DNA from: a virus
Taxonomy: Duplodnaviria > Caudoviricetes
Length of the DNA stretch: 64,000 bases
Direction: 5' to 3' (one strand)
Virus record (IMG/VR): IMGVR_UViG_3300031851_000001
Numbering within the stretch: the stretch's first letter is position 1; each line of letters opens with the position of its first letter. The notes under the pieces are model-generated. The model searched no databases. It was not told the origin of the DNA and saw nothing but the letters and a program-made list of their open reading frames with translations. Made by a program: the position numbers and the translations under genes. Below are positions 1-64,000 of this stretch, piece by piece.

Positions 1-3000
1 ATCACCGTAGTTATAGTTTGTACCATCTGGTGTGTAATCATTAATCATAGATGTAATAATGTTATTGAAGGAATCCTGAGCTCTAGTAAGTGCTACACCG
101 GAAAGCTGTGCCTCGATGTCTTTTTGTACATATCTGATTCCTTCAATTGTTTCGGCAAGTTGGTCCTCAATAACCTTATCAGCACCTACAGTACCAATAC
201 GATATGATTTACCGATATACTTACCATTGTATGTTGAACCTGTTTGAACATCTCTTCTAACCGCATCAATAATAAAGCCTGCATCTCTTGCGCATTTCGC
301 TTCATCAAATGTGTAGTTATTATCTCGTACGAATTGAATAATCTCTTCTTGGATAAACGTTCTGTTCCATTGTAGAGATTTACGTGCGAATGTTCTAGCA
401 GGATCCATTTTTGGTTTAGTTAGTAAGTTCTCTGTAGGCAATGCCTTAGGAGTTTTCTGACTAATATCTAATGAACCTCTGTAATCTGGAATTACTAATC
501 TGTCATCAACAATATTCGCTATAACCATTGCTAGGTCAGATGCGATTGTTCCTGTTGCAGTATCAGCAGCTTGAAGTGATACATCTTGGTATAGGATGTT
601 ACCATCAATTTCTGAAATCGCGTCAGTTAAAGCAGATACGAATGTATGAGCTCCGGTATATGCTCCAGCATTTCCAACCCACATAGTAATCGTTGTTGCA
701 TCAGCACCAATAATTGGGCATGCTCTGTTATAGAAGCGATGATGTGCTTCAGGGCTTGCATGGTTAGTTGGTCCTGATCCTGTATCACAAGAGAACGTAA
801 TTGCACTTGGTTTGAACCAAACGTAATCGTCTGTTGTTAATGAGTGAGTACCAATGGTAGCAACCATAATACCTGTAACAGGATCGTATGTTGCGCCAGT
901 TGGAGTAAATCTTGCTCCAAAGATTGGTTCTTGAACTTCGTTCTTAACAACTTTTTCCATTACACTCGCTAGGTGAGTAAATGCTAGTCTTGTTGGTTCT
1001 CTCTGATATTGTGGTAATACGTTAATAGCACCTTCAAAGTAGTATCTTGCATTGAATATTGTAGCAGAGTCTCCGCCATATTCTAAGTCTTCTGAGATCG
1101 CGTCAACAATGTAACCTGTATCTCTTGGACATTTCTCTAGGCTGTACGCTAGGCCGTTATATTGTTCTGAAATATACTCGTTGATTTCAGTTTGGTATTT
1201 AACAGCTTGACCTTTGATTGCTTCAAACTCTGCACCTAATGTATAGTTTGCAGTGAAAGTATCAAACGCTGGTTCTACGATAGCAGGAATTGTGCCATCA
1301 TTTTCTCTGATAACACCACCAACATCTGCGAATAATTTTTCAGCATGTTGAGCAACTGCAGGTTTAATAGATCTTCTAACACCGTCAGCTAATGCGCTTA
1401 CGAATGAATGTACCTTATCAACTCTAGCTTCACCAACTTGTAATGTAATAGTTGTTGGAGTAACTGAGTCAATTCTAACTGGTTTGTTGTAGATTGGATC
1501 AGTTGGTCTAGGATGCGATATGTTAATTGGTGTGGCATCAGTTGGTGATGTTGGGCAAGATAGTGTAATCGCGTTCTCTGCAAAGATTACATAATCCTTT
1601 TCAGTAAACGAGTGAGTACCCAATGTCATTGTCATAACGCCAGTATTATGATCGTATGCAACGTCTGTTGGTGTATAAGCCTCTGCCATATTTGCTACAT
1701 TCACTGCATCAGCAGTAACCGATACAAATGTATGTACAGTTTGTGGCTCATGTTTGATTGCATTAGCGGTTGCACTTACGAATGTATGTACTGAACCACT
1801 TGCGCTTCCTGCATCACCTACGTTAAATGTCATTGTACCAGTTTGGCGTCTGATTGAATTAGCAGTTGCTGATACGAATATATGAGCACCATTATATGGA
1901 GATGGTCCAACATTTAATTTGAATGTATCAGTTGTAACATCTGAAATTTCTAACCAACGATTAGATGCAAAATCAGTTGCCCTTGGATAACCTTTTTCAA
2001 CCGTGTTACCATCAAGTACGCATGTATATGTTAACCCGTAATCAGCAATCATTACATAATCGCCATTACTAAATCCGTGATTAGCAACTGTGATTGTTGT
2101 ATCTCCACTTGCTGGGCTATGAACCGCGTTTGTTGGCGTATGTTGTGTTTCACCTACTGCAGTAATTGATAATGATTTGCCAGTTAATGGATCTCCAACT
2201 CTTGGATATGTATGCTGAGTTGCGTTACCATCTTGATCGCATGTGAATGTAAACGAGTTATTTTCTAGAACAACACCGTTTCCAACTCTTAATCCATGTT
2301 GACCAACATTAACTATCATTACACCAGTTGCCGCATCATAGTTAGCAGATGTTGGTGTAAAGTATTTGTTAGGGCCAGAGGCTGCAGCGTCTAGTGTAAC
2401 TGTGTTTGCACTTACATCTTTAACCAAATATGTTTTTAATGCGTATGGATCAAGTCCTGCACGAGGATATGTTTTAGCAGCATCATCACCGTCCATTGCA
2501 CAAGTGAATGTGAATGAATTTGGTTCCAATGTAACTCTATCATTAAGTGCAATGCTGTGTCCCGGCATAGTCATTACGAAATCGCCATTAGCAGGATCGT
2601 AAGATGCAGTTGTTGGTGTGTATGTTGTTGTTTCAACAATAGTTTGAGTTACCGCAACTTGTAGTGGAGTAACAACTTCGTTTCTAACAATTTGACCAAC
2701 TAAATCTGATGCGAAGAAGAATGCTTCCGATGTTGGAACAATTTCTTCATCATCTAATACTGGAATTGCATTTTCAAAATATAGTTTAGAGTTTGTTGCG
2801 CTTAACGCGTTTGAACCGTTTTGTACATCCCAAGCGATGAGGTCAACAAAGATACCCATATCTCTTTCGCATGCAACAGTGTTATATACAAAGTTTGGAT
2901 AGTTGGCTGTAATCCACGCAATGATTTCTTTTTGGATAAACGCTTTGTTAGTAAATATTGCTTTACCTGCTTGACGATGTTCTGGTGATATTGTTAAGTC

Positions 3001-6000
3001 ACCGTATATTGGTGCATCAGCGCCAGCAATACCGTTTGACATAATATCAATAACAGTATCAAAGGCAGCATTGGATCTTGTGATCGCTGTTGCATCAGTT
3101 AATACGTCAGTTGCGATTTTACCTTTGAGCCAAGTGATAGCACCAACAGTTTGAGTTAACTGTTCGTTAATTACCGCATTAGCACCTACAGTACCAATTG
3201 TGTAACCTTTACCTACATAGTAAGCGTTAACAGTTGAGTCAGTTAGAATATCTCTAGCAACCGCATCTAAAATTAAACCTGTATCTCTAGAACATTTAGC
3301 GTTGTCATAGACGAAGTAGTTATTTTCCATCCATAGTTTAACTTCGTTCTGAAGATATGATTTGTTTTTCTGTAGAATACGAGAAGCGTATGTACCTTGT
3401 TCTTTTGCACCAACCTGTACAACCGCACCTTCATCAGCACTTACGAATGTATGTGGATCAGTGTTAGTTCCTGCATTTCCGCAGTTTACTGTGATTGTGT
3501 TTGTTGTCACTGCACTAATTTCTAATGGTAATTGATAAGCCTTATCACCAATACGTGGTGAGTAATCAGTACCACCGCCATTATGAGCACAGCTGAATGC
3601 AAAGCTTAATGGTTGTAATTCAATATGATCGCCGAGACCCATACCGTGGTCAGTAATAGTAATAACCATCTCGCCACTTACTGGGTCGTATGTAGCTGTT
3701 TCTGGTGTAAAGGCTTTAATAACTCTAGCAGAGTCTGAGAAGAATAATGCGTTTGAGTCGATTGAGTCTGGGGTTGCCGATACGAATGTATGGTTGTTTG
3801 CATGCCCACCAGCATTACCAACATTAACAGTAATTGTGTCTGATGTTGTTCCAGTAACTCTTACCGGTTCTTTATATGCAGGGTGGTCATTTAGTGGTGA
3901 AAGGTCTGTACCTGTTATACCACCAACATCACAACTAAATACCATTGACTCAGGTGCGATTTGGATCCATTTACCAACCGGTAAATCGTGTTTCCCAATA
4001 GTAATTTCTAACTCACCAGTTACTGGGCTATATGTAGCTGTCTGAGGAGTAAATTTACCAGTCCACATTCCTGCTTCACGTATTGCATTAGTAGTTGCTG
4101 ATACGAAAGTATGTGCCGATGTATCACTTGACTCACCAACATTAACAGTAATTGTTGTTGAAGTTCTTGCAGAGATTGTAACTGGCTTTTTATATGCAGG
4201 GTGCATTTTTTCAGCTTGGATACAATTATCAGATGCACTTACGAATGTATGAGCACCGCCGCCATCAACAATTCCACCTACATTCATATAGATTTTTGTT
4301 GCGTCAACTTTTTCAATAGTGATTTGTTTCTTATAGAAAGGGTGATGTGATTCTGGCGCAGGGTGGTTTGTTACATCACCATCAAGTGCGCAAGTAAAGA
4401 TAATTGAACTTGGTTTAAATTCAACCTTATCACCAACCTTCAGCGTATGTGCACCAATAGTTGCGCTAAACTCACCAGTTGCCACATCGTATGAAGCGTC
4501 TGTTGGAGTAAAGTTTAAGAATTGAGTAGCAGGATAAGCATGCTTTGTTGCATTGCCATCAAGTGCACATGTAAATACTAAACTATGTGGTTCAATATAA
4601 ATTTCATCGCCAATGTTAAAGTCATTAGAACCAATCGTCATAACAACTGAACCTGTTGCAGGGTCATATACAGCGTTAGTTGGTGTATATTTTTTACCGT
4701 TGTTATTTAGTAATCTTGACATTTCATCAAAAGAAGCATTTGATCTATCAATAGCAATTGAGTTATCACCAATAAATGTGGCAGCCCTTGCTTTTAAATA
4801 ATCAATAGAACCAACAGTTTGTTCTAACTGTTCAGTAACACTTACCTCACCAGATTTAGTACGGTAAGCAGCGCCAGTTTGAATTGCATTATAGTTTGTA
4901 CCAAGGATTAAGTCACGTTGTACTGCAGGTAAAATATATTCTTCAGTATCTCTGTGGCATTTTTTGCTATCGTAGAAATACCATTCGTTATCTGCCCATT
5001 CCATCATGTAGTCTTGGATATATTCTTTATTTGCTTGTAGCATTTTACGTGCGTTACGTTTATCTACAGATATACCAGAGTTATCAGAATATGTCAATAG
5101 TTGTCCGATAACTGATACTGCATTATCTTTAGCTTCAACAAATCTATGTTCGAAGTTAGCAGCCGTCAGTCCTGGGTTAACCGTGATAGTCTTAGCTGAC
5201 ACAGCAACGATTGGAAGCGCAGCCAAGTAAGCTTTTTCTGATTTGCGTGGATGGCTAATTTTTGTTTTAAAGTTATCACTTGAACATGTGAATGTAAATG
5301 ATTCTTCAGCAAGGTTAACATATCGGCCAACAGTTAAATCGTGTGTACCGATAGTGATAACCATCATACCAGTTGTTGGGTCGTACGTAGCCTTAGTTGG
5401 TGTATATTTGTCGCCTGAGTTTGCAATCGTATCAATAACGTTATTAAATGCAGAGTAAGCCGATGTAGCTGCTGGTGCAGAGTTGGCTTGAATTAATTCG
5501 TCAGTTGTTTTGCGTAATCTCTTAAACGAAGCGATTGTTTCGTTGCGTTGGTTTTCAAGGCTTGTTCTTGCAGTGTTAACATAATATGCTAATCCAGCGT
5601 TTTCAGAATTATAATTTGTATCTAACAACATGTCGTATTTAACGGCAGGTAAGATATATTCCTGAACATCGCGCTCACACTTAACACTATCGTAAGCATA
5701 GAACTCGTCGTTATTGTCGATCCAATCAACAAAATCATTAATGATTAAATCTCTGTTAGATTGAACAAGTTCTCTAGCAGCCGTTTGGTCAGACTTACCA
5801 GTATCTGAGAAGATAATTGGTTCAGCCGCAGCCTCGCCATTTTGTAAAATGTTAAGAGTTTCATCAAGTGATGTGTTAATTCTGTTCGTTAACTCAGAAG
5901 ATGCGTTTGCAAAAATACCACCTGCTGAGCTGGCGATAGAGTCTTTAAGATGGTTAATAGAACCAACAGTTTCAGTTAATTGCTCATCAACTACAAGATA

Positions 6001-8562
6001 TGAAATTGGTGAACGGTATGAAATACCATTTAACCGACCCCAGTAGTTACCTTTTGTAGCAATATCGTAACCAGTGTTATCAACGATAATTCCTGTATCA
6101 CGGAAACATTTATCAGCATTATAACCTTGATAACCCAAACCACCAGACGCAGTGTTTGATGTCAAGTAGTAAACCATATCATCAACAATTTCGTCTGCCT
6201 TTTCTGTCAATACGTCTGCGAATGCAGAGTTAGCAATCAAGTTACTTTGATTTGCCTCGGCTGGTCGAATAATAACAGTTGAACCACGAGCACGCATTGA
6301 AATGTCACCGAACTGAGAACCTGAGTTGTTCAAAGTCATTTGACCACCATCTAAGGCGAAGAACGCTTGGCGTGTAAAGATTGATAATGAACCAATACCG
6401 TTAACACCAGCACCGTTTTTAGCAACGTATCCTGTACCATTTTGAGTACGAGGTGTAAAACCAAAACATAATACGTATGTATATAGTGAGTCGGTATCAA
6501 GTTGTGCTCTGTCTGCTAATAGACAACCGCCGCCTCGACCAACTAATCTGTTAGGGAAATCATCAATACCAATTGACTCGATAGTACCTGAACCACCACG
6601 TTGTGCGTATAGAACATCTCCAACTTCAACGTTGCCTTTTAGGTTACGAACATAAATTTGTCTGTTTGCATCAATATCATCGATGTATGATACATAACCT
6701 GTTGCACCGCTTGAGAATGTTACCTCATCGTCAACTTCGAATTGAGATTGCGCAGAGTGACCTGCTACTAAATAGAATTCTTGACCTAAATCAAGGATGG
6801 TACCTTTAGAGTTAAATGGATTTAACGGAGGTTCAACATCAAGTCTATTAAAGTTTGAAAGCTGAGTAGAGTCACGAAGATATGGTGAACGTCTTAGTAG
6901 AGCACCCGGTCTGTAAGCGATAGCAAAACCACCTTCAGGTTGGTCAAAGTTATCAACTTCAAAGTTCATATATGAGAAACCTTGTACATAACAACCAGAT
7001 CCAACAAGAACACCATTTGTTCTTTCGTATCCTTTTTTCTTTTGAATAACAGTAGCATACTGACCAGCGGTTGATGTCATGGAACAATCATCAGGTAGCA
7101 TAATTGGTTCATCAACATAGTAAGTACCGGGACCTACTGAAATGTGAACAGCATCATTAATTGCGTTACGGTTATATGATCCACCAGCTTTTTCTAAAGC
7201 GATTTGTTCAGCACGCTTTAGCGTACGAACTGGCTGTAAAATAGTTCCTGGGTATTTGTCGTCACCATCTGAAGCAACATGTACTTTAAGTGATTTTTCT
7301 GTTTTCTTAGAAAATTCTTGATACAACTGACGATAAGTCATTTTCTCTGTATCGCCAGTCTTGACGTTTTTCAGAGCAAAGTAACTATCTTCATCAAGCA
7401 TTGGCTCAAATTGTTTAGTAATGTTCATATCAAAGTCGACAAAAGTACTTTCTTCGATTGTCGAATTAGATACCACACCGTCTTTAAATTCTGAGTTTTC
7501 AATAACAGATTTTTGTTGGCCAAGTCCTTCAGTAGATGAACTTGTGATAGTCATATTCTGAGCAGTTACATTATCCAAAGTACCTTGGAATGACGAGTCA
7601 GTAATAACGTTATTAGCAAGTGTACCATCTTGGATTGTAGTATTAGTAAATACGTTATTATTACCAGTACCATCAGAGAAATCTGAGTTTGTAATGCTAG
7701 TATTATTAGCAGTGCTATCGTTAAGTTGTGAATTCGTAATAACGATATTGTTCGCTGTTGAGTCAATGATAGATGAGTTACTTGTTACAGTATCCCAAAT
7801 CAGACCATTAGCAAATCTTGAGTTTGTAATTGTTACGTTATCTAAATCAGTATCACGGATATCGGAATTAGAAATATCTGTATCAACGATAGTAACATTT
7901 GATACTGCAGTGTCTCTAATTGTACCATTGCTAAAGTCAGTAGTAATAATTACTGAGTTTGACATTAATGCATCTTCGAGAACAATTTCGTCAATCGTAA
8001 TATTAGTAAGGATTAAGCCATTCGCTGTACCTTGTTCAATAGCAACGTTCGCAAAGGATGAGTTATCAACTTGCGAATTAGTAAAGATATTATTATTGCC
8101 GGTTCCATTAGAAAAATCGGATTGGTCAATCGCCATGTTATTGGCAGAACTATTAAGGATTGTTGAGTCGTCAATAGTTGAATTAGTTAAAACAACATTG
8201 TTACCAGTACCATCATTAAACTCAGAATCAGTAATTACTGAATTCGTAATAACAAAGTTATTAGCATCAGAGTCTCTTAGATCTAATTCAGTACCAAAGC
8301 TTCCAAGTAAGGAACCGCCAGAGAATACAGAGTCGTTTATTTCAACATCATTGAGAGTTGAAACCGACATAATGACGTTTGAAATAGTTCCGCCAGTAAT
8401 TTTAATATTGTTGAAAATCTCGAATTGTAACGCTTGAACCAGTTCTTTACGTGTGATGTTCTTTGTACCATCATCACCTTGGATCAAGTTAACAATAACG
8501 AAAAGATCCTCAGATCTTGTATTGGCGCCTGTTATCGGACCGAGTTCTGAAATCAATGACAT
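1..8562 (-). CDS. Giant virion structural/fibre-like repeat protein (>=2854 aa, C-terminus beyond left edge)
   Basis: ATG at 8562 (MSLISELGPITGANTRSEDLFVIVNLIQGDDGTKNITRKELVQALQFEIF). The frame was open wherever I translated it (1-120, 1681-2640, parts of 4141-4560, 7440-8562). It is absent from the ORF track, consistent with no stop inside the window. It contains pentapeptide repeats, a pectin-lyase-like region (VHVASDGDD...PVRTLKRA...ISVGPGTY), ~10 TPTxAxYDPxTG...FTC...HTFVSA modules and ~7 KCxRD helical modules. A late promoter lies upstream. Confidence 0.85.
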   Translation of the reverse strand, partial: MSLISELGPITGANTRSEDLFVIVNLIQGDDGTKNITRKELVQALQFEIFNNIKITGGTISNVIMSVSTLNDVEINDSVFSGGSLLGSFGTELDLRDSDANNFVITNSVITDSEFNDGTGNNVVLTNSTIDDSTILNSSANNMAIDQSDFSNGTGNNNIFTNSQVDNSSFANVAIEQGTANGLILTNITIDEIVLEDALMSNSVIITTDFSNGTIRDTAVSNVTIVDTDISNSDIRDTDLDNVTITNSRFANGLIWDTVTSNSSIIDSTANNIVITNSQLNDSTANNTSITNSDFSDGTGNNNVFTNTTIQDGTLANNVITDSSFQGTLDNVTAQNMTITSSSTEGLGQQKSVIENSEFKDGVVSNSTIEESTFVDFDMNITKQFEPMLDEDSYFALKNVKTGDTEKMTYRQLYQEFSKKTEKSLKVHVASDGDDKYPGTILQPVRTLKRAEQIALEKAGGSYNRNAINDAVHISVGPGTYYVDEPIMLPDDCSMTSTAGQYATVIQKKKGYERTNGVLVGSGCYVQGFSYMNFEVDNFDQPEGGFAIAYRPGALLRRSPYLRDSTQLSNFNRLDVEPPLNPFNSKGTILDLGQEFYLVAGHSAQSQFEVDDEVTFSSGATGYVSYIDDIDANRQIYVRNLKGNVEVGDVLYAQRGGSGTIESIGIDDFPNRLVGRGGGCLLADRAQLDTDSLYTYVLCFGFTPRTQNGTGYVAKNGAGVNGIGSLSIFTRQAFFALDGGQMTLNNSGSQFGDISMRARGSTVIIRPAEANQSNLIANSAFADVLTEKADEIVDDMVYYLTSNTASGGLGYQGYNADKCFRDTGIIVDNTGYDIATKGNYWGRLNGISYRSPISYLVVDEQLTETVGSINHLKDSIASSAGGIFANASSELTNRINTSLDETLNILQNGEAAAEPIIFSDTGKSDQTAARELVQSNRDLIINDFVDWIDNNDEFYAYDSVKCERDVQEYILPAVKYDMLLDTNYNSENAGLAYYVNTARTSLENQRNETIASFKRLRKTTDELIQANSAPAATSAYSAFNNVIDTIANSGDKYTPTKATYDPTTGMMVITIGTHDLTVGRYVNLAEESFTFTCSSDNFKTKISHPRKSEKAYLAALPIVAVSAKTITVNPGLTAANFEHRFVEAKDNAVSVIGQLLTYSDNSGISVDKRNARKMLQANKEYIQDYMMEWADNEWYFYDSKKCHRDTEEYILPAVQRDLILGTNYNAIQTGAAYRTKSGEVSVTEQLEQTVGSIDYLKARAATFIGDNSIAIDRSNASFDEMSRLLNNNGKKYTPTNAVYDPATGSVVMTIGSNDFNIGDEIYIEPHSLVFTCALDGNATKHAYPATQFLNFTPTDASYDVATGEFSATIGAHTLKVGDKVEFKPSSIIFTCALDGDVTNHPAPESHHPFYKKQITIEKVDATKIYMNVGGIVDGGGAHTFVSASDNCIQAEKMHPAYKKPVTISARTSTTITVNVGESSDTSAHTFVSATTNAIREAGMWTGKFTPQTATYSPVTGELEITIGKHDLPVGKWIQIAPESMVFSCDVGGITGTDLSPLNDHPAYKEPVRVTGTTSDTITVNVGNAGGHANNHTFVSATPDSIDSNALFFSDSARVIKAFTPETATYDPVSGEMVITITDHGMGLGDHIELQPLSFAFSCAHNGGGTDYSPRIGDKAYQLPLEISAVTTNTITVNCGNAGTNTDPHTFVSADEGAVVQVGAKEQGTYASRILQKNKSYLQNEVKLWMENNYFVYDNAKCSRDTGLILDAVARDILTDSTVNAYYVGKGYTIGTVGANAVINEQLTQTVGAITWLKGKIATDVLTDATAITRSNAAFDTVIDIMSNGIAGADAPIYGDLTISPEHRQAGKAIFTNKAFIQKEIIAWITANYPNFVYNTVACERDMGIFVDLIAWDVQNGSNALSATNSKLYFENAIPVLDDEEIVPTSEAFFFASDLVGQIVRNEVVTPLQVAVTQTIVETTTYTPTTASYDPANGDFVMTMPGHSIALNDRVTLEPNSFTFTCAMDGDDAAKTYPRAGLDPYALKTYLVKDVSANTVTLDAAASGPNKYFTPTSANYDAATGVMIVNVGQHGLRVGNGVVLENNSFTFTCDQDGNATQHTYPRVGDPLTGKSLSITAVGETQHTPTNAVHSPASGDTTITVANHGFSNGDYVMIADYGLTYTCVLDGNTVEKGYPRATDFASNRWLEISDVTTDTFKLNVGPSPYNGAHIFVSATANSIRRQTGTMTFNVGDAGSASGSVHTFVSATANAIKHEPQTVHTFVSVTADAVNVANMAEAYTPTDVAYDHNTGVMTMTLGTHSFTEKDYVIFAENAITLSCPTSPTDATPINISHPRPTDPIYNKPVRIDSVTPTTITLQVGEARVDKVHSFVSALADGVRRSIKPAVAQHAEKLFADVGGVIRENDGTIPAIVEPAFDTFTANYTLGAEFEAIKGQAVKYQTEINEYISEQYNGLAYSLEKCPRDTGYIVDAISEDLEYGGDSATIFNARYYFEGAINVLPQYQREPTRLAFTHLASVMEKVVKNEVQEPIFGARFTPTGATYDPVTGIMVATIGTHSLTTDDYVWFKPSAITFSCDTGSGPTNHASPEAHHRFYNRACPIIGADATTITMWVGNAGAYTGAHTFVSALTDAISEIDGNILYQDVSLQAADTATGTIASDLAMVIANIVDDRLVIPDYRGSLDISQKTPKALPTENLLTKPKMDPARTFARKSLQWNRTFIQEEIIQFVRDNNYTFDEAKCARDAGFIIDAVRRDVQTGSTYNGKYIGKSYRIGTVGADKVIEDQLAETIEGIRYVQKDIEAQLSGVALTRAQDSFNNIITSMINDYTPDGTNYNYGD

Positions 8563-8597
8563 TATTGAGTACCTTCTTAGTATCTACTATTTCTTTT

Positions 8598-8605
8598 TAT
8601 TTATA
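8598..8605 (-). promoter_or_regulatory. T4-type late promoter TATAAATA
   Basis: Exact TATAAATA on the minus strand 36 nt upstream of the giant gene ATG; gp55 is encoded in the window. Confidence 0.8.
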
Positions 8606-8644
8606 AAAAAATTAGCAGGATTATACGTGTCTAAATCTATTTAT

Positions 8645-9163
8645 TTACTCTGTTTTCCAGAGCACAAAATTATCTATAGCATCCCTATCAACATATTTTC
8701 TTTCGCGTAAAATATTAGACTGATAATCGTTTACTTCTTGTTCGTTATTTAATACGGTACCGTCAGCACCTTTGGCGAACCACCATTTATTACCATCATA
8801 CTGAACAGTTTGAAATACTTCAAGTTCAGCCTTTGTTCCTTCAACTAATGAATTACCATTTTTAGTTAATCTATATACATCTGTTGGGTCAAAGTCAGCA
8901 TTTCTTTCTAGGATATCTGGGTTCCTATAAACCATATGAAGAGTTTTAAGAGTATTCCTGCGGTTCATTCCAGCATCATACGGGTCTCCAAACTCAGTAC
9001 ATAATTCTTTTATTCTGTTATCAAATTCTTCATCATTTCTAACATACGAACATCCGGCTTCGTATCCTTCGATATTATTTGCAACTACATATCTTTCGTA
9101 ATATGCTCGACCAACATCACACCATCCCATATCGGCATCGTTCATCATTCTTTTAATATCCAT
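8645..9163 (-). CDS. Hypothetical protein (172 aa)
   Basis: ORF coupled (TAATG) to the upstream adhesin gene; no recognised family. Confidence 0.7.
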   Translation of the reverse strand: MDIKRMMNDADMGWCDVGRAYYERYVVANNIEGYEAGCSYVRNDEEFDNRIKELCTEFGDPYDAGMNRRNTLKTLHMVYRNPDILERNADFDPTDVYRLTKNGNSLVEGTKAELEVFQTVQYDGNKWWFAKGADGTVLNNEQEVNDYQSNILRERKYVDRDAIDNFVLWKTE

Positions 9164-10242
9164 TAGTCTCTACCCCACACAGTACCGTTGTTTGTTACGC
9201 TAACTTGCCCGTTATCAGTAGTAATTTCAAATGCAAGACCACCTGCGCCACCGTCACCGCCACAATTACCGCCAGAAGCACCCCAGCCGCCACCACCTGC
9301 ACCATGTCCAGTTCCGCCACCGCCACCTGCATTGTTTGCGGCACCACCAACTCTACCTGTTGTGTCTCTACTTCCACCACCGCCTGCGCCGCCATCACCC
9401 GGAAGTACACGACCGCCACCGCCACCAGAACCAGAGTCAACTTTGTTTCCTTTACCAGAACCATTGTCCCAGCCGCCTCCGCCGGCACCTGCGCCGCCAC
9501 CTTTACCACCACCAGCATCGCTATCGTCTGGAGCATCAGCACCTTTTGTATTTAATGCGCCACCAGCACCTGGGTTTCCGGCTGCACGATATCCTGTACC
9601 ACCTGCGCCACCGCCAGCTCCACCGCCACCACCAGCACCAAGTTCACCTCCACCGGAACTACCACCGCCACCACCTGCAGCGACATAAGCGTCTGCTTCA
9701 TTAATAAAAGTAATTGGTGATACGTTACCAATTTTTATAGCAGGTCCACCTGCTCCACCGTTGGTTACTTGACCTGCGTTAATTGTTCCGCCACCGCCTC
9801 GACCACCTTTACCTATAATGATACCTTTGTTACGAAAGATTATATTACCTGTCATAGTGTCAGGAATAATTAATCCACCTTTGCTAGTATCATCTGACCA
9901 AAGCCAATAGTCTGCAGGTAATGTAATATCATAAAAACCACCTTCGTCTCTATAACCCATAGCAAATAGTGCATCCCATAGGTTGCATTCTTTGATATTA
10001 TATTTGCTATTAATTTGAGTTTCAGATATTGGAATCCATTGATCTTCAGTAACAAATCTAATACCAGATTTGCCATAAAAATCGCTAAATTTAATTGTGC
10101 CTGATTGTGGTAAACCTATGCCGGGAGGTAAGGTTCTGTACTCACTAAGTTGATAGGGAGTTTGGTTTAATGTACCACCAAGTGGTTTAAACTCGTCGTG
10201 TATTTCTGTAAACGTAAGCGGTCCGCTGCTCTTAATAGTCAT
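9163..10242 (-). CDS. Glycine-rich tail fibre adhesin, gp38-like
   Basis: N-terminal GTIKFSDFYGKS motif, IIGKGGRGGGG / GGAGGPAI / AAGGGGGS glycine-rich motifs and C-terminal GGAGGLA...NNGTVWG resemble T-even gp38 polyglycine adhesins; lies directly downstream of a fibre gene. Confidence 0.7.
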   Translation of the reverse strand: MTIKSSGPLTFTEIHDEFKPLGGTLNQTPYQLSEYRTLPPGIGLPQSGTIKFSDFYGKSGIRFVTEDQWIPISETQINSKYNIKECNLWDALFAMGYRDEGGFYDITLPADYWLWSDDTSKGGLIIPDTMTGNIIFRNKGIIIGKGGRGGGGTINAGQVTNGGAGGPAIKIGNVSPITFINEADAYVAAGGGGGSSGGGELGAGGGGGAGGGAGGTGYRAAGNPGAGGALNTKGADAPDDSDAGGGKGGGAGAGGGGWDNGSGKGNKVDSGSGGGGGRVLPGDGGAGGGGSRDTTGRVGGAANNAGGGGGTGHGAGGGGWGASGGNCGGDGGAGGLAFEITTDNGQVSVTNNGTVWGRD

Positions 10243-10245
10243 GGC

Positions 10246-11418
10246 TTACTTTCCTACTTTTTCGTTCAATTCCTTGATAGCTTCAATTAACAAACCAATT
10301 ACATTACCGTGTCTGACCGCAAAGATTGCCTCGCCAGTGTCTGGGTCCGTTGTTTCATAAACAGCTTCAGGTAAAACTTCCATAAGTTCTTGTGCCATAA
10401 CGCCGGTCATTGGTTCGTCAGGTTTTGATATATAGTTAAATGTATAACCACCAAGTTGTGAAACTTTATCTAAGGCATTATTAATTGGTTCAATATTTTC
10501 TTTTTGTCTTTTGTCTGAAACAGTACCAAAACCGGTAACTTCACCTGTTGAGAAAACTGATGCAAAAGTAACATTAGAGTTTGTAGCAACAGTTTGACCA
10601 ATTTCAATAAGGCCGGATGTTGTGTTATATGTTACGCCAGTACCACCAGACAATGCAGCCCGTACTCTTGCTGTAGTATAATAAAGATTGTCATCGCCTT
10701 CGGTTAAACTATCTGTATCGTGGTTTGTTAATGAACTAACTGTACCAATAACGTTACCTGTAAATGTAGCAGGAATTCCAGCCTGACCACTTTCAAGCAC
10801 CTTATTTGATACCCCACTATCGTCTACTTTATATACGTCACCTACTAAGTTACCTGTTAAAGTTCCACTAAAGTCATCTGCAGTAACACTATTTGCTGAC
10901 ATATCAACGGCTGTGATATCGTTAACAGTTAAATCGCCGGTAACTGTCATATCCTCAGTTACATTAAAATTAATTACGCTTAACGTACCAGCTGGCGTTA
11001 AAGATAGCTTTGGCGTACCTGTTCCTGTATCAATATTAAAATTAGCATCATCTGAATTATCAATACCAACATCCCAAGATATTGTACCATCAGTATATCT
11101 TGTTTGACCACCGCCTGCGCCATATGAAAATGTAGCTACTACCTGATCGCTTGCGCCGATAATATTTAAAGGTGAATTAAATGTTACTGGAGCACTTGCA
11201 GTGAAAGATGTAATTGTGTCTGCTTCAAATAACGTATCAGCAATTAATGTATTAGCTTGAAGATCTCCAGCTAAATTTACATCGCCTGTAGTTAAATCAC
11301 CGGAAACGGTTGCTGTGACAACTTGCTCACGCATAAGATCAACCATTTCATTGGTCTTATCAAACCAATTTTGAAACGTCTGAGTAGTCGTAATGTTTTG
11401 AATATTTGTTTTTGCCAT
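10246..11418 (-). CDS. Tail fibre protein with C-terminal intramolecular chaperone (peptidase S74)
   Basis: C-terminal SDKRQKENIEPINNALDKVSQLGGYTF...GVMAQELMEVLPEAV...GLLIEAIKELNEKV is the S74 chaperone signature. Confidence 0.85.
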   Translation of the reverse strand: MAKTNIQNITTTQTFQNWFDKTNEMVDLMREQVVTATVSGDLTTGDVNLAGDLQANTLIADTLFEADTITSFTASAPVTFNSPLNIIGASDQVVATFSYGAGGGQTRYTDGTISWDVGIDNSDDANFNIDTGTGTPKLSLTPAGTLSVINFNVTEDMTVTGDLTVNDITAVDMSANSVTADDFSGTLTGNLVGDVYKVDDSGVSNKVLESGQAGIPATFTGNVIGTVSSLTNHDTDSLTEGDDNLYYTTARVRAALSGGTGVTYNTTSGLIEIGQTVATNSNVTFASVFSTGEVTGFGTVSDKRQKENIEPINNALDKVSQLGGYTFNYISKPDEPMTGVMAQELMEVLPEAVYETTDPDTGEAIFAVRHGNVIGLLIEAIKELNEKVGK

Positions 11419-11424
11419 TTAACT

Positions 11425-11607
11425 CTACTTCTCTATTCGATCTAATCTATCGCAAACAACTGCCAATAGTTCTTTAATTTCCTGAACTTCATTACCTAAT
11501 TTAGTTACCTTACGGTGTAAAGCTCTTTCTTGTTTATATTTATTCAAACTTGCTGCGTCTGTACTTAAAACAGCTTTTGAAAATGTATGACGAACAACGT
11601 TTGACAT
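11425..11607 (-). CDS. Small conserved coiled-coil protein downstream of VrlC
   Basis: 60-aa ORF coupled to VrlC; similar small ORFs follow VrlC in marine T4-like phages (from memory). Confidence 0.65.
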   Translation of the reverse strand: MSNVVRHTFSKAVLSTDAASLNKYKQERALHRKVTKLGNEVQEIKELLAVVCDRLDRIEK

Positions 11608-14600
11608 TATGTTAAAGCTAACGCTCGCATATCTCGTACTAACGATGATTTTGATATATCGTTAGAAATCATTTCAATTTTAATAGCAAACTTTCTATAA
11701 CCAACATGTGTTCCGCCAGTGCTTGTATAGTTAAGCACACCGTTTACATCTTTATTGGCATCAGGTAATTGCCATTCGTATTCTCTAAAATCATTTTGAT
11801 TAGACGCAGTAAACATATTTACGCCTTTATATAATTCCAACTCAATCCAAGGAATTGTATCAAACGCCGCGGCATCATATACATTTTGTGGTCTAATATA
11901 AACTTTAATATCAGTACCGCTTGGGCGGTGAGCAGTTAAAATAACATTAATATCTTCAGCATCTAAATCTTCAGAAAGTTCAACTGTCTGAGAAATGTAC
12001 TTCGATGTAGTATCAGAACTACTTGTTACTAACCATTGGTATGACATTAGTGTAGCGGTTTCCAAATCAACTATTGGAGATGTTGTATCGCTAGAACCGT
12101 TTGTCATATTCACTTTAATTTCAAAAGGTTTTAAGTCAGATGGATCATTTGATTTAGAATAAACAACAACACCTTTTTCTGTAAAGTAGTTTGAAGCACC
12201 AAATTTCATAGGTTTGTTATATGTAGTTAACGTATCAGCAGGTGGTACGAATGTACCTGATACTGAAGTTGTAGTTTTACTATCATTTGATTTGTTAATA
12301 AGTGGTTGTACATAACTTAAGTTAATATTATCAACTGTACCAATTGTTCCTTCGACGCCACTTGAAGAACCAGTAATAGTACCAGCCGCGCTGAATTGTT
12401 TGGTTGACGTAGCCGAACTATTTTGTAAGTGCATTACTGATCTATTAAGAGTATTGTAGAATGAAATGGTTCCTGAAACAATCGGTGTACCAGTACCGTT
12501 GCCAACATCAAATGATACTGGTTTAGTTGTAGTCATTTCAGTTGCACTATCAACACTCGCAATTTTAAATATTTCTTTTATTGAACCGCCTGCATTAATA
12601 ATCAGAATTTTGTCACCGGCGGCGTATGTGTCACCTAGTGCCGTACCGTTAATTGTTGATGTACCATTAACCATCGTTACACCAGCTGCTGTTCCACCAG
12701 TGAGTGATAATGTTTGATATACTTCTTCACCTTGAGTAAATCGACCATCCCAATCTGAAAGCGTAAGGAATTCATGATCGTTATTTGTTAGCGTTACAGT
12801 ACCATCTGATGCGCTAAACTGGTGGCGGTATAAAGTGAATTTTAAATCTTCATCTTGTACTGATTTCCAAGCTCGGTTGTTTGTTGATGTAAAGAGAACA
12901 CCGTCACCCCAGTCTTGAACAACTGCTTGACCGTTTGTTGCTCCCGGAGTTAAATCAACACCACCAACTTTAGATGTAAATACTAAGTAATTAGGATCGT
13001 TCGCATCCGGTTGAACAACAATTGCATATTCTTTTTCAATATCCAATCTGATTGGAACATTAAATGTAATCGTTGTTACCTCTGATGCATCGTCTGAAAC
13101 ATTAACATCAGCTGGATTTAAATGAACTTTAGAGAATGGCATAATAACTGACGAAGGATAACCGTTGACAACTTCACGTAACATAATAGTTACGCCGTTA
13201 ATTTCACTTTTACGTTTAAAGAATACATCAACTTTAGAAGCAAATACTGATGTTGCCCCTTTACCCATGCCTTCTTTAATAAAGAATGTTTGTGCTAGCG
13301 GATCAATTGCGAAAGGTCTTCCTGCAACTGTTCTCGTTGTCGTTGATGTTATGACTGAAGTTTCAGGCATTCTTACTGATGAAGTTAAGCTAACTTTGTC
13401 AACATTAATGTTATATGCGTTATACGATAAATCACCGCGTGATGTTTTTGCAGAGTCAATGCTTGAGTATTGGCTAACGTCAACAACTGTTAATTGTCTT
13501 TCGCCAACAAAGAATGTACCTGATGGTAATTCAAACACGGCTCTTAATACACCATTAGCATCGGTAGTAACCGCGGCATTTAATGCTCCAAATTTTTCAA
13601 CATCTCTTGCTCTTGTTGCTGAGGTGGTCCCAGGTCTTACTCTGTTATTTACGTCAACTTTATCAAAGAAAAAGTAATGTCGAGTATTAGGACGTAAGCC
13701 TGACATATAAACTTTAATATCTCTTGCTCTCATATATGGTTCAAATTGGAAGTCAGAAACAAAATCTCCAACACTTGAAGTTTGTTGATTTGATCCAACA
13801 TTAAGAGCTGTAGTTTGAGTAGTAGTTGATGTTACATCTTGCCAAATATTATTTCTAACTCTGTTTCGTACTCTACTTGCAGCCGTAACGACGTCTCGCG
13901 TCATTGGAATAAACGATTGTAAATCTTCAATAAAGTTATTAAATGGCGCAACAATATCAAAATCTAATCTCATAGGATTAGTTGTTACATCTTGTGCCAT
14001 ATCGTGGTCTGGAGATAAAGCACCAACACCGTCATATGACCAGTAATTTGATACACAATTTCTAAAGTTTGTAGCATATGTCTGCGATAATACTTTAACG
14101 TTTGCATTTCTTGTCAAGGATGCTATGTCTGCGTCGTCTGTTGTTGGGAAGATAGACGCTGATGAAGTTGATTTATATTTTAAATCTAGTGGAAACGTTC
14201 TTAATGCAGGAGTAAGTGTTTTTGTATCACCGCGAATAGCTGCCGAGAAATTAGGGTTTTCTAAATTAGCAATAGTAGTATCATTAAATGGATCTACTAG
14301 GAAACCGTTTTTAAATCTTGTTAAACCATTTTCATCAATAACATTTAAGTTTTGAGTGTCTGCCTCGAGTTGGCTTAGGCTAACATAATATTCTAAATTA
14401 TCTACTCGTTTTTCTACGCTAGCAATATCTTCCATAGTATATGTTTTCGTACCAGCAGACTTAGCAGTAACCGCATAGTATGACTTATTTTGACTTGACG
14501 CTTCTACCGGAGATAGTGCTGGATAACCTGGGATTGTAATATGAGAGATAAGGAATTGGTCTGCGCCAATTTTTGGAGGCGAAGGAATTTGTTCTTCTTT

Positions 14601-16967
14601 ACCTTTAACTGTAGCAACTACGCCATATGAGTCAATAATAACTGCATCAGTACGAGCGTTATAAGTTTCAATTTCAGCGTTGACATTACCATTAATTTGT
14701 GGTATAATATAATCATTAGTACTAAATGTTGGCTGTGATGCTCCAACCGCGGCAGTAACAACCGACGCAGCTCCTTCAGTCAATGCAGTGTAGCTTGCCC
14801 CAGCGCTAAGATCAGCATATGGTCTAAAATCAATACATTCTCTTAGTCTATATGTTGTGCCAGTCGTTGATTTGTATACACCCATGTCTGATGTGCGAAT
14901 TTTTTCACTAGGTAATATTGCAGTTGTATCATCAATTGGATAACTGTCAATAGTAAAAAAGTTTGAACCAGTTGAGTTATTAATTTTAAATACTTTAAGT
15001 TGTACTGTATATGTACCTGATGTTGGAACCGGCCGACCTGGGATAAGTTCCATAAAAGAGATATCATAAAAATTGTCTTTTTGGTTTTTATTTAATCTAA
15101 AGCTTTCAGTAAAATCATTACCAAGACTATCTTCAACGCTTATAATGCTGTGTACATCAGGAAATCCAAGACTATATTGAGATACGCCATTATCCCAAAC
15201 AAATTTAATATATGGATTAACTAATACTTTATTATATGCTGTTGCGTCTGTATTGTTGAATATTCTTTTGTTATAATAAACCTCGGCAACAGGATCTGAA
15301 TTATCTGCTGGGTCTAAAGTAATTGTAAGAACTGAATTATTGAGTGATGTTGTATAACTTAGTACATTAATAAGAGTATTAGATGCGTCTACCACAACGA
15401 TATCGCTTTGGTCAACTGCAAAGTCTTCGTTTGCTACGGCGTTAATAACAATTTCATTACTTGAAACATTTACACTTGATGCATGCGCACGAACAGGAAT
15501 AATTAAATCAGTTAAAGTTTTAATACTTCTTGCACCAGTATCAAATATTGTTGGCGCAGTGTTTGTACCTTTGATTTTTGATCCGGAAGGAATTGTGATA
15601 ACGCCTGCAGTGCCAACGATACGTTCAACATTAGCAAATGTATATGATGGGTAGAGTAATTTAACACCAAACAAATACAATCTTGTAGGAGTAATGTTTT
15701 TAGCAAAAGCTTCGCCAATTTTTGTGCCGTTTGCGCGTTGCAGTTCTAGTGTTTCGTATTGTAATCCAATAGTACCAGTAATTGCAGTAACGTCAACGTA
15801 TCCACCATAATTAAGAGATGTTGACTCATTGGCTTGTACGGTGGTAGTAGTAACTTCATCAATTACTGTATCTTGGAAACCTTTGTTTTCAATTCTATAA
15901 CCTTTAATATAAGCTGAGCCTTTTCCGACAAGTGCCGTAAGTTCATCATCTCTGCGTTCTACTAATACTTTAAAATCATCAACAATGTAATCGCCGTTTG
16001 TTTCATATGTACGTTTGGCTAGTTCTTCATTAACAGAGTTAAATTGTGTAACGTCTCTAAGCGTAACGGCCGAGCCATTCTGATACCTAATTAATGTAAA
16101 GAACCCTGCGTCAACATCAGCAACTGCGGTTGTCTTAACGGTTAATGTTGGAACCATTTTAAATCTATCAGCACCCGGAGCGTTTTCATTTTCTGAACCG
16201 TTTGCGTTATCAAATAGGCTGCTATCTTGTAGTGAACTAACAATTGTTTCAGAAACTTCATAGCCAACTGATAAGTCGTCAGGTTGGTTAGTATATGGAG
16301 AAACAACAAGCGTTTGGTCAGCAGCGAATAAGAAGTGACCTTTTTGGAATACGACACCAGCTGCAGCTTGAATACCAAATGATTTTCCTGTTGGAGTTGG
16401 AAGCTGTGTTACCTGAGTTGTTTGAACATTAAGTTGTGTTTCAATAATAGTTGAACCATTATAGCGATACTTATTAATTGTAAGTTCTTCACCAGCAATA
16501 AACGATTTATAACCACTTCCTTCGTTTGTGTTTAAGTAGTTAATAAAAAATGTATTAAGGTTTGGCGGACGAGTTTCAAAACCACGAGCAGCGGATACGA
16601 TTGATGCCTTCAAACCGGAAATTTGTCCTTCAACCTCATACTTAGTTTCGATAGAAGTTGTAGTACCAAGAATTACTTCGTCTGCAACAGAAGGGATAAA
16701 TGTTTCTGGGTCAAAACCAGTTTTGTCTGTTAGCTTAACAAATTCTAAACTATTTAAATTTGTAAAGTTACACCCTTTAACAATGCTACCTTCTTGGTAA
16801 ATATTATCACCAAATTGCTCAACTTGATTTTGAAGAATAGTTTGTAGCTGTGTAAGCTCGCGGGCTTGAATAGCGTAAGCAGGCTTAAACAGAATTTTAT
16901 AGAACTGCTTTTCTATATTGAAATCATCAAAATATGGAGCAATATTTAAATTTTTATTAATAGGCAT
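11607..16967 (-). CDS. VrlC-like (DUF4815) baseplate/virion structural protein
   Basis: N-terminus NLNIAPYFDDF...FYKILFKPAYAIQARELTQLQTILQNQVEQFG is characteristic of VrlC/DUF4815 in marine T4-like phages; 1786 aa. Confidence 0.85.
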   Translation of the reverse strand: MPINKNLNIAPYFDDFNIEKQFYKILFKPAYAIQARELTQLQTILQNQVEQFGDNIYQEGSIVKGCNFTNLNSLEFVKLTDKTGFDPETFIPSVADEVILGTTTSIETKYEVEGQISGLKASIVSAARGFETRPPNLNTFFINYLNTNEGSGYKSFIAGEELTINKYRYNGSTIIETQLNVQTTQVTQLPTPTGKSFGIQAAAGVVFQKGHFLFAADQTLVVSPYTNQPDDLSVGYEVSETIVSSLQDSSLFDNANGSENENAPGADRFKMVPTLTVKTTAVADVDAGFFTLIRYQNGSAVTLRDVTQFNSVNEELAKRTYETNGDYIVDDFKVLVERRDDELTALVGKGSAYIKGYRIENKGFQDTVIDEVTTTTVQANESTSLNYGGYVDVTAITGTIGLQYETLELQRANGTKIGEAFAKNITPTRLYLFGVKLLYPSYTFANVERIVGTAGVITIPSGSKIKGTNTAPTIFDTGARSIKTLTDLIIPVRAHASSVNVSSNEIVINAVANEDFAVDQSDIVVVDASNTLINVLSYTTSLNNSVLTITLDPADNSDPVAEVYYNKRIFNNTDATAYNKVLVNPYIKFVWDNGVSQYSLGFPDVHSIISVEDSLGNDFTESFRLNKNQKDNFYDISFMELIPGRPVPTSGTYTVQLKVFKINNSTGSNFFTIDSYPIDDTTAILPSEKIRTSDMGVYKSTTGTTYRLRECIDFRPYADLSAGASYTALTEGAASVVTAAVGASQPTFSTNDYIIPQINGNVNAEIETYNARTDAVIIDSYGVVATVKGKEEQIPSPPKIGADQFLISHITIPGYPALSPVEASSQNKSYYAVTAKSAGTKTYTMEDIASVEKRVDNLEYYVSLSQLEADTQNLNVIDENGLTRFKNGFLVDPFNDTTIANLENPNFSAAIRGDTKTLTPALRTFPLDLKYKSTSSASIFPTTDDADIASLTRNANVKVLSQTYATNFRNCVSNYWSYDGVGALSPDHDMAQDVTTNPMRLDFDIVAPFNNFIEDLQSFIPMTRDVVTAASRVRNRVRNNIWQDVTSTTTQTTALNVGSNQQTSSVGDFVSDFQFEPYMRARDIKVYMSGLRPNTRHYFFFDKVDVNNRVRPGTTSATRARDVEKFGALNAAVTTDANGVLRAVFELPSGTFFVGERQLTVVDVSQYSSIDSAKTSRGDLSYNAYNINVDKVSLTSSVRMPETSVITSTTTRTVAGRPFAIDPLAQTFFIKEGMGKGATSVFASKVDVFFKRKSEINGVTIMLREVVNGYPSSVIMPFSKVHLNPADVNVSDDASEVTTITFNVPIRLDIEKEYAIVVQPDANDPNYLVFTSKVGGVDLTPGATNGQAVVQDWGDGVLFTSTNNRAWKSVQDEDLKFTLYRHQFSASDGTVTLTNNDHEFLTLSDWDGRFTQGEEVYQTLSLTGGTAAGVTMVNGTSTINGTALGDTYAAGDKILIINAGGSIKEIFKIASVDSATEMTTTKPVSFDVGNGTGTPIVSGTISFYNTLNRSVMHLQNSSATSTKQFSAAGTITGSSSGVEGTIGTVDNINLSYVQPLINKSNDSKTTTSVSGTFVPPADTLTTYNKPMKFGASNYFTEKGVVVYSKSNDPSDLKPFEIKVNMTNGSSDTTSPIVDLETATLMSYQWLVTSSSDTTSKYISQTVELSEDLDAEDINVILTAHRPSGTDIKVYIRPQNVYDAAAFDTIPWIELELYKGVNMFTASNQNDFREYEWQLPDANKDVNGVLNYTSTGGTHVGYRKFAIKIEMISNDISKSSLVRDMRALALT

Positions 16968-16980
16968 CTATCATGTTTCC

Positions 16981-18618
16981 TTAAAATTCTAATACTAATT
17001 TGTATTCTTCCCGTGAGGTTCTTGTACGAACGAGAGGAACAAAATCTTCCATGAAGTATACTTGCCCACTTCTTTGGATGTAATCTGATTCTATCGTATT
17101 ATTGGCTTGTGGACTATTTATTACAATTCTTTGACCTGTAGAATTGACAATTGCGGCGGTTGGGTCAAACGATATATCATTGTTTGCTTGATTGACAAAC
17201 GGACCCATGTAGTTTGAAATATACACCGTGTTAGCAGAGTCAACTACTTCATGTACTTTACCAGTGAATGTAACTTTATTTGAAGAATCTAATTGCGTAA
17301 TTATATCTCCTTCAACTGCGTAAGAAATATTATTCGTTGAGATTTCAATTCTATTATCAAATACGTCTGGTGTGTTCGCTGTATTTGCCTGAGCACTTAC
17401 AAATTCTGGATTTTTAACAATACCAATATTTGAATAACTACTTTCCTTACCAATTTGGTTATTATCTGTTTCAGTAATGTATCCATATAAGAGAATGTGA
17501 CTACAATATAATTCGTCAATTAAGTTATATGCATGCCCACCAAACGGTGAAAGTATTGGTCTTAGTTCTGCTCTAACATCAACAGAGTTAGGATCTTCTG
17601 GCGCAAAATCAAACTCAGGATCTTTGACTGATGCTGTTAAATTAGTGTAACCAGATCCTGGGTTAAGAATAATAATATTTGTAATTTGTCCGTTAACTAC
17701 TTCTGACTTAGCAACACACCCTGAACCATCTCCTTGCAATTCAATAGTTGGGATAATTGAAAACGTGGCAATGTTTGAAACACCGTCAGCACGTGGTGTA
17801 CCTTCAACTCTAACTTTACCATATCCGGTATTCGAGTCAAATGTGTATGTATCAATTTTATATATGTTTGAAACACCATCTGGGTTTGTTGTATATATTG
17901 TCATGCCTGAATAATAGTTTTGAATTTGGTTAATATTATTAGCACGTACTGTTATAATACCAGAGTTTGACGGTGAAGCAACTAAAAATCCGTCCAAAGA
18001 AGGATAGCCAGCGTTATCAACTGGGTTTTCAATAAAGATATCACTAAGCTCTGATCCATAAACAATATTGTTAGCATCGGCATTTGGATCAGGATAAATT
18101 TCTAAATCTACAGGTAAGGGGATATAACCAACGGCATTATACGCCTCAAACTCTGCCGCCTCAATCGCATACATAAACTTCCATACGTATTTGTCGGCTG
18201 TTCTATATATTTGGTTTGTTGTAAAAGAATTCCAGTTTGGCGGAGCAGAAGATGCGCCATTATTGTTATTATATAAACATTTAAATACTCGATAGTCTCC
18301 AGTATCATTATCGTTTGGTCCTACTACGGCATAAAACTTTTCGCCATCTAAGTCAATCCTATCATCGTATTGAACATAAGTAGCGTCTTTCTGCCAAGGA
18401 TGATATTTAATCATAAACTTGGTATCAGATCCAAGAACCTTTTTACCAAATATAGTATTTTCTAAAAATTCATTTTTACTATATTGTGAATTAGATGCTC
18501 TTGCACGTGCGTCTGTCGAAACAGAAGAAATGAATACATAAAAGTCATTGTCCTGAATGTCTTCCATAAACATTCTGGTAGTATCATTTTTTAATTTTGT
18601 AGTAAGTACTTCTGCCAT
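16981..18618 (-). CDS. gp8: Baseplate wedge subunit gp8
   Basis: WQKDATYVQYDD...YRVFKCLYNN...TADKYVWKFMYAI motifs of gp8; baseplate context. Confidence 0.85.
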   Translation of the reverse strand: MAEVLTTKLKNDTTRMFMEDIQDNDFYVFISSVSTDARARASNSQYSKNEFLENTIFGKKVLGSDTKFMIKYHPWQKDATYVQYDDRIDLDGEKFYAVVGPNDNDTGDYRVFKCLYNNNNGASSAPPNWNSFTTNQIYRTADKYVWKFMYAIEAAEFEAYNAVGYIPLPVDLEIYPDPNADANNIVYGSELSDIFIENPVDNAGYPSLDGFLVASPSNSGIITVRANNINQIQNYYSGMTIYTTNPDGVSNIYKIDTYTFDSNTGYGKVRVEGTPRADGVSNIATFSIIPTIELQGDGSGCVAKSEVVNGQITNIIILNPGSGYTNLTASVKDPEFDFAPEDPNSVDVRAELRPILSPFGGHAYNLIDELYCSHILLYGYITETDNNQIGKESSYSNIGIVKNPEFVSAQANTANTPDVFDNRIEISTNNISYAVEGDIITQLDSSNKVTFTGKVHEVVDSANTVYISNYMGPFVNQANNDISFDPTAAIVNSTGQRIVINSPQANNTIESDYIQRSGQVYFMEDFVPLVRTRTSREEYKLVLEF

Positions 18619-18642
18619 GTCACCTAGCCTGCCTCTTTGTAA

Positions 18643-18650
18643 TATTTATA
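18643..18650 (-). promoter_or_regulatory. Late promoter TATAAATA
   Basis: Exact octamer 25 nt upstream of the gp8 start. Confidence 0.8.
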
Positions 18651-18659
18651 AACATTTTC

Positions 18660-21227
18660 CTAACCTCTTCTACGTATATTAGGTCGTGGGTAAACTTTCC
18701 CAGATGCAGGTCTTGTTTTAAAATTTTGCTTTGGAAGTGTGTTTCCGTCTATTGGTCGTTGATTATACCATCTTAGATATTTATTTGCCGCGCCTTGTAA
18801 ACTATTTCTATCGTACGCATCGTCTGTACCAGAGTCATACATGGCATTCATAGTTGCGTTATTAAGTAACCAATCCTCTGCCTCTTCCTGAGTTAGGTTA
18901 GGCCAAGACTCTGCAAGCAAAGCAACAACACCTGCCACTTGTGGGCCAGACATACTTGTTCCTTGATACTTACCTAATTGATAACTACTATTTCTAGCAT
19001 CGTTTACACCACCTGAGTGCAAACTACTTTGAATGGCTTCGCCGGCTGCGTAAATATCAACTTGGTTACCGCAATTACTAAACGTTGCTTTAACTTCATT
19101 AACATTATTTGATGTAGCTCCAACGTTAATAACCGGATTAAACCCAGCGCCGGAACCTGTACCGCGGTTAAGATAATATGTTTGGTCAAATCCATAATAT
19201 TGTACTTCGTATGTATTATTCCAATCTTGGTCTGATTCGTTAACAGTTTTCCAACTATCATTACCTGCCGATGCTACAATAATAATTCCGTCATCTATTG
19301 CGTCTTGCATATCAGCTTGGCGTGAAGTAAACCAATTTGGAATATCCATTTGTAAAGATGGAGCATAACAACCACGAGCTCTTAATTCAGTTGTAGTTAA
19401 ATCTCGTCCTGGGCTAAACTCTGTACCCCTATATGTAATACTTGTAATGTTACCAAAATTATCTTCAGCTGAACCAACAGGTATAGAACTACCATAACTA
19501 TTGTTTGTAATAGTAGGATTGCGTCTACCAGTTGTAGGGTTAATGGCTTTTGTATTATGCCATTCTCTAATGTAATCCCACATCCTTGTACTTGATAAAC
19601 TATTTGGGTTTGAACCATATGGACTAATGTTATAAACTGTTGCTGAACGTGCCCAACCTTGAGTATTCCCTGCTACAGTTCCACCACAATGGCAGCCATG
19701 ATTATTATCAGCTTCATCTGCTACGTTTGTATATGAACCTGAACGATTATATGTATATGTACCATTTGATCCAAATCCTAAAGCACTTGTTAACGAAAAC
19801 CAATTAAATTGATTAATTCTTGAAGCGCCGTTTGCTGCTGGTGTATAATATGAAGGACCGTTATCATTATCCCTAAAAATATCTCTTAAAACAACAAAGT
19901 CTGGTTTACTTAACACTGGTTCAAAATATGATTTAAATAGGGCGTACCCTTTCGGATTATTAGTTAACATTCCAGATGGAGTTTTTACTGAGTCAGACCA
20001 TTCCGGTGACAGTGATCCACCATCCCAAAAAGTACTCATATCCCACATTGACCAGTTCATCAAATACATATATTCTTTATAAGCTACCTCAGCTGCCTCA
20101 TCCACTGTTGCCCAATCGGATGCATAACCAGACGGATCAAAAAATCCGCCATCAATAGCTTCTTTCATAGCAAGGTGCAATTCTGTTGTTTGCCAATTAA
20201 CATTATTAGTTGCTAACCAATTCACAGCTGTTTCAGATCCCGGCACCGCACCCATAATACCAAACAAATGTATTGTGTGCATAAGATGTTCTACAAGTTC
20301 TTCAATATCTCTATCACCAACCGACGGGCTTGGCCCGCTAATATTAGCATACCAAACCATATCGTTATGTACGTGGTTATCTAAAAAATCTACGTATCCT
20401 GCATACTGTGCAGCGCCTGCGTCTGTTAAAAAGTTTGGACTATATTCAGAACCACCACCGTATGCAATTCTTTGAACGGCAGGAAGTCCTGCGTGTATAG
20501 TTCCTGTAGCGCCTTGTAATGTTTTAATTAAATTGATTTGATGGTCTACATTAATAAGAGGATATGTTGGATCAATTAACAATGTTACCATTTTGGCAGT
20601 TTTTTCTGCCCACATATCAGGTACTGCGGTTTGACCTCCAACTGCGCCTGCAACAACCATCTTTAAACCACGAGCTGTTATTTGTCTATTAAATACTGCT
20701 CCATTAGATGAGTCACTTATAAGTGCACCATTTGAATAATCTGTCTCAGTTCCAATTGCTGCAAATTCTGGATGTGCTGGGTCAATATGTCCATCAACGA
20801 TAACAACATCAACATTTTTACCTGATGCAGTTACGGTTAAATCAGAGTTTATATTTGCAACTCCATTATCTCCCCAGTTACTTCTATTTGCGGCTTCAGA
20901 ATGTCTAAGTAAACCCCAGTTAAAATCTGTTGCGTCTGTAAACCAATCTTTTGAAAACTTTTGATTAACGACTGACCATCCTTGAGGTTTGGTAGTCAAA
21001 TCAATTAATTCTACTAAGTCACAGCCCCAGACTCTAGGATCGTTTTTTAATTCTTTCGCTTCTTCATTGGTTAACATATAATGAGTATTGCGACTTATGC
21101 TTCTTCTATCAACAACGGGTACTGCTCGACCCGGAATGTACAACGCTCCACCTTCATTTTCCATGTCATCGTAAAAGGAATTTAAATCCTCTTTATTATG
21201 AAGTGTAACAATCCATTCTTTTTGCAT
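18660..21227 (-). CDS. Subtilisin-like S8 serine protease with large inserted domain
   Basis: Catalytic motifs VVIVD(145)G, NNH(510)GCHCGGTVAG, oxyanion ASAGND and GTS(758)MSGPQVAG. Confidence 0.9.
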   Translation of the reverse strand: MQKEWIVTLHNKEDLNSFYDDMENEGGALYIPGRAVPVVDRRSISRNTHYMLTNEEAKELKNDPRVWGCDLVELIDLTTKPQGWSVVNQKFSKDWFTDATDFNWGLLRHSEAANRSNWGDNGVANINSDLTVTASGKNVDVVIVDGHIDPAHPEFAAIGTETDYSNGALISDSSNGAVFNRQITARGLKMVVAGAVGGQTAVPDMWAEKTAKMVTLLIDPTYPLINVDHQINLIKTLQGATGTIHAGLPAVQRIAYGGGSEYSPNFLTDAGAAQYAGYVDFLDNHVHNDMVWYANISGPSPSVGDRDIEELVEHLMHTIHLFGIMGAVPGSETAVNWLATNNVNWQTTELHLAMKEAIDGGFFDPSGYASDWATVDEAAEVAYKEYMYLMNWSMWDMSTFWDGGSLSPEWSDSVKTPSGMLTNNPKGYALFKSYFEPVLSKPDFVVLRDIFRDNDNGPSYYTPAANGASRINQFNWFSLTSALGFGSNGTYTYNRSGSYTNVADEADNNHGCHCGGTVAGNTQGWARSATVYNISPYGSNPNSLSSTRMWDYIREWHNTKAINPTTGRRNPTITNNSYGSSIPVGSAEDNFGNITSITYRGTEFSPGRDLTTTELRARGCYAPSLQMDIPNWFTSRQADMQDAIDDGIIIVASAGNDSWKTVNESDQDWNNTYEVQYYGFDQTYYLNRGTGSGAGFNPVINVGATSNNVNEVKATFSNCGNQVDIYAAGEAIQSSLHSGGVNDARNSSYQLGKYQGTSMSGPQVAGVVALLAESWPNLTQEEAEDWLLNNATMNAMYDSGTDDAYDRNSLQGAANKYLRWYNQRPIDGNTLPKQNFKTRPASGKVYPRPNIRRRG

Positions 21228-21228
21228 G

Positions 21229-22206
21229 TTATGCCTCTAGTTTTAAAACATTAAGTGTTACTGTATGCGCAACTGATGATCCATGTTTACTTCTTACCTT
21301 GACTGGTATGTTTGTAGATGGAGTACTTTCTAAATTATAACCAATGGTTGCAGGCCCAATAATAACAGTTTCGGCACCTGCAGTAATTACCTCGGCAATG
21401 ATACCAGCATCTGTTGCAGGATCTTCTGTTTCGAGTCTAGAATTATCTGCCGCTCTTGCTGAGTTACTTGTATAAAGTGTTACCCACGCAGCATGGCTTG
21501 TTTGAATAGTCATTAATGCGTATGTCTTATGACCAACAATATCAATATCGGTTGAGACACCGTTTGCGATCGCGGCCGTTGTACCGGATACGGCAGCTCG
21601 TGTTGATAAACCACCACTGCCTCCTCCACCACCAACTTCGGAATAATCTGCTAAACGAACCCAAGCACCTGCATGAGCGTAATATGCTTTACCAGTTCCA
21701 TGTACGTGAGCAAACATGCCATGATAGCTTCCCGCAGCAGGTAAGTCACCTTCTGACTGATATACGTTACCAAATAAAACTCTATTACCACCCATATCTA
21801 AATCTGAGCCAGTAACAACACTTATAACTTCAGTATTTGATAAACCGCCACCGCCGCCTGAACCTGAAGCTTGAGGAACCCATTCATAATCAGTTCCTGA
21901 CCACGCTAATACTTGATCCGCAGCCGCTGAACCTATATTCAAATGAGAGTCGACATCAGTATTTCCATACCCACTTTGAAACGTTATATTTCCTTCGCCA
22001 TCAGTTGTAAGAACTTGATTATTTGCACCATCGTTTACAAAGAATAATAAACTGGTTGGCCTGCCAGTTAATGATGTGTATGCACCGTCAAATGCATCGT
22101 CGTATAATTCGGTAAAGTTTTCATTAACTTTAACCATAGCATTTCTTAGTGGATCGCCGAGGCCATCGTTTCCAACCAATCCAACGCCAATCGTTTGCTT
22201 TGCCAT
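21229..22206 (-). CDS. Baseplate wedge / tail fibre connector, gp9/gp10-like
   Basis: N-terminal MAKQTIGVG..GNDGLGDPLRNAMVKVNENFTELY motif of the gp9/gp10 family. Confidence 0.75.
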   Translation of the reverse strand: MAKQTIGVGLVGNDGLGDPLRNAMVKVNENFTELYDDAFDGAYTSLTGRPTSLLFFVNDGANNQVLTTDGEGNITFQSGYGNTDVDSHLNIGSAAADQVLAWSGTDYEWVPQASGSGGGGGLSNTEVISVVTGSDLDMGGNRVLFGNVYQSEGDLPAAGSYHGMFAHVHGTGKAYYAHAGAWVRLADYSEVGGGGGSGGLSTRAAVSGTTAAIANGVSTDIDIVGHKTYALMTIQTSHAAWVTLYTSNSARAADNSRLETEDPATDAGIIAEVITAGAETVIIGPATIGYNLESTPSTNIPVKVRSKHGSSVAHTVTLNVLKLEA

Positions 22207-22241
22207 TTATTTGCTCCTAAAAGTCGTGTTTTATCTATTTA

Positions 22242-24497
22242 TTAAACTGTGTCAACCTTCAAGTTAACCGTGTCTACTGTAATCGTTGTTCTATCTGAAC
22301 TATACCTTGGAATAGTCGGTGATTGATCTGGTCCGACTATTGGATCCCCACCAATTAATGGATCGTTTTTAATTGTTCTACCAAACTTAGCAGTAACACC
22401 AACTATTTGTTTCTTTTTATATGAGAATGCTCCAAATATTCTAGTACCTGCTAAGTGTATATTTTGTTTAAGCGTTTCTTCATATTCTTTAAAGTCAACC
22501 GTTGATTTAATTTGATATGAATATTCTTGATAGAAGTCAGAGTCGTGTACTCTGTTTTGGCTATCGTAATATGTACCGTCTTGCTTGTAACCGTTTACGT
22601 GTGATGTTTCACTTCCCCAGAACCCTGCAGTGATACCTTGAGAGTCTGCGAACAATTGTCCCTTGGCTAATTTTTGTCCTGCTGCGTTAGTAAGGAATAC
22701 TATTTCTTTGTTTAAATAACCAAAGCCAGAGTTTGTAACTCTTACTTCAGATATTCTACCAGTAGCAAATTGAGTACGTGAAGTCATTTCAGCATTTGCC
22801 CCGTAAACATCGGTGGTGTAATCTCTTTCAGTTGCTATGACAGTGTATACCGTTCCTTCGTGGTTAATAGGTGCGGTTCTAAATCCATAATACGCATAAG
22901 GTCTAACTTGGATAAATCCTCTGTCTACATTAATGCCTGTAATAATACCGGATACACTTGTCGATGGTTGTGTGATTGTGTCACCTACCGAAAATGCAGC
23001 ACTGAATGGACTAACGATTAATCGCTGTTCGTATCTATCAAACGCAATCATTACCTCATCTCTAACTAATGTAAATACGTCGTTTACATAATCTTCACCT
23101 GGGTTAATATTTTCAAATGCATCAATCGTACCAATTTCAAATGGCGTTAAATCAAATGCATCCTCTAATGGAGTACTAAGTGTTACAGGATCTGCGGTAC
23201 CTGACATAGGTTGTGTAGCAGGTGCCACATTGTAATTTGCTGCGTTAATTGTTACACCAAGGAAAGGTGCAATAGGGTCTGTAATTAAAGCAATGGTTTC
23301 GATGTTAGAAAGTGTTTCAACTTTAACATCTGTGTTAGCTGATGTATCTGGGTACAACGGTCCCGGAGATGTTTCGTTTTTATCTGAAATACTAAAGACT
23401 GGTTCTATATCAATGTTTGGAGTTCTATCCAATGTTGAAATAGTTCTTCCTATAGCAAAGCTTTCGCCAACATCCATTTTAACACCGACGGCAGAAGAAT
23501 TCTGTCCAATCACTGTACCCTGATTACCGCCACTATCAACTAATCTTTCGAGTGGAGTAAAAGATAAATCTTCGTTATTTAAAATTACAACTTGGTTTGA
23601 AACTTCAAGTCTAGTGTTGGCTATCGTATAACCAAAGCCGCCGTCAGTTAATGTATAATCAACAATACCTGTAAACTCATCTTCAGTATCAGTAACAAGT
23701 GCTACACCGCCTACGCCATAATCGCTTTTAATATAAACTTCGTCACCAATGTTATTACCTGTAGTTCCACCATAGTCAAGGTCTATAGTAATATCAGAAG
23801 CTGACCCATTTAATACACCAAAAGATACATCTTTACTATCTATTCGAGCAACGATATCGTCGTATCTTTTAAACGTACCTTTTAAGTTAGACAGATATAA
23901 AATTGGTGTAAGAGTATTATTTAAAAGAACAAAGTTAATCTTATCAACTGCAGCCTGCGCCTTTGATACGGATCCAATAACCGTTTTACCTAATAAGTCA
24001 GAGTATTCGTAATATTTTTCGCCAGACCTATCGTAAAATAATCCATTGTTTGGAATCATTTGTAAATAATTACCGGTTTGCCATTTAGAATTTGATGGTT
24101 TTAAAACATATTTAGACGGATTAAAAATTTCTACATCTTCTTGGTAAAACATTCTAAAGAATAAAACAACACTGGCCGATGAACCTTTGCGTCTATATAA
24201 ATCTAATATATTTTTGACAACTAATCGTACGCTTGTATCTTCTAATAAAGGTAAATCCGCTAAAAACTTTTTCTGAAAGAATAAGATCATACTCGATAGT
24301 GTTGTAGTAATATCGCGATACTCAAATAATCTTCGCGTATTATACACGTGCTGATTAGGTGTTGTTTCTAGAAACTTATAATAGTCAGTGACAAGGGAAA
24401 CAAGCTCATCATTATTCTCTCTGTAAATCGCAGGAAATTGTTGCGCGATTTTAAAAGATATTTGCTTTTCTACTTCTTTGGTATTGCTAACGGGCAT
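22242..24497 (-). CDS. gp7: Baseplate wedge initiator gp7-like
   Basis: IAQQFPAIYRE...VTDYYKFLE...LYRRKGSSASVVLFFRMFY and C-terminal HDSDFYQEYSYQIKS; located directly after gp6. Confidence 0.75.
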   Translation of the reverse strand: MPVSNTKEVEKQISFKIAQQFPAIYRENNDELVSLVTDYYKFLETTPNQHVYNTRRLFEYRDITTTLSSMILFFQKKFLADLPLLEDTSVRLVVKNILDLYRRKGSSASVVLFFRMFYQEDVEIFNPSKYVLKPSNSKWQTGNYLQMIPNNGLFYDRSGEKYYEYSDLLGKTVIGSVSKAQAAVDKINFVLLNNTLTPILYLSNLKGTFKRYDDIVARIDSKDVSFGVLNGSASDITIDLDYGGTTGNNIGDEVYIKSDYGVGGVALVTDTEDEFTGIVDYTLTDGGFGYTIANTRLEVSNQVVILNNEDLSFTPLERLVDSGGNQGTVIGQNSSAVGVKMDVGESFAIGRTISTLDRTPNIDIEPVFSISDKNETSPGPLYPDTSANTDVKVETLSNIETIALITDPIAPFLGVTINAANYNVAPATQPMSGTADPVTLSTPLEDAFDLTPFEIGTIDAFENINPGEDYVNDVFTLVRDEVMIAFDRYEQRLIVSPFSAAFSVGDTITQPSTSVSGIITGINVDRGFIQVRPYAYYGFRTAPINHEGTVYTVIATERDYTTDVYGANAEMTSRTQFATGRISEVRVTNSGFGYLNKEIVFLTNAAGQKLAKGQLFADSQGITAGFWGSETSHVNGYKQDGTYYDSQNRVHDSDFYQEYSYQIKSTVDFKEYEETLKQNIHLAGTRIFGAFSYKKKQIVGVTAKFGRTIKNDPLIGGDPIVGPDQSPTIPRYSSDRTTITVDTVNLKVDTV

Positions 24498-26289
24498 TTG
24501 TTTGTGAACCTGTAAGTTTAATTGTTACATCAGAATTTTTAATTCCAAATATTCTTCCTGCTGGGGCTTTAATATCGCTTGATACTGTATTGGCCATTAT
24601 CTTAATACCTGCGCCGATATAGTTGTCAGCAATAAATCCAACTAAGTTAACTTCGCCAGTTTGGTAATTGACGCTTCCAACAATTGGTTTGATAACTTTG
24701 GGATTTGCAATATCATTAGCAATGACTTGAATATTTCCTCGGCCGTCGTCTTGTAGATATACATCAGTACCATTAAGAGTATATACACCGCTTTTAATTG
24801 CAGGTTTATAATCATTGAACCCGTCCTCTGTATCAAAAGGATATGGTTTAACGAGTGCAGCTTCAAACTTAAACGATGGGTTAAGAGCAATACCTAATGC
24901 TGGCGAATACTCAATGTAAGGCATAATACTAATCGTTGTACCAATGATTGATGTTTCTAACGCGTCAATCGACGTTGTTAATTTAGAAATCCTTGCAAAA
25001 GTATTAAAGTCATCTAAGTAAGTATCACTATAGAGTTTAATTGCGTCTCTTATTAATATCTCTAAGTCACCTTCAGATTTACTTGTAAGCTTAGGATTAT
25101 AAGTTACTTCAGCTGTCGTACAACCATATAAGAATTTAGATGGAACAAATACTGGCTCAATAGCCAATGGGCTTCTATCTTTTAAGTATTCAATATAAGT
25201 ATTTGATAGCGTTGTAGATAAGCTTGTTTGGTTTTGTCCAAGGTATACTGAAATCGCAACTTTACCAAATTGTGGTGGTTCTAAATCTTCGCCACCATAT
25301 GCAGCAACTGATTGAATTTCAGGGAAGTTTGATTTTAATAAGATTTCGTAATCAGATGTTGTTACTGCACGTTCTTGGATTTGTAATGATTTAGGAGCAA
25401 AGTATCGAATGCTTTCCATTGTTTCACGTTCAGCACCATTACTTGCACTCTGTATTGTTTCAACTACCGCTGAGCCGTATGTAGTTGGGAGTGAAAATGC
25501 AAACGCACCATTACCTTCAACGCCTGATGTAATTCTATAACGTACTCTAATATCTTCAAATTCTTCAGGTTGGAAACCAAATACATTATTACCAAAGTAA
25601 ATAGTATATCTTCCATCAATATATGGCTCAATATAAAATACTTTATCTGTTGGTCCTACACCAAAAATATCATTCTTACGTAGGAATACATTTTCGTTTT
25701 CAGTAGCTTCAGCGTCAACGAATACAGAAATAGACTCAGTGTCTGCGTTTTCGTTTGAAAGTGTTACCCTTAAAATGCCATCGTCGTCAACAAAGAAACC
25801 TTCACGTTCAAAGCTAGCTAGCATCTGGCCTTCAAAAATTTCAACGTTTTCAGCAACGAATGTTTGAGGTGCGGTTTTCTTGGCAACATATGTTTGGTCT
25901 GTAACGAACTCAAAATTTTCGCCATTATAAACAGTTGTGAAAGGCGAGTACTGAGGAATTGTAATCGACTGACCTTCAGCATTCGCATCTGTAATCGTAA
26001 CCTTAACGATAGCCTTTGCCGATCGTCTAGATCTTGGTAGATAGTTTAATTCTTTTGCATGTGAAACAATAGAGTTTCTTAATACGGCAGAGTCAAGGAA
26101 CATTTCATTAACTGCCATATTTGTATAGAAGTTATTTTGGTATGTATTGTATGCCAACACGTCAAGCAATACCGACATGTTTGAACCTTCAAAGTTATAA
26201 TCTTTGAATTGAGTTTGTGATTGTAAGTATTCTTTAAACTGATTTTTAACCGCGTCAAAATCTAGTTCTGAAATATTTAACTTTGCCAT
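24487..26289 (-). CDS. gp6: Baseplate wedge subunit gp6
   Basis: ELDFDAVKNQFKEYLQSQTQFKDYNFEGSNMSVLLDVLAYNTY...EMFLDSA; QERAVTTSDY. Confidence 0.95.
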   Translation of the reverse strand: MAKLNISELDFDAVKNQFKEYLQSQTQFKDYNFEGSNMSVLLDVLAYNTYQNNFYTNMAVNEMFLDSAVLRNSIVSHAKELNYLPRSRRSAKAIVKVTITDANAEGQSITIPQYSPFTTVYNGENFEFVTDQTYVAKKTAPQTFVAENVEIFEGQMLASFEREGFFVDDDGILRVTLSNENADTESISVFVDAEATENENVFLRKNDIFGVGPTDKVFYIEPYIDGRYTIYFGNNVFGFQPEEFEDIRVRYRITSGVEGNGAFAFSLPTTYGSAVVETIQSASNGAERETMESIRYFAPKSLQIQERAVTTSDYEILLKSNFPEIQSVAAYGGEDLEPPQFGKVAISVYLGQNQTSLSTTLSNTYIEYLKDRSPLAIEPVFVPSKFLYGCTTAEVTYNPKLTSKSEGDLEILIRDAIKLYSDTYLDDFNTFARISKLTTSIDALETSIIGTTISIMPYIEYSPALGIALNPSFKFEAALVKPYPFDTEDGFNDYKPAIKSGVYTLNGTDVYLQDDGRGNIQVIANDIANPKVIKPIVGSVNYQTGEVNLVGFIADNYIGAGIKIMANTVSSDIKAPAGRIFGIKNSDVTIKLTGSQTNAR

Positions 26290-26290
26290 T

Positions 26291-26707
26291 TTATCTAGTC
26301 CTCTCTAGAAATACGTCAACAGATATAGGTTGCTGATTATTTGATATGTAAAAATGAACCTGTATCTTTACAACGTTATCATCAATATTTGAAGTTACTA
26401 AAACGTCAATGATCTCTGCTCTTGGTTCGTATAAATCGAGCGTTGTACGTACTTGATCTTCTATCATTACTAACACACCGGGTGTTATATTTTCAAAAAG
26501 CATTGCCCGCAAATTACCACCAATTGCTGGCTGCATTAGTCTTTCGCCACGATCAGTCAATAACAAATTAATTATTGCTTCTTTTACCGCGTCTTCATCT
26601 TTGTTTACAGTAAGATCTAATGACAATGGGCTAACTTCAAGGCTTTTCTTAAAGTCAGAATATATAGAGATCTTCTTTTGTCTCTGTGATAATAAGTTTA
26701 CGACCAT
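26291..26707 (-). CDS. gp25: Baseplate wedge subunit gp25
   Basis: YSDF...DEDAVKEAIINLLLTDRGERLMQPAIGGNL...YEPRA. Confidence 0.93.
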   Translation of the reverse strand: MVVNLLSQRQKKISIYSDFKKSLEVSPLSLDLTVNKDEDAVKEAIINLLLTDRGERLMQPAIGGNLRAMLFENITPGVLVMIEDQVRTTLDLYEPRAEIIDVLVTSNIDDNVVKIQVHFYISNNQQPISVDVFLERTR

Positions 26708-26732
26708 TTGTCTGTGTCCAATGCTTTACAGT

Positions 26733-26740
26733 TATTTATA
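26733..26740 (-). promoter_or_regulatory. Late promoter TATAAATA
   Basis: Exact octamer upstream of gp25. Confidence 0.8.
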
Positions 26741-26755
26741 TGAAAATGTATCATC

Positions 26756-28429
26756 CTATCGTCTCGAATCTGGCCATGTAGCACAGTATGATCTTAAATC
26801 TAAGTGTATAAAACTATTATAATAGCCAACACCATTAAAACCTATTCCATTAGCAATATCTCGTATTGGGCTTTCATTGATTTCAGTTGGTGATAAGCAC
26901 GTTAAATCCCCTCTAGCCTGTCTAACTACTTCTTTAACTTTGGCGCCATCAATGTGATAACTACTCCAAGAAATGTCAACCGCTAATCCTGAAGTGTGCT
27001 GTGAAATTTTTGCAACAGTGCCATCAGATTTTCCACCATTTCTATCTAACATTCTCTGGTATAATACATCTTGAAATTCTTGTGATCTATAACCACTGTG
27101 CAAAATAAATGGTGCACTCATATTTGCAAGTTTGTGAAGTTGTATTAGTTTAGCTCGAGTTTTTAGCTGTAAGCCTTCCCAACCACCGCGTGTATTAGCA
27201 GATGATCCAACTTTAGGTTTAATAATAGGATGCTTTCCATCTTTAATTTGATCCCACGTTGGTATTTCACTATATTCTTTATCTAATTCAAATGCATTTC
27301 CAGCTACCGTAAACAAATCATCAGCTTCTTCAATCGCCTTTTTGCGCGTTTCATCATCAAAACGAATACCGCCAGCCTTTACGACTGCGGCTGTAGTAAC
27401 TCCAGAATTTGCCTTTAACATATCAATACCATTTAAAAATGTATCAGCAGTTTTATCTAATGGATCTTTAAGACCTTGGACTAACGTTTCAATACCTGCA
27501 GCGAAACCACATATGCGAGATATTAAAAACATAATTTCTTCAACTGAAGGATTATCAAACAATCCAACTGCGTAATCAATCATACCTTTAATTTTGTTTT
27601 CAATCTTTTTAATATTTTCTTCGCTAAAGAAACCCATAATACCTTCTTGCAAATTTACAAGTTTGGATTCAATAGTATTCTTTATAAAAGTTTCAGCTCT
27701 TTTAATAACTTCAGCTGGGTTAAAATTTTCAACAGCGCTTTTAATTTTATTTACAACACCCATAACAGCTTTAGTAACTTTTTCTTTGATTGCATCAATA
27801 AGTGCCTTTACTTTAATTGCATCAAATAAAGCTTTTATTGGATCTTTAATATTTCGTATTTTACTAATAAAACTAAGCGCATCTTGAAGAAGTCCATCTA
27901 TCTGTCCAATAATACCAAAGAATGCGCCAATAGCTCCAAACACGTTTGGCATTGTTCCACAAAATCCACCCATTATAGAAGTAGCAAATCCACCTCTTAA
28001 ATAATCATCGAGGCTTTGTAAAAACTTAGGTGGATTTTGATTTGCTATAAAGTTAGAAGTAATAGGAGTCATACTACTATCAGCAAGAAAAAGCGCATAC
28101 TCAACAGGGGTTAAAACAACATTACCACCAGCCGCATCACTTTTAATTTTAAGTATTTCGTATTTAGGTATTTGTTCTTTAGAAAACTCAGATTGTAATA
28201 CTGCATTAATTGAAGCAAGATTTGTATAAAAGTCAGGGAACTGAGCAACGGCACGAGTTAATGGATCACCTACGACACTGTTAGATATACTATCTTGAAA
28301 CTCTTTTTCAAAAACTTCTATTTGCGATAACGTAAATTCGCCATTACCATTTGATGTTGAAGTTGCCGAAGATTGTTCTACGCGTAATTCATCTGGAGTT
28401 AAGCAATCTACTGTTGTTTCTATACTCAT
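26756..28429 (-). CDS. Baseplate-associated protein with C-terminal peptidase M15 (cell-wall hydrolase) domain
   Basis: HSGYRSQ...SQHTSGLAVDI...GFNGVGYYNSFIHLDLR zinc D-Ala-D-Ala/L-Ala-D-Glu peptidase motifs; ~400-aa helical N-terminus. Confidence 0.75.
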   Translation of the reverse strand: MSIETTVDCLTPDELRVEQSSATSTSNGNGEFTLSQIEVFEKEFQDSISNSVVGDPLTRAVAQFPDFYTNLASINAVLQSEFSKEQIPKYEILKIKSDAAGGNVVLTPVEYALFLADSSMTPITSNFIANQNPPKFLQSLDDYLRGGFATSIMGGFCGTMPNVFGAIGAFFGIIGQIDGLLQDALSFISKIRNIKDPIKALFDAIKVKALIDAIKEKVTKAVMGVVNKIKSAVENFNPAEVIKRAETFIKNTIESKLVNLQEGIMGFFSEENIKKIENKIKGMIDYAVGLFDNPSVEEIMFLISRICGFAAGIETLVQGLKDPLDKTADTFLNGIDMLKANSGVTTAAVVKAGGIRFDDETRKKAIEEADDLFTVAGNAFELDKEYSEIPTWDQIKDGKHPIIKPKVGSSANTRGGWEGLQLKTRAKLIQLHKLANMSAPFILHSGYRSQEFQDVLYQRMLDRNGGKSDGTVAKISQHTSGLAVDISWSSYHIDGAKVKEVVRQARGDLTCLSPTEINESPIRDIANGIGFNGVGYYNSFIHLDLRSYCATWPDSRR

Positions 28430-29829
28430 TACCTCGGTCCTCCATTATTGTCATCACCGGCAGTTAAACCTCCACCGCCAACTGATACCGGATCTTCAGG
28501 ATTAATTGCGGTTGATTTTGTAACAGGCTCTGGCGCTTCAATAGGTGTAGCATCTTTTGAAGGTTCAGCAGGAAACGCGCTTTCTGGAGCAACTGAACTA
28601 CCATTTGCCATTTCTACATAATCGTCAATATGTACAGTAGTACCACTTACATGTACGAGGCCATCTGAACCCATACTTAATACACCATCACCTTTAATGT
28701 TAAGTGATGCAGTTCCGTTAATACGAGCAGCTTCAGAAAATATATCAAGTTCTGATGTAGCTTCCATAAAAGTAAGATCTGATTTTAAATGTAATTCGCT
28801 CAATGCTTCCATGTATATTTTGTCAGACTTAATATAAGTACCTTGACCAGATTGGAATTGAATTTCTTTACCAGCTTTTATAATAAGAGAACTAACATTC
28901 GCTTCAAGTTTTACATCGGCTGCTCTAATTTGAGCTTGTTCACCAGCAACTAAAGTAGATTGACCACCTACTGAAAGTAAATGATTACCATGAACTAATG
29001 TTTGCAAATCACCATCAATTTCTTCAGTCTTGTTACCTTTGACTTTAACATATGAATTACCATTGATAGTTACTGTACTAAAGCCACCGCCCATTCCACC
29101 AACTACTTTATGTTCGTTTCTATCTAATACGTCATACTGATCTGACACTGCTTTGTTGACAACAACACCGCGTGAGTCTATTGACATATAAGAACCTTCT
29201 TTATGATATATAAGAATTCTTTCATTGTTTGGCGTATCGTCTAGTTCAATAACATGAGCACCTGACTCAAAAACTCTATTAAAAGGATATTCTGATTGAA
29301 CTGACGGTGACGGCTCAGTCCAATTTCTTTCAGGATCGCCACCCATTTCAACATTTTGAACTCTTGCGCCGTTTTGTGATGAAACAGAAGTCTCGTCCAT
29401 ATATTCAACTCGTGAACGTCGCGAGTTTTGCGGTTGCCCAAAGTCTTCTGGCGCAGATCCACGAGCAAGTAGCTTAGCAGCTTTTGCTGGAATACTTCCC
29501 CACCCGTTTGCCTTTGGATTAATTACTTGTGTATATTGTGTTGGAATTAATCCAAGCACCATTGGTTGTTGAGCACCTTCGCCGTCAAGGAACATGCCAA
29601 ATACAAAACTATTTACTGCAGGCATTCCTAAACCGGGTGTACCATTTGGATCGTAATCGCCTTTAACAACAACGGCCCAAGGCAAGTCTTCTGTGCGAAT
29701 ATCTGTATTTAAACCGTGAATACCAAACGCACGAACTTTAACTCGTCCTTCTTTACGTGGATCTACGTTTTCCTCAATAACACCAACAAAGAATAGTGGG
29801 TTTCGTATTCCTTTACCATAATCAAACAT
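28429..29829 (-). CDS. gp5: Baseplate hub/central spike gp5 (no lysozyme domain)
   Basis: OB-fold FVGVIEENVDPRKEGRVKVRAFGIH..DLPWA; YPFNRVFESGAHVIELDDTPNNERILIYHKEGS; C-terminal beta-helix repeats. Confidence 0.9.
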   Translation of the reverse strand: MFDYGKGIRNPLFFVGVIEENVDPRKEGRVKVRAFGIHGLNTDIRTEDLPWAVVVKGDYDPNGTPGLGMPAVNSFVFGMFLDGEGAQQPMVLGLIPTQYTQVINPKANGWGSIPAKAAKLLARGSAPEDFGQPQNSRRSRVEYMDETSVSSQNGARVQNVEMGGDPERNWTEPSPSVQSEYPFNRVFESGAHVIELDDTPNNERILIYHKEGSYMSIDSRGVVVNKAVSDQYDVLDRNEHKVVGGMGGGFSTVTINGNSYVKVKGNKTEEIDGDLQTLVHGNHLLSVGGQSTLVAGEQAQIRAADVKLEANVSSLIIKAGKEIQFQSGQGTYIKSDKIYMEALSELHLKSDLTFMEATSELDIFSEAARINGTASLNIKGDGVLSMGSDGLVHVSGTTVHIDDYVEMANGSSVAPESAFPAEPSKDATPIEAPEPVTKSTAINPEDPVSVGGGGLTAGDDNNGGPR

Positions 29830-31204
29830 TTATATCACCTTTACTCCAACCAAACTTTTGCAGTCTTAAACCGCAATGTAAAGTTCCTTTATCATCTCTA
29901 TTATGGTTTACAGTTTCAACCAAGTACTTCCCAGACATTGTTGTATTTTTTTCTAATTTGTCAACTCCATCTAAATTTTTAATATCTAAATTAACTATCA
30001 TTCCGGGTCTAATATCTAAACGACCTTTCATTTTGGCTGATAACAATGTTTTATTTAAATGATGTCTATAAGAAAGTCTGTTAGCAATAATTTGTGGTAT
30101 AAACCTGTCAGTATGTAAAGCACTTGGTATATCGCCACTTTGTTGATAATCTTTAAACACTAAAAAGTCTTTGGCATTTTCATCTGTAAATGTATCATCT
30201 CTAAAACTTGATGTATGTGTATCGTCTGTTAAGTCACGTGGTGACCCTGACATATCAATATATTTGGCATTCTTGTCGTATGACCAAATGTTTGTAACTA
30301 ACTTTCTTCTGACTAAATCAATTTCAGTTGTTTTATTTTTATATGCGCCAGAAAGCATATCAGCCGCAGTGTTTAAACCTTTATTAATAATAGTTAACTC
30401 ATCAATTCTATTAATTTGATCTATAGGCTTTCGTGGGTCGTTAGAAGAAGCCGGTGAATAAAACAAATCAATTATTTCTTTTCTTTGTGCGGTTTTAATA
30501 AAGTATTCGTCTGTGCAAAAATAAAAGTTGTCTACTGTTTCAAAAAACTTAAACGAACAAGATGGAGTTTCTGGCTGAAAGCTCATGTTTGATAAAAATT
30601 GCATAGCCTGCGTTGGAAGATAATTGGGTATAGTACAGTTAGTCATATTCGTTGTTGGCTGCAAAATAAAATTTCTATTTTCTTCTTCGGTAATTGGCAT
30701 TACATACGCAGCATATTCTAAAGGACGATTAGTAACAGGATCCAAATATTTCTTTCCGCCGAGCGGTCCAAAATACGTATTAAACAATTCGCGAGCAATT
30801 TGATCCATAGACTTTTGCTTAAACGCTTTAATAATTCTACGTTTGCTAGCTTTATAAGTTAAATTTGAAACGAAATTAATATTAAATAACAGCTTACTGC
30901 TTGATTCATCTACTGATATACTATCAATACTATATGTGTGTGTCTTTAAATTAACTTCTGTATTAAAATCATGACCTACAAATTTTAATTCGAGCGTTTC
31001 TTCACCACGAATTGGAAAGCTTTCAAACAAACCAATACTATCAAGTAAAGTTAGCGAACCGTTGTAGCTAGCACTACTCATCGTTTGACTTAAACTAAAG
31101 GACACAATTTGTGCCGTGATGTTTTCTGATTTGCTACCATCGTGCGATGTCATTATTGCTTCAACAACATCTGCCGTTCCCGGATTAAATTGTGTATCTG
31201 CCAT
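29822..31204 (-). CDS. Baseplate hub protein, gp27-like
   Basis: Immediately upstream of gp5; GSLTLLDSIGLFESFPIRGEETL and C-terminal GRLDIRPGMIVNL...SGKYLVETVNH are typical of hub proteins. Confidence 0.65.
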   Translation of the reverse strand: MADTQFNPGTADVVEAIMTSHDGSKSENITAQIVSFSLSQTMSSASYNGSLTLLDSIGLFESFPIRGEETLELKFVGHDFNTEVNLKTHTYSIDSISVDESSSKLLFNINFVSNLTYKASKRRIIKAFKQKSMDQIARELFNTYFGPLGGKKYLDPVTNRPLEYAAYVMPITEEENRNFILQPTTNMTNCTIPNYLPTQAMQFLSNMSFQPETPSCSFKFFETVDNFYFCTDEYFIKTAQRKEIIDLFYSPASSNDPRKPIDQINRIDELTIINKGLNTAADMLSGAYKNKTTEIDLVRRKLVTNIWSYDKNAKYIDMSGSPRDLTDDTHTSSFRDDTFTDENAKDFLVFKDYQQSGDIPSALHTDRFIPQIIANRLSYRHHLNKTLLSAKMKGRLDIRPGMIVNLDIKNLDGVDKLEKNTTMSGKYLVETVNHNRDDKGTLHCGLRLQKFGWSKGDINV

Positions 31205-31461
31205 TATTTGCTACGCATTTTCTTTCTAAACGAATCGGTAACTTGTGGTAAATAAGCGTTATCCACCAAAAAGATTTCTTTTTTATTATTGTTATCGGCT
31301 AATTCCTGATCGTAAACTCTCCAAGGTTTCCATTCATCTGGAATAATACGTTTAATAATAATCTTACGTCCTTGTTCTGTACGTAAAATAATCCGGTCTT
31401 CCTTACGTAAATAAATCGTTCGGAATGACTCGGGAGCAAGTTTAACAATATCAACTGCCAT
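31204..31461 (-). CDS. C-terminal part of gp53 encoded as a separate ORF
   Basis: Ends VYDQELADNNNKKEIFLVDNAYLPQVTDSF, matching the gp53 C-terminal YExExxxNxxKRxIxL motif; has its own RBS (GAGGT). Confidence 0.65.
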   Translation of the reverse strand: MAVDIVKLAPESFRTIYLRKEDRIILRTEQGRKIIIKRIIPDEWKPWRVYDQELADNNNKKEIFLVDNAYLPQVTDSFRKKMRSK

Positions 31462-31465
31462 TTAG

Positions 31466-31840
31466 TTATACCTCTTTATAATAGTATAGGATGTTTTCAG
31501 GGTTATCATCCTTCGTCCAATCAACAATATCTTCACCAACTAATCCTGAGGCTTCGCCATACTTTGCAATTAAATAATTATTAAAGTCTTGTTCTGATTT
31601 AGGCCAATCGTGGTATGGGTCCAGCATAGAATTTGCGAAATATACAACCCACGTGTAATCAACACTGCCATAATAAAATTCAGCAATGTCTTCTGGTCTC
31701 TCACCTTCTTTAACAGTATATGGTAAATACATTAAAGGATTGTTAGAGACTTCTTTTGTAAAGTTAGTACGTCTAGTAATATCTCGTACTAATTTGCCTT
31801 CGTATTCTATTAAAGGAAAGTTTTCAAAATATTTTGCCAT
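31466..31840 (-). CDS. gp53: Baseplate wedge gp53, N-terminal part
   Basis: MAKYFENFP...YTVKEGERPEDIAEFYYGSVDYTWVVYFAN...DPYHDWP (LysM-like gp53). Confidence 0.85.
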   Translation of the reverse strand: MAKYFENFPLIEYEGKLVRDITRRTNFTKEVSNNPLMYLPYTVKEGERPEDIAEFYYGSVDYTWVVYFANSMLDPYHDWPKSEQDFNNYLIAKYGEASGLVGEDIVDWTKDDNPENILYYYKEV

Positions 31841-32883
31841 TATCCTGCACTCGCACTAATTATGTTTTGTCTTCTTTGTTCTTCATCTGAAAGCGCAATA
31901 TCCTGGCCACCTGATGTACCATAATCATGCGATGTTTCAATTTCTAATTCAGTCATATTGAGACTAAGAGTAACACCAGCAGGTTTACCACCTTTCATAA
32001 TCGAAACTCCACCGCCTGCACCATAGTCTACACTAAACTCTGTTATCATAGAACTTTTATATTTAATAAAGTGATCGCTATTAACACCGAGTAAATATAC
32101 ATCAACAACGGAAGGATATTGTAAAAATGCTTTTGGTATCCCAGATAAGTTTGTTACTTCAGGTAATGATTTTCTCTTAATCATATTAACGATATTTTTA
32201 ATTCTTTCAGAGTCAGCTGCACTGTTTGGAAACAAATCCCAAGAAAATTGGTGAGTTCTTAGATTAACGCCTTCGAATGAAAGAGTTTCACGAGGGTTAA
32301 TTGTTTGGCCAGTTACTAAATCAATAGCTCTGCCAACACCGTTACCTGATAGGAGAGGACTGTTTCTTAATAAATATTGCGATGCAGATGCAACATCTTT
32401 AACGTCTGTTCCAAGTACTTCTTTTGCCATACCTCTGGCAGCTTTCATTAAATCTCCGCCACCAATCCCACTAAGCCCAGCACCCATTGATTGTAACATT
32501 TGCGGAATTTGCTCAGCGGTCATTGAACCTTTACCATCAATAAAGTCATTAACTTTACTAGCAATACTTTCAACAAACGGATCTCTCTCGTTGCCATTTA
32601 TTCTTAGGCCTGTATTATCCAATAATGCTTTTGGGAATGGCAATTCAATAGTATCGACCCCTCTTAATCGAGCTCCTGATGCACGGTTATTGAACGCTTG
32701 TTGGAACGGAGTTCTTCTTAAACCATTGTTATTTCCAACTTTAATATCCTCATACGTAAAGTCTTTAAAACTTAATAAACAACTATGTGCGTGCGGTTGT
32801 TCGGGAAAACATTGATAACCTTGCGAAAATCTCTGTTCTTTTCTATTTCGGTATGTCTCAACGCGTCTCAGCAAATTTACCAT
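31840..32883 (-). CDS. gp48: Baseplate tail-tube cap gp48
   Basis: IELPFP; INPRETLSFEGVNLRTHQFSWDLFPNSAADSERIKNIV; FLQYPSVVDV; LSLNMTELE. Confidence 0.85.
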   Translation of the reverse strand: MVNLLRRVETYRNRKEQRFSQGYQCFPEQPHAHSCLLSFKDFTYEDIKVGNNNGLRRTPFQQAFNNRASGARLRGVDTIELPFPKALLDNTGLRINGNERDPFVESIASKVNDFIDGKGSMTAEQIPQMLQSMGAGLSGIGGGDLMKAARGMAKEVLGTDVKDVASASQYLLRNSPLLSGNGVGRAIDLVTGQTINPRETLSFEGVNLRTHQFSWDLFPNSAADSERIKNIVNMIKRKSLPEVTNLSGIPKAFLQYPSVVDVYLLGVNSDHFIKYKSSMITEFSVDYGAGGGVSIMKGGKPAGVTLSLNMTELEIETSHDYGTSGGQDIALSDEEQRRQNIISASAG

Positions 32884-32904
32884 AGATTTTTCCTGTCGTT
32901 TGAT

Positions 32905-32912
32905 TATAAATA
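32905..32912 (+). promoter_or_regulatory. Late promoter for the gp4-gp29 block
   Basis: Exact TATAAATA on the plus strand upstream of gp4. Confidence 0.85.
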
Positions 32913-32923
32913 GTTTATTGTTC

Positions 32924-32931
32924 TATTTATA
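32924..32931 (-). promoter_or_regulatory. Late promoter for the gp48 baseplate block
   Basis: Exact TATAAATA on the minus strand upstream of gp48. Confidence 0.85.
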
Positions 32932-32938
32932 CTAAATT

Positions 32939-33406
32939 ATGAGGCACGAATTGGCATATAGCGGAAGGTTTCGACCAAAGAACCCAACTAAATACAAGGG
33001 TGACCCTACAAAGATTATTTATCGTTCCATGTGGGAATTTAAGTTTTTTCGTTATGTAGATGAACATCCTGATGTTGTATGGTGGCAAAGTGAAGAGGTA
33101 GTAATACCATATATGTCTCCTATTGACGGAAGAAGGCACAGGTATTTTCCTGATGTTATTGTTCATAGGAAAATAGCGAGTGGCGAACAGAAAACTTTGA
33201 TGATTGAAATTAAACCGGCTGCACAGACAAAGCCACCTGATAGAAGTAAAATGAAAACGAGTAAAGGTCGGGTATCCCGCAGATATCTAAACGAGGTAAA
33301 GACATATGGCGTCAACGAAGCGAAATGGAAAGCAGCTAGAAAATTCTGCGCTGACCGTGGTTGGGCATTTGAAATTTACACAGAACACGAACTGGGATTA
33401 AAGTAA
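32939..33406 (+). CDS. gp4: Head completion nuclease gp4 (start may be TTG at 32951)
   Basis: AYSGRFRPKNPTKYKGDPTKIIYRSMWE...WQSEE...RYFPD...IEIKP. GAGG at 32941-44 fits a TTG start. Confidence 0.93.
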   Translation: MRHELAYSGRFRPKNPTKYKGDPTKIIYRSMWEFKFFRYVDEHPDVVWWQSEEVVIPYMSPIDGRRHRYFPDVIVHRKIASGEQKTLMIEIKPAAQTKPPDRSKMKTSKGRVSRRYLNEVKTYGVNEAKWKAARKFCADRGWAFEIYTEHELGLK

Positions 33407-34011
33407 TGGTAGCAAAAGTATTCGATGATATTTTATTAAAAGGTGTTCGCAGCGGTCAGATACCAGCTCGGACAGACGCTGCCAGAGAATGGTATCGCCA
33501 GCAAGCCAAAGATACTACAAAGGCGAAGTCTCGTCCAGAAAAAATGATTAAAGAAATGGGTAAAGAACGCGCAAAAAGCAGATTTGAATTAGGCAATATG
33601 TATATGTTTAATTATTTAGCTAAGCATGCAGATACTTTACCATATTATGATAGATTTCCGCTCATATTTCCAATAAATAGAGCTAAAGGTGGCTTCATGG
33701 GAATTAATATGCATTACTTACCTCCTGTCTTAAGAGCTAAGTTAATGGATGCGCTTTATGATACTGCTAACAATAAATACTATGACGAAACAACTAAATT
33801 AAAATTAAGCTATCAGACTTTGGCAAGTGCGACTAAATTTAAAGAATTTAAACCATGTATAAAACATTACTTAACTGGTCAGCTAAGATCGCGATTAATA
33901 TATATCTCACCTTCAGAATGGGATGTAGCGTTATTTTTACCAACGGCACGCTTTGTAGGTGCCACACAAGCACAGGTCTTTAAAGACTCAAGAAAGATAA
34001 TCAGAGGATAA
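33406..34011 (+). CDS. gp2: DNA end protector gp2
   Basis: MYMFNY.AKHADTLPYYDRFPLIFP...GINMHYLPP..RAKL...CIKHYL. Confidence 0.93.
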   Translation: MVAKVFDDILLKGVRSGQIPARTDAAREWYRQQAKDTTKAKSRPEKMIKEMGKERAKSRFELGNMYMFNYLAKHADTLPYYDRFPLIFPINRAKGGFMGINMHYLPPVLRAKLMDALYDTANNKYYDETTKLKLSYQTLASATKFKEFKPCIKHYLTGQLRSRLIYISPSEWDVALFLPTARFVGATQAQVFKDSRKIIRG

Positions 34012-34012
34012 C

Positions 34013-34786
34013 ATGGCGTTTAGTATAAAAGATTTTAAATCGCAAATGGATCGCTTCGGCGGACCACAACGGCAGTCGTTATTTGAAGTTACTATTAATA
34101 ACTTTCCAGTTAATGTTTCTGCCATGGACACAAGGGATTTAACATTCTTTTGTAAAAACGTAGCAATCCCTGGGTTAAGTATGGCATTAACTTCATACGA
34201 AGCTGTTGGACAACAACGTAGAATGTATCCAACAATGATGAACCCAGAACCAGTACAAGCTATCTTTATGTTAGACTCAGACCATCAAGTATTAACATTT
34301 TTCCATTCATGGATGCAGCGAATAGTAAATTATTCTACTTCAGGTGGAAACTTTTCTGAGGTTGGTGGTGCGTTACCATTTGAAATTGGATATAAAAACG
34401 AATACGGATGCCGCTTAACAATTAAAGCATATTCAAATGATTTTTTAGAAACAGGCAAGTATTACGAAACAATATTAGATGGTGCATTCCCTGGGTTACT
34501 AGGAGATGTTGATTTGGCGTGGGAATCAAATGATAGTTACGGTACTTTACCAATAAGTTTCCAATATGATAGAATTGAATTTTCAGGCGAGCGCCAAGGA
34601 ATAACAACAGGAAGATTTAATAGAGGCAACGGCTTACTTGGTCTTATCGAGTCAGTTGGTGACTTTGGTCAGTTAATTGGACAAAACATTGTGCCAAGAT
34701 CAATACAAGATAGTGTAGACAAATTTACACGAATTACAAATAACTTTGACAATATATCAAACCGCGTTGGCGGTATTTTTAGATAA
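34013..34786 (+). CDS. gp54: Tail tube initiator gp54 / gp19-fold protein
   Basis: GGPQRQSLFEV...LTFFCKNVAIPG...FFHSWMQRI...AFPGLLGDVDLAWES...ISFQY. Confidence 0.7.
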   Translation: MAFSIKDFKSQMDRFGGPQRQSLFEVTINNFPVNVSAMDTRDLTFFCKNVAIPGLSMALTSYEAVGQQRRMYPTMMNPEPVQAIFMLDSDHQVLTFFHSWMQRIVNYSTSGGNFSEVGGALPFEIGYKNEYGCRLTIKAYSNDFLETGKYYETILDGAFPGLLGDVDLAWESNDSYGTLPISFQYDRIEFSGERQGITTGRFNRGNGLLGLIESVGDFGQLIGQNIVPRSIQDSVDKFTRITNNFDNISNRVGGIFR

Positions 34787-34801
34787 TAGGAGAATTAGAT
34801 T

Positions 34802-35503
34802 ATGGGACTACCAAAAATTGATTTACCAATTTATGAGCTTGAATTGCCATCAACCGGTGAGACTATTAAGTACAGACCATTTACTGTAAAAGAAGAAAAG
34901 ATTTTATTAGTTGCACAAGAAGCCGATGATCCAATGCAAGAATTGTTGGCAGCTAAACAAGTTGTTAATAACTGTGTCGTTGACATAGATATTTCTAAGC
35001 TTGCGATGTTTGATTTAGAATTTATTATTTTGAATTTAAGATCTAAATCAGTCAACAACGAAACTAAATTTGGTTTAAAAGATCCTGACACGTTAGAAAC
35101 GGTTGAGCTTGTTATGGATTTAAACACAGTAAGTTTAGAAACATCAGAAGAACATTCAAATAAGGTTAAGATTAACGAAGAATTTAGTTTATTTTTAAAG
35201 TACCCTACTATTGATGAATACATTAAGATTAGGGACAGAGATCCAGAGGATCCTTTATTGAATTACTTTATTTTAACATCGTGTTTAGATAAAGTGGCAT
35301 CTGAAGATGAAGTTCATGAATTTAGAAACTACAGTACAAAAGAAATTGACGATTTCATGGAAAATATTTCTTCTGATATTGTTAAAGGAATACAAAGCTT
35401 TTTTGAAACAATGCCGAAGCTAAGGCATACTTTAAATTATACAAACAAAGACGGCGTAGACAAAACATTTGCAGTGGAGGGTATGAACTCTTTTTTTATC
35501 TAA
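34802..35503 (+). CDS. gp26: Baseplate hub subunit gp26
   Basis: MGLPKIDLPIYELELPSTGETIKYRPFTVKEEKILL...FDLEFIILNLRSKSV...FFETMPKL. Confidence 0.92.
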   Translation: MGLPKIDLPIYELELPSTGETIKYRPFTVKEEKILLVAQEADDPMQELLAAKQVVNNCVVDIDISKLAMFDLEFIILNLRSKSVNNETKFGLKDPDTLETVELVMDLNTVSLETSEEHSNKVKINEEFSLFLKYPTIDEYIKIRDRDPEDPLLNYFILTSCLDKVASEDEVHEFRNYSTKEIDDFMENISSDIVKGIQSFFETMPKLRHTLNYTNKDGVDKTFAVEGMNSFFI

Positions 35504-35670
35504 TGCTGAGTCATACGACTTTAGCGGATTATTATCAAACGATATTCACTTTGGCTCAGCACCATAAATATTCCATAGATGAAATTGAAGGTATGGTACC
35601 ATATGAAAGAGATTTATATTTTGGCATGTTAGTTGATTATGTACAGAAACAAAACGAAAATAGGCAGTAA
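35503..35670 (+). CDS. gp51: Baseplate hub assembly catalyst gp51 (55 aa, missing from ORF track)
   Basis: Manual translation MLSHTTLADYYQTIFTLAQHHKYSIDEIEGMVPYERDLYFGMLVDYVQKQNENRQ; TAATG coupling to gp26. Confidence 0.9.
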   Translation: MLSHTTLADYYQTIFTLAQHHKYSIDEIEGMVPYERDLYFGMLVDYVQKQNENRQ

Positions 35671-35676
35671 TTAAAA

Positions 35677-37728
35677 ATGGCAATTTCAGAAGATACCAAA
35701 GCAATCATTTCGCAGCTAGAAATGCAAGGCGAACTTATACGAAATACCGGTGCTAACTCTTTAAGAGAAGTCAATGTTAAACTTGATAAGTTTAGCGACG
35801 CATTTGTATCTATTGCAGCAAACATTTCAAGCAATAACCAAATGCTACAAAATTCTCAAAAGATGATGAGGGAACAAGCTGAATATGATCGCCAACAACG
35901 AGACTTCGATGATTTAAAAAGAGATAAAGAAGTTAAGGTAAAAGAAAAAAGCGATTTAGGAGTTAAAGAAGGCCTTAAAGATATTAAAGATAGTTTATCT
36001 GGTTTTAGTATGACAGGTTTACTTGGTGGTATCGGTAAAGCTATTGGTATTGGTTTAGGTGCGGCTGTTGCAGGTAATATATTAAAAGGATTTGTCGACG
36101 AAAAATATGACGGAGCCTTTACTAATTTTCAAAACAATCTTGCCAACTTAGACTTTGGATTAATTAACCAGTCTATAAAAGATATGCAATTAGCAACAGA
36201 AAAATTAGTTACACAAATGGAACAAATAAACGAAACAGTAAAAAAAATTACTGATAGCCTTTTATTTAAACTTGCAACAACTGTTGGCATTCTTACCACT
36301 ATTCAACAAACCTTTAAGCGCATTATTGGTCCGTACTTTGCAGATGTTTTTGATGCAAGGAGAGTAAAAAGAAGACAACAAATGGATATGTTTAGAAATG
36401 CTGATAAATTATCCATGGAAAACCTAGAAGAATTTAACAAAACTCGTAACAGACCTCCACTAGGCACAGATTTTATGCCAGAAAATTTAACTTCACCAGA
36501 ACTTGATGGAACCAGCAGCGGTGGAAAAGGTCTTATTGGTGGAAGTAATGCTATCGACACAAACAACCCAAACCGTATAATACCACCCAATGGGCCTAAT
36601 GCATTTAATGCACCAAACGATATTTATGAACCTGTTAGAGACCGTGGTGGTCGAGCGTTTGGTTCTTTTGGAGCTTCAGGTCAAGGTAATTTTATAACTA
36701 GAGGAAAAGGAAATCAAGCGTTAGTTGATTCTAGTATGGGACCAAATGGCGAACGCGGAGTTGGACGTTCGCCGGGTGCACAAGCTGGATTTAAAAAACC
36801 TAAAGGCGCATTTATGTCTCAAGCTGAATTAGATCTCGCGTTTAAAGAATTAGGACAATTAAAACTGTTTAAAGAAGTTGTAAAAGGGTTAGTATTTGTT
36901 GGTATTGCTTGGACCATATATGATTCAATAAATTTATATTATGCATGGAAAGCAACACCTGAAGGCCCTGCAGGAGACGAAGCCAGAAAAATGATACTTA
37001 TAAACGAGTTTGGCTCGTTGGTTACTGGCGCTGGTGGCGCTGCGGTTGGTGCTTTTATTGGAACTTTTGGTGGACCTTGGGGAATATTACTTTTTTCAGT
37101 TATTGGTGGAGTCGCGGGATCACTTGCAGGTCCAACTATAGTAGGAATGATTTATGACTGGGCTAATGAAAAACCATTAACCGAACAACAAGCAGAGCAA
37201 GCTATAGCAGCAATTGATGGAAAGATTGAAACACTTACAGCAAATATGAATAACGCTATGACATCTGGCAGCCCATTCGCTGGTGCAGCTGCTATGGGTG
37301 CTCAGGAAGGAATAAGAGCGTTAGTTGACGAAAGAAATGTTCTTTCAGCACGAGTAGCAAGTATTAGAAGAGCGAGAGGCCCAGCAGTTCGCGAAGGAAT
37401 GAATTACTTACAATCAGGAATGGAAGCAGCCGCATACGGTTCTGGTGGTAGACGTATGTTTGAAATATCACGCAGTGGAACTCCTCAACAAAAAGCAGTA
37501 TTACTTGATGCATTACTTGAAGTAGAATCTAGATACCAAAAAGGTATGACTGATATAGAAGCATTCCTTTCTCAAGGTGCTGCACCAACTATTATTAATG
37601 CTCCAACTAATGTTAATCCAGTTATTACCAATACACACGGTGGTAATAGTAAATCTGAAGTTAATGTTGTAGGCGGTGGTTTTGCTGGCGATACGTTTGT
37701 AAATGGTTTACCATACTTAGCTCAATAA
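35677..37728 (+). CDS. Baseplate hub / tape-measure protein, gp29-like
   Basis: 683-aa helical protein with glycine-rich hydrophobic segments, located after gp26-gp51; ends APTIINAPTNV. Confidence 0.6.
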   Translation: MAISEDTKAIISQLEMQGELIRNTGANSLREVNVKLDKFSDAFVSIAANISSNNQMLQNSQKMMREQAEYDRQQRDFDDLKRDKEVKVKEKSDLGVKEGLKDIKDSLSGFSMTGLLGGIGKAIGIGLGAAVAGNILKGFVDEKYDGAFTNFQNNLANLDFGLINQSIKDMQLATEKLVTQMEQINETVKKITDSLLFKLATTVGILTTIQQTFKRIIGPYFADVFDARRVKRRQQMDMFRNADKLSMENLEEFNKTRNRPPLGTDFMPENLTSPELDGTSSGGKGLIGGSNAIDTNNPNRIIPPNGPNAFNAPNDIYEPVRDRGGRAFGSFGASGQGNFITRGKGNQALVDSSMGPNGERGVGRSPGAQAGFKKPKGAFMSQAELDLAFKELGQLKLFKEVVKGLVFVGIAWTIYDSINLYYAWKATPEGPAGDEARKMILINEFGSLVTGAGGAAVGAFIGTFGGPWGILLFSVIGGVAGSLAGPTIVGMIYDWANEKPLTEQQAEQAIAAIDGKIETLTANMNNAMTSGSPFAGAAAMGAQEGIRALVDERNVLSARVASIRRARGPAVREGMNYLQSGMEAAAYGSGGRRMFEISRSGTPQQKAVLLDALLEVESRYQKGMTDIEAFLSQGAAPTIINAPTNVNPVITNTHGGNSKSEVNVVGGGFAGDTFVNGLPYLAQ

Positions 37729-37752
37729 AAAAGGGAGCGTTTGCTCCCTTTC
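37727..37752. terminator. Bidirectional intrinsic terminator
   Basis: AAAAAAGGGAGC-GTTT-GCTCCCTTT hairpin at the convergence of the plus-strand and minus-strand gene blocks. Confidence 0.85.
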
Positions 37753-37753
37753 T

Positions 37754-37978
37754 CTAACCTCCGCCAATCCACGTTTTACTCGGATGATACCAATTCTTTT
37801 GGTTATGAATACGTCCAAGTAATTCATGCATTTCTCGCATTTCAGTACGAAGTTGGTCTGATGTTTCTCCTAAAGCAATTGCCATAGCCCTACGACCAAT
37901 TTTTGCTTGAAGGGCATGCTCAATAATTTCAATATCTCGTACGCCAAGTTTAAAGTTTTTGTTAGGTTTAACAGCCAT
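37754..37978 (-). CDS. Hypothetical protein (74 aa)
   Basis: ORF track; tightly packed with neighbours. Confidence 0.7.
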   Translation of the reverse strand: MAVKPNKNFKLGVRDIEIIEHALQAKIGRRAMAIALGETSDQLRTEMREMHELLGRIHNQKNWYHPSKTWIGGG

Positions 37979-38146
37979 TTAAAATACTAATCCAAAACTG
38001 TAATCATATACAAAACGCAGGCTTGTGCCAACATAATATCCAAATGAGTTGGCAACGTCCATAACGTATCCTTCTTTATTTCCTAATGGCATAAAGATTG
38101 CTAACAAAAAACATGCTGATAAATATAATTTAATAAGGTTCCACAT
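37979..38146 (-). CDS. Small hydrophobic protein (55 aa)
   Basis: Manual translation MWNLIKLYLSACFLLAIFMPLGNKEGYVMDVANSFGYYVGTSLRFVYDYSFGLVF; fills the gap exactly. Confidence 0.6.
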   Translation of the reverse strand: MWNLIKLYLSACFLLAIFMPLGNKEGYVMDVANSFGYYVGTSLRFVYDYSFGLVF

Positions 38147-38148
38147 GT

Positions 38149-38289
38149 TTATAGTCCTAGAATTCCAAACAGGTTAAACCAACCCATCGATGTTCCAATA
38201 ATAATTGGTGTACCAACCATCATAAGAGCTATGATTAAAAATGCTGCTATAGCACCTTTAGTATCTCCAGCTTCGTTTGGGTTACTCAT
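38149..38289 (-). CDS. Small membrane protein (46 aa)
   Basis: Manual translation MSNPNEAGDTKGAIAAFLIIALMMVGTPIIIGTSMGWFNLFGILGL; ATGA-type overlap with the upstream ORF. Confidence 0.65.
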   Translation of the reverse strand: MSNPNEAGDTKGAIAAFLIIALMMVGTPIIIGTSMGWFNLFGILGL

Positions 38290-38498
38290 ACGTTCCACTC
38301 CAATTCATCTTCAATAGCGGCTTGTACCGCTTGGTAGTAATCTCTATTTTCATCATCCATTTGCGCAAAGTATAATCCTGCGCATGATAGTAAATAATGA
38401 ACATTGCTGTTTTCTTCAAGGTGTGCACGTGGATTACTTTCCATTAATTCTTGGAGCTGATCCATGTATCCTTTAACAGCAGCTTGTTGTTTATTCAT
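38286..38498 (-). CDS. Hypothetical protein (70 aa; start reassigned to MNKQQ)
   Basis: GGAG RBS before ATG 38498, overlapping the stop of the upstream ORF. Confidence 0.65.
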   Translation of the reverse strand: MNKQQAAVKGYMDQLQELMESNPRAHLEENSNVHYLLSCAGLYFAQMDDENRDYYQAVQAAIEDELEWNV

Positions 38499-38787
38499 GT
38501 TCTCCGCCTTGTGCTCGACCGTTATATTGGCCAAATAGTTGTGGTGTACGCTTAGCAGCTTCAAATGTTGCGACAGTAATAAATACCGCGCCAAGTAGAA
38601 TTACGTGAAGTACCATACTAAAGATACCTGCCCACATACTGCCGACGATGATACCAAATACAATACACCACATCCATGCTAATACTTGCATTATCATATG
38701 ACGTACAGCCAAGTTTGTTATATTACTTAGTGGGTTATAATCGGAATCCATTACTACATTCCAACTGCTTACTACAAAATCTCTCAT
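38491..38787 (-). CDS. Conserved two-TM membrane protein (WNVVMD..NPL...RH..MQVLAWMWCIVF family)
   Basis: Motif recalled from marine alphaproteobacteria and their phages; two hydrophobic segments. Confidence 0.7.
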   Translation of the reverse strand: MRDFVVSSWNVVMDSDYNPLSNITNLAVRHMIMQVLAWMWCIVFGIIVGSMWAGIFSMVLHVILLGAVFITVATFEAAKRTPQLFGQYNGRAQGGEHE

Positions 38788-38821
38788 ATTATTTTCCTAT
38801 TATGCGTTGTGTTATGTTTCT

Positions 38822-38850
38822 ATTATATACTATATTTATATGTATGTCAA
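38822..38850 (-). promoter_or_regulatory. Consensus sigma70 promoter with embedded late promoter
   Basis: TTGACA-N17-TATAAT with TATAAATA (38833-38840) inside the spacer. Confidence 0.85.
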
Positions 38851-38853
38851 TAG

Positions 38854-38878
38854 AAAAATGGAGGGGCTTTCACCCTCC
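38854..38878 (-). terminator. Intrinsic terminator after hsp20
   Basis: GGAGGG-tgaaagc-CCCTCC followed by ATTTTT. Confidence 0.8.
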
Positions 38879-38886
38879 TGCTTTTA

Positions 38887-39336
38887 CTAACCTTTAAGGA
38901 ATTCTTTTTCACCGCGGTTGATTTTAATCTTTTGCGGTTTCTTTTCCTCTGGGATAACATTTTCTAAATGCACTGTTAAAATACCTGCATTTAATTCAGC
39001 TCCATGGATTTCAATAGTATCCATTAATGTAAATTCTCTTTTGAAGCTTCGTGCTGAAATACCTTTATGAAGATAGTTTTTATCATCATCAGTATCTTTA
39101 TTACCAGCAATGGTTAGTACACCCAACTTACGTGAAATATCCAAATCATCATAATCAAAACCAGCAATCGCTAACTGAAGTTCGTAGCGATCATCGTCTA
39201 GTTTGACAACATTATAAGGTGGATATTTTGGGGATGTAGTTGGTAGTGTTGTTGATGTCATTCTATCTAACATTCGGTCAAAGCCGATAAAGAATGGATC
39301 ATTAAGCATATTCGCATTAAATGTGCGTGTGTTCAT
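38887..39336 (-). CDS. hsp20: Small heat shock protein Hsp20 (IbpA-like)
   Basis: DPFFIGFDRM...KYPPYNVVK...ELQLAIAGF...YLHKGISARSFKREF...AELNAGILTVHLENVIPEEKKP. Confidence 0.97.
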   Translation of the reverse strand: MNTRTFNANMLNDPFFIGFDRMLDRMTSTTLPTTSPKYPPYNVVKLDDDRYELQLAIAGFDYDDLDISRKLGVLTIAGNKDTDDDKNYLHKGISARSFKREFTLMDTIEIHGAELNAGILTVHLENVIPEEKKPQKIKINRGEKEFLKG

Positions 39337-39390
39337 TTTAGTTCTCCTTATTAAGCGAGTTTAATGTAAGGAACCCGTTATGGCATTCCT
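39337..39390 (-). promoter_or_regulatory. ROSE-like RNA thermometer in the hsp20 5' UTR
   Basis: 5' hairpin AGGAAU-GCCAUAACGG-GUUCCU, then CUC-G-CUU/AAU/AAG-GAG, where the UCGCU motif pairs with the SD and leaves a bulged G. Confidence 0.7.
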
Positions 39391-39439
39391 AATACTATAT
39401 ATAATACTTTTTATTTAAATGTCAATAGTTTTTTTAAAA

Positions 39440-39757
39440 TTAATCAACATATGGCTCAAATTCAGTACCACTTGCTACAAGGCAAGCAATATTTCCTGGG
39501 TAAAGAGCCAATAAAGACCACGTTCCCGTGTCTTGGTTTGTCGTGAATACCATTTTAGCAGGAACTATTTGGTCACTGATATGGCGTTGGATAACGTCGC
39601 CTTTAAAAAGCATCTCTTCGTCTTTTTGTCTGATAACATTAGCAACGATTGGAAATTCAGAGCAAGGTTGAGATGCCATAAAAGGCGCGTTAAAAGGCTG
39701 TTCTTGAGCTGCTATTGGACTTGCAAGCAGAGTTAGTGGTATTAGATATTTAAACAT
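39440..39757 (-). CDS. Hypothetical protein with signal peptide
   Basis: N-terminal MFKYLIPLTLLASPIAA; FTTNQDTGTWSL...ACLVASG motif. Confidence 0.75.
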   Translation of the reverse strand: MFKYLIPLTLLASPIAAQEQPFNAPFMASQPCSEFPIVANVIRQKDEEMLFKGDVIQRHISDQIVPAKMVFTTNQDTGTWSLLALYPGNIACLVASGTEFEPYVD

Positions 39758-39765
39758 ATCATTTC

Positions 39766-40281
39766 CTATTCTCCAGTGCTTCCAAACCCTCCGTCTCTAT
39801 CAGTTTTTTGCTCTGGCGCTGTTTTGGTTTCTGTTAACTTAATTTTATTTACTTTTTCAACAATACATTGTGCTAGACGTTCACCGCTGGTAATTGATAC
39901 TAAACTATCTGTTTCGTTTAATAACATAATGTATGTTGGATCTATATAATCTGAGTCAATAATTCCAGTGCCATTTGCCAAGCTTAAACCTTTTTTCAAG
40001 GCAACACTTGATCTAATAAACATTTTCATTACATGTTTTTCTGGTATATCAAAAATTAAACCAGTTGGAATAAGTACACGAGTGTCAGGCGGTAATTGAA
40101 AACAATGCTCTTCTTTCCCTACTCCTTTTACTGCAATTTGTACTGCCTTATTCCAGTTATTATATGCCTGTAAACGATCGCCTCGTTTAAAACAAGCTTT
40201 TAAGTCAAATGCAGCTGATCCCTCTGTAGCGTATTCAGGTAATTCAGCATTTTCGTTCATTCTATAAATTTTCATTATCAC
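39766..40281 (-). CDS. dut: Trimeric dUTPase
   Basis: GSAAFDL, LIPTGL, IRSSVALK, GIIDSDY, GERLAQ, RDGGFGSTG. Confidence 0.95.
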   Translation of the reverse strand: MIMKIYRMNENAELPEYATEGSAAFDLKACFKRGDRLQAYNNWNKAVQIAVKGVGKEEHCFQLPPDTRVLIPTGLIFDIPEKHVMKMFIRSSVALKKGLSLANGTGIIDSDYIDPTYIMLLNETDSLVSITSGERLAQCIVEKVNKIKLTETKTAPEQKTDRDGGFGSTGE

Positions 40282-40688
40282 TTCTTTCCAATGTTATATT
40301 TTGCTTCTAATGTCCAGTTTGATTTTTCTTTATGCGATATAATTTTAATTTGGTTTAATTGAGCAACAGGTTCTTTACTATTGTCAGGGTTGACTATAGC
40401 AACTAATTCCCATTCTTCTAATAAGTTAACAATAGTATTTCTACGAGCTTCGTCTTCTTCTGCAAACGTATCTTTTTTACCATCAAGAATAAACAATTCT
40501 TTAAAATGCAATATAGAATATCTACCTTGCTTGTGTAAAATATGACATGTTTGATAAAGCTTTTTCTCTTTACGAGACGAAATACCAATTCGTGTTAGAG
40601 TTTCTTTTACTTTAAGGAAACTATCAGGGGAAGGAAGAGTAACCTCGATTCCTACGCCTTTAAAAATATCTTCTGAGTTCATAACCAC
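40278..40688 (-). CDS. regA: Translational repressor RegA
   Basis: DSFLKVKETLTRIGISSRKEKKLYQTCHILHKQGRYSILHFKELF. Confidence 0.97.
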   Translation of the reverse strand: MVMNSEDIFKGVGIEVTLPSPDSFLKVKETLTRIGISSRKEKKLYQTCHILHKQGRYSILHFKELFILDGKKDTFAEEDEARRNTIVNLLEEWELVAIVNPDNSKEPVAQLNQIKIISHKEKSNWTLEAKYNIGKK

Positions 40689-40765
40689 AGCACCTTTTTT
40701 TATTATTAATTATATGGTGTGGTCTCACACTGTGACCAACGAATATATTTATTGTTTTGAATATT

Positions 40766-41170
40766 TTACCTAGTAACACCGCCAGTCGTTAACCTCGCTC
40801 GAATGCTTTTCATATCCTCAGCAGAAAGTGCTTTAAGGTATAGTTTTGCTATTGTTCTGTTGCATTGATATACTTCTTGTATAGTATCGAGATCATCGCT
40901 CTTGGCTGCCTTTGGCCATTTGCTAAATCGTTTACGTTTTCTAAACGCACCACGATAATAATCAAATTGAGCTTTATGTGGTAAATGGGCACGCATATTC
41001 ATTTCGTTAGCATGTAGTATTGTATCCTCAAAGTTTACGAACCCGCGGTTAATAATATATGGCACATATAGATTTTCTGCCATTTCTGGATTTTCATGGT
41101 TACCAATTAGATCTTCCTTAGAGAAAGATGCGGCATTCATAAAATCAAAAGGTGTTATTTCTTTCGGCAA
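40766..41170 (-). CDS. gp62: Clamp loader small subunit gp62
   Basis: YVPYIINRGF...HANEMN...QFDYY....RKRKRFSKW. Confidence 0.92.
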   Translation of the reverse strand: MPKEITPFDFMNAASFSKEDLIGNHENPEMAENLYVPYIINRGFVNFEDTILHANEMNMRAHLPHKAQFDYYRGAFRKRKRFSKWPKAAKSDDLDTIQEVYQCNRTIAKLYLKALSAEDMKSIRARLTTGGVTR

Positions 41171-41351
41171 TTGTTTCCTCCAAATCTTTTAACATATCAT
41201 CAAACTCTTCAGCACAGGTTTTACACATTTTAAAATTTAATGGTCCATCCGCAGTGTCGACGTCAACGCTGTATATTTCTTTCTTATTCATCAACGTCTG
41301 ACAGTGCCAACACTTATGCATTCCTACAAGTCTGTTAATCCACTCACTCAT
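41145..41351 (-). CDS. Small CxxC...CxxC zinc-ribbon-like protein
   Basis: CWHC and CKTC pairs; overlaps both gp44 and gp62. Confidence 0.6.
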   Translation of the reverse strand: MSEWINRLVGMHKCWHCQTLMNKKEIYSVDVDTADGPLNFKMCKTCAEEFDDMLKDLEETIAERNNTF

Positions 41352-42301
41352 TTATATTCAGCCTCAATCATTACTTCTGTAAGGAAAGCAACCATGTTAA
41401 CTTCGAGATCAGCAACAAAATTAGCCTTATACATATAGTCAGCCATCGTTACTACAAATCCGGGAAGTGAACGCATTTCAACTTTATCAGCTGCCATATC
41501 ATAGATCCGACGGAACATTTCATTCATATCCTGATCTGAGTTATTAGCAACCCATTTGCGCATGTTAGTAAAGTCTTTAGATTTCAATAAACGGAATACT
41601 TCATCAAGTGACTCTTGTTTTAGATTAACAAAGATACCTTCATCAATTCTACCTGAGGCAGCGTATGATTGTAACTCAGTTAGTACGCGACGGAAATCTG
41701 GAAAGTGTTTTTGGATTACCTTAGCCACTACAGCTTTATCGTAATCAATGTTTTCCATACCTAGGATTGTTTCAACTCTTTTCATAAACTGCATAGCTAG
41801 CTTAGGACGGTCGCTGGTTTCAATACTAAAATCAACTTCTGATAATCGAGATCGCAGAGGTTGAATGATACGGTTTTTAAAGTTACATGTGAATATAAAT
41901 CCACAGTTAGAGGAATATTCTTCAATAAAGTTACGTAAAGCTGGTTGGACATTTGCAGCGTTTAGGTAATCAGCTTCATCAAAGATAACATATTTACGAC
42001 CACCACTAAGGGATACAGCCGAGGCATATGTAGAAATATCATAACGAAGAGTATCAATGTTAACGTTCAATGAACCATTCTTTACAATATAATCACAACC
42101 CATTTCTTCAAGCATAGCTTTTGCGATGGTTGTTTTGCCTACACCGGGACCACCAGACAACAATAAGTTTGGTACACTATCATCAGTGACAAACTTTTTA
42201 AACATTGCTTTGGTTTTTTCAGGTAGGATAGTCTCGTCAATTTTCTGAGGACGATATCGTTCAACCCAGAGGACTTCGTTTGCTTTAGCATCAATAGACA
42301 T
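41348..42301 (-). CDS. gp44: Clamp loader large subunit gp44
   Basis: WVERYRP, Walker A GGPGVGKTT, DEAD, SRC-like LRSRL, FPDFRR. Confidence 0.97.
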   Translation of the reverse strand: MSIDAKANEVLWVERYRPQKIDETILPEKTKAMFKKFVTDDSVPNLLLSGGPGVGKTTIAKAMLEEMGCDYIVKNGSLNVNIDTLRYDISTYASAVSLSGGRKYVIFDEADYLNAANVQPALRNFIEEYSSNCGFIFTCNFKNRIIQPLRSRLSEVDFSIETSDRPKLAMQFMKRVETILGMENIDYDKAVVAKVIQKHFPDFRRVLTELQSYAASGRIDEGIFVNLKQESLDEVFRLLKSKDFTNMRKWVANNSDQDMNEMFRRIYDMAADKVEMRSLPGFVVTMADYMYKANFVADLEVNMVAFLTEVMIEAEYK

Positions 42302-42362
42302 ATTGTCTCCATAATATAAAAATAAAGTGCAGGTTTATAACGAGAGCCTGCGTCGTTTACTA

Positions 42363-42620
42363 TTACTGAACTTTGTCAGCTAGTGGCGCATCTTCTGGTA
42401 CATTAGCAGGTGCTTCAACCGGCATATTACCTTGAGGTGCTTCACCTTGTGGTGCATTTTGTTGTAGGAACATTTCAAATTTATTTCGTAACATTCCGAT
42501 GCCTGCGAGTTCGTTACCCGCAATGCCACCACGACGACTGACTACGTCAATCATTTGAACTACTGTCGCAATGTCTTGCAACGATAGGTTGATTTGTTCT
42601 TGTTCTTGTTGTTCGCTCAT
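42363..42620 (-). CDS. Conserved hypothetical protein between gp45 and gp44
   Basis: LSLQDIATVVQMIDVVSRRGGIAGNEL motif. Confidence 0.75.
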   Translation of the reverse strand: MSEQQEQEQINLSLQDIATVVQMIDVVSRRGGIAGNELAGIGMLRNKFEMFLQQNAPQGEAPQGNMPVEAPANVPEDAPLADKVQ

Positions 42621-42626
42621 GTTATA

Positions 42627-43289
42627 TTATCCTTTTTTATAAGTCGACTTAGTATCAATCGCTACATAATAAGTAGCGTCGGTTCCCTTAAACTCAGAGA
42701 TACCCTTTGCGCAAAGAGTAACATGGTAATCCTGAGCCAAGAGTTTAAGATTATCTGTTTTGATAATAACCTTAAATTCATCTGAGGTTGCGCCAATCTC
42801 TACGCCATAATCATCAGCACCTTGGTCAGCGCTGTCAATAGCTTTGAGATAAACTTTACCCTCACTACCAACGAATGCAATTTCTTTGAATTGAAGTACG
42901 CCGGCAGCTTTAATTACTGATTGCATATCATCCCAAGATACATCAACAACCACATCCTTCGTAGGAAGGTCAATCTCTTTTTCTGGGGCTGCGTGGATCA
43001 TTGAAATGTCGGCGAACGCGTATTTGGTGCGCTGTTTGCCTTCTGCAATTGTAAAGTATTTATCATGGAATTCTACGTCAGGATCTTTATAAAGACCTAG
43101 AATTGATAGAAAACGTGATAGATCATAGATACATGCCTGTGACGGAATGCTATCTGTAATCGTGGCTTTTGCCACAAGTGTTTTTTCTGGTGTAATAGTC
43201 TTTAGTACATTGCCTTCCTTCATAAGGATAGACTTGTTGATTGTGGAAAAACTCTTAAGAATAGTAAGAGTGCGTTCAGAAAATTTCAT
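42627..43289 (-). CDS. gp45: Sliding clamp gp45 (start reassigned to MKFSERT)
   Basis: MKFSERTLTILKSFSTINKSI...IYDLSRFLSIL; GGAG RBS upstream of ATG 43289. Confidence 0.95.
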   Translation of the reverse strand: MKFSERTLTILKSFSTINKSILMKEGNVLKTITPEKTLVAKATITDSIPSQACIYDLSRFLSILGLYKDPDVEFHDKYFTIAEGKQRTKYAFADISMIHAAPEKEIDLPTKDVVVDVSWDDMQSVIKAAGVLQFKEIAFVGSEGKVYLKAIDSADQGADDYGVEIGATSDEFKVIIKTDNLKLLAQDYHVTLCAKGISEFKGTDATYYVAIDTKSTYKKG

Positions 43290-43321
43290 TATGTAAGTGC
43301 TCCATTGTTTATATAATATTA

Positions 43322-43350
43322 ATAATATCACAACTATCGTTGTATGTCAA
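43322..43350 (-). promoter_or_regulatory. Sigma70-type promoter for the gp45 operon
   Basis: TTGACA-N17-TATTAT with TGTG extended -10. Confidence 0.75.
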
Positions 43351-44211
43351 CTATTTTTTACCTTTGTATGTTTTTTGGTTTGAAGATTTATCCGCTGTTG
43401 CTGATAAACCCAGTGATCCAATTGCTCCCATGTTACCTTTAAAGATATACGAACCAATATGGTTGATTTGCATCCAAGGACACATCCATACCTTCATACC
43501 AGCTTCACGCGCTTTTTGACAAAAGAAGTAATCTTCACTCAAATAACGTTTGGTTCTGGGATCAATAATACAATCAAAGTAAGCCATAATTTCGTTAGAT
43601 CCGTCAAACTTTTCAGTTCTTGCATGATCTGGTTTATAACTATACTCTGGGTATGCTGCTTTGTATGTTTCAAATGTTTTTCGTGGAATACACATAAAGC
43701 CTGTACCACCTTCGCCAATTTCTAATGGCTGTGATAGTTGAAAGCTTGACATTTTATCAACTGGATTAAAAACATAATCAGCAGTGTATTGGTCTAATAG
43801 GAACGGGTTTTCATCGGCTTTACCTAGTTCAGCAGCTCGAGCAACCTTTTCCCATGCGATTGTTTTCTTAGGGTATGGACCTGTAACGATATTGTATTTT
43901 TCTGGATCTGATACTTGTACTGCAATCATACCAAAAATATCTCTTGGATCAAAAGCAATATCCGAATCAATAAACACTAAGTGAGTACAATCCGATCTCA
44001 TAAACTCATCGGCAACATAGTTACGTGCTCGTTGAATTAAACTTTCATTAAACAAATAGTAAAACTTTACAGTAATACCATTAGCTGCGCACATCATTGC
44101 AAGATCGGTACATGATTTAGTAAACGATCCACTGCAATTCCCTCCATACATTGGCGTCCCAATAAAGATTTTATATTGTTTTAGTTCGTCAACGCTGATT
44201 TCAATTTTCAT
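43351..44211 (-). CDS. GT-A fold glycosyltransferase-like protein
   Basis: IGTPMYGG, NESLIQRARN, DxD motif FIDSDI, YLSEDYFFC, C-terminal HIG. Confidence 0.75.
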   Translation of the reverse strand: MKIEISVDELKQYKIFIGTPMYGGNCSGSFTKSCTDLAMMCAANGITVKFYYLFNESLIQRARNYVADEFMRSDCTHLVFIDSDIAFDPRDIFGMIAVQVSDPEKYNIVTGPYPKKTIAWEKVARAAELGKADENPFLLDQYTADYVFNPVDKMSSFQLSQPLEIGEGGTGFMCIPRKTFETYKAAYPEYSYKPDHARTEKFDGSNEIMAYFDCIIDPRTKRYLSEDYFFCQKAREAGMKVWMCPWMQINHIGSYIFKGNMGAIGSLGLSATADKSSNQKTYKGKK

Positions 44212-44843
44212 ATTTCAATTTGCTCCAAATCGTTTTCTGCACGTGTAATGGCTTGAAGTCGCAGAATGTCTGCAGCCACGTCGTGTTTACTATCATGTGC
44301 TTTAAAATTATATTCCCATTTAGCAGTATTAGATACAGGAACAAAACCATTTATTTTAGGGAAATCAAACTTGGCATCAATAAATGTACGAGTATCACGT
44401 ACAGCCCAATACTTAAGGTAATCATTCATAAGTGAAGTCTTATTTGCGTATTGTGCTAATCTCTCTAGTATTACTGGATCAAAAGAATTAGATCTTGACC
44501 ACCATCGCTCAACCTTATTAGATGATCTTAAATAGTCAATTAACTTTTCCATAAATTGAACTGGTGTAAGATCGTTTTCTGATGGTTTTAGATTAACTCT
44601 TAATGCAGGTGGTTGGTCAAGCCACCATTGTAAATCACGATCGTTATATTTACATCCGTGGTTTTGTACTTGGTCTTTAATATTAAACTTAGCTTGTTGC
44701 ATGCCAAGTACCAACTCTTTAAAAGAATATGGATTTTCTGTAAATCGACTCCAATCAAAGGTCGTGTACGAGCAATCAATCGCTGGTACCTCGCGTGAGT
44801 TTTGACCAATGGTTTCGAAGTCAATAATAAAGTGTGTGCTCAT
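44208..44843 (-). CDS. dexA: DexA-like 3'-5' exonuclease (DEDDh)
   Basis: IIDFET, WSRSNSFDPVIL, WAVRDTRT, HDSKHDVAADI. Confidence 0.85.
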   Translation of the reverse strand: MSTHFIIDFETIGQNSREVPAIDCSYTTFDWSRFTENPYSFKELVLGMQQAKFNIKDQVQNHGCKYNDRDLQWWLDQPPALRVNLKPSENDLTPVQFMEKLIDYLRSSNKVERWWSRSNSFDPVILERLAQYANKTSLMNDYLKYWAVRDTRTFIDAKFDFPKINGFVPVSNTAKWEYNFKAHDSKHDVAADILRLQAITRAENDLEQIEI

Positions 44844-46045
44844 TATATAAATGCCTCTAGTGTATCTGCTTTAGTAATATAGTCGGCCTTCTGACTATGA
44901 TTATACTGCATAATGTAGTCCGTGTCAACCATTTTTGCGTTACCTTCAATATATTTTTTCACTTCGCCTGCCATGTCTTTTGCAGTTTGAACTGGAACGT
45001 TTTGGCAAATATGGTTAGATGATTGCTTTGGATTAAGCAATTCAAAGTCTTGTGGCAATCCCATAATAGTCATAGCTTCTCTATATGTAATGAAACGATC
45101 TTCATCTGGGTGTGTTAACATTTTAGGATAATGTCCAACAAAAGCACCAATATAATCTTTAGGAATAGTTACACCACGTTTCATAATGTTACCACCTGAT
45201 TTTAGCTTTTCATATTTACGCATAGATTTTTCAGCTTCGTTATCATAGCCATGCTTAGCCATCCATTCAGAAACCTGTTTAAAGTTATATCCATTACGTT
45301 CAATATATGTAAATACACATAAACCAGATTTAGTAAACTGATTGTCAACTAATTCAGAATGTTCTTTGTGTGTTCTACCACCATGTATCTCTTCTAAAAC
45401 AAACTTATAGTAAGGATTATCTGATGGAGTCTTATTACTGATTGGTTCCATTTGAAAGTTTGATGTTACCTCACGTATTACTTCTTCAATAGGTTTGTGT
45501 GGTCTATTGAAATATCCAAGCAATGGTGTTTGTGTATCTTTCCAAAAGAAATAAAACGAACGCTCACGTACTTGTGGTGCGCCATGTAATAGAGATCTTG
45601 TTCTATATACAGACATGGTGTAACCGTTTTTCTTACCAATTTCTCTTAATTGGGCTCTAACGTTTGTACCAATTTTACCTGCAAATGCTGGAGCATTCTC
45701 ACCCCAGAACACTTTTGGTTTATATTCGCCTAAGATATATTCTGCAGTCTTTCCCATCCACTGGTTATTTGGATTATGATCGCCATAACCGTGAGACATC
45801 ATAGATAAACCAGCACACGGACAAACAGATGATACCACATCAGCTCTTTCATTTACAGGTGGTGCTTCGCCTTGGTCCAACAGATAATAATTAATTCTAT
45901 TATCATAATAATTTAAAATGTGGCTATCGTTTGCTTGAAAACCATCGTACGACATAAAGTGTAGTGGTTCAGTTCCAAATGCTTGTTGTGATCCAATAGT
46001 TTCGCCACCAATTAATGGAACAATAGATGCGTGTGTAATACTCAT
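44843..46045 (-). CDS. DNA cytosine-C5 methyltransferase homologue
   Basis: Catalytic CPCAGLS, motif VI GENA, motif VIII GAPQVRER, motif IX RFITYREA; motifs I and X are divergent (IVPLIGG, CQNVP). Confidence 0.85.
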   Translation of the reverse strand: MSITHASIVPLIGGETIGSQQAFGTEPLHFMSYDGFQANDSHILNYYDNRINYYLLDQGEAPPVNERADVVSSVCPCAGLSMMSHGYGDHNPNNQWMGKTAEYILGEYKPKVFWGENAPAFAGKIGTNVRAQLREIGKKNGYTMSVYRTRSLLHGAPQVRERSFYFFWKDTQTPLLGYFNRPHKPIEEVIREVTSNFQMEPISNKTPSDNPYYKFVLEEIHGGRTHKEHSELVDNQFTKSGLCVFTYIERNGYNFKQVSEWMAKHGYDNEAEKSMRKYEKLKSGGNIMKRGVTIPKDYIGAFVGHYPKMLTHPDEDRFITYREAMTIMGLPQDFELLNPKQSSNHICQNVPVQTAKDMAGEVKKYIEGNAKMVDTDYIMQYNHSQKADYITKADTLEAFI

Positions 46046-46062
46046 TATTTACCTTTCTGATA

Positions 46063-47316
46063 TTAGAAGAATGACTCTAAGCCAATCGTTGGCTTTTCTG
46101 GAATTGGAAATTCTTCTAAGTTTGGCGCAACATAATTTGGATTTATGCTGGTCATAATCTTATTATTGAGGAATGTACCGTCATAATATTCTGGTTTTAA
46201 AATTGTTTTTTGTAGTAGTTCTAACAAATGATTATATTTTGCTGGATCGTCCTTTAACATTTGAATACGCTCAGCTAATTGTTCTGGAGATTTAACTCTT
46301 AGAAAATCAGGAATATTTGTATGTCTTTGCTCGTCGTAAGTTGGATGTAAAAATGGAATTACACCAGCGTGGATCATTTCAATATATTTTGAAGTTACCC
46401 AACCTTTTTTAATTGGAATGATAAAAGTAAATTTAACATCTTGTAGTTTTTCTTGCAGCGCGTCAATTTTAAGCGATCCTTTAAACCGCGTATCACCTTC
46501 CATAATTTCTTCTGACCATTTGCCATAAATGTCAACATCCTCATTATGGTCGAGGATCCATTCTTTTAACAATTTATAACGCGATGGTTTGCCTTCGTTT
46601 AATACAATCATAAAGTCTGTATTACGATTTCTATTTATGTCCGTTCCATGTTCGTAATCTAAACAAAAAGCTGTTTCCATACCTGCATATACAGATTTAA
46701 CTGATATTGGTGTACGTGTTTGGTCTTCATACGAATTAATTTTATTTGAAATATATTCATAATCGTATTGACCAAGTGACATTGTTGGTGGATGCATCAT
46801 ATCTCTGGCTTGATTCATAACATACCGTGGATCATTTACAATTTCAACATAGTTTGGTCTACAATCATTTAACCACGATGTAATACCAGTCGTATAACCT
46901 TTTGTCATATCAAGTACTGTTGATATTTGAGTTGCGTCGTTTACTTTAACAATTCTATCGGGTATCGTAACAGAACCAACTTGACCAACCATTAGTACAG
47001 TATAATCAAGTTCAATATTATTATTTTTGAGATAGTTTTTTACATGGTCATAATAATCTTGGTTGTAATGCTCAGGTCCAATAGACCTTTTGTTCCAAAC
47101 ATCTACTACGTTGTTATATGGAAATAATTCGTATTGCTCTGCTTCATTTAAATAACCATAATCAGTACGTCCAATAATATGGAATGTAATATCTGGGTTA
47201 AGGTTTGCTAATGCGCGTAGCGTACAGCTTGCCTCGTTGTCGCCACCAATTGGCGAATATTTATTTCTCTGGAACTTTACCGATTTGCCAAGTTTTCCAA
47301 ATCCAATGTGTTTCAT
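46063..47316 (-). CDS. DNA beta-glucosyltransferase-like glycosyltransferase (GT-B)
   Basis: WVTSKYIEMIHAGVIPFLHPTYDEQRH...LRVKSPEQLAERIQMLK parallels the recalled C-terminus of T4 BGT (ITLRVWETMAS..VMLID.EFDTKHRI...VNNRAELIDRVNELK); N-terminal MKHIGFGKLG. Confidence 0.7.
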   Translation of the reverse strand: MKHIGFGKLGKSVKFQRNKYSPIGGDNEASCTLRALANLNPDITFHIIGRTDYGYLNEAEQYELFPYNNVVDVWNKRSIGPEHYNQDYYDHVKNYLKNNNIELDYTVLMVGQVGSVTIPDRIVKVNDATQISTVLDMTKGYTTGITSWLNDCRPNYVEIVNDPRYVMNQARDMMHPPTMSLGQYDYEYISNKINSYEDQTRTPISVKSVYAGMETAFCLDYEHGTDINRNRNTDFMIVLNEGKPSRYKLLKEWILDHNEDVDIYGKWSEEIMEGDTRFKGSLKIDALQEKLQDVKFTFIIPIKKGWVTSKYIEMIHAGVIPFLHPTYDEQRHTNIPDFLRVKSPEQLAERIQMLKDDPAKYNHLLELLQKTILKPEYYDGTFLNNKIMTSINPNYVAPNLEEFPIPEKPTIGLESFF

Positions 47317-47319
47317 AAT

Positions 47320-47679
47320 CTAATCCTTCATCAATTCTATAAACGTATAGGGAAGCATGGCCTTGTCATCAATATAGTAAACACCATATGGTTTACCGTA
47401 TTGTATTTCATCGTAAGGTACTTTATGCTCATTTAACCACGTTGTAGTAATATCACCAACATCCTCTATGACTTTATTTATGTCTCCACGATGAGTCAAC
47501 ATTCTTCGCGCAGTACTAATAACAATTTTATATTCAAGCTTTTTTGCTTTAGTAAGTGCTTCTATCATTTCAGGGATTGGCTGTGCTAATCCATATTTTC
47601 TATATGTATCCTTTTCGTCATGATTAGGAATACATATAGTATCGTCTAAATCAACGACTAATGTTTTTTGCGTAGTCAT
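47320..47679 (-). CDS. HAD-superfamily phosphatase (EcbF/BcbF capsule-biosynthesis type)
   Basis: VDLDDTI, ISTARRM, WLNEHKVPYDEIQYGKP, YYIDDKA. Confidence 0.85.
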   Translation of the reverse strand: MTTQKTLVVDLDDTICIPNHDEKDTYRKYGLAQPIPEMIEALTKAKKLEYKIVISTARRMLTHRGDINKVIEDVGDITTTWLNEHKVPYDEIQYGKPYGVYYIDDKAMLPYTFIELMKD

Positions 47680-49120
47680 TTACGTAATCTTTCATTCTTT
47701 GTTGTCTGTCTGGACAATCATAGTGTAATTTAATGCAGGTAGCAATCAATAAAGCACCACCATCAATTATTTCATTATATACCGTCGGATAGTATTTGTC
47801 AACTAGTTTACTAAATGACCAGGAAACATAATCAGGATATTTGTTTCCTGTAACTAATTCAGAATAGCCATGATATAAGTCATGTGATAGTTTACACATA
47901 TCATATAAGTAATCACCACCGCAGCCAACATGGTCTCCGTACGAACCGCGAGGATCAAGCAATGTGATACTATCATTATATGGATTATATAGAATATTAC
48001 CAAAGTGTAAATCGCCATGCATTGCCGAAACAGGTTCAGCTTTATCAAGGCAGCGTTGTGCGACACCGTTATAAAAATCTTTAGAACATGTTAGACGTTC
48101 CGATGTTTTATTGACCCACATCTTTTCAGCATTATCATGGAAGTCAGCAGTAAATTCTAATGTGGCTTTACCATGGAAGTGAGTACGCATAGCCAGAATA
48201 ACTTTTTCAATTAAGTAATCAATAGTACTATTAGAAATCTCTTCGTGTGCAAACAAATCAGATAATAGAATTCCTGACTCGTATGACATTGACAATGCGT
48301 AATCGTCTTTAAGAATTTTAGGAACAAACATACTCTGAACTGGATTGAGAGTTTCAAACCAATTCTTTTCGTTCATAATTGTTCTTACAGCAAATGTATT
48401 GTTATGAGATGGTATTTTAGTAATGGCGTTGATGTCTGATCTATATTCAAACGAATTAAACTCACGTGCCTTAAATGTAAGGAACTCTGCACAAGTTTTA
48501 TGGTACGATGCGATATCGCCAATGTCATACCAACGATCAGTGTTTATATTATTAAAGGCACCATATAATTCAAGCGCATCGGATATTTCATAACCATCAG
48601 TATCATAAAAACAATCTGAAGCTTTTATCCCATCACTAAAACTATATAAACCGACAAGCGCGTCAGCATTTGGAACTGTGTTTTTTGGTTTATTAAAATA
48701 GTTGTTACCATCCCACATGCACCAAGCAAAGTGATCATCGACTTGTTTAGTTAATAGAAAATCAGAACCAAGTGGCAGCTCATCCTCAAGGATAATAGCA
48801 TCACCTAACCAAACAACAAGTGGCAATGATTTATCATCTAAGCTTTCAATACCAACTGATATAGCATCACGGGGACCATTAAGAGATCCCTGCTTTACGC
48901 ATTTAACTACATCGTATTTTTTAGCCCATTCTCTGATGTCATTATGTTTACCATCAACGACAACGATTTGGTTTATTCCTGTCGTATTATTATAAATGGA
49001 TTCAATAATATACTCGATAGTTGGTTTGCCGTGTACACGTACCATTGCCTTTGAACAGTTTGATGTTAACGGTTTAAGACGTGTGGCTTCACCTGCTGCC
49101 GGTATTACTATGTTTATCAT
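47651..49120 (-). CDS. Sugar nucleotidyltransferase fused to an APH/choline-kinase-like domain
   Basis: N-terminal VIPAAGEATRLKPLT...KAMVRVHGKP...WLGD; C-terminal HGDLHFGNIL...LLDPRG...DYLYDMCKL. Confidence 0.85.
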   Translation of the reverse strand: MINIVIPAAGEATRLKPLTSNCSKAMVRVHGKPTIEYIIESIYNNTTGINQIVVVDGKHNDIREWAKKYDVVKCVKQGSLNGPRDAISVGIESLDDKSLPLVVWLGDAIILEDELPLGSDFLLTKQVDDHFAWCMWDGNNYFNKPKNTVPNADALVGLYSFSDGIKASDCFYDTDGYEISDALELYGAFNNINTDRWYDIGDIASYHKTCAEFLTFKAREFNSFEYRSDINAITKIPSHNNTFAVRTIMNEKNWFETLNPVQSMFVPKILKDDYALSMSYESGILLSDLFAHEEISNSTIDYLIEKVILAMRTHFHGKATLEFTADFHDNAEKMWVNKTSERLTCSKDFYNGVAQRCLDKAEPVSAMHGDLHFGNILYNPYNDSITLLDPRGSYGDHVGCGGDYLYDMCKLSHDLYHGYSELVTGNKYPDYVSWSFSKLVDKYYPTVYNEIIDGGALLIATCIKLHYDCPDRQQRMKDYVNDYAKNISR

Positions 49121-49751
49121 AATTTAATTTCCATTCACTATATTCATCTTCTAACATTGCCCACTGGCAACGAGTGTATTTATGTTCCGCTGTCTTATCC
49201 CATATGATCCACATATAGGCAATCATACCACCAATTTGGTCTTTTTTATCAACAGGTTCTAATATGTTAGAATCAAATCTTACTCTGTCTGATAGATATA
49301 TTATATCACTAGGTGGGTTAGATGTAAACAGTTTATTTCGCTTCTTACCTTCAAGAAACGTTAAACGTAAAAACATTGCAGTGTAATCGTATTCGTCTGT
49401 CCATTTTTCTGCTAGTTTGCGTGGCAAATCTTTATGGTATGGAGGGTTAGTGATTACACCTTTAACGTCTTTATCTTTTGGTAACTCTAATGCGTCGTAT
49501 GGTGTATTTATGTTAGTGAGAGTATTAGGATATACGTTAAGGTCGTAGGATATAACATCGTGGCCATTACGTAAAAGCTCTGATGAAATATGCCCACGAC
49601 CAGCGCATGGCTCTATAACTTTATGCGGTACATTACCGTATTTACATAGAATATATGTTGCTAAGGGAGGAGTAGGATAAAAATCATTCACCGTTCTATT
49701 TGGATCATTCTTTTTAACGCCAACATATATGTCCGTTAAGTTATTCGCCAA
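49089..49751 (-). CDS. Amino (N6-A/N4-C) DNA methyltransferase
   Basis: DFYPTPP, EPCAGRGHIS, catalytic ITNPPY. Confidence 0.85.
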   Translation of the reverse strand: MANNLTDIYVGVKKNDPNRTVNDFYPTPPLATYILCKYGNVPHKVIEPCAGRGHISSELLRNGHDVISYDLNVYPNTLTNINTPYDALELPKDKDVKGVITNPPYHKDLPRKLAEKWTDEYDYTAMFLRLTFLEGKKRNKLFTSNPPSDIIYLSDRVRFDSNILEPVDKKDQIGGMIAYMWIIWDKTAEHKYTRCQWAMLEDEYSEWKLNYDKHSNTGSR

Positions 49752-50253
49752 GTGAAGTTACCCGTACATTTGCTTCTTTAAACATAGGTAAACTCTTTTC
49801 TTCCCATACCTTTTGCCAATCACCTTTAACACTTTTATCTGATGATATGACTACACGTTTAATACCCGCTTGAATAACAAGTTTGGTACAATCAGAACAT
49901 ATAGGTAATCCATATACGTATAAAGTAGAGTCTTTTAGTGATACACCGGCATATAACGCATTCATAAGTGCATTCATTTCAGCATGTACTACAAGACTAT
50001 GTTTGGTAGGACGATCGTTTAAACGATCTTCAGTATCTTCAATACCTTTTGGAAACCCATTATAGCCTGTAGCCAATATGCGTCTATCATCATTAACAGC
50101 AACACAACCAATTTTACTTGAAGGGTCTTTGCTCCAATCAGCGATCATAGTCGCTAATGACATAAAACGGTTATCCCATTTAAGGCGGTTTGTATCGTCT
50201 TCTTTCATTCGTCTTCCCATATAAGCATAATAGCTTTCCCTACTTGCACTCAT
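49741..50253 (-). CDS. cd: dCMP deaminase
   Basis: SKDPSSKIGCV, TGYNGFP, VHAEMNA, PICSDC. Confidence 0.95.
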   Translation of the reverse strand: MSASRESYYAYMGRRMKEDDTNRLKWDNRFMSLATMIADWSKDPSSKIGCVAVNDDRRILATGYNGFPKGIEDTEDRLNDRPTKHSLVVHAEMNALMNALYAGVSLKDSTLYVYGLPICSDCTKLVIQAGIKRVVISSDKSVKGDWQKVWEEKSLPMFKEANVRVTSLGE

Positions 50254-50948
50254 TGTTTTACCAAATCAAAGTGACGTTCATAGGTATGTAAGTTCATTAC
50301 CTGCCACGTAAGCATACCCTTTTGAATAGTAAAGTGCTTATTGCCGGGAAGTTTACATTGTTCATTCCATTGAGCAACAAACTTATCCATAAGATATTGT
50401 GCCCACGCATAATCATTCTTGTAGCCAAACACAACATCATTAGAACGCATTTGAGATACCATATGTAAGATACCATCACGAATATAGAATGTTTGTGCAT
50501 TAGTACAGATGAAATCAGACTTACCACCTTCGTCAAACTCAACCCAAATAGATGGACGATTATAAATCATTTGAGCACGACGGCTATCAGGGTTACTCCA
50601 TAGTTCATCAAAAGCATTTTGGAATTGGTTATGATATTTTTTAGAGAATACTAAATGGCCATAGTTGGAATTAATATTACCGTGCGGATCTGCTGAATAT
50701 TGCCATGCGGCAGGAGCAGGTTTGGATGGTCCATAGATATCATTAATGTTTGTTGATTGCGACTCATACCATGCCAACTCCGCATTAATATATTCTTGTA
50801 CAGGTTTACCAAAGATAGCAGGTTCATCAGCGACAAACGATGCACCAAGTAGCTCGATTGTTTTTGCACCAGTTTTATCTGTAGTAAATCGTTCAGCTTT
50901 TAGTTCGTCAATAAAATAATTACGAATGTCACTTACGCTATTCATCAT
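50250..50948 (-). CDS. gp42: dCMP hydroxymethyltransferase (T4 gp42 homologue); start at ATGATG 50948/50945
   Basis: DKTGAKTIELLGASFVADEP, INSNYG, NPDSRR, SDFICTN, MRSNDVVFGYKNDYAW, LHTYERHF closely match my recollection of T4 gp42, including the dCMP-specifying Asp in ND. Confidence 0.92.
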   Translation of the reverse strand: MMNSVSDIRNYFIDELKAERFTTDKTGAKTIELLGASFVADEPAIFGKPVQEYINAELAWYESQSTNINDIYGPSKPAPAAWQYSADPHGNINSNYGHLVFSKKYHNQFQNAFDELWSNPDSRRAQMIYNRPSIWVEFDEGGKSDFICTNAQTFYIRDGILHMVSQMRSNDVVFGYKNDYAWAQYLMDKFVAQWNEQCKLPGNKHFTIQKGMLTWQVMNLHTYERHFDLVKQ

Positions 50949-51261
50949 CTTCTCCTTTAAATCTATCATCGGTATCAATTGGATCAGACTCAAGTGTTGT
51001 CATACAAAGGATCATCATTTGAGTTAATGCGTGTGATACGTGTGGTAAGCCAGACTCTGGGTCAATATCTTCACCAGAAATATACGCCAAAAGGTGACGT
51101 TGAATAGAAGAGTAATGACGAGATACTGGAAATTTATTTATGTCATGCCGCCAATTGTTTTCACCATACTTTTCAGCACCAAAACCAAATACCTTAGCAG
51201 CTTCAATGATAGCTTCTGGCGGAACTAAATGGATTTTTGGTTTGTCATTATCAAATTTCAT
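50938..51261 (-). CDS. dATP/dGTP diphosphohydrolase-family protein (DUF5664)
   Basis: KFDNDKP..HLVPP...FGAEKYGENNW...RHL...DPESGLPHVSHA. Confidence 0.85.
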   Translation of the reverse strand: MKFDNDKPKIHLVPPEAIIEAAKVFGFGAEKYGENNWRHDINKFPVSRHYSSIQRHLLAYISGEDIDPESGLPHVSHALTQMMILCMTTLESDPIDTDDRFKGEDDE

Positions 51262-51273
51262 ATACTTGTTTCC

Positions 51274-51900
51274 TTAAACATTGTGGTTATATATTGTGCG
51301 ATCATCACCGCGTGTATTGTAGAAATACTTTATACGTCGTACACCATCGTGGTCAGTTGTCCAGTTATTAGAGAACTTTTCTTGACATGGTCTGAGGTTT
51401 TGGCGTATCGTATCAAAAGGTACAACAGCGCGCCAACGAACGTCGTAAGTGTTTTCAGATAGTTTATTATAACAGCCAAAGATGATAATGTCAACACATT
51501 TTGGGTACAATCTGCGATTTCTTGCTAATTTATTTGCCATATAGTTTGGTATAGTCAACCATTTCTTTTCCATATGGTTTGGTAATGTTCCGGGATCTTG
51601 TGAGTTTTTAACCTCAGCTCTCCAACGGTTCCACTCAACATCCCAATTATGAGTTTCAGGTTTGGTGTAGTCAAATTCAGCAGGGTTCATAACAGCACCT
51701 TGACGTACTAAAGCAAACTCTAGTATAACGCCTGCATAAGTATGTGCTAAGACGGTTGAATGACTTCTTCCACGTCGACGGGTTGGACACTCAAACATTT
51801 CTTGTGCCATAGTTTGAATGTGAGAAACCTCACCCTCGTTTAACTCGAGGATAAGGGGTTCTGGGAGTTTTAGCGGGAGTTGTAAAGAAGACTCAGACAC
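51274..51900 (-). CDS. Hypothetical protein, possible PD-(D/E)xK nuclease (GTG start)
   Basis: E (GVILEFAL)...WDV...AEVK pattern. Confidence 0.5.
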   Translation of the reverse strand: MSESSLQLPLKLPEPLILELNEGEVSHIQTMAQEMFECPTRRRGRSHSTVLAHTYAGVILEFALVRQGAVMNPAEFDYTKPETHNWDVEWNRWRAEVKNSQDPGTLPNHMEKKWLTIPNYMANKLARNRRLYPKCVDIIIFGCYNKLSENTYDVRWRAVVPFDTIRQNLRPCQEKFSNNWTTDHDGVRRIKYFYNTRGDDRTIYNHNV

Positions 51901-52132
51901 TGTTATAGTGCTTTTTCCAAGTTGAACCTATGGTACCATAACCGGAACCAGACATATAAACTTGCCACATAATACGTGATACCTCACGTGAACTATTGGC
52001 TTTATCTAAATCGTAGATAAGTCTATTGTGTACAACTTTTTTAGTTTTCTTTACATCAATAAGATTATTTGCAGCTTCTCGAGCTTCAGTCAATTCCATC
52101 TTATCTAATTTTTGAAGTATTTCTAAATCCAT
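51893..52132 (-). CDS. Hypothetical protein (79 aa)
   Basis: ORF track; coupled to neighbours. Confidence 0.7.
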   Translation of the reverse strand: MDLEILQKLDKMELTEAREAANNLIDVKKTKKVVHNRLIYDLDKANSSREVSRIMWQVYMSGSGYGTIGSTWKKHYNSV

Positions 52133-52428
52133 TATCTATCCCATACATTGTTATAACGATTGCGCTCATATACATATACATCAGCATGTGTAGCATATGG
52201 TAAAGGCAAACCTTGGTTATACATACGACCATTATGTCCTCTTGGACCACGACCTTGAAGTTTTACATACTTTTTTGTTTCATCAGGATATGCAGTGTTA
52301 GCAAGTTTAACAACAGTTCTTAGACCGTCTACTGCAGCCTGATCTTCAGCAACTGGTTTACCATCAAGCATTTTTACGGTAAAACGGTATGCAGTTGAAT
52401 TGCGATTTTTTGTAGTATATGTAGTCAT
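52132..52428 (-). CDS. Hypothetical early protein (98 aa)
   Basis: Own promoter and RBS; YVKLQGRGPR...DVYVY motif. Confidence 0.75.
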   Translation of the reverse strand: MTTYTTKNRNSTAYRFTVKMLDGKPVAEDQAAVDGLRTVVKLANTAYPDETKKYVKLQGRGPRGHNGRMYNQGLPLPYATHADVYVYERNRYNNVWDR

Positions 52429-52455
52429 GATATAGTTTCCTTATTTGTTGATTCT

Positions 52456-52484
52456 AATATAACTGATTCTATTGAGAATGTCAA
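52456..52484 (-). promoter_or_regulatory. Early sigma70-type promoter (AGAATCAGT class)
   Basis: TTGACA-ttctcaatAGAATCAGT-TATATT, 17-nt spacer. Confidence 0.8.
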
Positions 52485-52487
52485 TAG

Positions 52488-52856
52488 TTAATTTAATATC
52501 ATATCAACTTTTTTCTTAAATACGATTTCAGCTTCATCCCATGAAGCGAATGAATTACTTGACAATCCATCTAATGTTTTTACATCTTTTACGAAGTTTG
52601 TTCCATTAGCATATACCATTTCGCCATACATATATGAGTTTTTATTAAAGCCTTCATCATCTTCGTATAATTCGTTTACACAAACATAACCGTTATGCTG
52701 ACAAATGAATTCGTCAAAGCTATTAAGACTTCTTATGTTATCTACATGATTGCCTACTTCGTCGCCAACTTTAGTACACATGGCAAGAGCGTCTTCTAAT
52801 CGAGATGCCATTCCAACCGTATTTGATGGAAAGGTATTTGATTTAATTGTAAACAT
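52488..52856 (-). CDS. Hypothetical early protein (122 aa)
   Basis: Own promoter and RBS (AAGGA). Confidence 0.75.
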   Translation of the reverse strand: MFTIKSNTFPSNTVGMASRLEDALAMCTKVGDEVGNHVDNIRSLNSFDEFICQHNGYVCVNELYEDDEGFNKNSYMYGEMVYANGTNFVKDVKTLDGLSSNSFASWDEAEIVFKKKVDMILN

Positions 52857-52883
52857 ACTATTTTCCTTTTGTTGTTATATACT

Positions 52884-52912
52884 ATTATAACTGATTCTAA
52901 AAGGAATGTCAA
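52884..52912 (-). promoter_or_regulatory. Early sigma70-type promoter (AGAATCAGT class)
   Basis: TTGACA-ttccttttAGAATCAGT-TATAAT, 17-nt spacer. Confidence 0.85.
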
Positions 52913-52915
52913 TAG

Positions 52916-53161
52916 TTAATCGTAGCCGAGTCGAGCCACGCTTTTCATTTCTAATGTAAGGAGTTCTTGTACACGATTTTCATATGCTACTTCAAAACCT
53001 TCAAGTGCATATTGGGATCTTTCGTGGTTTCCCCATAGTCTTTTAAAATAACTATCATAAAGGTATTCAACAACTGAGTCTGGTTCTGACTTATCAATCA
53101 GTTGACCTTTCACCATCCAATTCAAACGGTTGGCTTCTTTACGTACTTCTGGTGAGCACAT
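52916..53161 (-). CDS. Conserved hypothetical protein (81 aa)
   Basis: Strong GGAGG RBS; EANRLNW..KG.LID...YFKRLWGN motif. Confidence 0.75.
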   Translation of the reverse strand: MCSPEVRKEANRLNWMVKGQLIDKSEPDSVVEYLYDSYFKRLWGNHERSQYALEGFEVAYENRVQELLTLEMKSVARLGYD

Positions 53162-53255
53162 AGTGGGACCTCCTATATAAACAATGTAATATTATTTATG
53201 TTTTGGAGGTACCCACCAGCCGCTGTGTTAGCGGTAACATTTAAATTTATTTTAA

Positions 53256-54221
53256 TTAAATTGGATTAATTACATAATGAATAAGTAATACCAACGCTAC
53301 TGAGGCGCCAAGACCAACCATCATTTTACCAAAGTCTTTAGCAACTAATGGAAATACTGATTTGGTTTTTCTTTTACCAAAGTATGTTGCCATAGCCAAC
53401 TCACGTCCTGCTAATAGCCCAACGAAAACCCATGTTGTACTCATAGGAATATCATTTAGTTCTTTAAAGAAATATAAACATAGCCAGTAAAACAAGTCAA
53501 TCAATGTCGCTGATCTTACATATCGAGTATTATGTTTCTCTAATACAATTTGTTGGATTTTACCACCACGTTCTCTAAACATAAAGAACAATCCACCAAC
53601 AAATACAAATGATATAAGTATCATTAAATCTACTGGTACTTGACGTGGTAAGAACACCGCAATGTTAGCAATGTCATGCGATAACCAAGTATACCATAAA
53701 CCACCAGTAGCAAGCCACTGAGCAATACGCCAAAACTTTTTATTGCCTTCACTTATAGGTGCCGTTTCATCATACCATCTACCAAAGTATTTGTGAATTA
53801 TAAACCATACTGCATAAGCAAACCCTGCAGCTACACCATAACCCATAATGGATTTCATTAGCATCTTTTCTAATACAAAGGTGCTAGCAAATACTGATAA
53901 GACTAAGAATGATGTTGAAACTGGTACACCTAATCGAGTCAATGCAACTAGAATTGCAGGTGCTGCAGCATGGTACCATTGTACTTCTTGCCACGGGATT
54001 TTATTCAAACGACCATAACTAATGTCACCGCCATTCATCATCCAACCATACCAAAGTGTGGCTAAAAGAACAGAGGACGCTGCTATCCATAATGTTTTAT
54101 AACTAAATCTCTCATTGTTTGATGCCATCCAAGTACCGAGAGTTTGTACTGAATCATTTGCTATAACTGCGTAAGCAGCAAGCAGGAATCCGATTAGACT
54201 CCACATTGTGAGTAGTTCCAT
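53256..54221 (-). CDS. PiT/PHO4-like inorganic phosphate transporter
   Basis: ~9-10 hydrophobic segments; IANDSVQ and SHDIANIAVFLP resemble the two PiT GANDVANA signatures; PVSTS and PMSTT repeats. Confidence 0.7.
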   Translation of the reverse strand: MELLTMWSLIGFLLAAYAVIANDSVQTLGTWMASNNERFSYKTLWIAASSVLLATLWYGWMMNGGDISYGRLNKIPWQEVQWYHAAAPAILVALTRLGVPVSTSFLVLSVFASTFVLEKMLMKSIMGYGVAAGFAYAVWFIIHKYFGRWYDETAPISEGNKKFWRIAQWLATGGLWYTWLSHDIANIAVFLPRQVPVDLMILISFVFVGGLFFMFRERGGKIQQIVLEKHNTRYVRSATLIDLFYWLCLYFFKELNDIPMSTTWVFVGLLAGRELAMATYFGKRKTKSVFPLVAKDFGKMMVGLGASVALVLLIHYVINPI

Positions 54222-54305
54222 AAATTTCTCCTTTATTGTTTGACGTTTTTACCACGTCGCTCACATTAAAAAAGGCAAGGTATTTACCACCTCACCTTAA
54301 TCTAT

Positions 54306-54461
54306 TTATTCTTCACCTAACCAAATATTAATACTTAATAGGTTTTTATCTCTTTTACTTATTGCGTATTCTATATTGAGATCATGTAATGCTTTTCTTA
54401 ACGCTACTAATTTAGTAGGTTCTTTGGGTCTTACCCAGGTTTTTGATGGTTCATCATCCAT
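54306..54461 (-). CDS. Hypothetical protein (51 aa, missing from ORF track)
   Basis: Manual translation MDDEPSKTWVRPKEPTKLVALRKALHDLNIEYAISKRDKNLLSINIWLGEE; TAATG coupling to the upstream ORF. Confidence 0.55.
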   Translation of the reverse strand: MDDEPSKTWVRPKEPTKLVALRKALHDLNIEYAISKRDKNLLSINIWLGEE

Positions 54462-54871
54462 TATAGAGCTTTCTTTAAATCGCCGTGGTTACCTTCATGG
54501 CTTGGAGCAGTCCAACCCTCTGGTTTAATCAAGTCAGGTAATCCAAACGGATTTGGCCGACCTTCTTTAACACCAACATCTTTAGCAGCGTTTGCCTCGT
54601 AAACTTTATTCCAAGCCATATTTGCATCAACTCCAAATACATCAAGTGTACCAATAGCGAATACGCACATATCAATTAAACCATCAACAATTTCTTCAGG
54701 ATCTTTGGCTTCAATAGCATCCATCGTTTCCATGAGTTCTTCCTCACACATTGATAAACGAAACTTTAGGTATTTGTCCATCAAGTCTTTATTATCTTTA
54801 TTGGCTTCAAACCATTCTCTGACGCCAAACTTGTTGTGCATCATATACATATCGTTAGCAAAATCGCTCAT
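54461..54871 (-). CDS. All-alpha NTP pyrophosphohydrolase (PRA-PH/MazG-like)
   Basis: EEELMET...EEIVDGLIDMCVFAIG...AWNKVYEANAAK...DLIKPEGWTAP. Confidence 0.8.
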   Translation of the reverse strand: MSDFANDMYMMHNKFGVREWFEANKDNKDLMDKYLKFRLSMCEEELMETMDAIEAKDPEEIVDGLIDMCVFAIGTLDVFGVDANMAWNKVYEANAAKDVGVKEGRPNPFGLPDLIKPEGWTAPSHEGNHGDLKKAL

Positions 54872-54896
54872 ATTATAATCCTTTGTTGTTTATTAG

Positions 54897-54925
54897 ATAG
54901 TACCACACTATCACATATATGTCAA
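54897..54925 (-). promoter_or_regulatory. Sigma70-type promoter
   Basis: TTGACA-N17-TACTAT with TGTGG extended -10. Confidence 0.75.
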
Positions 54926-55125
54926 TCAATATTTAAGTTAGATAAGTACATCATCTCATCTTTTAGTTTAAGCTTTTTAACCTTGGCAGCTTTGATAGAT
55001 TTGTCAGGTGCCTTTTCTGCTTCAAGCGCTTCAATCATTTTATGTTGGTTGGCATGTTCTTTAGTTACCAACTCAAGTCTGTACTTTATATCTTCTGCAG
55101 TTTTCATTATGTTCCCCTTATACAA
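54922..55125 (-). CDS. YdcH/DUF465-like small coiled-coil protein
   Basis: L...H...H..IEALE...[12 protein letters not shown]; true start probably MKTAED. Confidence 0.6.
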
Positions 55126-57661
55126 AGAAGCTGTCTACGGTGTTTACTTTTTCAGCGGACCAACCGACAGCATCGAGGATCGCCTCTAACGGAGTTAGGA
55201 ATACTTTTTCAAATTGCTTTTCATAGTCAATGTATTTAGCCAATTCCATTTCAGGTGGTAGTACACCCGGAAACGATATGATGTTTTCTTTGATTGGATT
55301 TGGCGTCTTAAGGTATACGAACTTGATTTTGTCGCCACCATTAATTTCGTTATAACGTTTTTGCAGCTTGGCTTGTTTCATATAATGATTATATAGAATA
55401 GCACCACGTACGTGCATAGGACAACCTTTTTTGTATAGGGATCCACTTTCACGATACTTGTCGATGTTATCAGTACCAGAGTTTTTAGCAATATCCTCTG
55501 CGCCAAGATTAAAGAATTTAGATTTAAAATCTGCAATGAATTGTTGAGTTGCTTCTTCACCTTCGTTCATAATAATTTTAAACGATTTCTTTAACTCTTC
55601 ACGACATACTTCTGGCGTTGATGAACGAACTGATTCCAAACCAGTTACTGATACCTTAGGCTCGTCATAGTGAACACCTTCAGAGTTAAGCGTATTCATA
55701 ATGTAACGTTTCTTGGCAATGAACACAGACTTATCAGTAATCTTTTCTCGTTTCATTCCCATCGCTTGGCGATAAGCACCCATCTTTTTAGCAAGCTCTT
55801 CGTAACCAGCTTCAAGTACTGGCTCAATTTTCATTTGGCAAACTTTATCAAGGAACTCCTCGCCTTTCTTACGGTCAACATCGACAGTACCAAAAGCGTT
55901 TTCAACGATAGGAGCCATATCAACATAGATAGAGTCAGTATCAATATAAACAATATAATCTTTATCGGTTTTCAATATTTTATTGAGATAATCGTTTACT
56001 GATTTCTGAGCATATCGGATTGATAATTGACCAGATGTAGTAATCGCTTCAGCCATATCGTTAATATAGTATAGGAAGTAAATGTTTGCCATAGCGCCAT
56101 ACAATGAGTTCATACTAATTTTGATAGCCATCTGAGCATTATGTAATTGGTTTGCTTCACGTTTCAAACGTTTGATTTCGCTTGGATCAGTTGCATCCTC
56201 AAGTTGTTGCTCGACCTTTAACATATTCTTTTTAATCACGGTACGATTACCATAGTATTCATCAATGATAGATGGAATAATACCTTTAAACTCGTTGGTA
56301 AAGCATGCACCATTTGCTGCTACTGACATTTTCTTATGCTCAGATTGATACGTACCTTTCAATACCATATCTTGGTTTACGAAATCTCGTTCATCAGATA
56401 GGTACGTTTCTGGCGACATATTATATTGTAGCATAAGGTGTGGATACAGAGAGTTCAAATCAAAAGATACAATCCAAGGATGCATACCAACTTTTGGATC
56501 TTTAACATAACCGCCGACAAGTTCGCCAGCACGTTGCCCAGGACCGCCTTTGATTGGTGGTACACGACCATCAAGTATTAGTTTACGATATAAAGTTGTT
56601 TCCCATATACCAACCGTACCAAATGCATCATTATAGTTCACACCGCCGCCATAAGCAACAGTCATAACCAACTGAAGCAGCGAGGTTTCATCCTCAAATC
56701 TTTGAATAAGCCACGTATCTTTAAGGTTATAGTCGAGATATAGTTGAGGGTTTTGTTCGTACAAAGCATTAAGGTTACCATACTCAGAGTAATCTAATTT
56801 CTTTTCACCAAGTACAACATATGCGATGTGGTCAAGTTTCCACGACTCTTGTGGTCCATACTTATAACCAAACTTTTTGAAGCAGTCCATATAATCAACA
56901 ACCGCCATACCACCAATCTGATATGTGTTTTGCATCTTACCAAAGAACTCGCGACCAGTTTGTCGAATATTACGCCAAGGAGATAAATCTTTAATCCAAT
57001 CTTCACCAAACATATTTTTCATACGTGTAATAATATATTGAATGTCAAAATACTCTACGTTCCAACCTGTAACAATATCAGGATAGTCATTAATCCATAA
57101 CTCTTTAAAGCGTTTGAGCAAAGCTTGCTCTGTATCAAACTTCATAAAGTGAATGTTATCTGGATCAATGTCAAGTAAAGTTTTACTTTTATCATAATCT
57201 TTACGACCAAGCAAATGGTAGTCTGAAGACTTTGAAGATTTATAAGCGATAGATGTAATTTCTTTATCAGCAAAGTCAACATCAGGATAACCATCCGCAA
57301 TGTCAACCTCGATGTCAAATGATACGATATTGATTTTAGATGGATCAAAGTTGATGTTGTTTGGATATTCTTGTTGAATAAACTGAGCTACATAATTTGA
57401 ACTACCTGCGATAGTCATGCCATGTACGTCTTTGTAACGTTCAATAAATTCTTTGGCTTCTCTCATGCCATCTTGTTTCATTGGCATCAAAGGTATGTCA
57501 CCTTGGAGCGAACGAAAATTGGATGGGGCTCCATCTTTGGTGTTACAATATAACGTAGGCTCAAATTGAACCTTCTTAGAAAACCGTTTACCATTGGCGT
57601 CATAACCACGCCACAGAATGTTTTGGCCGAAGCGTTCGACCGATGTATAAAATTTAGACAT
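55118..57661 (-). CDS. gp43: Family B DNA polymerase gp43
   Basis: [43 protein letters not shown]. Confidence 0.99.
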
Positions 57662-57688
57662 GTGTATCCTTAAACATAATATAAAATA

Positions 57689-57717
57689 ATACTAACACAG
57701 TTTGTTAGCAATGTCAA
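57689..57717 (-). promoter_or_regulatory. gp43 promoter
   Basis: TTGACA-ttgctaacaaactgtgt-TAGTAT. Confidence 0.7.
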
Positions 57718-57944
57718 TCTTTTTCTTTCCAAGAATCCATTTCAGTAATAATTTCATCGCCATCCTTGTCATTAGCAATACCCAGCGCCATTGCTTGTAT
57801 ATCGTCAATAAGATTTTGGCAGGCAGCCTTGTCATATTGTTTATAAGAGATTTCAGAAAACTCGTTACGAACTCTATGTAACAAGATTGCTTTATCTTTC
57901 ATTACGCTTATTCTTTTGATTAAATCTTCTATACTATGGCGCAT
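57714..57944 (-). CDS. Hypothetical protein (76 aa)
   Basis: ORF with GGAG RBS between gp46 and gp43. Confidence 0.7.
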   Translation of the reverse strand: MRHSIEDLIKRISVMKDKAILLHRVRNEFSEISYKQYDKAACQNLIDDIQAMALGIANDKDGDEIITEMDSWKEKD

Positions 57945-57953
57945 CTGCTACTC

Positions 57954-59666
57954 CTACGCTGTTATTTCGCTAAAGTTCTTTACCTTTTTAAAGCGAATAT
58001 GATTATCAAATTTATCACCAAACTGGTGACCACGGTGTGAGATAACAAAGATGTTATCATCTGCGTTAAGATTATGTAACGTATCAATCAAACTTTCAAT
58101 GCCAACACCATCAAGTGCTCCATCTAACGTTTCGTCAAGCAATAATAAATTAGTTGATACTGAGTTACGAAGTTTGGCAACTGAACGCCAAGCCAACATA
58201 ATCGCTAAGGTAATTCTAAGCTTTTCGCCTTCTGAAAACGAAGCATAAGAAAAAGCATCACGGAAACGAGATTTGATTACTTCATTAAAGTTTTCATCTA
58301 ATTGAAAGTCAACGAACAACTCAAACGATCCAAGGTACTTATTAATTAATTTATTCATTATTGGAATATATTGTCTGATAATACGAGTTTTAATACCACC
58401 ATCACGTAACATAGCTTGAACAACAGTAAGTACTTCTCTATCATCAAACAGGTCTTGCTGTTCAACTTCTGTACTCTTAAGTCTATCACTAATCTCTTGC
58501 AGCTTTGTAGTATCAACAGCTTCAACTTGTTCTTCAGCAGATACCAATTCATTCTTATATGATACTAACGCATTCTTTGCCACCTTAATAGTAGCACGTT
58601 GGTCGCCAATACTAAGATTAATATCTCTCATTTGATCTTCAAGTACTGATATAGCCTCTAAACGATCTTCGTAAGCCTTTGCCTTTTCGGCTAGTTGTTT
58701 TAAACCAGTTTCCAATTCAGCAAGCTTAGTATCCTTTTCACTTATAATACCGGCTTTAAATTCGTGTTCAATGCCTTGCTTACATGTTGGACAATCATCA
58801 TGGTCTTGATAAAAAGATAACTCTTGTTGATGCGAACGTACTTGGCTTTCAATATCTCGTCGTAATGACTTAGCCTTTTCAGACTTTGTTTTCATTTCAG
58901 GTTTATCTTTAACATCATCTAAAACTGTTTGTAAAACATCTTCTTGTCCACTTATTACTTGTTTAGCATCTTCAATTTCTTTGATGTGGACAGCCATCTT
59001 TTCACGGATTTTTTCAACCTCGTCTTCGCGTATTTTACGAATAGAGGCGTTATGTTCTTTAGCAGAGCTTAACTTTGATTCCATTAAATCCATCTGATAA
59101 CTGTTTTCAGTAATTGATTCTTTATTACCAGATACACGATCCTTAAGCAACGTATTCATAGTACTAAATACTTGAATATCTAATAGATCCTCGATGATTT
59201 CTCTACGTGAGTGAGCAGGTAATTCCATAAACGGAACATATGTTGCGCTACCAAGAATAACAATCTGGTTAAAAGATTTATAATTTAGATTAAGAATGTT
59301 TTGCTCAAGATAAGCTTGATAATCTTTTGAGGCAGCATCTTGGTTTATCATTACGTTATCTTTCCAAATTTCAAATATATTTGGTTTGATACCACGACGT
59401 ATTAGATAATTAACAGTACCAACAGAAAACGTAATCTCAACTTGAGCCTCACGTGCGTTGATAGTATTAATCAATTGGTTTTTATTGACTTTGCGAAATG
59501 CTCTACCATATAAAGCAAAAACAATAGCATCAAGTAATGTAGACTTTCCGCTGCCGTTTGTGCCACTGATAAGAGTAGTTCGGTCTTGATCTAAACGTAC
59601 TTCAGACCAAGCGTTACCTGATGATAGCAGGTTTTTATATTTTATTGTCTTAAATGTTATTTTCAT
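57954..59666 (-). CDS. gp46: Recombination endonuclease subunit gp46 (Rad50/SbcC)
   Basis: YKNLLSSG, GTNGSGKS, CPTC zinc hook, FSEGEK, LLLDE. Confidence 0.97.
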   Translation of the reverse strand: MKITFKTIKYKNLLSSGNAWSEVRLDQDRTTLISGTNGSGKSTLLDAIVFALYGRAFRKVNKNQLINTINAREAQVEITFSVGTVNYLIRRGIKPNIFEIWKDNVMINQDAASKDYQAYLEQNILNLNYKSFNQIVILGSATYVPFMELPAHSRREIIEDLLDIQVFSTMNTLLKDRVSGNKESITENSYQMDLMESKLSSAKEHNASIRKIREDEVEKIREKMAVHIKEIEDAKQVISGQEDVLQTVLDDVKDKPEMKTKSEKAKSLRRDIESQVRSHQQELSFYQDHDDCPTCKQGIEHEFKAGIISEKDTKLAELETGLKQLAEKAKAYEDRLEAISVLEDQMRDINLSIGDQRATIKVAKNALVSYKNELVSAEEQVEAVDTTKLQEISDRLKSTEVEQQDLFDDREVLTVVQAMLRDGGIKTRIIRQYIPIMNKLINKYLGSFELFVDFQLDENFNEVIKSRFRDAFSYASFSEGEKLRITLAIMLAWRSVAKLRNSVSTNLLLLDETLDGALDGVGIESLIDTLHNLNADDNIFVISHRGHQFGDKFDNHIRFKKVKNFSEITA

Positions 59667-60727
59667 TAAATGCTCTGCGCTTCCAAATATAGTTCATCAA
59701 TCAATTCTTTAATCTTTTGCTTATTAGATTTCGTATCAATAGATTCAATATAATCATGTAAAATATCTTTAGTATCTTTTGTTTCATCAAGTATTTCATC
59801 AACACCAGCATCACCTAAGTTAAGTGAGTCTTCTATCGACTTAACGTCGCTTGCGCCAGCATCAGTAAGTTTATTTAAAAACAAATCATATATGTATGGA
59901 TTAGTTCTATTCTTAACAATAACCTTAATGTACGAGTCTTTAATATTAGTCAAATCTAAATGAGCAATATCTTCAATAGTCATATCAGCATCATCATAGT
60001 CAATTTTATGGTAAATACAGAAAGGATTTAAAATCCATTCCAACTCACGCGTTTCAGTATCTAAAATGCGGAAGCCACGTTTACCTTGATAATCAGACCA
60101 TGTCATTTCATATGGAGCACCAAGATAGTTAATGTTACCATATTCAGATGGATGGTGGAAATGACCAGAATAAACTTGTTCATAACTACCAAACAATTCT
60201 TTAGTTAGACCATGATCACAAATCGCACCCTTCAGCATTTCAAAACCAATAATATCAAAGTGACCCATACATATATGAGCACTTGATTTACGTATGGCGT
60301 CTAAACATACTTCAGAATTTGTTTTCGTAATCCATGGTACCATTATAACATTAGTTGACCCAAATGTCAACTCAACAGGTTCTTCACGATATATGTTGAA
60401 GTTTGTATACTCTTGGAGTAACAAGTTCATTGAGTTAACTTCATTTGTGTTTGTATAATATACGGAGTGATTACCTACAACTGCATGGTATTCAATGTCA
60501 CGCTTTTGTAGTTCATCAAAGAAAAACTTTTTAGCCCTATCAAGTGTAACATAATTGATGTACTTACGACGGTCAAAGGTATCGCCTAGATCCAATACTG
60601 TTTTAATGTTATGTTCATCTAAATGTGGAAAGAACACTTCATTAAAAAACTTTTCTTGATGATCCAGAAATACCTTAGAATCGCCACGCACACCGAGATG
60701 CATGTCTGTAATTATAGCAACCTTCAC
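59666..60727 (-). CDS. gp47: Recombination endonuclease subunit gp47 (Mre11/SbcD)
   Basis: ITDMHLG, LGDTFD, VGNH, GHF, SGHFH. Confidence 0.97.
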   Translation of the reverse strand: MKVAIITDMHLGVRGDSKVFLDHQEKFFNEVFFPHLDEHNIKTVLDLGDTFDRRKYINYVTLDRAKKFFFDELQKRDIEYHAVVGNHSVYYTNTNEVNSMNLLLQEYTNFNIYREEPVELTFGSTNVIMVPWITKTNSEVCLDAIRKSSAHICMGHFDIIGFEMLKGAICDHGLTKELFGSYEQVYSGHFHHPSEYGNINYLGAPYEMTWSDYQGKRGFRILDTETRELEWILNPFCIYHKIDYDDADMTIEDIAHLDLTNIKDSYIKVIVKNRTNPYIYDLFLNKLTDAGASDVKSIEDSLNLGDAGVDEILDETKDTKDILHDYIESIDTKSNKQKIKELIDELYLEAQSI

Positions 60728-61281
60728 TCTTTAGATTCCTCTTCATTAGCCGCTGCTTCGATTGATTCTTTCTTTTTCGCTTTATCTTTTGCAATCTTAT
60801 CTTCGTAATCTTGAACAAACGAATTCATATAATCAACATTGGTATTAAGATTTAAATTTACTTCATCACCAGAATATGTACCGCCTGATGCAACCATAAC
60901 TTGTGACGATTTAAAACGAATATACATTTGCTTTTTCTCTTTTTGAATACGTCTTAAGAATGCGTACCAAATAATTTGAGTAAAGTATGCAAATGGATTA
61001 GAAGACTTTTCAGAATTAAAGTTACCCATATATAATAGACAATTTTCAATACCATCTGAAATCATATCATCTTTATATGAATATCCACTAAAGTTTGGTT
61101 TTGTCGCAAGTCTTGTTGCGATTTGATAGATGCACTTACCGATATAGTCTGGACACCTTGGTTTTTCGTCACCGGCATCTTCTGCTTCGGTACACGCTTT
61201 TTTATATGCAATTAATGCTTCTAAAAAGTCTGCATTGTTAACATAGTTTCTTTTAGCTCTTTTTGCCATATGGTCAGCCAA
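60724..61281 (-). CDS. gp55: Late sigma factor gp55
   Basis: NYVNNADFL...YIGKC...IATRLATKPNFSGYSY..DMISDG.ENC..Y..NF...KSSNPFAYFTQI. Confidence 0.97.
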   Translation of the reverse strand: MADHMAKRAKRNYVNNADFLEALIAYKKACTEAEDAGDEKPRCPDYIGKCIYQIATRLATKPNFSGYSYKDDMISDGIENCLLYMGNFNSEKSSNPFAYFTQIIWYAFLRRIQKEKKQMYIRFKSSQVMVASGGTYSGDEVNLNLNTNVDYMNSFVQDYEDKIAKDKAKKKESIEAAANEEESKE

Positions 61282-61477
61282 CCTCCTTATTAATTAATGT
61301 AACTTGTGTTCCATAAGCCCAGTGACCATTATCAAAGTCAAATACACACCAGTCTTTTAAATCGTCTGAAATAGATAACACATCTTCACCATACTTACCA
61401 CCATCTTTTGTAATTTCCATCGATGTAATTCTAGCAAGACCATGCCGAGAATAAGCCAAGTCACCTACTTTAATCAT
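61274..61477 (-). CDS. Hypothetical early protein (67 aa)
   Basis: Downstream of a promoter with RBS; SH3-like small beta protein (inference). Confidence 0.7.
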   Translation of the reverse strand: MIKVGDLAYSRHGLARITSMEITKDGGKYGEDVLSISDDLKDWCVFDFDNGHWAYGTQVTLINKEVG

Positions 61478-61504
61478 TCTATTATTCCTATCTGATTCTA
61501 TATA

Positions 61505-61533
61505 ATAATAACATAGTAATCGCGTGGTGTCAA
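61505..61533 (-). promoter_or_regulatory. Sigma70-type promoter for the ORF67-gp55-gp47-gp46 block
   Basis: TTGACA-N17-TATTAT; AGAATCAG just downstream. Confidence 0.75.
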
Positions 61534-61567
61534 CTAAAACTTTTTTCAGTACTACTACATTTTTCTA

Positions 61568-61596
61568 TTGACATCACTATTTAGGTATGGTATAAT
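61568..61596 (+). promoter_or_regulatory. Consensus sigma70 promoter antisense to uvsW
   Basis: CTA-TTGACA-tcactatttaggtatgg-TATAAT on the plus strand. Confidence 0.75.
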
Positions 61597-61619
61597 AGAC
61601 TTATGTCTTATAAACAATA

Positions 61620-63113
61620 TTATATGTTCACCGTATAAATCTTTACATTAAACTGCTCGGACCCATATATTTCAATCCGTTTCCTAAAATGTTGTAAAGT
61701 ATAATTCTGGTAGGCACCAACACTCAAATCATCAGCAATATCGTAAAGCGTAGCTTTATCGGCATCGTTGCCCTTTCTTAGGGCACGGCCGATTGATTGG
61801 AGTACTTTCACTTCCGATTTAGATCCAGATGCGAATATAACATTATCAAGTTTCTTTAAATTAATTCCAGTTGAGAATGTACCAAACGACGCAAGGATAT
61901 CATGTTGTTTAATAGGATCGTTCTCAATCATATGGCGAATTCTTTCACGTTCTGTGCCTTTTGTTGCACCATAAATGAAATGTAATTCTCTACCTTCTGT
62001 TCTTAACATTGGCTCTAATATTTTACCATGTTTTTCAACTAAGTCAAATAGAACCAAATTGTTTTGATCTTTGAGTGACCACAATAGATTTCGTATGAAT
62101 ATATTTCGCTTCTCGTGGTTCGTTATGTATTCTCTTTCAGCAGGATACTTTTGACTTGTATTTTGTACTTTACTTATTGCCTTTTTAAACGCTTTTCTAT
62201 TTTCAACGCTATGAGACAATACAATTGCTTTTATATTAAAGTCAGCAATAGTACCGTCATCCATAAGATCTTTAGTAGATACATGCTTACGAACAGAACC
62301 AAAGCAGCCTTCAAGGACCAGTCTATGCGTTTTGCTCTCTTCCGATTTTAACGTACCGGTAAATCCATGTCGATAATAACATTCGTCAAGCCCTCCCATA
62401 ATTTTTTGTAATGATTTCGCTTGGAATAAATGTGCTTCATCTCCAAGTACTACTTTAAATTGACTAAACCAATCTTTCCTTAATTTAATAAGAGACTGCC
62501 AAGTCGATATAACAATAGGTGCATCTGTGTTTTTATCAATACCACCTTGGATTTTATATATGTGAGATGGATCACAACCATAATCAATAAAATCGCCAGC
62601 CATCTGATGTACTAATGATATCGTTGGAACAATAATCAAAGTACGATGTTCAAACGCTCTATAATAATGCTGCTGAATTAAATAAATGATAAGTGATTTA
62701 CCAGATGATGTTGGTGATAAAGATAAAGAACGACTATCACGTATGGCATCAACGATATATTGATTCTGATAATCACGAGGCTCAAACTTACAGTTTACTT
62801 CCTTAGCAATCTCATATCCATAATCGTCAGGAACTTTTTCGCCTTCCATCAAATGTGCAGGAGCATTTAACTCATATCCACGATCTTCACAAAACTTCCG
62901 CAGCTTACTAAATAACCCTACATAAAGTACAGGTTTGAGTGGTTGGAAAATACGAATCCATCCGTCCCAAATTCTATTCTTATATGAAGGGTTAAACTGG
63001 AATCCGGCGGGTTGAAATTTGAAGTAAGCTTCTAATTCAAACTTAACGCTTGACTCTGTATTGATTTTCAAATACACTGCGTTGATTTGCTCAACGTTAA
63101 TCACATCAGACAT
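61620..63113 (-). CDS. uvsW: RNA-DNA/DNA-DNA helicase UvsW
   Basis: PRDYQ, SPTSSGKS, GDEAH, GFTGT, FSTGIN, LQSIGR. Confidence 0.97.
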   Translation of the reverse strand: MSDVINVEQINAVYLKINTESSVKFELEAYFKFQPAGFQFNPSYKNRIWDGWIRIFQPLKPVLYVGLFSKLRKFCEDRGYELNAPAHLMEGEKVPDDYGYEIAKEVNCKFEPRDYQNQYIVDAIRDSRSLSLSPTSSGKSLIIYLIQQHYYRAFEHRTLIIVPTISLVHQMAGDFIDYGCDPSHIYKIQGGIDKNTDAPIVISTWQSLIKLRKDWFSQFKVVLGDEAHLFQAKSLQKIMGGLDECYYRHGFTGTLKSEESKTHRLVLEGCFGSVRKHVSTKDLMDDGTIADFNIKAIVLSHSVENRKAFKKAISKVQNTSQKYPAEREYITNHEKRNIFIRNLLWSLKDQNNLVLFDLVEKHGKILEPMLRTEGRELHFIYGATKGTERERIRHMIENDPIKQHDILASFGTFSTGINLKKLDNVIFASGSKSEVKVLQSIGRALRKGNDADKATLYDIADDLSVGAYQNYTLQHFRKRIEIYGSEQFNVKIYTVNI

Positions 63114-63149
63114 AATATAACCTTACACTTTAATCAGTTTTCTTAATAC

Positions 63150-63157
63150 TATTTATA
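63150..63157 (-). promoter_or_regulatory. Late promoter for uvsW
   Basis: Exact TATAAATA; uvsW is a late gene in T4. Confidence 0.8.
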
Positions 63158-63241
63158 TAGTCTATCCGGTCCTCGATTTCTTTACGTTTGTCGAGTAGAA
63201 TAACTGGTTTATAAACTGGTGTGATAGGCTTAATAAGAATC

Positions 63242-63679
63242 TTAGTAATCTCCGGCTTGGAACTTCATCACTGCTATAATATTATTAATAATGAAGTTAC
63301 GACTATGAATTGTTTTAACAATATCTTCAAGGTAATTTGCCCTGCAGCTATGATAATCAATTTTTAAACTTAATTTGATAATATCAGGATCAGCTTGGAT
63401 ATACTTATCCATATCTTGACGTATGACTTTTTTCTGAAAAGGTTTCCATCCAAACTCACGTAAATCTTCTTCAGCCATAGATCCGTCAATCCATTCTCGT
63501 TTGTTCATTTCAAGTATTTTATAATCATACCTAAGCTTCTTAACTTTAAGCGCTTCTTTATAGTACATGTTATAGTATTTAGAATGGAGCTGCGGAATCT
63601 TTTTTGCTTCTTGTGCCAATTGAGTTTCATCAATTTTGGCATCACCAGCCCAGATTTCACTAATGTCTTCAGTACTCAT
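63242..63679 (-). CDS. uvsY: Recombination mediator UvsY
   Basis: W..D.KID...L..E..KIPQLHSKY...YI.AD.DI...R.F.I.N.I...KF..G. Confidence 0.93.
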   Translation of the reverse strand: MSTEDISEIWAGDAKIDETQLAQEAKKIPQLHSKYYNMYYKEALKVKKLRYDYKILEMNKREWIDGSMAEEDLREFGWKPFQKKVIRQDMDKYIQADPDIIKLSLKIDYHSCRANYLEDIVKTIHSRNFIINNIIAVMKFQAGDY

Positions 63680-63708
63680 GTTAACCTCTCATAATGTATA
63701 TAGTTATA

Positions 63709-63737
63709 ATTCTATCACAGTTTTGTTAGAATGTCAA
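63709..63737 (-). promoter_or_regulatory. uvsY promoter
   Basis: TTGACA-ttctaacaaaactgtga-TAGAAT; -35 overlaps the gp3 stop codon. Confidence 0.75.
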
Positions 63738-64000
63738 CCAATTTTTGTATGAGTAAACCTGTCGTATCTGAATACCATCGACGCTTCTGGGTATACGATA
63801 TCCTGTTGTGTTACGTCTAAAGTAATCTGACTTAACGATACTGGAAAGCAGTTTAAAAACGTAAATGATATGTTAGGATTTTTGTGGCTATTTAATATAG
63901 TGATAGAAATATCAGAAACAATTCCATCGTCTGTTTTACCTAATTTAGCAAACTGAGCAAGTTCTACTGGAGACGTAATAGATTCTATCCAATCTAAACA
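63734..64000 (-). CDS. gp3: Tail completion / sheath stabiliser gp3 (3' part only)
   Basis: Manual translation ...DWIESITSP...SDISITILNSHKNPNISFTFLNCFPVSLSQITLD...FRYDRF*; upstream of uvsY as in T4. Confidence 0.85.
   Translation of the reverse strand, partial: CLDWIESITSPVELAQFAKLGKTDDGIVSDISITILNSHKNPNISFTFLNCFPVSLSQITLDVTQQDIVYPEASMVFRYDRFTHTKIG

What the first reader, a model, noticed from the sequence alone, without database searches (positions are those of the whole stretch)
1690..4700. Russian-doll (nested) domain insertion in the giant virion protein
Seen in sequence: a ~95-aa module recurs ~10 times (TPTxAxYDPxTG...H.L..G...FTC..DG...YPR...TxNVG...HTFVSA..A). Some copies sit inside each other rather than in tandem. 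At 2620-1690 three modules open in succession, then three closing motifs follow in reverse order. Module 3 is complete and ends HIFVSATANSI. It sits inside module 2 between SITAVGETQ and TGTMTFNVG...HTFVSATANAI. Module 2 sits inside module 1 between ASGPNKY and PQTVHTFVSVTADAV. At 4690-4080 a complete module is inserted after HAYPATQFLN, and the host resumes HPAYKKPVTI...HTFVSA. The three insertion points differ. Inference: a self-inserting domain is building a branched fibre, and the conserved His/Cys may bind metal.
Basis: seen in the sequence. Interest (0 to 1): 0.72.

Follow-up and report, generated by a model that had tools for sequence, protein, structure and literature searches.

The report
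Self-nested beta-barrels in cyanophage virion protein
A giant tail or baseplate protein of a marine T4-like cyanophage contains one small beta-barrel domain ten times, and in two places whole copies sit inside loops of other copies like Russian dolls, a build known from cyanobacterial RNA polymerase that I found no paper describing for a phage particle protein.

Summary
The ORF at window 1-8562 (- strand, more than 2854 aa, runs off the window) holds ten copies of a ~100-aa module. Seven are intact and three are split.

A profile built from the intact copies matches the split ones in complementary pieces:
- columns 2-57, one whole module, then columns 57-103 (residues 1290-1495);
- columns 2-84, columns 3-74, one whole module, columns 74-103, then columns 89-102 (residues 1979-2288).

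AlphaFold2 models are confident (pLDDT 92.8 and 88.5). Single solved barrels (Uba1 FCCH, phage endosialidase barrel, FNR-type barrels) align either to the inner copy or across a whole model, so the split halves appear to close one barrel. Coevolution in 342 intact modules puts the N and C termini side by side and packs the invariant His of HTFVSA against the invariant Cys.

The triple nest is colinear in at least 199 cyanomyovirus records. Relatives reach four levels by the strict parse and about six or seven by a rough one, and some are branched.

The nests are old, inherited duplications, not an active self-inserting element. Metal binding is untested. The closest known case is the recursive nesting in the SI3 insertion of cyanobacterial RNA polymerase. 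This scan had already found the same build in other cyanophage genomes.

The parts
1..8562 (-). Giant virion (baseplate or tail-fibre type) protein. 2854 aa lie in the window and the C-terminal part lies beyond base 1.
   Evidence: PHROG 701 'virion structural protein' E 2e-134 and PHROG 5342 'tail fiber protein' E 6e-130. It lies next to baseplate wedge genes.
5113..5409 (-). Module 1, intact barrel (aa 1052-1150)
   Evidence: full-length HMM hit
4525..4695 (-). Module 2 (host), N-half: aa 1290-1346, profile columns 1-57, ends after the YP motif
   Evidence: AF2 model m7722724f4ad1. Barrel alignments span the whole model, 1..213.
4213..4515 (-). Module 3, an intact barrel inserted in the b5-b6 loop of module 2 (aa 1350-1450)
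   Evidence: Solved barrels align to model residues 58..168.
4078..4209 (-). Module 2 (host), C-half: aa 1452-1495, profile columns 57-101
   Evidence: 80% DNA identity to the same part of intact module 4 (repeat family D11). Halves folded in trans gave ipSAE 0.45 against 0.00 for the controls, rated weak support.
3757..4056 (-). Module 4, intact barrel (aa 1503-1602)
3418..3714 (-). Module 5, intact barrel (aa 1617-1715)
2374..2625 (-). Module 6 (outer host), N-part: aa 1980-2063, profile columns 2-84. It is interrupted in the b7-b8 loop.
   Evidence: AF2 model m59e161bf366d. Single barrels align across model residues 3..318.
2146..2364 (-). Module 7 (middle host), N-part: aa 2067-2139, profile columns 2-74. 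It is interrupted in the b6-b7 turn.
1843..2145 (-). Module 8, the innermost intact barrel (aa 2140-2240)
   Evidence: Uba1 FCCH aligns to model residues 163..266 with Z 7.8, rmsd 2.5 A, 77 aa.
1750..1842 (-). Module 7, C-part: aa 2241-2271, profile columns 73-102 (strand b7, loop, HTFVSA)
   Evidence: A long strand at model residues 263-273 joins the end of module 8 to the resumed module 7.
1699..1740 (-). Module 6, C-part: aa 2275-2288, profile columns 89-102 (PQ-x-x-HTFVS)
   Evidence: E 0.03. PQ, H and F are invariant in 43 orthologues.
1372..1680 (-). Module 9, intact barrel (aa 2295-2397)
613..912 (-). Module 10, intact barrel (aa 2551-2650)

Best explanation
The ten modules are copies of one ~100-aa closed beta-barrel domain. 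Its shape resembles the FCCH barrel of ubiquitin E1 and the barrel inserted in phage endosialidases. No Pfam family covers it. The modules belong to a giant virion protein of an uncultured T4-like marine cyanophage.

In two places, complete copies lie in surface loops of other copies. The nest is two deep at aa 1290-1495 and three deep at aa 1980-2288. The likely origin is in-frame duplication of module-coding DNA into loop-coding positions (inferred).

The barrel's first and last strands lie side by side. An inserted copy therefore leaves and re-enters the host loop at one point, and the host fold survives. The host's remaining strands come after the insert and close the host barrel. Among them is the invariant His of HTFVSA, which packs against the invariant Cys of the N-part.

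The product is a stack of barrels in which each is tied to the next by two strands instead of one linker. I infer that this makes a stiffer, more unfolding-resistant arm than a bead-on-a-string array.

The nests are ancient and vertically inherited. In relatives, whole nests have been duplicated as units.

Shown here: the nesting topology, its conservation, and the predicted complete folds. Inferred: the DNA mechanism of origin, the mechanical role, and the location on the virion.
For: - Sequence: the split modules match the module profile in complementary pieces, 2-57/57-103, 3-74/74-103 and 2-84/89-102.
- Family scale: in 151 representative proteins, 54 of 85 stack-paired N and C pieces are complementary within 5 columns. 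Random re-pairing gives a mean of 18.7 and a maximum of 30.
- Structure models: AF2 of the triple nest on 43 colinear orthologues gives pLDDT 92.8 and pTM 0.86. The double nest gives pLDDT 88.5.
- Independent model: a predicted BFVD model of the ACG-2014d homologue superposes over all 321 columns with TM 0.86.
- Fold alignments: single solved barrels of 80-100 aa align in two ways. One class matches only the inner copy (model 1 residues 163..268; model 2 residues 58..168). The other class spans the whole model with only about 80 aligned residues (model 1 range 3..318; model 2 range 1..213). Examples are 6l2u_B (83 aa, rmsd 3.4, Z 6.9) and 4wqm_A (79 aa, Z 7.0). In model 2 the N-half holds at most about 60 residues, so the C-half must supply the rest.
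- Coevolution (mean-field DCA, 342 intact modules, Meff 212): strong couplings join columns 2-5 to 99-101, so the termini are adjacent. Of the top 103 pairs, 59, 48 and 28 bridge the three insertion points, including 43-90, 45-88, 10-91 and 55-90.
- Conservation: the triple nest is colinear at 94% coverage in at least 199 phage records. Modules group by layer across phages. P0002 has six copies of a four-level nest.
Against: - No model coordinates were available. Strand pairings, distances between termini and the overall shape (rod or compact) were not measured directly. The fold tool reports only the first and last aligned residue.
- For the outer module 6 the returning piece is only about 14 residues, so the range evidence there is weak.
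- All fold matches have Z below 8, a level the tool itself calls common.
- There is no experimental structure, and no proteomic or imaging evidence for this protein. Its place on the virion rests on PHROG names and on neighbouring genes.
- The stiffness argument is pure inference.
- Sequence conservation does not differ clearly between layers (62-74% mean pairwise identity), so nothing singles out the inner copy as a binding tip.
Confidence: 0.85

Rival explanations
1. The modules are above all metal- or ligand-binding units. The near-invariant Cys and His residues would form a site in every barrel, and nesting would mainly serve to array many such sites on the virion surface.
For: In 157 intact modules, His (column 24/25) is 96% conserved, Cys (43/44) 99% and the closing His (90/91) 99%. 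Every closing piece keeps H-x-F. DCA puts columns 43-45 next to columns 88-91, and columns 10 and 55 next to 90, so Cys and the closing His are probably neighbours.
Against: No metal evidence of any kind was obtained. The first His couples to columns 73-75, apparently at the other end of the barrel, so a His-Cys-His triad is unlikely. One Cys plus one His is too few ligands for a usual site. The solved barrels of similar shape (Uba1 FCCH, endosialidase barrel) are not known to me as metal sites (own knowledge). Module 2 of this very protein has Asn in place of the first His. Invariant residues may simply be core or hydrogen-bond residues.
Confidence: 0.25
2. The late HTFVSA segments are not the missing ends of the earlier half-modules. 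They would form their own small tandem unit, and the 'half-modules' would be truncated, independently folding variants.
For: The last closing piece is short (14 aa) and scores only E 0.03 against the module profile. I could not inspect coordinates.
Against: The profile coordinates are complementary. In the double-nest model, single-barrel alignments of about 80 residues span 1..213 although the N-half has only about 60 residues. In intact modules, 28 to 59 of the top 103 coevolving pairs bridge the cut points, so a part cannot form the barrel alone. Both models have high pLDDT.
Confidence: 0.05
3. An active, ongoing self-insertion process (a mobile domain-coding cassette) is still adding layers in this phage.
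For: Across the family, inserts occupy at least four different loops, and depth varies from 1 to about 6-7. Insertion has therefore happened several times over evolutionary time.
Against: Within the gene the module DNA copies are only 60-80% identical, with no near-identical pair and no flanking repeats. Layers are orthologous between phages that are only 42-60% identical. A 96%-identical relative has exactly the same topology.
Confidence: 0.05

Closest known systems
SI3 insertion of cyanobacterial RNA polymerase beta' (RpoC2): recursive nesting of hybrid-motif (SBHM/HABAS) domains, six levels in Prochlorococcus RpoC2 (PMC13114784, which cites Shen et al. 2023 and Alvarez-Carreno et al. 2024)
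   Same: Copies of one small beta-rich domain are inserted into loops of other copies, in the pattern A1-B1-C-B2-A2 and deeper. This builds an elongated multi-barrel arm, and the arrangement is conserved across a lineage.
   Different: The host protein differs: a transcription enzyme against a virion protein. No RNA-polymerase chain is among the 50 rows shown for either model, which is no proof of a different fold. The phage module has its own near-invariant Y/G/H/C/P/H/F signature and uses at least four different loops as insertion sites.
FCCH domain of ubiquitin-activating enzyme E1 (Pfam PF16190; PDB 4p22, 9mc4, 2v31)
   Same: It is the best structural match to a single module: Z 7.8, rmsd 2.5 A over 77 residues and Z 7.5. 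FCCH is itself an inserted domain (own knowledge). The ESM Atlas lists viral clusters carrying PF16190 among the look-alikes.
   Different: There is no sequence match. Pfam gives nothing for any of seven modules even at E 10. Identity in the structural alignment is 13-15%, and Z is below 8. FCCH is not known to me to nest in itself.
Beta-barrel domain inserted in the beta-propeller of phage endosialidases (phi92 4hiz, K1F 1v0e)
   Same: The barrel shape is similar (Z 7.2-7.6, rmsd 2.3 A, 81-84 residues). It is a phage tail-spike context, and the barrel there is also an inserted domain (own knowledge).
   Different: That insertion is heterotypic and single-level, into an enzyme domain. There is no sequence similarity (14-16% identity).
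Periplasmic adaptor (membrane fusion) proteins such as MacA and EmrA
   Same: Their beta-barrel domain is built from N- and C-terminal pieces with other domains nested inside (own knowledge). These barrels appear among the matches with discontinuous chain ranges: 4tko_B 28..372 and 5nik_D 48..301.
   Different: The nested domains there belong to different folds (barrel, lipoyl, alpha-hairpin) rather than being copies of one domain. The match is weak (Z 5.7-5.9).

Membership tests
Nested (recursive) domain insertion, pattern A1-B1-C-B2-A2 | The host domain is split into two sequence pieces that together make one copy of the domain | tested here: met
   Complementary profile coordinates 2-57/57-103, 3-74/74-103 and 2-84/89-102. 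At family scale, 54 of 85 pairs are complementary within 5 columns, against 18.7 on average when re-paired at random.
Nested (recursive) domain insertion, pattern A1-B1-C-B2-A2 | The insert is a complete, independently recognisable domain | tested here: met
   Full-length profile hits for aa 1350-1450 (E 1e-45) and 2140-2240 (E 7e-42). Solved single barrels align to exactly these stretches.
Nested (recursive) domain insertion, pattern A1-B1-C-B2-A2 | The N and C termini of the inserted domain are close in space | tested here: met
   DCA on 342 intact modules: the pairs 5-99, 5-100, 4-99 and 2-101 are among the strongest couplings. Not measured on coordinates.
Nested (recursive) domain insertion, pattern A1-B1-C-B2-A2 | The host folds as one compact domain around the insert in three dimensions | tested here: inconclusive
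   AF2 gives pLDDT 92.8 and 88.5, and single-barrel alignments span whole models. However, only alignment ranges were available, not coordinates. The halves folded in trans scored 0.45 against 0.00 for the controls, which the tool rates weak.
Pfam PF16190 E1_FCCH | Match to the family profile at or above its threshold | tested here: not met
   No Pfam hit for the whole protein except Pentapeptide_4 and Phycobilisome. No hit for any of seven intact modules at E up to 10.
Pfam PF16190 E1_FCCH | Same fold as the solved FCCH domains | tested here: inconclusive
   Z 7.8, rmsd 2.5 A, 77 residues, 13% identity. The tool notes that Z below 8 is common.
PHROG 701 / 5342 (cyanomyovirus giant virion structural or tail-fibre proteins) | Match to the family profile | tested here: met
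   E 2e-134 and 6e-130. tblastn finds 296 phage records, all Synechococcus, Prochlorococcus, cyano- or marine phages.
Hybrid-motif (SBHM/HABAS) domains of RNA polymerase SI3 | Same domain fold | tested here: inconclusive
   No RNA-polymerase chain is among the 50 rows shown for either model. A family that is not listed is not excluded.

The most novel reading that the evidence does not exclude
Recursive self-insertion of one barrel would be a general, so far undescribed way in which T4-like cyanophages build long rigid, possibly branched, monomeric arms on the virion without the usual trimeric fibre folds. Each barrel would in addition carry a conserved Cys-His centre, closed only when the host's last strand returns. 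That centre might bind a metal or form a covalent cross-link, which would make the arm an array of tens of such centres.
Probability: 0.25. Interest if true: 0.8.

Novelty: new variant of a known kind. Interest (0 to 1): 0.6.

Why it matters
Domain-in-domain insertion is common. Repeated insertion of a domain into copies of itself, several levels deep, is rare, and the documented example I found is the SI3 arm of cyanobacterial RNA polymerase (PMC13114784).

This case offers a second, unrelated domain family that does the same in a virus-particle protein. It uses at least four different loops as entry points. Depth runs from 1 to 4 by the strict parse and to about 6-7 by a rough bracket parse, and whole nests are duplicated. 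That makes it a natural series for studying how proteins tolerate insertion, how discontinuous domains fold, and whether double-strand tethering stiffens multidomain arms.

It also matters for annotation. Standard domain callers see these regions as half-domains or as nothing (no Pfam family). The proteins are among the largest and least understood structural genes of the abundant marine cyanomyoviruses, and they probably bear on host contact.

Tried and rejected
- DNA search against 50,697 phage records found no near-identical genome, so the phage is uncultured.
- Sequence search of the PDB found nothing relevant.
- Foldseek of the whole triple-nest model against the PDB gave no hit at E 0.001 or better, only multi-domain FN3 arrays and weak Uba1 and endosialidase rows. 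The all-against-all aligner was needed.
- Pfam on single modules gave nothing.
- Halves of host module 2 folded in trans (complex prediction): ipSAE 0.45, best control 0.00, at least 86% of contacts agreeing between runs, partner pLDDT at least 68. The tool rates this as weak support. The mark was reached by 58 of 80 solved complexes and 2 of 110 mismatches, but scores of 0.60 or under came from only 7 of those solved complexes and from both mismatches. I do not count it as evidence.
The helical units just before the beta modules stop at profile column about 103-106 of 125. The 50-70-aa tails after the modules score no better than shuffled sequence against the missing last helix. Result: inconclusive.
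- Comparing conservation between layers to find a variable 'tip' showed no clear difference.
- The whole genome is not held, so the C-terminal remainder of the protein could not be read. A 96% relative shows one more simple module downstream.
- Four literature searches for a description of this build in cyanophages found none. Two searches on nested or Russian-doll domain insertion in general gave no phage case either; led to the RNA-polymerase SI3 paper.
Full report
**What is there.** The finding lies in one very long open reading frame, window 1-8562 on the minus strand. It holds 2854 codons and runs off the window. Residue i corresponds to window bases 8563-3i to 8565-3i.

The gene sits directly beside T4-type baseplate wedge and tail-fibre genes. 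It matches PHROG 701 'virion structural protein' (E 2e-134) and PHROG 5342 'tail fiber protein' (E 6e-130). Pfam recognises only an N-terminal pentapeptide-repeat region and a weak phycobiliprotein-like match. There is no near-identical cultured phage. A protein-level search finds relatives in 296 phage records, all of them Synechococcus, Prochlorococcus, cyano- or marine phages. The window therefore comes from an uncultured T4-like marine cyanophage with about 36-39% GC.

**Check of the observation.**
- A motif search finds ten opening motifs and ten closing motifs in balanced-bracket order.
- I built a profile from the seven uninterrupted copies and searched the protein with it (rebuilt from 157 copies).
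- The seven intact copies score E 1e-42 to 1e-47.
- The three interrupted copies are matched in pieces whose profile coordinates fit together:
  - columns 2-57 (aa 1290-1345), then a whole module (1350-1450), then columns 57-103 (1451-1496);
  - columns 2-84 (aa 1979-2062), columns 3-74 (2067-2138), a whole module (2140-2240), columns 74-103 (2241-2271), then columns 89-102 (2275-2288).
- The three points fall in the b5-b6 loop, the b6-b7 turn and the b7-b8 loop of the predicted fold.
- At the DNA level the C-half of split module 2 is 80% identical to the matching part of intact module 4 (family D11).

**Is it real in three dimensions?**
- I collected colinear orthologues of the triple nest from a representative library and from IMG/VR contigs. 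I aligned 43 of them.
- AlphaFold2 gave pLDDT 92.8 and pTM 0.86. The double nest, with 12 orthologues, gave pLDDT 88.5.
- An independently predicted BFVD model of the ACG-2014d homologue superposes over all 321 columns at TM 0.86.
- Single solved barrels of 80-100 residues align in two distinct ways. The barrels include Uba1 FCCH, the phi92 endosialidase barrel, a phage FCWL1 head-to-tail protein and FNR-type FAD-binding barrels.
  - One class aligns only to the inner copy: model 1 residues 163..268, model 2 residues 58..168.
  - The other class spans the whole model with only about 80 aligned residues: model 1 range 3..318, model 2 range 1..213.
- In the double nest the N-half has at most about 60 residues. 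An 80-residue single-barrel alignment must therefore draw on the C-half as well.
- DSSP shows strand 161-167 (leaving module 7) and a long strand 263-273 (returning to it). They look like a two-stranded stalk, but I could not check that they pair with each other.

**Independent support from coevolution.** I ran mean-field DCA on 342 non-identical intact modules (Meff 212).
- It recovers a barrel-like strand map.
- It couples columns 2-5 with columns 99-101, so the two termini are adjacent. That is the property a domain needs in order to be insertable.
- Of the 103 strongest pairs, 59, 48 and 28 bridge the three cut points. They include 43-90, 45-88, 10-91 and 55-90.
- The parts separated by an insert are therefore interlocked in the intact fold, and the closing His packs near the Cys of the N-part. 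This explains why every closing piece keeps H-x-F.

**The family.** The module has no Pfam family.
- Near-invariant positions in 157 intact copies are Tyr 98%, Gly 99%, His 96%, Cys 99%, Pro 99%, His 99% and Phe 93%.
- 498 representative proteins match the triple nest.
- P0002 (4764 aa) has six copies of a four-level nest, with four openings followed by four closings.
- A strict stack parser with a complementarity test finds 71 nests in 31 of 151 proteins. Inserts sit in the b2-b3 loop (5), the b5-b6 loop (7), the b6-b7 turn (14) and the b7-b8 loop (44).
- A rougher bracket parse suggests depths of up to about 6-7.
- P0009 shows an insert of about 530 aa in the b2-b3 loop. That insert itself holds two sub-nests, so it is a branched case.
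- In a tree of N-parts, modules group by layer, not by phage. The six P0002 copies group together within each layer (a quick FastTree on 57 columns, supports not inspected).
- The nest therefore predates the divergence of these phages and was later duplicated as a whole.
- Within the window the DNA copies are only 60-80% identical, and a 96% relative has the same topology. Nothing suggests an ongoing process.

**How it most likely works.** Shown: topology, conservation, confident complete folds, adjacent termini. Inferred:
- Insertion arose by in-frame duplication into loop-coding DNA.
- The host fold survives because the insert enters and leaves at one point.
- The functional gain is mechanical. 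Each barrel is tied to its neighbour by two strands rather than one linker, which gives a stiffer and more unfolding-resistant arm on the baseplate or fibre.

I could not determine the overall shape. Conservation is similar in all layers, so I see no sign of a variable receptor-binding tip.

The Cys and the closing His are probably neighbours. The first His couples to the other end of the barrel, and in module 2 of this protein it is Asn.

**Comparison with what is known.** A 2026 survey of domain insertion reports mostly single-level events. It singles out cyanobacterial RNA polymerase RpoC2, where hybrid-motif domains in the SI3 insertion are nested recursively to six levels (PMC13114784). 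That is the closest known architecture. The domain family and the host protein differ.

In shape, the single module resembles the E1 FCCH barrel and the endosialidase barrel, both themselves inserted domains, but Z stays below 8 and there is no sequence match. A 2010 review notes that cyanomyovirus proteomics found structural proteins of unknown function that may stand in for missing tail-fibre proteins (PMC2984593).

I found no paper describing this nesting in phage proteins. Earlier notes of this scan report the same build in other cyanophage genomes, with the same closest-known system. I reached the same reading through my own tests.

**Verdict.** The 'self-inserting' and 'branched' parts are not supported for this window, and the metal idea remains open. 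I rate it a new variant of a known architectural kind, with moderately high interest.

Noticed in passing
window 1-6230 (aa 779-2854 of the giant protein): Seven helical units of about 125 aa with a C-x-R-D motif alternate with the barrel modules, and Pfam gives a weak Phycobilisome match. The two units that directly precede the nest plus module 9 and module 10 stop at profile column about 103-106 of 125. After those barrels come similar helix-like tails. The barrels may therefore sit inside a helical unit, but the tails score no better than shuffles.
   Followed up: partly
window 7360-8410 (aa about 50-400): The N-terminal part of the giant protein is a long Ser/Thr/Asn/Asp-rich pentapeptide-type repeat region (Pfam Pentapeptide_4, E 4e-9, just under threshold).
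   Followed up: no
P0002 (4764 aa, metagenomic representative), aa 278-692 and five further copies: Six tandem copies of a complete four-level nest, each separated by helical units. The whole nest behaves as a duplicating unit.
   Followed up: partly
P0009 (4419 aa), aa 267-1210: A very elaborate nest. A module opened at aa 512-537 (profile columns 2-27) resumes only at aa 1072 (profile 26-101), enclosing about 530 aa with two sub-nests. It is a branched case and shows a fourth insertion site, the b2-b3 loop.
   Followed up: partly
window 18660-21227 (-): An 855-aa protein in the baseplate cluster with a PHROG 'protease' match over aa 490-806.
   Followed up: no
window 10246-11418 (-): A 390-aa protein whose C-terminal ~100 aa match many PHROG tail-fibre tip families, such as the long tail fiber distal subunit (E 3e-29). 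It is a likelier receptor-binding tip than the giant protein.
   Followed up: no
window 11607-16967 (-): A second giant ORF (1786 aa) next to the first. It matches only PHROGs of unknown function (phrog_358, E 4e-270).
   Followed up: no

What the first reader, a model, noticed from the sequence alone, without database searches (positions are those of the whole stretch)
43351..51261. Candidate new cytosine hypermodification system (hmC plus phage-made sugar, two glycosyltransferases, two MTases)
Seen, contiguous and mostly coupled: DUF5664 dNTP diphosphohydrolase, gp42-type dCMP hydroxymethylase, dCMP deaminase, amino-MTase, nucleotidyltransferase-kinase fusion, HAD phosphatase, BGT-like GT-B, C5-MTase homologue, DexA and a GT-A glycosyltransferase. 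Established: T4 makes hmdC with gp42 and glucosylates it with host UDP-glucose, needing no sugar-activation genes. Arabinosylating T4-likes (e.g. RB69) instead carry their own sugar-nucleotide enzymes. Inference: this phage makes its own non-glucose NDP-sugar and attaches it to hmC, possibly extending it to a disaccharide with the second GT. No sugar isomerase was seen in the window, and the combination with a C5-MTase homologue matches no pathway I recognise. It would work as anti-restriction/anti-CRISPR armour.
Basis: partly seen in the sequence, partly recalled or inferred. Interest (0 to 1): 0.85.

Follow-up and report, generated by a model that had tools for sequence, protein, structure and literature searches.

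The report
Sugar-decorated hydroxymethylcytosine module, marine T4-like phage
An uncultured marine T4-like phage carries genes that should replace cytosine with hydroxymethylcytosine and coat it with a sugar the phage activates itself. The sugar genes sit in a slot that related phages fill with other sugar kits, and an unexplained cytosine-methylase look-alike always lies next to that slot.

Summary
In detail: all ten minus-strand genes exist and match the families named. The thymidylate-synthase homologue is a T4 gp42-type dCMP hydroxymethylase. It keeps Asp at the position that is Asn in the 5-hydroxycytosine synthases of RB69-type phages. The nucleotidyltransferase-kinase fusion and the small HAD phosphatase are distant full-length homologues of the RB69/JS98 pair, which the literature equates with AfhE/AfhF, the makers of UDP-arabinose. 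The 417-aa GT-B models confidently, and its best solved match is T4 beta-glucosyltransferase.

In about 50 related marine contigs the frame MazG-like/TS/dCMP deaminase ... C5-MTase homologue/DexA/GT-A-like/gp45 is fixed. The stretch between it is swapped for other kits: AGT-like or TAGT-like DNA glycosyltransferases, UDP-galactopyranose mutase, and epimerase plus dehydrogenase. So this is a DNA-glycan diversification hot spot.

Best reading: hmC glycosylated with a phage-activated sugar, probably a pentose. The sugar's identity is not shown.

- The GT-A-like gene is conserved across the lineage, including phages without a gp42 homologue, so the disaccharide idea is unsupported.
- The missing isomerase is not informative.
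- The pathway logic was published in 2025-26.

The C5-MTase homologue keeps its catalytic and adenosine-binding residues, and its role is open. The scan's index lists first-reader notes on this same stretch; none shown to me came from other DNA. Verdict: new variant of a known kind.

The parts
50938..51261 (-). MazG/MazZ-like all-alpha dNTP diphosphohydrolase (107 aa); candidate dCTPase that feeds dCMP to the hydroxymethylase
   Evidence: PF18909 1.5e-28, phrog_801 4e-32. It lies directly upstream of the TS homologue in related loci. Substrate is inferred. No PDB sequence match.
50250..50993 (-). gp42-type dCMP hydroxymethylase (5hmdCMP synthase)
   Evidence: E 1.1e-60 to T4 dCMP hydroxymethylase 1b49. 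Motif SDFICTN holds the catalytic Cys and Asp at ThyA-143. Motif MRSNDVVFGYKNDYAW holds Asp at ThyA-169 and Asp at ThyA-177. All 25 homologues in related loci keep the same pattern.
49741..50253 (-). dCMP deaminase
   Evidence: PF00383 4.9e-22, phrog_174 2e-48.
49089..49751 (-). Small amino-(N6A/N4C) DNA methyltransferase
   Evidence: phrog_799 1.3e-37. EPCAGRG and NPPY motifs in the translation. No Pfam, NCBIfam or PDB hit. Also present in relatives with other cassettes (cluster c6).
47651..49120 (-). Bifunctional sugar-1-phosphate nucleotidyltransferase (N-terminal) and APH-like sugar kinase (C-terminal); AfhE-like architecture
   Evidence: PF00483 1.5e-11; weak kinase hits at 340-422; HGDLHFGN catalytic loop. 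24% identity, E 4e-18 over 415 residues to JS98 gp042 (RB69 ORF052c-like). 26-27% identity to the phage XG4 and Denvervirus fusions.
47320..47679 (-). HAD-IIIA sugar-phosphate phosphatase (AfhF/EcbF-BcbF type)
   Evidence: TIGR01689 7.6e-24; phrog_1238 6.6e-22; DLDDT motif. 32% identity, E 2e-11 to JS98 gp041 (RB69 ORF051c-like). 59% identity to an unannotated ORF in Stenotrophomonas phage DLP_6.
46063..47316 (-). GT-B glycosyltransferase; probable DNA (hmC) glycosyltransferase
   Evidence: AF2 pLDDT 90.1. Top Foldseek PDB hit is T4 beta-glucosyltransferase 1qkj, E 7e-9. 45% identity to XG4 and 31% to Denvervirus proteins in the same cassette. AGT-like or TAGT-like genes occupy the equivalent position in relatives.
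44843..46045 (-). C5-cytosine DNA methyltransferase homologue with a deviant motif I (VPLIGG); role unresolved
   Evidence: PF00145 7.4e-17. Fold matches CmoX, M.HhaI and M.HaeIII. Family-invariant PC, ENAP, QxRxR, QNVP, D57 and D/E34. Present directly downstream of the variable cassette in all related loci.
44208..44843 (-). DexA-like 3'-5' exonuclease
   Evidence: PF16473 8.4e-13, phrog_255 4.6e-28. Conserved in the frame.
43351..44211 (-). GT-A-like protein (phrog_1574), conserved across the lineage next to gp45; probably not part of the hmC pathway
   Evidence: phrog_1574 6e-60. DSD motif; Atlas neighbours with Anp1/Glycos_transf_2. 44-55% identical homologues between gp46 and gp45 in DLP_6, Cr30 and phiM12, where no gp42-type TS was found.
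51466..51494 (-). Perfect sigma-70 consensus promoter upstream of the MazG-like gene; one of four 12/12 matches on the coding strand (others at 52912-52884, 47802-47774, 44928-44900)
   Evidence: By my own rough estimate from base composition, about 0.02 perfect matches are expected in this stretch. This fits T4-type early transcription.

Best explanation
This is a cytosine hypermodification module of an uncultured marine T4-like phage.

Step 1, before replication. The MazG-like diphosphohydrolase (inferred dCTPase) supplies dCMP. The gp42-type enzyme converts dCMP to 5-hydroxymethyl-dCMP. After phosphorylation it is polymerised, so phage DNA carries hmC. The dCMP deaminase diverts part of the dCMP to dTMP synthesis.

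Step 2, sugar supply. The kinase domain of the fusion protein, the HAD phosphatase and the nucleotidyltransferase domain turn a host sugar phosphate into an NDP-sugar. The route is sugar-phosphate, then 1,x-bisphosphate, then sugar-1-phosphate, then NDP-sugar, as in the published AfhE/AfhF route to UDP-arabinose. The sugar is probably a pentose. Arabinose is the leading guess but is not shown.

Step 3, after replication. The BGT-like GT-B flips out hmC and transfers the sugar to its hydroxyl group.

The amino-MTase adds a separate N6A (or N4C) mark.

The sugar genes and the GT form an exchangeable cassette in a fixed slot, which gives related phages different DNA glycans.

The adjacent C5-MTase homologue is a constant companion of that slot. 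Most likely it is an adenosyl-cofactor-dependent enzyme that acts on cytosines left unmodified. This is inferred.

Shown here: the family memberships, diagnostic residues, folds, synteny and cassette exchange. Inferred: every enzymatic activity and the product.
For: - The TS homologue matches T4 dCMP hydroxymethylase at E 1e-60. It has Asp at ThyA positions 143, 169 and 177. PMC13326640 reports D169N as diagnostic for 5hoC synthases, and JS98 gp039 shows that Asn. All 25 relatives keep Asp.
- The NTase-kinase is homologous over both domains to JS98 gp042 (E 4e-18). The HAD matches JS98 gp041 (E 2e-11) and TIGR01689.
- The GT-B model has pLDDT 90 and its top PDB match is T4 BGT.
- The same HAD, NTase-kinase and GT-B lie next to a TS-family gene in phage XG4 and in Enterococcus Denverviruses. 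In Agathobaculum phages a GT-B homologue lies with a HAD-containing 366-aa protein next to a gene annotated as dUMP hydroxymethylase.
- In about 50 related marine loci the flanks are fixed. The slot instead holds T4 AGT-family (PF11440, 2.7e-32) or TAGT-family (PF20691, 3e-13) DNA glycosyltransferases, together with other sugar-nucleotide enzymes: UDP-galactopyranose mutase, epimerase plus UDP-glucose dehydrogenase, and a HAD-containing ~340-aa protein (weak kinase-like hits in one homologue) plus cytidylyltransferase.
- The genes lie among replication genes and behind perfect sigma-70-type promoters.
Against: - No chemistry was measured. The sugar is unknown.
- The NTase-kinase is only 24% identical to the AfhE class, so specificity cannot be carried over. 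Homologous cassettes occur in phages of Gram-positive hosts. These hosts, to my knowledge, do not make Kdo, so arabinose-5-phosphate may be lacking there.
- The GT-B has no sequence-level match to any characterised DNA glycosyltransferase. BGT tops the fold list only narrowly, ahead of OGT/HMW1C-type protein glycosyltransferases.
- The MazG-like protein belongs to a family named for dATP/dGTP hydrolysis, so dCTPase activity is a guess. If dCTP is not removed, substitution would be partial.
- No dNMP kinase was identified in the stretch studied.
- A conserved C5-MTase homologue is hard to reconcile with complete hmC substitution.
Confidence: 0.68

Rival explanations
1. Same pathway, with the sugar specifically D-arabinofuranose. 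That would give arabinosyl-hmC, the structure first proposed for RB69 in 2018 and since revised to arabinosyl-5hoC. Host KdsD would supply arabinose-5-phosphate.
For: The AfhE/AfhF-like pair is homologous over its full length. JS98 also lacks any SIS isomerase, so host supply of arabinose-5-phosphate is plausible for such phages. The published mechanism is in PMC13326640, section 27.
Against: Identity is only 24-32%. The GT-B is unrelated in sequence to the RB69-type arabinosyltransferase (E 0.026). The closest cassettes include phages of Enterococcus and Agathobaculum, where arabinose-5-phosphate is not expected (my own knowledge).
Confidence: 0.3
2. The sugar module and the GT-B (and/or the GT-A-like protein) glycosylate something other than DNA, such as virion proteins, host lipopolysaccharide or a small molecule. 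In that case phage DNA carries only hmC and methyl marks.
For: The fold hits also include protein O- and N-glycosyltransferases (OGT, HMW1C/NGT) at similar E-values. The HAD belongs to a capsule-biosynthesis subfamily. The GT-A-like gene occurs in phages where no gp42 homologue was found. Earlier notes report further GT clusters elsewhere in the genome (untested).
Against: This GT-B family was found beside a TS-family gene in every isolate genome examined that has a full-length match. AGT or TAGT families, described as DNA glycosyltransferases, occupy the same slot in relatives. The setting is replication genes with early-type promoters.
Confidence: 0.1
3. The C5-MTase homologue is not a methylase of bare cytosine. 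It is a core catalyst of the hypermodification. It could install hmC on residual C in DNA, or activate hmC through the Cys-C6 adduct for exchange of the hydroxyl group. It might use a SAM analogue or no SAM at all.
For: It is invariably adjacent to the glycan cassette. Homologues also lie near dCMP-specific TS homologues in XG4 and S-TIM5-type cyanophages. Motif I deviates from FxGxGG in the whole family. Side reactions of C5-MTases with aldehydes and with hmC are known from the literature (my own knowledge, not checked here).
Against: The residues that bind the adenosine part of SAM in M.HhaI and CmoX are invariant: the acid after strand 2, Asp after strand 3 and Asn of motif X. This points to ordinary cofactor binding. 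The CmoX signature is absent. There is no direct evidence.
Confidence: 0.2

Closest known systems
T4 hmC glucosylation system (gp56 dCTPase, gp42 dCMP hydroxymethylase, alpha- and beta-glucosyltransferases)
   Same: The gp42 orthologue is about 50% identical and has the same active-site signature. A nucleotide-pool enzyme lies upstream. The transferase is a BGT-like GT-B fold. The setting is a T4-like replication module (gp45/44/62/RegA).
   Different: T4 uses host UDP-glucose and has no sugar-activation genes. Here a kinase, a phosphatase and a nucleotidyltransferase are encoded. The GT-B has no sequence similarity to BGT or AGT. A C5-MTase homologue is present.
Arabinosyl-5-hydroxycytosine pathway of RB69, DLP3 and HY126 (AfhE/AfhF, 5hodCMP synthase; PMC13326640)
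   Same: The bifunctional NTase-kinase and the small HAD phosphatase are distant homologues of the RB69-type pair. The cluster layout also pairs them with a TS homologue and GT-B enzymes.
   Different: The TS homologue keeps Asp169, so it is the hydroxymethylase type and not the flavin-dependent hydroxylase. No arabinose-5-phosphate isomerase and no nucleotide kinase lie in the cluster. The GT-B is unrelated in sequence. The sugar is unverified.
Uncharacterised cassettes in Pseudoalteromonas phage vB_Psh_XG4 (PP712099) and Enterococcus Denverviruses (phages 9183, Planchet)
   Same: The same genes occur together: TS homologue, HAD, NTase-kinase and GT-B, with GT-B identity of 45% and 31%. XG4 also has the C5-MTase homologue (30%) and DexA.
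   Different: These are different phage lineages and hosts. XG4 has a second GT-B. Denverviruses show no C5-MTase homologue in the region examined. I found no report of the DNA chemistry of either.
TET/5mYOX-dependent DNA glycosylation clusters (C5-MT, TET, TAGT; PMC8256090, bioRxiv 2023.12.21.572611), for example Stenotrophomonas phage DLP_6
   Same: DLP_6 has the same HAD (59%) and NTase-kinase (24%) next to a TAGT-family gene and a Tet_JBP oxygenase. TAGT-family genes also fill the slot in some marine relatives. A C5-MTase-family gene accompanies the glycosyltransferase.
   Different: No TET/JBP oxygenase is present here. hmC comes from the pre-replicative gp42 route, so a methylase is not needed to make the hmC precursor.
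CmoX DNA cytosine C5-carboxymethyltransferase (PDB 8yf3; PMC12783734)
   Same: It is the top structural match of the C5-MTase homologue. It is a phage C5-MTase-fold enzyme repurposed for hypermodification.
   Different: The CmoX signature is absent. The window protein has VCPC instead of SPPC, and Asn instead of Arg at the HhaI-N304 position. No CmoA was seen among the genes examined.

Membership tests
T4 gp42-type dCMP hydroxymethylase | Strong sequence similarity to T4 gp42 | tested here: met
   E 1.1e-60 to 1b49 over residues 19-245.
T4 gp42-type dCMP hydroxymethylase | Catalytic Cys, Asp at ThyA-177 (dCMP specificity) and an acidic residue at ThyA-143 (water access) | tested here: met
   Motifs SDFICTN and KNDYAW align with T4 SDFMCTN and RNDYAW. 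The criteria come from PMC13326640, section 24.
5hodCMP synthase (RB69 gp48 type) | Asn at ThyA-169 (D169N) | tested here: not met
   The window has SND (Asp). JS98 gp039 has SQN. The criterion comes from PMC13326640, section 28.
AfhE-type bifunctional sugar kinase / NDP-sugar pyrophosphorylase | N-terminal nucleotidyltransferase fused to a C-terminal APH-like kinase, with full-length homology to the RB69 ORF052c class | tested here: met
   Pfam domains. 24% identity, E 4e-18 over residues 1-415 to JS98 gp042.
AfhE-type bifunctional sugar kinase / NDP-sugar pyrophosphorylase | Phosphorylates arabinose-5-phosphate and forms UDP-arabinose | not testable with these tools
   This needs an enzyme assay. 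Identity is too low to carry specificity over.
AfhF-type HAD phosphatase | Small HAD with a DxDxT nucleophile motif, homologous to the RB69 ORF051c class and adjacent to the fusion gene | tested here: met
   DLDDT motif. 32% identity, E 2e-11 to JS98 gp041. TIGR01689 7.6e-24. The gene overlaps the fusion gene by 29 nt.
Complete phage arabinose pathway (as in RB69 and DLP3) | Phage-encoded arabinose-5-phosphate isomerase (SIS domain) | tested here: not met
   None among the window ORFs I scanned. It is also absent from the whole genomes of JS98, XG4, DLP_6 and phage 9183, so it is not obligatory.
DNA beta-glucosyltransferase-like GT-B | GT-B two-Rossmann fold closest to T4 BGT | tested here: met
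   Model pLDDT 90.1, pTM 0.90. 1qkj ranks first at E 7e-9, TM 0.54/0.63.
DNA beta-glucosyltransferase-like GT-B | Acts on hmC in DNA | not testable with these tools
   Support comes only from context.
C5-cytosine DNA methyltransferase | Motifs IV (PC), VI (ENV), VIII (QxRxR) and X (GN.V), and the fold | tested here: met
   CPC, ENAP, QVRER and QNVP are invariant in the family. PF00145 scores 62 bits against a cut-off of 22. Fold hits to M.HhaI and M.HaeIII.
C5-cytosine DNA methyltransferase | Motif I FxGxGG (SAM pocket) | tested here: not met
   The motif reads VPLIGG, invariant as PLIGG in 20 homologues. The Pfam match begins only at residue 67. The adenosine-contact acids (D/E34, D57) are conserved, so cofactor binding remains likely.
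CmoX carboxymethyltransferase | SPPC motif and Arg replacing HhaI Asn304; CmoA partner | tested here: not met
   The window has VCPC and Asn349. No CmoA among the cluster or flanking genes scanned. Criteria from PMC12783734.
TET/5mYOX-dependent hmC glycosylation | A Tet_JBP dioxygenase in the cluster | tested here: not met
   No PF12851 hit among the cluster or flanking proteins. DLP_6 does have one.
GT-A glycosyltransferase (286-aa protein) | DxD motif and nucleotide-diphospho-sugar transferase fold | tested here: inconclusive
   DSD motif. One weak Pfam hit below the cut-off. Atlas neighbours carry Anp1/GT2.

The most novel reading that the evidence does not exclude
The invariant C5-MTase homologue is a new kind of DNA-level enzyme of pre-replicative hmC pathways. 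It could be a DNA cytosine hydroxymethylase that 'patches' residual C, or an enzyme that uses the Cys-C6 adduct to derivatise hmC. It would work together with an exchangeable glycan cassette. A very abundant group of uncultured marine T4-like phages would then carry hmC glycans, and perhaps a further cytosine derivative, that have not been described.
Probability: 0.2. Interest if true: 0.85.

Novelty: new variant of a known kind. Interest (0 to 1): 0.62.

Why it matters
DNA glycosylation protects phages from restriction enzymes and CRISPR nucleases, and it exposes them to Type IV systems.

This locus pairs the classical T4 hmC route with an AfhE/AfhF-like sugar-activation pair. In the literature I read, that pair is described with 5-hydroxycytosine. 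The locus also shows that one fixed genomic slot in an abundant marine phage lineage is a swap site for at least seven different sugar and transferase kits. Database searches found more than 2,000 homologues of the flanking C5-MTase-like gene, on contigs of up to about 220 kb.

This gives a ready set of candidate DNA glycosyltransferases and NDP-sugar enzymes for test and for tool development. It predicts wide glycan diversity on marine viral DNA, which would also bias sequencing and restriction-based surveys. It also frames a clear puzzle: why does a cytosine-5 methylase look-alike always accompany a pathway that already blocks C5?

Tried and rejected
- Megablast of the 7.9-kb stretch against 50,697 phage records found nothing. 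Distant blastn found only about 70% matches of the TS gene to T-even gp42 genes and one GT-B match to phage XG4.
- No whole genome is held for this window. I therefore could not look genome-wide for an isomerase, a dNMP kinase or a second TS.
- The 5-hydroxycytosine reading was rejected on the D169 criterion.
- The CmoX (carboxymethyl) reading of the C5-MTase homologue was rejected on its signature residues.
- The TET route was rejected because no oxygenase is in the cluster.
- The idea that the GT-A-like protein adds a second sugar to hmC was rejected as unsupported.
- The 560-aa protein next to the C5-MTase homologue in cyanophage S-TIM54 is not an NTase-kinase and has no Pfam hit.
- Profile comparison of the GT-B family with the AGT-like and 365-aa proteins of other cassettes showed no homology. 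The cassettes are non-orthologous replacements.
- PDB sequence searches for the amino-MTase and the MazG-like protein gave nothing usable.
- The 171-aa protein after RegA is an ordinary trimeric dUTPase, not an obvious dCTPase.
- Literature searches found no report on the DNA of Denverviruses, and none that characterises this marine lineage.

Full report
**Observation.** The stretch 43351-51261 holds ten minus-strand ORFs that overlap by 1-56 nt or are 3-18 nt apart.
- a PF18909 MazG/MazZ-like diphosphohydrolase
- a thymidylate-synthase homologue
- a dCMP deaminase
- a small methyltransferase with EPCAGRG and NPPY motifs
- a nucleotidyltransferase fused to an APH-like kinase
- an EcbF-BcbF-type HAD phosphatase
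- a GT-B
- a PF00145 C5-methylase homologue
- a DexA-like exonuclease
- a phrog_1574 protein with a DxD-type motif

The flanks are a T4-type replication module: gp45, gp44, gp62, RegA and dUTPase on one side, and DNA polymerase, gp47 and UvsW on the other. The DNA has no close relative among 50,697 phage records. The best clamp-loader matches are 50-57% identical, to Stenotrophomonas phage DLP_6, Methylophilales phage Melnitz and cyanomyoviruses. No whole genome is held.

**Which base.** A 2026 paper showed that RB69-type phages do not make arabosyl-hmC. They make arabinosylated 5-hydroxycytosine, using a TS homologue whose diagnostic change is Asp169 to Asn in E. coli ThyA numbering (PMC13326640). 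The window protein matches T4 dCMP hydroxymethylase at E 1e-60. It reads MRSNDVVFGYKNDYAW where T4 reads MRSNDVVFGFRNDYAW. That gives Asp at 169, Asp at 177 (dCMP specificity) and Asp at 143. JS98, an RB69-type phage, has Asn at 169. All 25 homologues in related loci keep Asp.

**Sugar supply.** The 489-aa fusion aligns over both domains with JS98 gp042, the RB69 ORF052c class (24% identity, E 4e-18). The HAD aligns with JS98 gp041, the ORF051c class (32%, E 2e-11). The paper equates these classes with AfhE and AfhF of phage HY126. In that phage the route runs from arabinose-5-P to the 1,5-bisphosphate, then arabinose-1-P, then UDP-arabinose. The window proteins keep the kinase catalytic loop (HGDLHFGN) and the HAD nucleophile motif (DLDDT). 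So the same reaction logic is the best inference. At this distance the sugar cannot be named. The missing isomerase says little, because the complete genomes of JS98, XG4, DLP_6 and phage 9183 have no SIS gene either.

**Transferase.** The 417-aa protein has only weak Pfam hits. With 32 homologues it folds at pLDDT 90, and T4 beta-glucosyltransferase is its best solved match. Protein glycosyltransferases of the OGT/HMW1C type follow closely, so the fold alone does not fix the acceptor. Context does better. In the isolate collection this GT family was found in phage XG4, four Denvervirus records and two Agathobaculum phages. In each lineage examined it lies with a HAD-containing gene and next to a TS-family gene. 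XG4 and the Denverviruses also carry the NTase-kinase.

**Cassette hot spot.** The C5-methylase homologue has more than 2,000 metagenomic relatives, mostly marine, on contigs of up to 221 kb. In 43 IMG/VR loci and several ENA/JGI contigs the order is conserved: MazG-like, TS, dCMP deaminase, a variable stretch of 1-5.5 kb, then C5-MTase homologue, DexA, GT-A-like, gp45, gp44, gp62, RegA. Only near-identical relatives and a few others carry the window's cassette. The others carry one of the following:
- a T4 AGT-family protein, a HAD-containing ~340-aa protein (weak kinase-like hits in one homologue) and a cytidylyltransferase-like protein
- an AGT-family or TAGT-family protein with an NAD-epimerase and a UDP-glucose dehydrogenase
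- an unassigned 365-aa protein with UDP-galactopyranose mutase
- a lone GT4 or a lone TAGT
- five proteins with no family match

AGT and TAGT are families described as DNA glycosyltransferases. The GTs of different cassettes share no detectable sequence homology. This is strong comparative evidence that the slot encodes DNA glycosylation and that the glycan is diversified by cassette exchange.

**GT-A-like gene.** It is 55% identical to a DLP_6 protein and 44-52% identical to proteins of Cr30 and phiM12. In those phages it also lies just upstream of gp45. A search found no gp42-type TS in those three genomes. It is thus a lineage-conserved gene with an unknown acceptor. The proposed disaccharide extension has no support.

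**C5-methylase homologue.**
- The fold is that of C5-MTases. The top hits are the carboxymethyltransferase CmoX, M.HhaI and M.HaeIII.
- The PC, ENAP, QxRxR and QNVP motifs are invariant. So are the acidic residues that bind the adenosine of the cofactor in M.HhaI and CmoX.
- Motif I is PLIGG throughout the family.
- The CmoX signature (SPPC, and Arg for Asn304) is absent.
- Homologues also lie near dCMP-specific TS homologues in XG4 and in S-TIM5-type cyanophages.
- I consider an adenosyl-cofactor-dependent enzyme acting on cytosines that escape substitution the most likely role. A new hmC-directed chemistry remains possible, at about 0.2.

**Other points.**
- Four perfect sigma-70 consensus promoters lie on the coding strand. 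By my own rough estimate about 0.02 are expected by chance. This fits early expression.
- The amino-MTase also occurs in relatives with other cassettes, so it is a separate mark.
- DLP_6 combines the same HAD and NTase-kinase with a TAGT-family gene and a Tet_JBP oxygenase. The sugar module therefore serves both the pre-replicative and the TET routes to hmC.

**Verdict.** Each step has a published analogue. The combination of gp42-type hmC with an AfhE/F-like sugar module, the exchange slot and the constant C5-MTase homologue make this a new variant of a known kind. It is worth bench work.

Noticed in passing
L007 (Stenotrophomonas phage DLP_6, KU682439.2 record 24235-28525): This is a misannotated hypermodification cluster. 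AAY80_028 is a TAGT-family glycosyltransferase. An unannotated HAD ORF lies at 25142-25450. AAY80_029 is an NTase-kinase fusion. AAY80_030, annotated 'SNF2 DNA repair protein', carries a Tet_JBP oxygenase domain (PF12851, 8e-19).
   Followed up: partly
L008 (Cyanophage S-TIM54, OP053362.1 record 142150-146239): The annotated 'ThyA' has Asp at the ThyA-177 position (dCMP-type) and Cys at 143. It lies two genes from a homologue (32%) of the window's C5-MTase-like protein. This may be another uncharacterised cytosine modification in S-TIM5-type cyanophages.
   Followed up: partly
window 52912-52884, 51494-51466, 47802-47774, 44928-44900 (minus strand): Four perfect 12/12 TTGACA-17-TATAAT promoters, all on the coding strand and two of them inside genes. 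They look like T4-type early promoters that give nested transcripts.
   Followed up: no
L057 10403-11176 (JGI 3300043325 contig): A GIY-YIG/NUMOD3 homing-endonuclease gene lies between the glycosyltransferases and the C5-MTase homologue. The homologue is called as only 300 aa there. Mobile endonucleases may drive the cassette exchange.
   Followed up: no
L004/L037/L042 (for example L004 7547-7912): In several relatives a small protein with weak UDG-superfamily/DUF1643 similarity lies between the dCMP deaminase and the glycan cassette.
   Followed up: no
window 32939-33406 (+): A TnsA-like endonuclease N-terminal domain protein (PF08722, 4e-23) lies among tail and baseplate genes.
   Followed up: no
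window 1-8562 and 11607-16967 (minus strand): Two very long ORFs (more than 2,854 aa, open at the window edge, and 1,786 aa) lie upstream of a protein with a Peptidase_S74 chaperone domain (10246-11418). They are presumably giant tail fibres.
   Followed up: no
window 53256-54221 (-): A 321-aa ORF with no Pfam or PHROG hit. A 71% identical homologue was seen in one related locus, L015.
   Followed up: no
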